Below the pieces are notes generated by a model. That model was not told where the DNA came from. It saw nothing but the letters and a program-made list of their open reading frames with translations, and made no database searches. Positions 1-64,000 of a DNA stretch of 64,000 bases are shown here, piece by piece (position 1 is the stretch's first letter; every line of letters begins with the position of its first letter). The position numbers were made by a program, and so were the translations under genes. The stretch comes from Diadema antillarum (lineage: Eukaryota): NCBI RefSeq assembly GCF_040938485.1, contig NW_027271474.1, forward strand, positions 248,001 through 312,000, given 5' to 3'.

Positions 1-186
1 TGATTAATTAATCAATTGATTTATTATTTATTTATTTATTTATTTATGTACTTATTTTTATTACTTTATTTTTTACATACTGGTAATACAAATGTAAATG
101 CAATAAGACAAATTTCTCAGAGCTAATCATTTTCCCCTAACCCATTGAGGACGGACTGATTTTGCTATAACATGCATTTCCCATAG

Positions 187-825
187 ATACCTACTCAAGT
201 ATACTCGGGACTCGTCCTCAACTGGTTAACTTGCCATTGAACATGTCTCATTCTTTATTCGGTCCTCCTGTGACAGACACTGTTGTGGATCCCAGCCAGG
301 AATCTCGACAACCCATTTCTGGGACACCTCTGCAAGACACATCCACAGGATCAACTCAAAATGGGACCAACAACAGCTTCACAACAGTTGCCGCGACGGT
401 TGCAGCAACGGAGCCTGCCTCAGTCAGCGCCGGCAAAGTGCCAGAGGATGCCATGGACACAAAAACAACCACAATTGTGCCAGACGTCGCAGCTAATGCG
501 ACGAGAACTACACTGTTGTCCACCATGTCACAGACAATGTTGCAATCTGACGCGCCACAGAGGACTACAATGTTGAATGAGAGCGTTCCCACAACCTCTG
601 CAGGAAGTGGAAATGGCAATCATGGAACAACTAGATTTGTAGAAACGTCCAGCATCTGGAATGTAGGAAATACAACTATGAAAGGAATAGATTATTTATC
701 AAATGTGTCATCAACAACAACAACAACAGCAGCAGCAACAACAACAACAGCGACGAAGACTCCACTGTCGGATGCTAAAACAACGCCAGCAGTTAGACCG
801 CCGGGCGTGATAATCCGTGAACCAC
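187..825 (+). CDS. MUSK: MuSK-like exon: Ser/Thr-rich mucin-like segment
   Basis: Acceptor tttcccatAG at 185-186, donor GTATGT at 826. Open frame of about 213 codons, very T/S-rich with several N-x-S/T sites. Ends in phase 1, matching the next exon. Confidence 0.72.
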
Positions 826-3800
826 GTATGTACAGTTGAACTTTGACGAATATAAATACAAGCTTTGTAGAGTAAAATCGCACAAACAGAGCAGTCTTCA
901 TTATATTAAGATGATAAAGATATGGCAAAGAGTAAAATATAAATTTTGTGTTTTGCCAGGGCAGTGATTTTGGTCACAGTTATACACATACAATTTGTAA
1001 ATAGGATGAGAGAACATCATGATTTAATTTTCTCACATATCTCCCATCTTACTTGCTCACAAATCTTCACTAAAATTCCCTTTCTTTAATACAAATTCAT
1101 TAAGAAATTCTACAGTGTAGCTTGTATCTGTCACATGTTTTATTTTTCTAAAGAGGTAGTAATTCAATAATATTAAGTTTTGTAAAGAGGAGTGAGTTAC
1201 AAACTATAGTCATTGCTGTACAGGCCAAGAGATAGTTTCATATCTTTTACTTCATAGAAATTAATGGGAGAGCTGTGACGTGATATCATCATTGCCTTGT
1301 CACATACATTTGTGACTGTCATCACTTGCTCAAAAAAACTATTTCTAAACTTTTTTTTTTCATTGTGGCAGACCTCACAGTTTTCTGTTTGTCTTTTTAT
1401 TTGTTTCTTTTATTTGTCTGACTTGTTCTTTGTGATAGTCAATTTGAAATCAATTGCATTTATTCAAACTTCCAGTGAAAACAAATAACCCCAACCCCCG
1501 CCACAAAAAAAAGAAAAAAAAAAGAGAGGAATGGTGCTCTTAGAATTCCAGACTTGAGTGTGATTTTTGAACTTTGCTTTGAAATTTGCTATGACATTTT
1601 GCATTGAGTATGCTAACTTCAGAGAAAGCCACAGTATAGTTAAATAATGGCTACACCCTGTAGGCCAAGCAATATGTGCAGCTAGTGGGCTGAGATTAGT
1701 ATGTAATTGTATAGAGCAGACCCTTACGACAATCACGCACCCCTCCCCCCCCCCCCCCAAAAAAAAAAAAAAGAAAAAAAAAAGAAAAAAAAAAAGAATT
1801 TGCTTTCCTGATAACTTCTGAATTTTTAAAAGCTCAAGGAGCGGGATTTTTAGAACATACAGTGTACGTGTACTTCTTTTGGATTTCCAAGAATGAAAAT
1901 CGAGTGAATATTTCTTTGCGGGTCTATAGGAGACTGCAATTCATAACAGCCTCACTTCATCTGATTTGTATAATGCATGATAATGAGCAATATTCACTGT
2001 GTTTTGCAAAAACATGTGAAAGTTAAAAAAAAAAACTGTAACATGTCCCAAGCTTGATTTTGACAAAATATTTGTTCTGTCAACTTGATAATGTCCCATT
2101 TGTTACATTTAACTTTAAAAAGGAGTTACATTTCATATTTTTCTCTTGCGCTTGTGATACTCTATTTAATAGAGGCATGATTTGCATGATGTTGATTACT
2201 GTACATGTTGTGTGTTCACATAATGCATCCCAAAAAGCAGCACCGATTGTGCTGCAGGACCCGCGGAACAGGACGGTGGAATTCGGCAGTGAGGTGATGC
2301 TGCGATGCAAAATTGAGAGCATCTCGACGCCCGAGATCTGGTGGGAGGTGAACGGGAAGCGCATCAATAGAGGTTTCGGGTGGCAGGTGCGCACCCAGCC
2401 ACTGGACGCCCAGTCAGTGAAAAGCATCATTAAGGTGAAGGGGGTCAGTCTGGAGCACGCTGGCCGCTACCAGTGCTTTGCCCGGAATGAAGGCGGCACT
2501 GTGGCATCCAGGCCAGCCTACCTCATTGTGGAGAGTAAGTTTACAGTGATGGCAACTGAACTCAGATTATTTGCTGTGCATGGACTCACTAGTGGTAGCC
2601 CAGGAGTAATAACTGCTGCACTTTATATGTGCAGCAATATTTCATACATGTATGTACCAAATGTAAGGTGTAGCAGAGCGGTGTGCGGCACTAGGTAATA
2701 CCATTCAATATTAACTCATTTATATGGGTTGCCACCGAATGAATATGCAGAGAGGTACATGCTTTAATGCGTGATTGCTGGTATTAAGTACTTGAGTTAC
2801 ATATACAGGTACACCCTGCATGTATTGACTGATGCTCTGCGTACTCCATACTGTAGATTGCTCATTGGGATTTATCAAACTGTAGGTGGCCAGGGAGTGA
2901 CACCATGTCCCCAGTGACTACAGCTTTTGGGAGACTGTGGAGCTACCAAATCTCCCGATCCTTGAGATGGGCCCTGATACTTGAAATTCCTTCATGTTAT
3001 GACAAGAAAATTAAAAAATTTTCCCCGATGTAGAAATAAATTTTGCCCATTGAGATTCATGTGATACATGACTCATTTTCTGATTGCTAATTGTTAAGTC
3101 CTTTATTTGTGTGTATTTTGGCCACCCAGAGATTGGCACAGGAACCTGCATTCTTGTGATTGTCGGATGCAAGCAAGCTTTATTGCAAAAACTGGCATTT
3201 CTTAAGCTAGGTGCAGTGAGTTACGATGTTTGATAGATTGTGTGCATAAGTTTCAGTGTGAAGTTTCCTTGGTGTATGTGATTGCATGTAAATTGTGAAG
3301 ACTTATACAACAACAAAAAAAGTAAAGGAAAAGTGATTTCATGATGAAAGAAGCACAAATGTGAGCAGTTTAAAGAGCGCGATGTATGTATCGTTTGGAT
3401 TGCAGTGGCTCCAGATATAATTGAGGGACCAGGGAATCACAGTGTGCAGTACGGCACTGAACTGAACCTGACGTGTAAGGTTCAGGCCTTCCCACCACCC
3501 AAGATAGCCTGGTTTCGGAATCTAGAACCTTTGTCGGTAAGTCAACTGTGTCACTTTCCCCCCCGAACAGGATATGCAGTGAAACTCCAGAGTTGCTAAT
3601 TTCATGATGACAAGATGGTAATTTTTGCAGCAAAATTGTTCCAAGGACTTGATTGCTTTTAAGGACAAGTTTACGTTCATGAATAATGTGGTTTGAGTGA
3701 ATGCAGCAATAGTAGTAAAACACTTCAGTGAGAGTTTGAGGAAAATTGGACAATCTTTTCAAAAGTTGTGAATTTTTTAAAGTTTTGGTGCTGTCATTGC

Positions 3801-6800
3801 TGGATGAGAAGACTGAGCACTGCAGTTTGTTATTTTACATGTGTAAAACAATATAACGAAGATATAAAGAAAATGTAACATATTTTCACTTTTCTCACAT
3901 AGAGCTCTCGCCTCTTTCAGAAGGCAGGGGATTAATATTACCCTTAATATACATCAGAAACAAGTCGAGGAAATGTGTACCTTTTTTGAAAAATAACATT
4001 TTGCGAAATTCTCTTTATATTTTCCTTATATTGTCTAAGCATGTGACATCATAAACTGTAGTAGTCTCCTCATCCAGCAGTTGACTGCACAGAAACTTTA
4101 AAAAATTCATTACTTTTGAATGCAATGACCAATTTTCCTCAAACTTTCACTGACATGTTCTACTGACATTACTGCATTCACTCAATCCACATGTATGTAA
4201 AGGTGAACTTGTCCTTTAAGGACCTCAAGGTCAAATTACTTCACCTCCTTCTTGAGGACGGGCTGTGGACTTTAACCCATGACATCATGGGCAAGGTAGT
4301 CTTGAGTCCAGCCCCAGCCCTTATGCAGAAGAAAATAAAGGAAAAGTGTTCATAGAACAAAGAGACAGTAAGTGATACAGCCATAATAGGGAACACAGAG
4401 TGTCTGACCTTGTCACCAGAATAAGATAATACAGACGTACGCTGTATACATGTACATCCCCTTTTGTGACTAGTTGCTTTGTATGCACAACACTGTGCCT
4501 GATTCTTTTTCAGGTTTAGGCAAATTTAAATCCACTGTCCAGGAAATAAGGAGAGAACATATTTTTCTTGGTCAGTCTTTGAGCAGTGATTGGGGAGGAA
4601 ATGGCACAAATTAGACAGAATCATTGATATGCTCAGAAAAATAGTACCAAACCATGTTTCACTACTCTGTTCACAGAAGTCTCGAGAAAAATTTCATGCA
4701 TTAGTTTTAAATGTAAAAGAGATAATTTTCAAAATGTGATGCATATTGGATCTTATGCATATCTTTCTTTTGTCTTCAGGAGTGGACCAACTCGAAATTC
4801 ATCATCATCAACGCAACACAGACAGCCAACTACACCTGTTTCTACAGAAACGAGGTCAGCGGGGAAGACAAGTTGGCTGCAAAGGCAGGCTTGGTCACCA
4901 TTGTTGGTGCGCGTCCAAAGTGAGTACAGCATGTCCCTTCTCATATTAAAGCGCAGGTCTTGGGAATTCACAAACTGCACATCTTCAGCAATAGGAAGTA
5001 TGAATGTGTGGGAGGGGTCTATTTAAACAAATGAGGACGTTTAAAAATGTGATTGCTGATGAGGATGCCTTTTAGTTTGTCAACTTTGGAATGTGGCGAT
5101 GCTGAAAAAATTTGGTAACCAAACGTATGGTTCCAGTGAGCAGTGCATTGCATGTTTTTCTGTTACACTAAATTTGTTGTGTGTCACAGTAAGTTTGTAT
5201 TTTGACTTTAACCCCAAAAAGGCCGGGGGAAGGGGGTTCCGCCCCCCTCAACGTTTCATGCAATAATTCTGCAACGCAAGAAGACCTCGCTGCAAGGCTT
5301 CTTGACTTTTTTATTTCAAGTCTCGCAACTTTTGAGACCAAATTTGCAATGTCCACACATACTGTTATGAAGCCATACCCATTTAACAGCATGTCTCCCC
5401 ATAATGGGCACAATTTGGGGATTTTGTGTACTTTTCCTAGAGAAAACAGTGTTCTGTCATAAAACTCATAAGAACCTGTTTATTTTTACTATTTATAACT
5501 TTGATTAATTTTATGCTAATAATGGCAGGAAAGTGGTCCATGACAATTTCCATTGAAAAAACAAAACAAAAGTCAAATAAGAAAGAAATACATAAAATTT
5601 CCAAAAACAATAAAATATGTACAAATTTAAATGTCTTTAGGAAGTTTTTTGATTTACAATTGCTAAATATGTATAAGCAGGGGAGCATTTCATGAAGCAT
5701 TTTGTCCGACAACTTGTCGGACAAAATTGCTCTCAGCCAATCAGACGCAAGGATTTCAGTAGTTTCTAACAGTTTGTCAGAAAAATATCCGACCAAATCG
5801 CTTCATGAAATGCCCCCCCAAAATACAAACCCCAAAATAAACACTCTATACTTTTAATTAGTGTTTAACAAGCTAAAGTAAGATGTTGGACTGAATTTGC
5901 ATAATTAATTGATTAGAATTAGAAAATGAAGATTCAAAAAAATTTATAAAACTTAATCTTGTAGGTTATGACGTGGGTGTCGTGCGTGCCAAATTTTGTT
6001 GCAATTTTGCCACTAATAGCCGACATCTAACCCCCTCCCCTTGATTTAGCATAGCCAAAAAAGCCTGGCCTATTTAGGGTTAAAGGGTGTGTACAGTTCT
6101 GGTCGAGGTGTAGATTTAGCTTTTAACATTTTGCGAGATATTCAGAAACCACTCTATGAGATGTCAAAGAGCATGCAGTTCTAAGGGGTATCAAAAGTTT
6201 ATTCGATGAAAATCGGTTTTGAAATGGCTGAGATATCCAAAAACAAGGTGAAACAAAGAGATCCTAATAAAGTTGGGGCATGTCGCCTTTTATTATTAGC
6301 ACCTTTTTGGATATCTCAGCCATTTGAAAACCAATTTTCATCAAATAAACGTTGAATCCTTCTTAAAATTCATGCTCTTTCATAAGAGGCTTTTCATTAT
6401 CTCACTTAGGAATGTTCAAAACATGAATCCCTACCTCAACCAGTACTGTACAGTCACTTGAAAGTAATGCCTATGTGCCTTGCTGTAACAAAAGTTGATG
6501 TAAAAGATGAGATGTAGAAAGACAAGCTGTCCTCACAAAGCTTAACTCTGGAACCTGTTTTCTCTCCCCTCCCTACCCACCCCACACCCCCACCTTTCCT
6601 CCAGTTACTGTGCGAGGTACAATGGTGCAACGTGCCGTGGCCGCTCAATAGGCAACCCTCACATGTTTGTCTATGGGAAGGGTGAGGAGATGCGGGAAGT
6701 TGACCAGCGACTTCAAAGGGTGCTGTCCAGCGATTCGTTGCTGACCACCTCGGCGCTGTGCCAAGACGGTATCCAGGAGCTGCTGTGCCATGCCACGTAC

Positions 6801-9800
6801 CCAGACTGTGCCAGCTCTGGCACGCAGCTGCTTGGACTGCCCGTCTGCAGGTAGGGTGTTTGAGAATCACCACGAATGTGGATGTTACTGGTGTCCTCGT
6901 GGGATTGTTACTGTTTTGTTAGTGTACTTGTTGAGTGTTATCACCTATAACAAAATGAATGCTGGAACTGCTGATATGTATGTTTTATAATTTTTCATAA
7001 AGATCAGCACCATATGGCATATCATTTATAAAGTTGATAATTTCTTTTCTATTTTGTTCAATGGCAATGTCAATCATTATTGTGGAAATGGTACAGGATA
7101 TCATCTTTACTATATTACATATTATATGTATAGACTAAATATCTATTTTTATTATGCCAGAAGGGGTGATTGCTTACCTTACTCCGTGGAAAGAGATGAT
7201 ACTTATTTCATTATTCTGTCACTGTGGTTCCCGATCACAAATTCAACCACTCATCGAATATCTTACCTGTCCCAATATGCAGATTATTGTGCTGACAAAA
7301 TATGTACACTGTATGCAATACACAGTATTTGCATTTTAACTTCTGATGATGTCACGTAGGGCGGACTGTCTGAAGGTGCACAACGCCTGCGGACGAGACT
7401 GGGGGAATCTCGCGAATAGAAACTTTGACGACTTGGCGTTGAGCATCCGACGGCTCAAGGTGTCCTCGTGTGAGAATCTTCCTGACACGGGCTGCACGAA
7501 GCTCTGGGAGGGTGAGGTTTTGTCTGTTGCCTTTCCTCTAACTTTATCTATGTCTATCTGTCTGTCTGTCTGTCAGACTGTCTGTTTATCTGTTTGACTG
7601 TCGCTTTGTCTGATGAAGTCTTTCGTTATCTCTCTAGCTCACTGTAATGGCAATGGCTCCTAGCTGTAGACTCACTTTTTGCCAATGCTACTTCGTCTTC
7701 TGATGAAATACCCTGTAAAGAAGCCAGCTGTGACCAGACTATAGATAAAATGACATTAAATCTAAAACATAGTCCTCAGAAGGACTCAACGTCCATCTTC
7801 CACCATTTGGAATTTGTTTACATTATATCATCAAGCGGGTCTACCAAGAAACTTGTCTGGCTGACAGGATTTCCCAGGATTATGAGTTGTTTGGGGTATT
7901 TTGAGATCAAAAGGGATCGTAATTTCAATTTGTAGTACACAACTTCTATTCCTGAAGCGCCCTCTCTGTTCAGCAGTGGGTTTGGAAGAGTGTCACTAGT
8001 ATGTGATGATCGAATCACGCCCTAGCTGCAATATTGAATCACAGGCAGCAAACAAGCTGAATTCAATCCACTCATGTGTGACTGCTTCTGCTTTGACCCA
8101 ATCGAATATGAAAGATCACGTAGCAGCCACAATCGGGTATGCTCCCGGCATACCTTTCTTGGTAATATTTCCATTTTCTTCATAAACCAACTGAAATTAT
8201 GCCATCACAACGTAATATCACACATTACACATTTTTTATGCATATAAAAACGTCTCCATTTTAGAGTAAAATTCAACAGTTTCTTCGGGGCCCCGTTTCA
8301 TAAAACTTGTTATCAGTGACAAGTTGTCATAGATGTGACAAGCTACTGAAATCCTTGCATCTGGTTGGCTGAGAGCAAATTTGTCATAGAAATGTGGCAG
8401 TTGTCACTGATAACAAGTCTTATGAAACGGGCCCCAGGTGTGTGAGAACTCTTGTTTTGCCTCAAACCGCTATTCCTCTCTTTCAATTTTGGGAAAGTAT
8501 TGCTTGAAAAATATTGAGGGGCTTGTAATTTTCGAGAGAAAGAATATGCTCCCACCAGCACAAAACTTGGAGCAGCTTTATTCCTTGATGTTTCATTATC
8601 CCTTTGGGGGATTTAGAGTTGGGTTTGGTCCGAGCTGCCAAGTCTCCCTGATTCTGCAGGAGTCTCCCTGAAAATGTCAAAATCTGTTCATGTCTAAATA
8701 AGAGAATATTAAAATCTCCCTGATTTGGGAATTATTTTCGCCCCTTTGAAATGCATGCAACACACAGATATCTCCCTGATTGCTGTGTGGAATCTTCCGG
8801 ATTTGGATGTGGGAATATTGGCAGACCTCCTAGGCCCCGTTTTATCAAAAGATAAAATTGATTTTAGATTTCCTTACTACGCAGGTTGCCATAGACTTAT
8901 AGTTGAAATCAACTACATAATCAATTCTAACTCTTCATAAAACAGGGCCCCAGTTGGAATCATTGAAAATGTTGCTGTGACTTGTCTTTCTCTTTCCCTT
9001 TGGTTTCCAGATGTTCTACATCCTTCCACAACATCAAGTAAGTATTGCTTAGAGTATTTTATTTGAGAGAGAATGAGATGGATAGACAAGAATGTGAAAC
9101 AAACATGATAAAACACATACCTACTGCTGGTTTATACATGTACTTGTTCAGCATGACTGTGTGAAATCCTTGTGTGTGGCTTGGATTTTTCCTCCTGTTT
9201 TTCATTGAAATGTTCAATTTTATGGCTAAGTGTGTAGCATTTCAACATTTTTGGTCGAAGTGATTTCAGCTTGTGTGATGCAAAGATCAAAAGAAATGGC
9301 AAGAAGGAATTGTAAACTTTCACTAGACAGGAAATTGCAAGAAAGAACGAGTTACTTCAAAGAAAACTGCAATATCTGTTTATAGTTGCCCCAGTCTACC
9401 TAGACTTCCTTCCGCTGCATAGAATTTGCAGATGAGCTGTCTTTGGAATTAAGTCTTTATTGCACTGAATGTTGTTTGATAACGTCCTTTCGATGTCAGC
9501 ATTCATTTACATGTTCTAAATGATATTGTGAGAGACAGCTTTATTAGATGATTATCTGCTTATGTTACTGAAATTCAGCATTCTTTGAAAGCTTGAGGCT
9601 GGTTCTGGTTATGTTACTTAAAATTTCTTTTGAGGGCGGTATTGTACTTGTAGTTGGATTTGTCGTATGTGGGAATGGCAACTTTTCGATTTGAAGATTG
9701 TTGTTTAATTCTTAGCCATTTTAGACTCCTAGGTCCTACTATGCAAAGGTAATGGCAGTTTGTGTAAGTGAATGCCTTATTCATTGTTGCCTATGCAGGT

Positions 9801-11030
9801 CCATCGCCCATTTCAACAAGCGGTGGTGACATTTCCACCTTTAGACTCCCAACCAAGATGCCGCGCTTACCGACTGACCTCCAGGAGCCAGCTATCCATT
9901 CAGTTCCCGAAAATTCCCCAATGTTTCTCATCCTTGTCATCACGGTACCAACAGGTGCTGTTGTTTTTGTGGCTGTAGCTATCATCACAATAATCCTCGT
10001 GAAGCGGCACCACTACCCACCAGAGTTCAACTTGCCCAAGAACATTGACCTGAGCGGGCTAGTGGACAACCCAATGTACGGTAAAAGCTTCAATCCCAGC
10101 TTCAACCCCCAACTTGCGTATCTGGAGTACAATCGCAACAGCGTCATCTACGAGAAAGACATCGGGGAGGGGGCGTTTGGGCGCGTGTTCAAGGCTACCG
10201 CACCCAGCCTGGTCAAGGGTGATGCAGAGACGTCAGTGGCTGTGAAGATGCTGAAGAGCACAGCAGACAGGGCGGTGACGGAATACTTCAATCGGGAAGC
10301 GGAGATGATTGCCCGATTCAGCCACCAGAACATAATTCGGCTCCTGGGCGTATGCTTTGTGGGTAAGCCCCTGTGTCTGCTGCTGGAGTACATGGCTGAG
10401 GGGGATCTGGAGGACTTCCTGCACTCCCGCAGCCCTCATCCCAACCAGGGCAACTCCCGGGCCTCTAGCAGGCCCGCAGAGGGCCTCAAGACATATCAGA
10501 AACTGAACATGGCCAGGCAGGTTGCCAACGGGCTGGTGTACCTCCGCGAGCGCAGGTTTGTGCACCGGGACATTGCCACGCGGAACTGCCTTGTGAGCAG
10601 CAACCTGGACGTGAAGATATCGGACTTTGGCCTAGCCCGCTATCTGGGGCCCAAGGACAAGTTCATCGGACACAAAGAGGAACACATCCCAATCCGATGG
10701 ACAGCCCCCGAGGCACTCTGGTTCTACCAGTTCACATTTGCCTCGGATGTGTGGTCCTTTGGGGTGCTCCTGTGGGAACTGTTCACCTACGCGCAGCAAC
10801 CGTACTCTACCCTGTCGCACGAGGACGTCTTCCTCCACACAAGGCAGGGCTATCGGCTGGAATGCCCAGAGAACACCCCGCAGCAAGTGTACAAGATCAT
10901 GGGACAGTGCTGGGAAGTGGAGCCGGCCGACCGGCTCCCATTCAAGCTGGTACGGGACAAGTTGGCCAGCATGGAGTTTGAATGGCTTGCCAATGGGGAG
11001 GAGTCCCCTCCTGACCCCATGGATTCATAG
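187..11030 (+). CDS. MUSK: MuSK-family receptor tyrosine kinase, 5'-partial, 7 exons: 187-825, 2241-2534, 3406-3536, 4780-4919, 6605-6850, 7360-7511, 9799-11030
   Basis: All junctions are GT..AG with compatible phases (1,1,0,2,2,1). The exons total 2834 nt = 2 + 944 codons including the stop. Domains: S/T-rich region, 2 Ig, Fz-CRD, TM, juxtamembrane DNPMY..NPQLAYLEYNRN, kinase DIGEGAFGRVFKA/VAVKML/HRDIATRN/DFG/IPIRW. These motifs are MuSK-like from recalled MuSK sequence. Signal-peptide exon(s) lie upstream of the window. Confidence 0.88.
2241..2534 (+). CDS. MUSK: MuSK-like exon: I-set Ig domain
   Basis: PIVLQDP..VMLRC..IWWEVNG..HAGRYQCFARN..LIVE. AG at 2239-2240, GTAAGT at 2535; phase 1-1. 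Confidence 0.9.
3406..3536 (+). CDS. MUSK: MuSK-like exon: second Ig domain, N-half
   Basis: APDIIEGPGNHSVQYGTELNLTCKVQAFPPPKIAWFRN. AG at 3404-3405, GTAAGT at 3537. Confidence 0.9.
3663..4215. mobile_element. Non-autonomous TTAA-targeting element (Kolobok-like, family A) in MuSK intron
   Basis: Long imperfect terminal inverted repeats (ggacaagtt..gaatgcagcaat..gaggaaaattgg.. versus its reverse complement), flanked by TTAA at 3659-3662 and 4216-4219. Confidence 0.75.
4780..4919 (+). CDS. MUSK: MuSK-like exon: second Ig domain, C-half (missed by the ORF track)
   Basis: Reads EWTNSKFIIINATQTANYTCFYRNEVSGEDKLAAKAGLVTIVGARP. Pyrimidine-rich acceptor tgtcttcAG, donor GTGAGT at 4920; phase 0-2. 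Confidence 0.85.
5212..6079. mobile_element. piggyBac-type non-autonomous element
   Basis: TTAA|CCCCAAAAAGGCCGGG at the left and CCTGGCCTATTTAGGG|TTAA at the right: CCC..GGG termini with a TTAA duplication. No transposase ORF. Confidence 0.65.
5680..5817. mobile_element. Short MITE (Harbinger-like termini) nested in the piggyBac-type element
   Basis: TIR ggggagcatttcatgaagc / gcttcatgaaatgcccccc. The core ttgctctcagccaa.caga.gcaaggatttcagtag is shared, inverted, with the MITE at 8287. Confidence 0.65.
6084..6458. mobile_element. TTAA-targeting non-autonomous element (Kolobok-like, family B)
   Basis: TTAA|AGGGTGTGTACAGTTCTGG..CCAGTACTGTACAGTCACT|TGAA, with an internal ~39-bp inverted repeat (6205-6243 / 6304-6342). 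Confidence 0.75.
6605..6850 (+). CDS. MUSK: MuSK-like exon: Frizzled-type CRD, first part
   Basis: YCARYNGATC..ALCQDGIQELLCHATYPDC..LPVCR. Acceptor ctttcctccAG, donor GTAGGG at 6851. Confidence 0.88.
7360..7511 (+). CDS. MUSK: MuSK-like exon: Frizzled-type CRD, second part
   Basis: ADCLKVHNACGRDW..SSCENLPDTGCTKLWE completes 10 CRD cysteines. Donor GTGAGG at 7512. Confidence 0.85.
8287..8436. mobile_element. Harbinger-like MITE
   Basis: TIR of about 35 bp: ggggccccgtttcataaaacttgttatcagtgacaa / ttgtcactgataacaagtcttatgaaacgggcccc. Confidence 0.7.
8632..8826. mobile_element. Degenerate MITE with repeated TCTCCCTGA motif
   Basis: Short TIR ctgccaa/ttggcag and four tctccctga copies. Related fragments (agctaccaaatctcc) occur near 2940 and 13070. 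Confidence 0.4.
8833..8951. mobile_element. Harbinger-like MITE
   Basis: Termini ggccccgttttat / ataaaacagggcccc. Confidence 0.55.
9799..11030 (+). CDS. MUSK: MuSK-like terminal exon: stalk, TM helix, NPMY juxtamembrane motif and complete tyrosine kinase domain
   Basis: Acceptor gcctatgcAG at 9797-9798. TM MFLILVITVPTGAVVFVAVAIITIILV; NPMY at 10068-10079; all kinase subdomains present; TAG at 11028-11030. Confidence 0.95.
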
Positions 11031-13184
11031 TGGAACGCTGTTTTATTGTGAAAGTACAGTATTCTTTTCTGTTTTGATATTGAATTTCAAAAGAGGAAAT
11101 GAAACAAGTTATGGTGCAAAAAAAGTAGAAGCTTGATGCTGGAGATCATTCTTACATTACTCGGAGATGATATGTGGGAATGAATGGTGCTTGCATTACG
11201 GGAGAGACTGGGAACTATGTTAAATCGAAGCTTCCATTTCAACATGTGCTTCAGACGACGTCTGAACCAAAAGTGTATTTTGTGTGACATGTGCAGTGCA
11301 GGCTCAAAGAATGAGTTTGGTCTAGCACGGCTGCATGGAGTAGCCATTATTGAGATGTCGGGGGGGGGGGGGGGGGGGGGGGGGAGGGGGGGAAGAGCGT
11401 CAAACTGTCCAAATGCCCTCATGCAGTGCACCCTTTGATTGAAGAAAAGACAGCTTTTGTCCGTCACCATACAACGTTAGGAATGATACAAGAGCTAGCA
11501 ATGGCTGAGTATATCTTTTTGCTTCAGTTTCTTGAGCAGTGCAGTCTGTATTCTTTTTCTAGTCCTTCTAAAAGGAATTGTGCCTAATCCACATAGCATT
11601 GTAGGCTTTCCTTGCTAGGTTAGTCTTGTAAGCTTGAAAGCTGTAGTATGGATTTGGCAAACCCAACTGAAGAAGCATTGCCAAGGCATCCATTTGTTTC
11701 ATATCACAAATATAAATGTGTTTCTGGAAAGATTATGCTTCAATTGCAGGACTAAATTCATGCAAATGCAAAACTGAAATACTATTTATTGTTGATGAAA
11801 GGTAAAATGAATCACCAACTGCACTTGCGATTTGGCTCTTTACAAATTTCCCTCATTACCAGATACTGATTTTTGGAGTAAGTGAACATCAGATGGGCTT
11901 GTTGGAACATGCCTTGTCCATCAAATCCTGCTGTCTTACCCCTGATATCTATTGGAAATGCATGCTATAGCAAAAGTAACTCATCCCCAGTGGGCTAACT
12001 TAAGGGTGTCTACTCACTGCTCAATCAAATCATGCTTTGCATGTTTGTGATGATTTTCTTGGATTACACATTCTTTACGAAGGCTATGCTTACAATTTCA
12101 AAATGATTGTCCAGCTCTTTAGGCATGTATGTAACTTCAGATGACTATGTATTGTAGTGCCGATTTAATACGTGAACAGTTTAATGCTCTTGATCTATGT
12201 TGAGTGGAAGAAAGCCTGTACAAATAATGGAAATACTTTGAAAGACATCCAAAGGTCCTATATTTTTTCCTGTCTTCAAGAAGGGAGAGGCTTTGAATTC
12301 AAAATATTTCAATCACTTTTCCTGTACCATTTCCATCCTTGTAGGAAAAAGTACATGCTTAAAAGGGCTCTACTTTTACTCTCAAATTCCAGTCTCTCAC
12401 CCATGGATTGTTCTTGTGTAGTTGTATTGACATTAATATGTCAAATCAAAGGCACTCCCTGAAGCAGCGTGACTGACATGCTTTACAATATGTGGGGCTT
12501 TGACTTGAGTTGCTGTTAATGTGCACATAGTTTTCCATTGGTTACAGACCGAGCCTCACATGTTGAAGAATCACAAAAGTGAGCACTTCTAGGCGACCCT
12601 CTTCCGTTGAAGTGTAGCGCATTCATTCCATGTACATGTTGTACCATTGCATCAAGTCTTCTGTTGTCTGAAAATGACATTGATATCAACTCTGAATTTA
12701 TTTTTGTCAAAAGTATTTTTTAAGATGTAATTAGTTTTGTACATTATGCTGCATGCTGTCTGTAAATTGCGTAAAATATGTCTTTCATATTGTGAGTCAC
12801 ATGTCAGAGATGCCACCTTATCCCTTGTGCCATATGGCAGAAATTCAAGATCAGGAGAGGTCGGGTAAATCTCTGAAAACTAGTGTGAACTCGCACAAAA
12901 TTTTTATGAGTTTCACAAATTTGATATGATTGTTGATTCAGCATGAAACTTTGCTGACCCTTAAAGGCAGTGAAGTCCTGTGCATGTGCAGAAATTTCAA
13001 GCAGAAGATGTGTATTAACTGCAAGGTTAAGAATAGATAAATTAACAATATAATTCTTTGAAGATAAAGCTACCAAATCTCCTTGATAACTTGCCCAATA
13101 CTCTTTTATGCCTAGATGCCAGATGACACAGGTGGTTACTTGCGATTTCGGCAGTATGCCTTCTGAGAAGAGACCCCCTTACGA

Positions 13185-13726
13185 TAAAGGACAAGTCCAC
13201 CTTCATATACATGTGGATTTTGAGAATGCAGCAATATCAGTTGAACACATAACATCTTTACTGAAAGTATGATGAGGAAAATCAGACAAACCATTCGAAA
13301 GTTATTAATTTTAAAAGTTTCTGTGAAGTCGCTGCTGGATAAGAAGACTACTACAATGTATGATGTCACATGAGTATAACGATATAAGAAAAATATTTTC
13401 TACGGAGAATTTCACAAAATTTCGTTTTTTGAAAAAAGTACACATTCCCTCAATTCGTTATTGACGTACGTTTAGGGTAATATTATGAAAGAGGCTAGTC
13501 AAATGCTCTTTTATTATGTGAGCGAAGTGAAAATACGTTGAATTTTCCTTGTATTTTCTTAATGCCATTCTACGCACGTGACATCGCAAGCTGTAGTAGT
13601 CTTTCCATCCAGCGGTGGCGGCATTGAAACTTCAGAAATTCTTAACTTTTTAATAGATTGTCTGATTTTCCTCAAACTGTCACTGATGTGTTCTACAAAT
13701 ATTGCTGCATTCTCTCAATCCTTTAA
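13185..13726. mobile_element. Family A element, second copy
   Basis: Starts taaaggacaagtccaccttcatatacat. The inverted right arm (ctgattttcctcaaactgtcactgatgtgttctac..gctgcattctctcaatcc) ends at cctttaa. Confidence 0.7.
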
Positions 13727-14952
13727 AGATTGCAGTAGTGCTCATAATAATTTGCTCAGTGTCGCTCGACTTGCTGATCTGCTTTCAGCAATTTCTCCCT
13801 TTCCGTTCAGAACGGTTCTCTCTTTTTGAGGCAGGCTCACCTCCGTGGCTGCCATTTGGAAGTCCATCAGCTGGAACGAATGCAGTGACCACAGGGCCAT
13901 TTCTAGTAAGACTCACATAGAGTGATGATACCATGCACATTGAATGAAAAAGCAGGGTTGAATTGGAATTGATTGTGTAAAGAAAAAGTAAAAGAGGAAT
14001 AAGAAACTCCTTCATGGATAAAAGTAAAAGAGGAAGCGGGAAGAGGCTAGAAAGGAGAAATTGGTTTGAGTAGCATTGTATCAGTTCAGTCCTATGCTGG
14101 AGTATATCTTTTTTTAGCTCTCTATCACTGCCTGCAAGCATTGTATGTTTGTCAAGAGGAGCTTTCGCAGTTTGTGTTGTGCCAGAAGATTGTTAAAAAA
14201 AAACATTAGTGGTCATATATTTATGAAAATTACACATTTTTGTGATATTGCGCATTTGCTGGTATATTGGGACAGGTATCTGTGAATTGTTCTCAGATAT
14301 TGCATTTCTCGTTTCTCGTTTCCTTTCTCATTTCATTTCTTGTTTCTTTCAGTGTTTCTTAGATATTCTTTCCATTGTTACCGTACTACAGTGTTTCAGT
14401 GTTATCGTCAATATATGGTACATGCCTGCCTCATATTATGTATAAGATTGCATTATGATCTTGCTTGTCATAGTGGAAACATACAAGTACGTTTAGATGG
14501 AAGAGACTTTTGCAGAGTTATCTTTGCTTTTAAATGACAAGTATATTGTACTTTTGGGAATCATGATGACACGGTAGAGATGTGATTGTGTAGATTTATT
14601 TTTGTATGAAACAGTTACCATACATCTCATTTCTAATGTGCAGCTGCTTACTTACTGAGCAGTAGCACTGGACTTTACGTACAATGTAAGGACAGATATC
14701 TTGTGCATATGAGCGATGCATTTGCCAAATAGATGGTATATTTTCAAAGATGTTCATGGGCGACTCATTAAGCACAGGGCTGGTGTAACATTTTTCAGGA
14801 GCTAGCAGCTTTGGTCTGTTTGTTGCTAAAGTACTTTTTAATGTTTTTTTTTCTGCTTAGTCCTTGTCTCTATTTGTTTTTGTTATGCAAGCTTGCAAGT
14901 TTGTGTAGGGCTTGCGGGAGGATGAATGTTATGACAGAAAGAGACAGCAGAA

Positions 14953-16157
14953 TTTTTGTATCTGCCCCCACATACATGTAGCTCGTAAGGGAGTCGGTAT
15001 AAAGGAATCACTTTGAGGGTTGGATGACCAGGTGGTCAGCGTCTGTCCATTCTAAAATATTCTGGATGGAAACCAACCTTCAGGTCTTGAGCTATTCACC
15101 TCAAATTTGGCGCATGTGACTACTTTCAGAGGTAGGATGTGCAAACACCCTTTTCATCAGTTGGGAGTAATGTGTTGCTATGGTAACAGCAAATATTCCT
15201 AGAATCATTCCAATGTGTGGATTGAATTACTTTCAGTTTTGAAGCAATTCAGTTGAAAGTTGGCACTCGTTATCAGTGTATTGTGTCATCTTACAAGACT
15301 CCTTTTTTTTTTTTTTGGTAAGTGTCAAAAAGTGTGTTGCCATGACAACAGCTTAAAAAACAAAACAAATCATACAGAATTTGTGGATTGAACTCCTCTC
15401 AGTTTCTTTAGCATTGGAGTTGGAATTTAGGAGTTATGATTGCTGTGATATATAATTTGACACCTTTTTGTGTGTGTCAAATATTATTCATACAAATCAT
15501 GGGAAAACTTGTGGGAGAAACAACTGCCAGTCTTTTTAATAATTAACTAAAATTTTTGACATATGTGATTGTGCAAAGTATCTCCTTTTCTAGTGTCAAG
15601 AAATTTGTTGCCACAGCAACAGCTTTTTGTACACAAATCATGAATATTTTGTCAATTGAAATACTCACATTTTGCACAATTGATTTGGAACATTAGATCA
15701 CTTTATTATATTACTGTTCAAGACACCTTTTTGCATGTTAAATGTGTTGCCATAGCAACATCATTTTGTTTACTAATCATACAAATCTTTTAAATTTAAG
15801 TACTAATTTTTTGCTAAATTGAGTCGGGATCCATTCATATGATTGCTGCAATGTGTAAAGGTGAAAGACCTTTTCCTAAGTGAATGTCAAGAAATGTGTT
15901 GCGATGGCAACATTTTAAAAACAAATCATGTAAAATCTTATAGACTGAACTGTGCCCTCTGCTTCTGAGCAATTTAGTTGAAATTTGGCACATAAATGTG
16001 ATCATGATAGTGTGCAATGTGAGATTCTCATTTTCAAAGTAAGGGAAATTATGTTGTCATGGCAACAACACATTAGTTACTGTTTATTATTTTCAGCGTA
16101 GTACAAGTACGGAAATGTTAGGCAGGCTATTAACCACCTTCAGCGATACTTCTGGTT
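14953..16157 (+). mobile_element. HINE/pearl/Tsp-like non-autonomous element with a tandem ~140-160-bp core
   Basis: Six GTTGCCATGGCAAC-like motifs at 15174, 15336, 15607, 15746, 15898 and 16053 in a degenerate repeating unit. The 3' end has ggcagg (weak sub-TIR to ctgccc), a degenerate hairpin and ctgg|tt. Confidence 0.55.
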
Positions 16158-18942
16158 TTGGGGTGCCCTGTTTTGTTTTGTTTTGTTTTTTGTTTTTTGT
16201 CTCCCCACTTGAATTGAATCAAACTCTTCCAAGCAATGATCAGTATTTGCGATGCAAGTTCCGTGAGTGTAGGAAAAAAAAAGTGATAATTTAGAATTTG
16301 ATACATGTTTGAGGAAAGGGGGAAGCTCAAACCAAATTTTCAGTGAACAAAGATTAAGAAATGACGAGAGTTGCAGCTGTTTGATGTTGACTGACTGTAT
16401 ATCCATTCCTCTCTTTTTGGTGTAAGAAAGATGGTGCTCAGCATTTTTTTTTCGTATGTCAGTTTTGTGATATGAAGAACTCTTCAGATATTATTTGCAT
16501 TCAAGATTTGCATAGTGGAACTGGTTTTGAGCATTTTTGCTCGACAGTAATGGTGTTTAAAGATTTGTAAGATGTTGGACCATGTGTGATGTGGAATAAT
16601 TGTGATTGAATGTGTGTATGGATGTGAGAGAGCAAAGAGAATGAGGAGCGTATTTGATAGTGTCAAGCGTTCAGAGATAGTAAATGGCTATCTGGGATAG
16701 CTTGCTGGGATAGCAAGCTTGCTGTGGTACTCATCCTCTGCAGAGCAAGTGCTAAACGTGCATCTTCTGAAAACGTAATGCTCACTGGGATATGTTTGTT
16801 GTGTCACGCAAAAAAAAAAGATCAAAGCGTCTTTGGCACCAGAAGACAGAGTGTGGTATTATTCTGTCGCCACTGAAACCAACTGCTGGTACAGATGTAG
16901 AAAGTTTTAGGGAAATAAGAGAGGCAAAAATGAAGAATGTCCTTAGTTGAAACATACAGTACTTTTTTTTTCTTCTTGTTTGCAGTCATGTAGACTGAAT
17001 TGAAGTCTTCTGCAGTACAATAAATCTATTTCGGAATGGATGTAATTATGAGGCACTTTTTCGAAGTCTGTGTAAGCATGGATTACGAAAAAAAAAATGG
17101 AGTGTGGATGATGACAACTTCTTGTTCAGCAATTTTGTTGGATACTGGTTTTCAGCTACTAGGGCGTGTACATGTACTACTGTAGAGGTCACCCAATACG
17201 GTGCTGTTCTGATTGGACATGGTTTCAAATTTTGAAGAGTGATTCTGACCATTCAGAGAGTGTGTTGAGGCCACATTTGAGAAATTCAAATGATATGCAG
17301 ATGAAGGGAGTTGTGCCCTTGAGTTTTGAGACATGCGGATCGCCCTATTGCATGCAAATAGTGTAAGTTCTGCAGCATTGTAATATAACTCACTTTCGTT
17401 TTAAAAAAAAAGGATTTTAGAGTTCATGTGATTGCAAAATGACTGTAATATGTTAGAATTTTGTGTGTATATTTCTGTTTCAATTCAGAGATTTTTTGCT
17501 TTTATATCAATTATGTATCACAGAGGTATATGTCTTTTTTTCCTCATGTGTCAGTATAGTGAAAGTACATGTTGCATGATCAATGTCTGTTAATGTACAG
17601 ACAGTATCGTGATTATCGCCCTGTTTGAATGGGGATGAGTATTCTGCTATGCTGATCAATGATGGCATGACAGCTGCTTAAACTTGGCAGTGTTCAGTGG
17701 GGCTGTGTGAGTGGATGTGGGTGTGTGTGTGGATGTGTGTGTGTGTGTCATTATCCTGCTTGGGAGTATAGTAGCTTCATGAGGTTGTATGGGAAGGGAG
17801 GGGAAGTGGGTTAGGATCTTGGTGTGGCTTTGTAGCTCTAGGGGACGACTTGCACACTTACGGAGCGAACATTTTGACATCAATCTGATTTATAGCCGTG
17901 ATTTCAATACTGTACGCTTCAAAATGATCTGGGCAGTTTGAGGATGTGTAAAATCTTGTCCAGTGTTCAAGTCTGGGAGCAAGTCTTGAAAATATTTAAG
18001 TAAGTTTTGTTTTTGTTTTTGTTTTGTATTAAACAAAAGCAATTTCCATCATAAATGGCAGTCAAATGTGATGGCGGCAGCTTAACAAGAATGATTTGGT
18101 TGTGGGTGTTGAGGTGGTTGCCAGAGTAGCTGCAACATCATAGTTGCCAAATATTGTTAACCTCTGTATAAACTGGGGCCGTATGAGAGCGTGATGGGTC
18201 ACGTTTATGCACCCAAGATCATGAAATCATCTGTGATTGATACTGATACTTCACTAGAAGTCGTGCATTTATATTGTGACATGTAGACGTGTTGAAGTCT
18301 CTTCCATCAAGATAGCCTAGAACTTGCGGACTGTATGGCATAGCAGCACAAGCTGATGTCATGATTTCATACTGGCCATAAGTGTTTAGCGAAGAGAAAT
18401 GAAAGCTGCCATGAGTTGTCTCAAGCTCATCCTCTCTTTTTGATTAAAACTTTAATAGCACTGTATGGTCTGGGAACCGCCGGTTTGAATGGAATTATCT
18501 GGAAAAGATGTTATGTTATTAGTGGCTGTGGATCGGATCATTTCCGATGATGTGGATTTGTAGGTTGGCATTATAGCTGCTGTCCCAAAAAGGCTGTGTT
18601 CAGCGTAACAACAAAGATTTATTCAAAGTGATATATGTATCTATTGTCCATTTCATGTGTACATGTAGTCAACAGTGCATAATGCTGCTCATACTGCACT
18701 GTAACGTGGTCCTCAAAAGTATGTATTGATCAGGCTCCATTTGGGAATTTCATCACTCATATTATTTTTCTACCTTTTCTCTTCATTACATGCGCAGGTT
18801 GAGGCATGATGGATCAAGTGTATTTTATGTCATGCAACTCTTGTTCACAAACAATAAAAGGTTTATATATGTAATATGTTTGTTATATTACACATTGAAA
18901 TCAAATACCTGTTGTAAAATAGCAATCCTTTTTCTATGTGTG

Positions 18943-18977
<35 letters not shown>

Positions 18978-18985
18978 GCACTTAC

Positions 18986-19234
18986 CATGGTGGAAAACTA
19001 GGACACACATACGAACTTTACATTTAAACCGAGGACACACAGAGAACCGAGGATGTCCTCGGTTCGCAGACCGTTCCAAACGGTCTGCTATTGCATGTAG
19101 GGGTACATGTTTGTAGGTCCTCGGTTGTATGGTAATATACCAATGCGTCCTCGGTTGATAAGAGTCCTACTTACAGGTCCTCGGTTATTTGGTAAAATTC
19201 TTGTGGGTAAAACAGGTTCTTGGTTTCCACCATA
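18986..19234. mobile_element. MITE with internal AACCGAGGAC repeats
   Basis: TIR atggtggaaa / tttccaccat. Motif aaccgagga at ~19027 and ~19045; inverted gtcctcggtt at ~19055, 19117, 19147 and 19177 (the last three at 30-bp period). Confidence 0.6.
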
Positions 19235-19580
19235 GATGCGTACATGTGTGTACATGTACATCGGTTTCTGGAATCCTGTCTGGAAATGGTATGCATAATG
19301 TGTGCTTTAAGGAGACCTCCAGTTGATTTTCAGATTTTTACATTTGAACAACTATAAATTAGTTATACTGAGTACAGAGTTTCAGGATTTATAATGATGA
19401 GGATGAAGAATAAGAATGTTTTCAAAATTTATAACAAATTGCAATGAACGAGGATGATGACATGGCAGCCTCACCATAAGAATGCATGAGTTGGGGGCTC
19501 AAGGAAGCAGAGCAAAAGAAGAAGGCATGCATAGATTACACAGGTCAACTTGCAAGCTAGCAGTGTTGTAATGCGAATTA

Positions 19581-20620
19581 CTGTAGAAGTGGTTTCTTTC
19601 GCGTACAGAAACTTTCGCGGTTTCCATCGGTGCGGACCTTTTCGCATGTGTTTAAATTCGCGGTCGGTAGGGGAGAGCGGGGAGAAGTGGGACATTATTT
19701 CAAGTTCGCCGATTTTCTTCTTATATCTTTTTATAGAAGAGATTATTACATTTCCTGTTGGGCTTGCATGAAGGTTCATATGGTAGGTTACATAAAGAGC
19801 TATAAGCTGGGGGTAGCACTGTTCTCAATTTTCTGCAGTTAATGAAAAGAAAAAAACTTATTTTGGGGGAGAAGTTGACCCACCCGTGGGTGAAGTGGGA
19901 CAACGGCAAGGGAGAAATGGGACTGTGGGGGTAAAGTGTGACATCCTAGATGGTCTATAGAAATGTCAAAGTTGGAAGGCATAATGAAACATTGGTAATG
20001 AAAACAGTCAAACATGCTTTAAAATGATCTTTACTTCAACAAAACAAGTTTGAACAACATGTTTGAAAATCTGAACTGCTTTACATGTAATGCTATTATG
20101 AGGGACAAATGGGACACGTTGTCCCAACTGTCCCTCACATGACATATACATAAATATGTACGACTGCTCAGTAACCATGCAGGCATTTGTCAAAAACAAG
20201 TTATATTAGTTGCATATTAATAAGGCTCACCACCAGCTTCAATTGTGCCCTTGAAATCATGAACACAAAGACAACAGGTTAATTAACTTGATTTTAAAAA
20301 AACATTATATTTTGGGGAAAATTTTCAATAGCAATTTATACATACTTAGAATTTGCCGAACTGCATGGCTTTCTTAGTGTGATGTATGGTTGCTAGGGGC
20401 TTATTGTAGATATAAGCCAATCGCTGATTTGTTGAACAGTTTTTGATTCAGAGAACGTGTCCCACTTGACCCGCGTCCCAACTCACCCCGCTCTCCCCTA
20501 ATGATACGTTATACAAGAGACAAGTTCAAAACATTTTCGTGTGATGTTAAATTCGCCGTTCAACCTCAAAGAGCGAAAAGCACAAAAATAAAACCATCGC
20601 GAAAGAAACCACTTTTACAG
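19581..20620. mobile_element. Tc1/mariner-type MITE (outer) interrupted by a nested element
   Basis: TA|CTGTAGAAGTGGTTTCTTTCGCG..CGCGAAAGAAACCACTTTTACAG|TA. Confidence 0.75.
19670..20498. mobile_element. Nested TA-targeting MITE
   Basis: TA|GGGGAGAGCGGGG..CCCCGCTCTCCCC|TA. Confidence 0.75.
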
Positions 20621-21042
20621 TACACTGCTGCATTTACTGAAATATGTGAGGCTCCTATGTCACCATCATTGTTCAGTGTACATTTGTAATTTGTTTACAT
20701 TTTTTAAAAGTATGTTTCTCTGCTCAAGGACCACAATAAATTCCACAAATCTACACATGGAGCTGTCGATTTATGTACTACATAATGTAAAATTATGAAA
20801 ATCGTCTGGAATTCCCCTTTAAAGCCATTACTTGGACGTCGAAAGATTGCAGCAACAGACCCAGCTGCACCAGAGGGCAAAGAGAATAATTTTTGCCTCA
20901 ACATAACGATGCACCATGCCATACCCAGAGTACAACAGTGTGTAGCGCCATCTTGTGTTTGTAAGATGTACACTGCTATCAAGGTGGCCAATTAATTTTA
21001 GCAGTCACCAACAATGATCCCAATGCTTATTCAGCCAAGTTG

Positions 21043-22283
21043 TTACCCACGCCGATGAAAATCGGCAGGGGGTTATGTAAAGGGTTCCGTATGTTTGTTT
21101 GTTTGTTTGTTTGTTTGTTTGTTTGTTTGTTTGTTTGTTTGTGTACAAGATAACAAGAGAACGGGTAAACGAATTTGCACGAAATGTTCAGGGGATGTTT
21201 GGATAATGGCAGGAAAGAATCGATTAGATTTTGGTGATAATCGGTTGACCCTTGCAAATTCTGTGTGACCTTGAAGTTTTGACCCCATGATATAGTGACC
21301 ACTCCGAAAATTTCCCATTTCTCACTTTGCGATTTTCCGCTACCACACGAACACATAAACTCCCAAACGATCCGACTTCGCTGCTCAAATGTTCGTAAGA
21401 ATTCCGAAATTTACGTTTAGGCCTATTTGAGGGACTATGTCCTTCTAGATTTATGAAAGTTCGTTCTCCGTCGTCACAAACTGGCCCGTATTTTGATGGT
21501 TTTTCAAATTAACATTGATTGTTTTTTTTTCGTTGGAGGAGCATTTGCTCGGTCAGTTACACTGCACGATATGCGCGCTCAATGTCAATGCGTGTGCAAG
21601 GCCGCTGAAAATGCATCGCGCTGTGCACTGTTGGTGCAAAATTGCATCGGGGACGTTGCGGCGCTCGTTGGTGACCGAATACTGGTGCAGTAGACATTTG
21701 CATACAACCCTTGCATTGAATAATTTCCGTAGACACTAATCATAGGGGTAATATTGCCTAGGGAGTACGTAAAATTTTGTTTTTCTTTTGCGCTTTTGTG
21801 GATACCATCAAAGCTCGTACACTCATACGACCTTTGATATCATCACACTCTCGGCTTGCTATGAGCAAAATATCCCGCAAGAAAACGGCGTATTTCTCGA
21901 TTTTTAGCGCTTTTTCGGCGACCCGTCGCGTAGACAATACTCTTAAAACTGGACTTAATTCGCGCGCGCTTGGAAAAGTTCTGATTCTGCACTTTTGACG
22001 GTGGTATTTGGGATTTTCGATGGATTTTTGGAGGAGACTAAAGGACTTTCCTGCTGTGAATGAGTGTTACCGTATGTGAAATGATGTGATTTGCGTGTGA
22101 TGTGACTGAAGACCCAAAGATCGTACACTTCAGTGTACGATCTTTGGTAGAACTCACTGGCTGGTGATAAAGCACACTGGCAATTAAGTGACCGAATTCT
22201 GGTAGATGACCGAATGCACATTATGTTTACCCCGACTTTGTACGAGGCGTGGGTCTGCCGCCTTTGACGGCCCCTCTCTAGTT
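21043..22283 (+). mobile_element. Helentron-associated (HINE/DINE-1-like) non-autonomous element
   Basis: 5' sub-TIR ACCCACGCC (21045-21053) with hairpin GCCGAT-gaaa-ATCGGC; (GTTT)12 at 21093-21140; 3' sub-TIR GGCGTGGGT (22246-22254); short GCCG..CGGC hairpin; end CTAG|TT. Confidence 0.7.
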
Positions 22284-22465
22284 ATATATTTTGCCATGAT
22301 TACAGTAATATGTATAATACTCTTTTTTTGGGGGGGGGGGGGATGTAATTGCAATTTTGAAAAGTAATTCAGGATTCAGGATGAGATAATTTTACGTATG
22401 AAGTTCTCCCTCAATTACGTATGTCTCCCACATTTATGACAATCCCTAGTGTGGTGCAGCTGTCT

Positions 22466-25400
22466 GTGTGTGACACACATCACTGGTGTAGTGTGTGACA
22501 CAGATCACTGGTGTAGTGTGTGACACAGATCACTGGTGTAGTGTGTGACACAGATCACTGATGTAGTGTGTGACACAGGTCACTGGTGTAGTGTGTGACA
22601 CAGATCACTAGTGTGTGACACAGATCACTGGTGTAGTGTGTGACACAGATCATTGGTGTAGTGTGTGACACAGGTCACTGGTGTAGTGTGTGACACAGAT
22701 CACTGGTGTAGTGTGTGACACAGATCACTGGTGTAGTGTGTGACACAGATCACTGATGTAGTGTGTGACACAGATCACTGGTGTAGTGTGTGACACAGGT
22801 CACTGGTGTAGTGTGTGACACAGATCACTGGTGTAGTGTGTGACACAGGTCACTGATGTAGTGTGTGACACAGATCACTGATGTAGTGTGTGACAAAGAT
22901 CACTGGTGTAGTGTGTGACACAGATCACTGATGTAGTGTGTGACACAGATCACTGGTGTAGTGTGTGACACAGATCACTGATGTAGTGTGTGACACAGAT
23001 CACTGGTGTAGTGTGTGACACAGATCACTGGTGTAGTGTGTGACACAGATCACTGGTGTAGTGTGTGACACAGGTCACTGGTGTAGTGTGTGACACAGAT
23101 CACTGGTGTAGTGTGTGACACAGGTCACTGGTGTAGGGTGTGACACAGGTCACTGGTGTAGTGTGTGACACAGATCACTGGTGTAGTGTGTGACACAGAT
23201 CACTGGTGTAGTGTGTGACACAGATCACTGGTGTAGTGTGTGACACAGATCACTGATGTAGTGTGTGACACAGATCACTGGTGTAGTGTGTGACACAGAT
23301 CACTGATGTAGTGTGTGACACAGGTCACTGGTGTAGTGTGTGACACAGGTCACTGATGTAGTGTGTGACACAGGTCACTGGTGTAGTGTGTGACACAGGT
23401 CACTGGTGTAGTGTGTGACACAGGTCACTGGTGTAGTGTGTGACACAGGTCACTGGTGTAGTGTGTGACACAGATCACTGATGTAGTGTGTGACACAGAT
23501 CACTGATGTAGTGTGTGACACAGATCACTGGTGTAGTGTGTGACACAGATCACTGATGTAGTGTGTGACACAGATCACTGGTGTAGTGTGTGACACAGAT
23601 CACTGGTGTAGTGTGTGACACAGGTCACTGGTGTAGTGTGTGACACAGATCACTGATGTAGTGTGTGACACAGATCACTGGTGTAGTGTGTGACACAGAT
23701 CACTGGTGTAGTGTGTGACACAGGTCACTGGTGTAGTGTGTGACACAGATCACTGATGTAGTGTGTGGCACAGATCACTGGTGTAGTGTGTGACACAGGT
23801 CACTGGTGTAGTGTGTGACACAGATCACTGATGTAGTGTGTGACACAGATCACTGGTGTAGTGTGTGACACAGGTCACTGATGTAGTGTGTGACACAGAT
23901 CACTGGTGTAGTGTGTGACACAGATCACTGATGTAGTGTGTGACACAGATCACTGGTGTAGTGTGTGACACAGATCACTGGTGTAGTGTGTGACACAGGT
24001 CACTGGTGTAGTGTGTGACACAGATCACTGGTGTAGTGTGTGACACAGATCACTGATGTAGTGTGTGACACAGATCACTGGTGTAGTGTGTGACACAGGT
24101 CACTGGTGTAGTGTGTGACACAGATCACTGGTGTAGTGTGTGACACAGGTCACTGGTGTAGGGTGTGACACAGGTCACTGGTGTAGTGTGTGACACAGGT
24201 CACTGGTGTAGTGTGTGACACAGATCACTGGTGTAGTGTGTGACACAGATCACTGGTGTAGTGTGTGACACAGATCACTGGTGTAGTGTGTGACACAGGT
24301 CACTGGTGTAGTGTGTGACACAGATCACTGATGTAGTGTGTGGCACAGATCACTGGTGTAGTGTGTGACACAGGTCACTGGTGTAGTGTGTGACACAGAT
24401 CACTGGTGTAGTGTGTGACACAGATCACTGATGTAGTGTGTGACACAGGTCACTGGTGTAGTGTGTGACACAGATCACTGATGTAGTGTGTGACACAGAT
24501 CACTGATGTAGTGTGTGACACAGGTCACTGGTGTAGTGTGTGACACAGATCACTGGTGTAGTGTGTGACACAGGTTACTGGTGTAGTGTGTGACACAGAT
24601 CACTGATGTAGTGTGTGACATAGATCACTGGTGTAGTGTGTGACACAGATCACTGATGTAGTGTGTGACACAGATCACTGATGTAGTGTGTGACACAGAT
24701 CACTGGTGTAGTGTGTGACACAGATCACTGATGTAGTGTGTGACACAGATCACTGGTGTAGTGTGTGACACAGATCACTGGTGTAGTGTGTGACACAGGT
24801 CACTGGTGTAGTGTGTGACACAGATCACTGATGTAGTGTGTGACACAGATCACTGGTGTAGTGTGTGACACAGATCACTGGTGTAGTGTGTGACACAGGT
24901 CACTGGTGTAGTGTGTGACACAGATCACTGATGTAGTGTGTGACACAGATCACTGGTGTAGTGTGTGACACAGGTCACTGGTGTAGTGTGTGACACAGAT
25001 CACTGGTGTAGTGTGTGACACAGGTCACTGGTGTAGTGTGTGACACAGATCACTGATGTAGTGTGTGACACAGATCACTGATGTAGTGTGTGACACAGGT
25101 CACTGGTGTAGTGTGTGACACAGATCACTGATGTAGTGTGTGACACAGATCACTGATGTAGTGTGTGACACAGATCACTGATGTAGTGTGTGACACAGGT
25201 CACTGGTGTAGTGTGTGACACAGATCACTGGTGTAGTGTGTGACACAGGTTACTGGTGTAGTGTGTGACACAGATCACTGATGTAGTGTGTGACATAGAT
25301 CACTGGTGTAGTGTGTGACACAGGTCACTGATGTAGTGTGTGAAACAGATCACTGATGTAGTGTGTGACACAGATCACTGGTGTAGTGTGTGACACAGAT

Positions 25401-26916
25401 CACTGATGTAGTGTGTGACACAGATCACTGGTGTAGTGTGTGACACAGATCACTGGTGTAGTGTGTGACACAGGTCACTGGTGTAGTGTGTGACACAGAT
25501 CACTGATGTAGTGTGTGACACAGATCACTGGTGTAGTGTGTGACACAGATCACTGGTGTAGTGTGTGACACAGATCACTGATGTAGTGTGTGACACAGGT
25601 CACTGATGTAGTGTGTGACACAGGTCACTGATGTAGTGTGTGACACAGATCACTGGTGTAGTGTGTGACACAGGTCACTGATGTAGTGTGTGACACAGGT
25701 CACTGGTGTAGTGTGTGACACAGATCACTGGTGTAGTGTGTGACACAGGTCACTGGTGTAGGGTGTGACACAGGTCACTGGTGTAGTGTGTGACACAGGT
25801 CACTGGTGTAGTGTGTGACAGATCACTGGTGTAGTGTGTGACACAGATCACTGGTGTAGTGTGTGACACAGATCACTGGTGTAGTGTGTGACACAGGTCA
25901 CTGGTGTAGTGTGTGACACAGATCACTGATGTAGTGTGTGGCACAGATCACTGGTGTAGTGTGTGACACAGGTCACTGGTGTAGTGTGTGACACAGATCA
26001 CTGATGTAGTGTGTGGCACAGATCACTGGTGTAGTGTGTGACACAGGTCACTGGTGTAGTGTGTGACACAGATCACTGGTGTAGTGTGTGACACAGATCA
26101 CTGATGTAGTGTGTGACACAGGTCACTGGTGTAGTGTGTGACACAGATCACTGATGTAGTGTGTGACACAGATCACTGATGTAGTGTGTGACACAGGTCA
26201 CTGGTGTAGTGTGTGACACAGATCACTGGTGTAGTGTGTGACACAGGTTACTGGTGTAGTGTGTGACACAGATCACTGATGTAGTGTGTGACATAGATCA
26301 CTGGTGTAGTGTGTGACACAGATCACTGATGTAGTGTGTGACACAGATCACTGATGTAGTGTGTGACACAGATCACTGGTGTAGTGTGTGACACAGATCA
26401 CTGGTGTAGTGTGTGACACAGGTCACTGGTGTAGTGTGTGACACAGATCACTGATGTAGTGTGTGACACAGATCACTGGTGTAGTGTGTGACACAGATCA
26501 CTGGTGTAGTGTGTGACACAGGTCACTGGTGTAGTGTGTGACACAGATCACTGATGTAGTGTGTGACACAGATCACTGGTGTAGTGTGTGACACAGGTCA
26601 CTGGTGTAGTGTGTGACACAGATCACTGATGTAGTGTGTGACACAGGTCACTGATGTAGTGTGTGACACAGGTCACTGATGTAGTGTGTGACACAGATCA
26701 CTGGTGTAGTGTGTGACACAGGTCACTGATGTAGTGTGTGACACAGATCACTGGTGTAGTGTGTGACACAGATCACTGATGTAGTGTGTGACACAGATCA
26801 CTGGTGTAGTGTGTGACACAGATCACTGGTGTAGTGTGTGACACAGGTCACTGGTGTAGTGTGTGACACAGATCACTGGTGTAGTGTGTGACACAGATCA
26901 CTGGTGTAGTGTGTGT
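22466..26916. repeat. 25-bp minisatellite/satellite array, consensus GTGTGTGACACAGATCACTGGTGTA, about 178 units
   Basis: Head-to-tail 25-bp period with two common A/G variable positions, a few rare variants and one 2-bp deletion near 25820. No spacers. Confidence 0.97.
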
Positions 26917-27692
26917 GATGATCACCGAAATCATGATTCCGCCGCACTAATGAGCTCATAGTTACTACAAAATTTTCTTCCATAATTTCATATTGTGCTG
27001 ACTTTACAATTACTTTCACTCATTTTTCTTGTTTTGATCACCTAGGGTATACCATGCTGAAAAAAAAAAAATAACAAAGTGATGGATTTCCATATGGTAC
27101 CCAGGGTACCAAGAACATCAAGAGAATGTGTTTGTTTGTTTTTTTTCATAAAATGAATATTTTGTCATTTTTCTTTGTAGATTTGATCAAGTGTTTATGT
27201 ACTGCATGCATGCTATTATTTCGATACCAGAGATTGTTTGAAGACTTTGCATCTACAGAGGGATGCACATCTGTAGAATCTGTGAACCAGAACTTTCAAA
27301 GATTCTCAAGTTTTTCAATATTGTATTCTCTGATTTTATTCAAACTTTCATCGAGTGTTTCGTTGAAGTTTCAGCATTTACTTCCTTGGTCAATGTCAGG
27401 CTACATGATGGAAGATAGTGTTGTGCAGACTGAGCTAATACATGCATAATTATGTCTTCTGCCGTCTCGTCTCTGTACATAAATACATGTACCAGTCTGG
27501 ACCCTAGTGTTGCGTAAAAGTCGAGATCAAACATAAGTCAGAAAATCAAACCCAAGTCTCTGAATACTCAATACTCTGATTGACTGATACCTGACTTATG
27601 ATTGATTTTTCTGTCTTACCTTTAGTTGCATCTTATCATGCATCATTGCATGCCCAGGAGGGTCTTTTTTTTTTTTGGCCCACCCCCAACCC

Positions 27693-27723
<31 letters not shown>

Positions 27724-27850
27724 ACGCCACACCACATCAAAGATATACAGTATTTAAGTAGTGTGTTTCTGTTGTAAGAATATGCGACAATGTCAACATT
27801 ATGCGATTGTTCAGACATGCTAAAAGGGCATTCAGATGCAGGCAGACATG

Positions 27851-27893
<43 letters not shown>

Positions 27894-30800
27894 AGAGCAT
27901 TGCTATCATTTTCTGTCCTTTCTTTTTCTGAACACTTTGTTATGCTTTCGCAAGAACGACACTATAAGACGAGTTACATTTGATATTCATGTTTCATTTT
28001 CTGCATTTTATTGAATAAAAATTTAAGTGTCACATTAATTACTAAGCTGCAGTTGCTTGAGCTGTACTGTTACTCCCTGTAATTATTGTAAAGCTTAAAA
28101 AAAAAAATGTTAAGTCTCCTTTTGCATGGGGTAGAACAATGATGGCACGGAACAGCAAAATACACCTGTTGTGAAGGTTCATGGTTACCTATACTGGGGT
28201 AACTTACATCGCACATGTTTTGTACATAGCACCATTTCTACATTTAAAGCTTGCATGAATAGAATCGCACACGGAATCACAGTCACAAAGGTTTCCATAT
28301 GATACTCTCAAGTGGCAAGTTAGGTGAAAAATGTGAGTGAGCGTGACTGGAAACCACGCTCCTCTTCATTCGTACCCGGTGTGAAGAAAAAGGAAATTAC
28401 GCTTGAGCTTGATTGCAGCAGGATGAACATTTAGCAATAAGTGTTTTCCGTCTCTGTATCAACTCCCCGATTGGTTGGGGAAAGATAAAATGGAGGAATA
28501 TTGGCAGCAATATTGAACTAACAAAGTGAGAAAGGCATGTGATACTCTTTTTTAAGACAATCATACCGGTCTATAGCACTGAACTTCTTCCGTACTTGCA
28601 CCAGTAAATATCTGTCTAACACAATAATCCTTGTGGCACTTACGAGAGTTCATAATAATGCGATGGAAATTTCACAAGTTGTGCGTACATTCAATTCCAA
28701 CGAATACACTACAGCATATTATATTTCATTTCATATAATATATGCATACATATACATATATCAAAACTGTAGTACAAAGTTGTCACACACTGGGAAAGTT
28801 TGTGCAAACTATAAGGAGACACGACACTGAATATCTGTTGAATATCATTCTTTAAAATATTCATGACAGTCTTTCAAGTTGTGCTTTCGTTGATATTTCA
28901 TCATTAGAAAATGTAAATAAATAATCTTTGTATGATACATATTGACAAAAAAAAATTATTGACAAGTATACATACACCAAGAATTGCAAATATTTTGGAC
29001 GTACAAGGCAAGTTTGATTGTGACATCACAACCCTGACATAAATAAACGTGCGCCATCAACTGAATCTCACAGAAAAGGCTCGCAGACTATGTCTCATAC
29101 ATACACACGCGAACACACATGCACATATTACACAGAGCACAGGCTCATCAGTTCCTGTATACCTCTCACTCTTTGGTTGTTGTTTTTTTATCAGGTATAC
29201 ATTATTGTGCACTGACTGCTAATGATGTGATTAACGTATGCGATACTGTGTCTACCTGTGAAACACATGTGGGAGACTTCATCGTGATTCCATATTTCAA
29301 ATGATATCAATGACATCTGCTTCATATAATTGCTGGCTGCAACCACAGCAATCTGTGCTGATGTTCACTGAAAATCAACAAAAATTAATTGCAACAGGGA
29401 AGTTTGCTGGAAGGGTTAAACAATTTTCTTCATTTCTGTGTGGTCTTTTAATAGAAAAAGTAGTAAAAAGACAGTTGTGGAAAATGTAGCATATCTGAAA
29501 GTGTATAGAAGGAAAAGGGTTAAATTCTTCAACACTTTCCTCAAGTTATATTTTGTAAATCCAGATAGATTTTTATTGAAATGGAAACTTGTTCCACAAT
29601 TGCAGTTTCTAGAGAACGATAATTGCATTGATATCATTTGAAACGAAGCTCACAGAGATAAGAACAGTACAAATTTTGTCAAGTGCATGTATCGAACGAA
29701 CAAAAAATCATATATACATGTTTGGAAGAAGAAATAATATTCATATAAACAATATATTTACAAATATTGCTACAGAGTATTTACATTATGTACAGGGTGG
29801 CATGCTATGTACAGGTGGAATCTACTCTACACTAATAAAAAATTGTTATTTCTACTGTTTCTTTTGAATAGTGCATCGCTCAAAACTTTATATTGTAGTC
29901 TTGCAGTCTGGGCTAATATTCTTTTTTTTTTCTAGATATGTCATGACATATGGCTACATTATTTTCTTTACCTCTTCTCTGAATAAATACTAATGGTACT
30001 GATCTTGCACTAACCACAAAATTCGTACATGGCTTTACTATTTCAATAATGTCCATGCTAATTAGCACACTTGGCAACTAATCGGCTAGTTTAGATAGCT
30101 CCTTGAGAGTATTCGGTAGTCTTCTTTCTTTTTTTTTCTTAGAGTAATGATATGCTGAATAAAGCAATGATTGTGATTTACTCTGGAAAAAGAGGGCGCC
30201 AATCACAGCTAGTTCCTGTATCATTGCCATGACTGCTATCGCGTCTACAGGCTGGGAACTACAGGGAGATATAGGTGATCAAGATTTCGGTATCTCTCTG
30301 CCAAAACCAGTCTGATGTTTCAGCTAACCCTTTGAGGTACACGCAGAAGTTATGATAATTCTTAGCATTCAAAAGCTTGATATAAATCATGCAGAGTAGT
30401 CCATGAGAGGAATACTCTAAGCAGGGAGGTGGGAAGAGACTTATTTAGGATACGGGAGCCAACCCCTTCTTCTGGTAACTGCAGGAACAATGTCCAAACA
30501 CTGTCCTGTCACTTTCTGGAGCTCTCTTGAAGAGCACTACGTCATAAGAGTTGGATGGAATGGAAGGAATTGGTGCAGGTTCCAGGGCCCCTGACTGGGA
30601 GCTTAGCCTCGCCCCAAGTCTCCCTGGACCTGGCCTGCGATATCAGCGGCGTCTGACTATCTCTCAGGTTTACTTTACTTTTCTTTTCTTTTTTTTTTCT
30701 CTATTTTTGCCTCTCATCTGCCATTCGGGTCTGCAGGAGAGCAAAGCAGCTGCTGGTAGACTCTTTTCAAAGCCGTATCAAACAAATCAGTCCTGCTATC

Positions 30801-31058
30801 CCGCCAGGCGCTCGTTCTCAGCATCATGTGCTGGTGTGCTGGCATCATAAGGAGAAGGGGAGAACGGTCTACGGTTGACCTTTGAACTCTGGCTGGTGAT
30901 GAATCCTTTTTTTCCCTCTCCTCTGAGCTTGTCTCACGGGCAGCAAAATGCAGCTTGCTTGCTATAGGCTGGCAGGGAAGCTAGCGTTTGATTTTCTTTG
31001 TCCAAAGGTGGCAGACAAGGCACGCACATCAGATTACGTCATTTTCTGTGCTTTGTGT

Positions 31059-31280
31059 CTATACGTGGCTACCTCCTATGGCGCCCTCTTCCGTGCGCAG
31101 CATGGGGGCGGGAGGTCCGTTCAGCTTCAGGCCTTCCTCCACGTTCTTCACTGGGTTGCTGGGGTCCAGTTCTCCACCCAGGTCGGTGCCGTAGGCAGCG
31201 TGAACGTTCCATGCATCCCGTCGGTCAGCGAGGGCCAGTGGTCCCCATTCGGGCTTGGGCGTGCAAATGTGCTTTAGTCT
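31059..31280 (-). CDS. SLC6A5/SLC6A9-like: SLC6 last coding exon: cytoplasmic C-terminus ending ..GGSHV
   Basis: [15 protein letters not shown].. contains the conserved P.W.GP motif; TAG at 31059-31061. Confidence 0.9.
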   Translation of the reverse strand, partial: RLKHICTPKPEWGPLALADRRDAWNVHAAYGTDLGGELDPSNPVKNVEEGLKLNGPPAPMLRTEEGAIGGSHV

Positions 31281-34200
31281 CTGTTTAGTAAAACAGAAAA
31301 CAATAAAGTGAGATGATCGAGAATTAGTATTTACGTTTTTCATTATCAAACTGGCAAATAAATCAGTTCTTCTATAATGAATTCTAGTATTCGGTATTCA
31401 ATACATACTGTTTGCACCTTCAGTATGATACAAAATGCAAACACTAATATCAATTTGATATCATAATTTTGAACACATCATTATTGGGCATGAATATTGT
31501 TATCATAAAATTTACCATCTAAGGAATTGTCATCGTCAGTCTGTTATCACCCCATGTGGGATATTCACTCCCCCCCCCCCCCCAACTTTTAATTTTGCAT
31601 TCATCACTCTTATCACAAGCTTATGAGATAGTGATGTAACTATGACAACAAATGAAACAAGAATGTTATGAATTTGTTAAGACACTCACCTCCATGAAGC
31701 TGCCGTCTGCGCGGACGAATTCGAAGGCCATGATGGCTGGGATCCAGATGAGGGAGGAACAGATCATCATCCAGCCGAGGGCGTGGGCCCAGCCGGGGAA
31801 CTCGTAGCTGCCGGCCGTTGGGAAGGTCCAGTTAGCCCAGTTGAAGCCGAGAACAAACTGTAAGAGGAATGGAAGAAAAGTGAGAGGGTAAATATTCAGG
31901 ATTGAATATGGAGTCTCCTTTCCCATCCCTATTTTATGAATCCAGACAGAGACTAAGATGCATATTGAAAATAGTGACTTTGAAGACTTGATACTGACAG
32001 ACCACAGAATTTTACAGGAAGGGGTTTCTAAAGATGATTTAAGTGTTTAAAGCAGTCCCTTGTTTTTCCTTAAATGATTCTGTGGGTGAGTATCCTTTTT
32101 CTTCTTTTTTTTTTCCATCTAAAGTTGTGAATCGACTTCAGTGGCATTTTGCACAAACAGAAAACAAGGACAAAACAATGGTGCATTAATTGAAGGCAGT
32201 CTCTAATACATTTCACTACTGTGCTTTATATCTGCCAGATATGCAGTAAGGCAGAGCAATTTCTTTTGAAAGTCAGAAGTTTATAAGTTCAATGGAAGCC
32301 ACAGCTTCATCAAGACTGTGTACCAATTCTAGTAGAGAGACACTTACCAGGAGCACTCCGGGGGTGATGCAGCACCAGGTGAGCGGCCAGAAGTTGAAGA
32401 GGACGTTGTCGACGATGCGGTCTCCCAGCATGGACCTGATGTCGTTGGTGAAGCGCTTGACGCCGTAGATCCAGCCGAGGCCGATGCACTCGCAGAGCCC
32501 GAAGATGAGCAGGGCGAAGTCGGCAGCATACTTGTCCATGAGGATGACCCAGTAACCGCCAGCCTGGGTGACACAGCTGAATCCGAGAAGAAAGCCGATC
32601 AGACAGTACGCCAGCACCACGATGGGCTTGCGCTTGCGCAGCGAGGGAAACTCATCCATAATTGCCGTGACGACCGTTTCGACGATGCAGAACTGGGGTT
32701 AGAGATGGATGCAAAGAATACGGACCAAGTGAGTGACTTGGTTCTTCCAAGATGGAAGTCAAAAGATGCAGTACAAAGTGATCTTTGACACATGCATTGT
32801 ACATGACAACTTGTCTTTATTTCACAGGATGATTAACACGAGGGCTTATATTGGCTAGTACACCAGGGTTCAAAGGTCACCACATTTGATCTTTTAATGC
32901 ATCTTCACAGACATTCTGTAGCATGTCATGTATTAATGATGAGGAATCAATGTATCCTTACCTGACTGTCCATGCCGAGGGTGAGAAGCATGAAGAAGAA
33001 GAGAATGGCCCAGAGGGGCGATACGGGGAGAAGAGTGACGGCCTCGGGGTATGCGATGAATGCCAGCCCAAATTCTGTAGAAGTCATAAAAAAAGAGATG
33101 ACAGTCTTTTTAGAGACATTAGCATTTTCATTAGACAGAGTCATACAAGTTTTTATTTAATAATTTAGCCAGCAATAATGTTGTGCTAAGTATCCTCGCT
33201 TTCCTATTCTGTAAGTAGACCATTCATGCATGATTCTGCTCGGATACTGGTATGGGCGTATCCACACTTGGCCTGTATTATCTGCAGTATACCTGCATGG
33301 ATTATTCATGTTTATTGGCCTATGAATAGGCATACTTTAGACACCATCATTATAATATGTATCTCACAACTCATTCTGAATGGCTGATTGACAGCATTTT
33401 CATATTTAACAAGAAAAATGAGAATTCAAATCCTTCAAACTGATTTACTGACATCCAAAGAACTGATTCACTGACATTTATTGTCTCTCTGCAACACACA
33501 CACACACACAAACAAACAAACAAAGGGAGGGGGAATATACTTACGTTCATCAACCACCTTGTCTACCGGCTTATCCAGGACGTGAGCCATGTGGCCCAGG
33601 ATAGAGAAGATCACAAATCCAGCGAAGACGGAGGTGCCGCAGTTCATGATGGGCACGATCATGGCGTCACGGAAACAGTTGTTCTTGAACTTGTTGTAGG
33701 AGGAGAGCGTGATAAGACCACCCCAGGAGGCGCTGAGGGAGTAGAAGATCTGGACGGCAGCATCCTTCCACACCTAGGTGATGGGGGGAGGAGAAGATGG
33801 AGAGGGATTATAAAATATCCCATCCAGTGCATTTATCTTCACATGCTTTGTGCAAACATACCTATATAGGCACCTATTTATGAAGCTGTTATATCCTGTT
33901 GACTCAGAATAGGTCACAATGATGATATGTTACCAACTCGAGAGAGAATAAGATGAGTACATGGGATGAATATAGAACTTAGAAGTATAGATTGACATGT
34001 TGTGAAATAAGAAGAGTGAGATATTAGGAGACAGCTATGCAGGCGCAGGTATTGAAAAAGAGCTTGAAAGAATTTAACATATTGACCATTGAAAAACTGG
34101 TGAAGTTTAGCTTTGTTTACTATTCCTATATTTCTATTTGTAAATTCATGGATATGTCTGCTGCTAGAGGTGATGAAAGCCCCATTGTTGAGCAGCACTG

Positions 34201-37200
34201 AGTAATTATCACTGAGAAAAAGGAGGCTTACCTTAGGATTCTGGAGAAGGTGCCACTCGGGGTAGATGAAGAACTTGATGCCTTCCCACTGACCCTCCAG
34301 GGTAAGCCCGCGGATGAGGAGGATGAAGAGCACCACGTAGGGGAAGGTGGCGGTGAAGTAGACCACCTTGCCGGATGACTTCACACCCTTGACCAGGCAG
34401 AAGAACATGAGGGCCCAGGCGAAGAACAGGCACAGGGTGAGCTTCCAGCTCACCACGCCCGGCTCGCCGATGCTCCCCGATTCGTTCAGCATCCCGTACC
34501 TGCACAAAAGTACGGAGAGACAATGATTGTCATTTCAGGGTCAGACTTCAGAGGACATGCCTATCAAGGCTAGATTATAATCGATTGGCTGAATGCCAAG
34601 GTCAAACGCGCCTTGCTGTGGTTATGGGTCAGATGATTTCAATAATGGCTTCTCGGGGGACAAAAAAAAAACAAAAACAGCAGACTACAGTAATCATTTC
34701 AACATAATCATTCTCTGTTTAATCAAAGTGGAATAGCGCCATCTACGTTGAAAGCAGTGCAATATTGTAGTCATCAAACAAGTGCAGTTGGCTACGCGTT
34801 GTCAGTTATGGGAAAGCTGACATAGTAATCAGTGTCTCCTTGATTGCCTTCAGCTCTATGCCATTGAGAGAATGGATTTATTGAAGGTCATTTTTATTTG
34901 AAAAGTCACACTCTACAAAATATCCACGAGAGTCGCCTGTCCGCAACAATTAACAACGAGAGGAGCATAGATGCGGCCTTGGTCGACCAACGAAATTGAA
35001 ATAAACCAAATTGCAACTACCCTGCTCGCACAATTTCTCCTGAGAGGAATGAATATGCAATTTCTTTGTCACTGGCGTGTTTACATCCATATAACATGTA
35101 ATATATAAACCTAATATTTTTTCATCAACGTTATCGCCTTCATTTTCTAAGGCAAGAAAAGCACAAAAGTAGACAGAAAATGCGTCGCAAGCAAGCACAG
35201 ACACATATACACATATAGACACACATACACATGTCATGTACTAGATGCGCACTTAACAAAAACGCAAAACTATAGGAAAGTGTAATTTCTTACTTGTAGA
35301 ACTGGGCGGAGGGGCTCTCGCGAAGTTCGTGCGACGGATCGCTGTACCCGGTGAAGTTACCGTCCTCTGAGAAGGTGACGTTGTACTGGGCCAGCTCCGT
35401 GTCCGTCATGTTGGCGACCGACACGCACTCGTTGCTGTCCGTCATGATCCCGCCGGCGGCCAGGCACTCCTTGACGAGCTCGGAGCAGAAGGGCGTGTTC
35501 CACGAATGGTGGCAGCCCTCCCACGGCAGCACGGCCGAGAACGAATGGAAGAAGTAGAAGAGCGAGTAGGTGATGATCACGTTGTAGTAGATCCCCACGA
35601 TGGCGGACACGACAACCATACCGTAGCCAACGCCTGGTCAATAACAAGAGGAGACAAAAATGGTTAGGTTGCTCGACCCATTACTAATAGTAGATCTATT
35701 AAATGTAAACAGACGATGAGATCGAATTACGCGTTTTTCATTCATATACTGTATCTGTAGTGTAAGTGTTGGGTCGCATAATTGTGATTACTTTTGCAGT
35801 GTCGTCGGGGAAAGACCAAGAAAGTACTAGGCATGTTTTATTCAATGTAAGTTCTTGGAGAGGCCATTAACAATGACAAACAAAGAGAAACGCAAAGAGA
35901 AGGTATCTTTCTGCCGTAACCCCCACCCCCCCCCCCAAAAAAATGCCCTTGTTTTGTATTGGGTGTATGTGTTGTATTTAATGTTCACCGCTGGGCCGGC
36001 AAAATGACCATCTCCCCATTAGGACCAATTATAAACCATTTGGCTCTCAATACGGACAGTATTTGTTCGTTTGTTTCATCAAGTTTGAAGGTTGGGGGGG
36101 GGGGGGGAGATAATAAATGCCATCTGAATTTGACCATGGACCTACTTTGACGTAGGTGTGTGTATTTCGATCCTGAAAAGTCTATCGGAGTGTGACGGTA
36201 ATCTTCTGTCCTGACGTCAGAAATATGTAGAAAATTGGGTTTAATTATCTGTGTGCAGCCATTGCTGCAAAGCCATGACTATTTCCTCCTCGCAACCCTA
36301 GTATTTACTTTTGCAACTCACACGCAAGAAACAATCCACCGGATGTCACAAAACTATACAATAGCGAACATTAGATCTGCGACGTAAACGCTAAGACGAC
36401 GCTATTAGGCACGAAAAGATGTTCTGCACATGGGCAGGACATCTGTTTGTATCATCCAACCCCCGGAGGAAACGTCGTCTTAGCGTTCGCGTCGCAGATC
36501 GAAAGCTCGCTAATACATAATGGACTTCTGACTAGGCGGCCAAAGTTATGTGTCCGTGTTTGGGTTTCTGGTTATGTTGTGTTTTTGTTCTGTTTTTTTT
36601 TTTTTTCAAGAATCGGTGATTCGGGGCTCAAATTATTGTTTGCACACTCACGGTGAATCATTCGCATACGCAAAACGCGTTTTCATTGTATGTGCGGTTT
36701 AGCAGACACACACAGCCCTGCCACACAGACACACCCACCCACACACAGACGCTCACAGGGAAAAATAACGAGAGAAACAGAAAGAGGGAGAGGCGAGAGA
36801 TAGAAGGGTAGACAACGTATTTTACGAAGACGCTGATTGGCCAATGGACACTCACCTCGCATTAATGGCACTGCGTTCCACGCCCTGATTGGTCCGCTGC
36901 TGCAATACTGACCGAAGGCCAGTTCCAGGAAAAAGAGCGGCACTCCAGCGAGACACAGCATCACGAGATACGGAATCAAAAAGGCGCCTGAAAAATTGTG
37001 GAGAACAAAACGTACGAGATATTTTTTAGCTTTGCATTTATCATATGCGAATTTTAATCAGTAATCATAATTGTCTATTCTAGAAGGAAATCGAAAGGAG
37101 AAATCGTGTTCGTGGAGGAAGTTTGTGTCAGTGTGTATACGGCGTCGTTACATTACATATCATACGCATTCTGTATATAGTTTCACAAAAACATGACGCC

Positions 37201-62783: not shown

Positions 62784-63897
62784 ACATTTGTGGCGTTGTA
62801 ACCAGTACAGTACTACAACTGAAACGACAACTACTATTTAACTTTTCTGCATGCTAACATGATTTCACTCATTTAGATTTGTATATTGCATCACTTTAAA
62901 GCATTATCAAAATAAAATAAACGCATTTGTAATTATGAAAACCATACAGTATCACATTGGTATCTTTAATCATGATAGTTAGTAAAGTGATGACATTCTC
63001 AGGACTACTTTATCTCCCCCTAGGAAATACAAGGTCATCAGCAAACGAATACTTCGAGTTGAACACGCACCACATTTAGTGACAGTCATGTGGACTTACG
63101 GCATTGATCAGCAGTAGACTATTCAATTCAATTCAATTCAAAGTTTATTTCATTTTCCGACATAACATATGTTTCACTTCTTTTGATAACAGAGAACAAG
63201 GTAAATAGAACATAGTGAAATGAAAAGACTGTACAATAATTGAGGACCTTTAGTAATCATACATTGTATAGTAAAAAAGAAACAGAAGTGATCGAAATGA
63301 AGTACATGTATACCGTGCGAAAAATGGATACCGTACTATACTATATGACAATATACTATACCATACTATAATAATATACCATACTATATGACAATAAACG
63401 ATAAACGCGGTGATAGCCGCCGCCGATACAACCCTGTTAGATCTGTGTTATCAGATTGTAATCATTATTTTACCATCACGCTCTTCCCGGGCACATGATG
63501 TCTCAACAGAATGTATCTTTCGCATCGATATTTGCCCTAGGATCAAAGTCGAGTGTTGCAATTATTATGTATTCCTTATCTGATCATTTTGTGGCAAAAT
63601 GTTTGTCAGGAGCGAGATAAGTTGTCAGATTTTTTTTTTCAGATGTTTTGTATTTATTTCATTTCTTAATGACGTAATTGCATCAACTTCCGATGATAAC
63701 GGCTGTGGTGGTTACTTCGTTGCGCGCCGTGCAAAAAAAGGCATTCGACCGCCGGACAAAACGCCGCAGTGACCTTTTACGCTTGCCACGTAAGTAAATG
63801 GAATGACCAATACAAGGGGGTACTAGGCGAGTCGAGTACCCTCTTGGAATGAGCGAGGGCTTGCGACGGCTGGCGTTTGCTGACCTCTCCTTATTAA

Positions 63898-64000
63898 AGG
63901 ACAAGTCCACCTTCATATACATAAGGATTGAGAGAATGCAGCAATATTAGTAGAACACATCAGTGAAAGTTTGAGGAAAATTGGACAATCCGTTCAAAAG
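63898..64000. mobile_element. Family A element, left arm running off the window
   Basis: TTAA|AGGACAAGTCCACCTTCATATACAT.. matches the left end of the 13185 copy. Confidence 0.75.

Follow-up and report, generated by a model that had tools for sequence, protein, structure and literature searches.

MuSK is a textbook case of tight autoinhibition by an activation loop, which in vertebrates is relieved when Y750, Y754 and Y755 are trans-phosphorylated; the receptor is activated by agrin and Lrp4 at neuromuscular synapses. In the autoinhibited kinase, Y754 hydrogen-bonds D724 and R728, and rat MuSK carrying the Y750/754/755F substitutions is inactive; EGFR does not need a phosphorylated loop in order to be active (PMC5035991). 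For the vertebrate ROR1 and ROR2, signalling mainly through the ectodomain and adaptors has been proposed. Sea-urchin agrin is devoid of the Z exons, which drive MuSK activation in chordates (PMC12445529), and so the ligand logic may differ too in these animals. Non-vertebrate deuterostomes generally have one gene per receptor tyrosine kinase (RTK) subfamily (PMC4898815). In our survey of the literature on the evolution of echinoderm and sea-urchin MuSK and Dok7, whose coverage lay mostly outside the subscription journals, we found no description of the activation loop.

We analyzed a MuSK-like gene of the sea urchin Diadema antillarum that resides in a window of 64,000 nucleotides (contig NW_027271474.1; all positions are those of this whole stretch). 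Its 1232-base last exon runs from the stalk through the transmembrane (TM) helix, the juxtamembrane region with the NPMY motif and an entire tyrosine-kinase domain to the C-tail and stop codon, and the residue numbering used for this exon refers to a 420-amino-acid ORF at 9768–11030. Seven more exons were found upstream, all with GT-AG junctions, and these specify a mucin-like region, two Ig domains (exons 3–5), a Frizzled cysteine-rich domain (CRD) with ten cysteines (exons 6–7) and a 27-base microexon (Table 1).

Table 1. Exons and protein features of the Diadema MuSK gene in the window
Feature	Position	Strand	Basis and remarks
Exon 2, Ser/Thr-rich mucin-like N-terminal region	277..825	+	549 bases, frame-neutral
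Exon 3, first Ig domain	2241..2534	+	Pfam Ig_3 3.7e-12, I-set 2.3e-10; GT-AG junctions
Exon 4, second Ig domain, N-terminal half	3406..3536	+	Pfam I-set 1.7e-07; junctions read
Exon 5, second Ig domain, C-terminal half	4780..4919	+	tblastn with P0122, P0124, P0298; junctions read
Exon 6, Frizzled CRD, cysteines 1-6	6605..6851	+	Pfam Fz 1.1e-06; splice sites read
Exon 7, Frizzled CRD, cysteines 7-10	7360..7510	+	aligned with P0122, P0124, P0298; splice sites read
Exon 8, 27-base microexon, D-V-L-H-P-S-T-T-S	9011..9037	+	frame-neutral; ends cag/.../gtaagt
Exon 9 (last)	9799..11030	+	ORF and acceptor; 97% amino-acid identity to D. setosum P0298
TM helix, ORF residues 52-78	9921..10001	+	27-residue hydrophobic run, then KRHH
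Juxtamembrane NPMY, ORF residues 101-104	10068..10079	+	aligned with NPMY of MuSK
Tyrosine-kinase domain, ORF residues 128-399	10149..10964	+	Pfam PF07714, PK_Tyr_Ser-Thr, E = 2.3e-88
Activation segment, DFG to APE	10623..10712	+	no Tyr at MuSK Y750/Y754/Y755 positions
Tyr at DFG+4 (ORF Y292), sole loop Tyr	10641..10643	+	

The mucin-like exon 2 was located by tblastn with residues 27–211 of the D. setosum MuSK-like protein (P0298; 89% identity), and its acceptor and donor were read. In S. purpuratus, the isoform X2 skips the equivalent of this exon, which is exactly the difference between X1 and X2. Exon 3 is 95% identical to the same D. setosum protein. The Fz match of exon 6 falls under the gathering score because this exon holds just a part of the domain; tblastn also linked the exon to the Fz domain in MuSK and in Nrk proteins. 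The microexon has a homologue, 92% identical in DNA, that the gene model of D. setosum uses, and the TM helix aligns with the TM segment of the full-length MuSK chain 8s9p. We found no kringle among the Diadema MuSK exons, an absence shared with mammalian MuSK. As a gene, Diadema MuSK is ordinary and already annotated; the RefSeq name of its D. setosum counterpart is 'muscle, skeletal receptor tyrosine protein kinase-like'.

The best PDB match of the kinase was MuSK (317 bits), with Trk 80 bits behind (237 bits). The EGFR chain 9p9u also ranked high in this comparison and was set aside, since a match in two stretches inflates its score. A quick tree of 108 rows recovered a MuSK/Nrk clade that includes the Diadema kinase (support 97), and a careful maximum-likelihood tree of 48 rows separated MuSK/Nrk from Ror and Trk (100/99) and united the Ambulacraria (100/99) with one gene per species; the order of chordates, ambulacrarians and protostomes within the clade was weakly supported (81–93). 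The PDB match and both trees bear out the initial annotation in placing this kinase in the MuSK family, and not with Ror or Trk.

The same annotation had called the gene a paralog, and this part was not supported. We observed one MuSK-clade gene per species in five echinoderm classes and three hemichordates, with a gene tree that follows the species tree. HMMER, run exhaustively over 1.84 billion representatives, and a word search with names revealed no second MuSK-clade gene in any echinoderm or hemichordate among these representatives, as distinct from the whole Diadema genome, and the unnamed near matches that were checked came from an annelid, nemertean, mite or tunicate. It is thus highly improbable, also in view of the usual single gene per RTK subfamily (PMC4898815), that the Diadema gene is a divergent extra paralogue and that the genome has a canonical YxxxYY MuSK at another locus. 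An early appearance of an orphan lineage, when the first word search gave only unnamed ORFs of 54% identity, arose from the length window of that search; named orthologues emerged from the exhaustive search and from a full-length query. From its sequence relationships, the Diadema gene is apparently the MuSK orthologue of the MuSK/Nrk family, and apparently single-copy.

The activation loop, DFGLARYLGPKDKFIGHKEEHIPIRWTAPE, is the exact translation of the plus strand over the activation segment and agrees fully with the earlier reading. HMMER aligned it without gaps to the rat and human MuSK chains, which substantiates the earlier claim that the loop length is the same as in MuSK. In this alignment, Y750 of MuSK corresponds to a glycine (G294, 10647–10649), Y754 to a lysine (K298, 10659–10661) and Y755 to a phenylalanine (F299, 10662–10664), and the one remaining tyrosine, Y292, lies two residues upstream of the Y750 position, all as had been noted. 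The canonical YxxxYY, a functional hallmark of MuSK, is therefore missing from the Diadema loop, and this kinase cannot employ Tyr754 as a pseudosubstrate. Since the motif is common to the whole insulin-receptor-like group, YxxxYY describes a mechanism and not a family.

The catalytic motifs reported earlier as intact could each be located in the ORF: GEGAFG (10164–10181), the VAVK lysine (10245–10247), the αC glutamate (10296–10298), HRDIATRN (from 10563) and DFG. Across the 43 aligned sequences there is no variation in the G-loop, Lys, αC Glu, HRD, Asn or DFG. Pseudokinases are recognized by lacking one or more of the VAIK Lys, HRD Asp and DFG Asp, and all three are kept and invariant here. 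The NPxY site, by which MuSK recruits Dok-7, was also said to be intact; NPMY is indeed present in Diadema, but the motif is not constant across the clade, with NLMY found in S. purpuratus, NPMF shared by sea cucumbers and one acorn worm, and brittle stars having NPLF.

The unusual loop is not an assembly artefact. In contigs from a second, independent sample of Diadema DNA, 9802–10605 is covered with one difference and 10582–11167 with none, which confirms the bases and excludes an assembly slip at the loop. The D. setosum genome encodes an identical loop protein, with three synonymous and zero non-synonymous differences. Over the last exon, the two Diadema species show 97% protein identity and 95.5% DNA identity (dN/dS 0.067), and their kinase domains differ by 26 synonymous and one non-synonymous changes (omega 0.011), indicating strong purifying selection; between Diadema and the camarodont mRNA dS is saturated, and so omega is confined to the closer comparison. 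The suggestion that the locus is an artefact or a decaying pseudogene is already refuted by the agreement of the independent DNA, the intact ORF, the GT-AG ends of all introns and this omega. The intact catalytic motifs and the omega value likewise argue against a decaying copy and for an active kinase, which the initial annotation had called active-looking. The orthologue of another sea urchin is encoded by a fully spliced 6-kb mRNA contig. For Diadema, there are two small sequencing runs whose library type is unknown; within the unique sequence of the stretch they carry short exon-only contigs (0–2 differences), no splice joints were seen in these two runs and no Diadema run is recorded as RNA, so that expression of MuSK in Diadema is no more than suggested.

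Next, we compared the loops of 18 ambulacrarian sequences with those of chordates and protostomes. Position 750 is Gly in 17 of the 18 and Glu in the remaining one (Apostichopus). The pair Y754 and Y755 is kept in crinoids and some sea cucumbers (Holothuria), acorn worms keep one tyrosine of the pair, and sea stars and brittle stars have one or none (a single one in brittle stars and Acanthaster). None of the five sea urchins has a loop-switch tyrosine; they carry K, S or C at 754 followed by F at 755. Position 755 is aromatic throughout, with several switches between Y and F. These results show that the tyrosine loss is not confined to the Diadema genome: as read from the present-day sequences, it is old and stepwise, with 750 lost on the stem of the Ambulacraria and the YY pair on that of the sea urchins. 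The loss is thus shared by the orthologues clade-wide at 750, and at all three positions in 5/5 sea urchins, but not at the YY pair in crinoids and some sea cucumbers.

We propose that the ancestor shared by echinoderms and hemichordates would have lost Tyr 750 and would also have remodelled its P+1 segment from WMPPES to WT(A/S)PE(A/S), and that the sea-urchin stem would subsequently have lost the YY pair with Phe kept at 755. On balance, we favour the reading that Diadema MuSK is an active kinase which probably no longer uses the triple-phosphotyrosine switch of the insulin-receptor type. In such a kinase, dimerisation via a ligand or co-receptor would activate the catalytic domain and loop phosphorylation would be unnecessary, control having presumably moved to NPMY and the subsequent tyrosines of the juxtamembrane region, to partner proteins and possibly to the DFG+4 tyrosine. 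Judged from its sequence, the kinase looks catalytically competent and strongly constrained. As the triple Tyr to Phe exchange kills rat MuSK (PMC5035991), compensating changes must exist in sea-urchin MuSK. The variation of NPxY across the clade means that docking at the juxtamembrane region cannot serve as the switch in all of these kinases.

An AlphaFold model (pLDDT 89, ∼91 in the loop) placed the loop in an extended, active-like form, at 1.3–2.4 Å from activated RTK structures and 5.1 Å from the autoinhibited MuSK 1LUF. A control with the canonical bat MuSK, using the same alignment, gave the same loop secondary structure, and so the model does not discriminate and was discarded as evidence for an active-like loop.

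The fold might instead be kept for structure or for ATP binding, in a low-activity scaffold or pseudokinase that signals mainly via its ectodomain and adaptors. The long ambulacrarian branch (0.37 and 0.50 substitutions per column on its stems, where chordates have 0.06), the inactivity of the triple-Phe rat enzyme (PMC5035991) and the kinship with ROR1/2, relatives in a group that can lose activity (PMC4100928), are consistent with this proposal. However, the catalytic residues are all canonical and invariant, unlike those of ROR1/2, and the omega of 0.011 over the whole domain is as strict as that of a working enzyme, which makes a dead or feeble kinase rather unlikely.

Loop phosphorylation could also still control the kinase if the acceptor had shifted to the tyrosine at DFG+4. 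FAK and Pyk2 also have Tyr at this position. Y292 is a tyrosine in 5/5 sea urchins, in 3/3 sea stars and in sea cucumbers, and every one of the 18 ambulacrarian sequences has at least one tyrosine, either at DFG+4 or at 755. However, crinoids and some brittle stars have His at DFG+4, and hemichordates have either Tyr or Phe (Phe in Ptychodera), so that there is no conserved acceptor, and with few independent lineages the presence of at least one tyrosine could be a matter of chance. We consider such a relocated switch quite improbable.

If the favoured reading of an active kinase free of the triple switch is extended to the clade, ambulacrarian MuSK, and most fully that of sea urchins, would be an insulin-receptor-class RTK working without activation-loop trans-phosphorylation, its loop and P+1 segment remodelled towards those of Eph, Abl and EGFR, and its activity gated by dimerisation, the juxtamembrane region or partners. 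The triple-tyrosine autoinhibition of chordates would then be a retained ancestral state, kept alongside agrin-Z, Lrp4 and Dok-7. We offer this broader proposal only tentatively, as one that may well prove wrong.

Sea urchins provide a natural set of MuSK orthologues that are strongly conserved and have Gly, Lys/Ser/Cys and Phe as their switch-position residues, and their relatives provide graded intermediates with YY, one Y or none. If these kinases are active, they would reveal the compensating changes that free an insulin-receptor-like kinase from loop phosphorylation, and would give a comparative handle on the time of origin of the chordate agrin–Lrp4–MuSK–Dok-7 control logic. If they are inactive, they would represent a pseudokinase invisible to any motif scan.

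Diadema MuSK resembles the vertebrate and amphioxus proteins (1LUF; amphioxus CAH1243560.1) in having Ig domains and a Frizzled CRD, a single TM helix, NPMY, the same loop length and the catalytic motifs, and its kinase domain is 45–49% identical to that of chordate MuSK. It differs from them in the loop (RYLGPKDKF versus RNIYSADYY in MuSK), in the P+1 segment (WTAPEA versus WMPPES in vertebrate and amphioxus MuSK) and in the ectodomain, where two Ig domains and a mucin-like exon stand against the three Ig domains of MuSK. With other ambulacrarian orthologues it shares the Gly at 750 (Glu in Apostichopus), the WT(A/S)PE segment and the aromatic residue at 755. Most non-urchin ambulacrarian orthologues have a kringle, whereas 4/4 full-length sea-urchin proteins are without one (Pfam). 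The protostome Nrk and 'Ror2-like' kinases fall within this family clade and likewise possess a Frizzled CRD; unlike Diadema MuSK, these Nrk-type proteins keep YY (YxxxYY in arthropods, HxxxYY in most lophotrochozoans), and most of them have a kringle.

Taken alone, the 50 residues around the Diadema loop matched Eph (40.8 bits) and ABL1 (39.2 bits) slightly better than chordate MuSK (about 36 bits), a lead of a few bits that may reflect no more than convergence on the widespread WTAPE form. In Eph receptors, gating is mainly the task of juxtamembrane tyrosines. The whole Diadema domain is clearly MuSK (317 bits, with Trk and other non-MuSK kinases below 240), so that the similarity to EGFR, Eph, Abl and Src loops is a likeness and not a membership. 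The neighbouring families ROR1 and ROR2, with ectodomains of Ig, Frizzled and kringle domains, are also atypically regulated (PMC4100928), but in the opposite way: RORs have kept YxxxYY and have deviant ATP-site residues, whereas Diadema MuSK has canonical catalytic residues and no switch tyrosines.

We observed that a 420-codon open frame contains a complete tyrosine-kinase domain (Pfam PF07714, E = 2e-88, residues 128-399), the top Protein Data Bank matches of which are four MuSK chains (314-317 bits; TrkB 237, insulin receptor 212). Its translated activation loop reads DFGLARYLGPKDKFIGHKEEHIPIRWTAPE, exactly as in the initial annotation. This loop aligns with that of MuSK by HMMER without a gap, and therefore Y750, Y754 and Y755 (rat numbering) correspond to Gly294, Lys298 and Phe299; Tyr292, at DFG+4, is the sole loop tyrosine. 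The motifs reported earlier, GEGAFG, the VAVK Lys, the alphaC Glu, HRDIATRN, DFG and the juxtamembrane NPMY, were all recovered. The loop bases were verified in separately sampled DNA of the organism, with contigs spanning 9802-10605 (1 difference) and 10582-11167 (0), and in a second Diadema genome three synonymous differences leave all 30 loop residues unchanged. An assembly artefact is excluded, and the kinase is a genuine, conserved variant of a well-known type.

Features of the MuSK gene and of the rest of the window
Feature	Position	Strand	Remarks
Ser/Thr-rich mucin-like exon	277-825	+	GT-AG borders; 183 codons, frame-neutral
First Ig domain	2241-2534	+	GT-AG borders
Second Ig domain, two exons	3406-3536, 4780-4919	+	GT-AG borders
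Ten-cysteine Frizzled CRD, two exons	6605-6851, 7360-7510	+	GT-AG borders
Dispersed repeats in MuSK introns	6400-6566, 7736-8069, 8237-9071		Very high copy
Inverted-repeat joints	~8315-8402		Within the intron repeats
Microexon	9011-9037	+	GT-AG borders; 27 bases, 9 codons, frame-neutral
Open frame (last exon)	9768-11030	+	Canonical acceptor at 9798/9799
Y173	10284-10286		Directly before alphaC Glu
Activation loop	10623-10712	+	Frame residues 286-315
Y320	10725-10727		ALWxY after APE
Satellite	22466-26915		4.45 kb; ~178 copies of 25-base unit GTGTGTGACACAGATCACTGGTGTA, 95% matches
SLC6/SNF sodium:neurotransmitter symporter exons	32273-34507	-	PF00209, E = 7e-22 and 2e-32
LINE-type retrotransposon ORF	50150-53152	-	Uninterrupted 1000 codons; endonuclease (apurinic-type, PF03372) and reverse transcriptase (PF00078)

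The window begins downstream of exon 1, which encodes the signal peptide; the first intron of D. setosum is ~18 kb. The microexon is kept in both Diadema species, and the S. purpuratus RefSeq isoform X2 skips the mucin exon, its sole difference from X1. In both Diadema species the intron repeats reach summed contig depths of hundreds at 7736-8069 and up to hundreds of thousands at 6400-6566 and 8237-8403. About 11 kb downstream of the gene, the satellite accounts for a strong GC skew.

No kringle exon was found in the window's MuSK gene. The kringle is likewise absent from all four full-length sea-urchin MuSK proteins, and is kept in the crinoid, sea-star, brittle-star, sea-cucumber and most acorn-worm orthologues. 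As mammalian MuSK also has none, its absence in sea urchins and mammals looks like a parallel loss.

The kinase domain differs from that of D. setosum by 26 synonymous and 1 non-synonymous changes (dS 0.148, dN 0.0016, omega 0.011); omega is 0.067 for the whole last exon and 0.10-0.19 for the Ig and Fz exons. The sea-urchin run SRR6173504 yielded a 6-kb contig with a complete, intron-free 928-codon orthologue and a 3-kb tail, which is therefore spliced mRNA. A pseudogene is excluded. In two small Diadema runs of unknown library type, short contigs match only the last exon and 3' end (0-2 differences), with no match to introns, Fz exons or microexon in the unique sequence of the stretch compared (repeats aside); this suggests that MuSK is transcribed in Diadema. 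It is possible that the product is a catalytically weak scaffold. However, the catalytic residues are invariant in 43 of 43 aligned family members and, unlike ROR1/2, where active-site residues deviate (PMC4100928), sea-urchin MuSK has no such deviation.

A first word search, limited to proteins of 0.55-1.75x the query length, left out full-length receptors and returned unnamed ORFs only, at 54% identity. Orthologues were collected by an exhaustive HMMER search (1.84 billion representatives), cluster look-ups and a full-length-query search; all named ones are 'muscle, skeletal receptor tyrosine protein kinase(-like)' in RefSeq, and unnamed close matches, where checked, were annelid, nemertean, mite or tunicate. 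With the D. setosum locus, the window's last exon shares 97% identity at the protein level and 95.5% at the DNA level. A careful maximum-likelihood analysis of 48 kinase domains splits the MuSK/Nrk family off from Ror and Trk (100/99) and divides it into chordate (amphioxus and vertebrates, 93/80), protostome (97/95) and ambulacrarian (echinoderms and hemichordates, 100/99) groups; within the last, each echinoderm class is monophyletic and each species, hemichordates included, has one gene. No second MuSK-clade gene was found in any echinoderm by the representative and full-length-query searches, and RTK subfamilies are generally single-representative in non-vertebrate deuterostomes (Brunet et al., PMC4898815). 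The Diadema gene is therefore most probably the sea-urchin MuSK orthologue and not, as initially proposed, a paralog; a hidden second copy in this genome is unlikely. The gene itself is not new, being automatically annotated in several echinoderm genomes.

Residues at the three activation-loop positions across the family, with the RefSeq-named orthologues of each lineage
Lineage	Orthologues	750	754	755
Vertebrates, amphioxus, arthropods, Ror/Trk outgroups		Y	Y	Y
Most lophotrochozoans		H	Y	Y
Acorn worms	Ptychodera, Saccoglossus, Glandiceps	G	F or H	Y
Crinoids	Anneissia, Antedon	G	Y	Y
Sea cucumbers	Apostichopus, Holothuria	G or E	Y	Y or F
Brittle stars	Amphiura	G	L, S or V	Y
Sea stars	Acanthaster, Patiria, Asterias	G	H or Q	Y (Acanthaster) or F (Patiria, Asterias)
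Sea urchins (5/5)	Diadema setosum, S. purpuratus (XP_792218.4), Lytechinus variegatus	G	K, S or C	F

These states point to a single loss of Tyr750 on the stem of the ambulacrarians, where the P+1 segment also changed from WMPPES to WT(A/S)PE(A/S), and indicate that the YY pair then eroded repeatedly and was absent by the sea-urchin stem; the recent loss implied by the initial annotation does not hold. An additional holothurian-like ORF carries FF at 754/755. Since position 755 is aromatic in every member and yet flips several times between Tyr and Phe, the ring, rather than the hydroxyl, may be what matters there. The juxtamembrane NPMY is found in most sea urchins, sea stars, crinoids and two of three acorn worms; variants are NLMY (S. 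purpuratus), NPMF (sea cucumbers, Glandiceps) and NPLF (brittle stars), and the docking tyrosine is therefore no constant of the clade. Two other tyrosines are echinoderm-specific: at Y173 nearly every other family member has Asp, and at Y320 all non-echinoderm ones have Asn.

Without phosphate, the loop of vertebrate MuSK occludes the active site, Tyr754 hydrogen-bonds the catalytic Asp724 and Arg728, and activity needs phosphorylation of Y750/Y754/Y755, the triple Phe mutant being inactive (PMC5035991). With Lys, Ser or Cys at 754, sea-urchin MuSK should therefore have neither the pseudosubstrate lock nor a working phospho-switch. DFG+4 is Tyr wherever the canonical loop tyrosines are all gone, and certain lineages retaining one have His or Phe there; the main alternative is that the phospho-acceptor has moved to this residue. 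From the sequences, we consider a phosphate-independent active loop likeliest: the loop would adopt its active form without phosphate, as in EGFR, and control would pass to dimerisation, the juxtamembrane segment and partners. The initial annotation, which proposed an active-looking kinase regulated without the canonical switch, was correct in its observation and, in spirit, in its interpretation. Alone, the 50 residues around the loop score slightly higher with Eph receptors (40.8 bits), ABL1 (39.2) and Pyk2 (37.8) than with chordate MuSK (~36), a small margin that we read as probable convergence on the common WTAPE form and that fits a remodelled loop. The AlphaFold loop, confident, extended and active-like, was rejected as evidence, as a canonical MuSK control was modelled alike.

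We found no paper on the activation loop or any function of echinoderm MuSK in a search that omitted most subscription journals. The upstream pathway logic may also be different in echinoderms, because sea-urchin agrin lacks the Z exons by which chordate agrin activates Lrp4-MuSK (PMC12445529).
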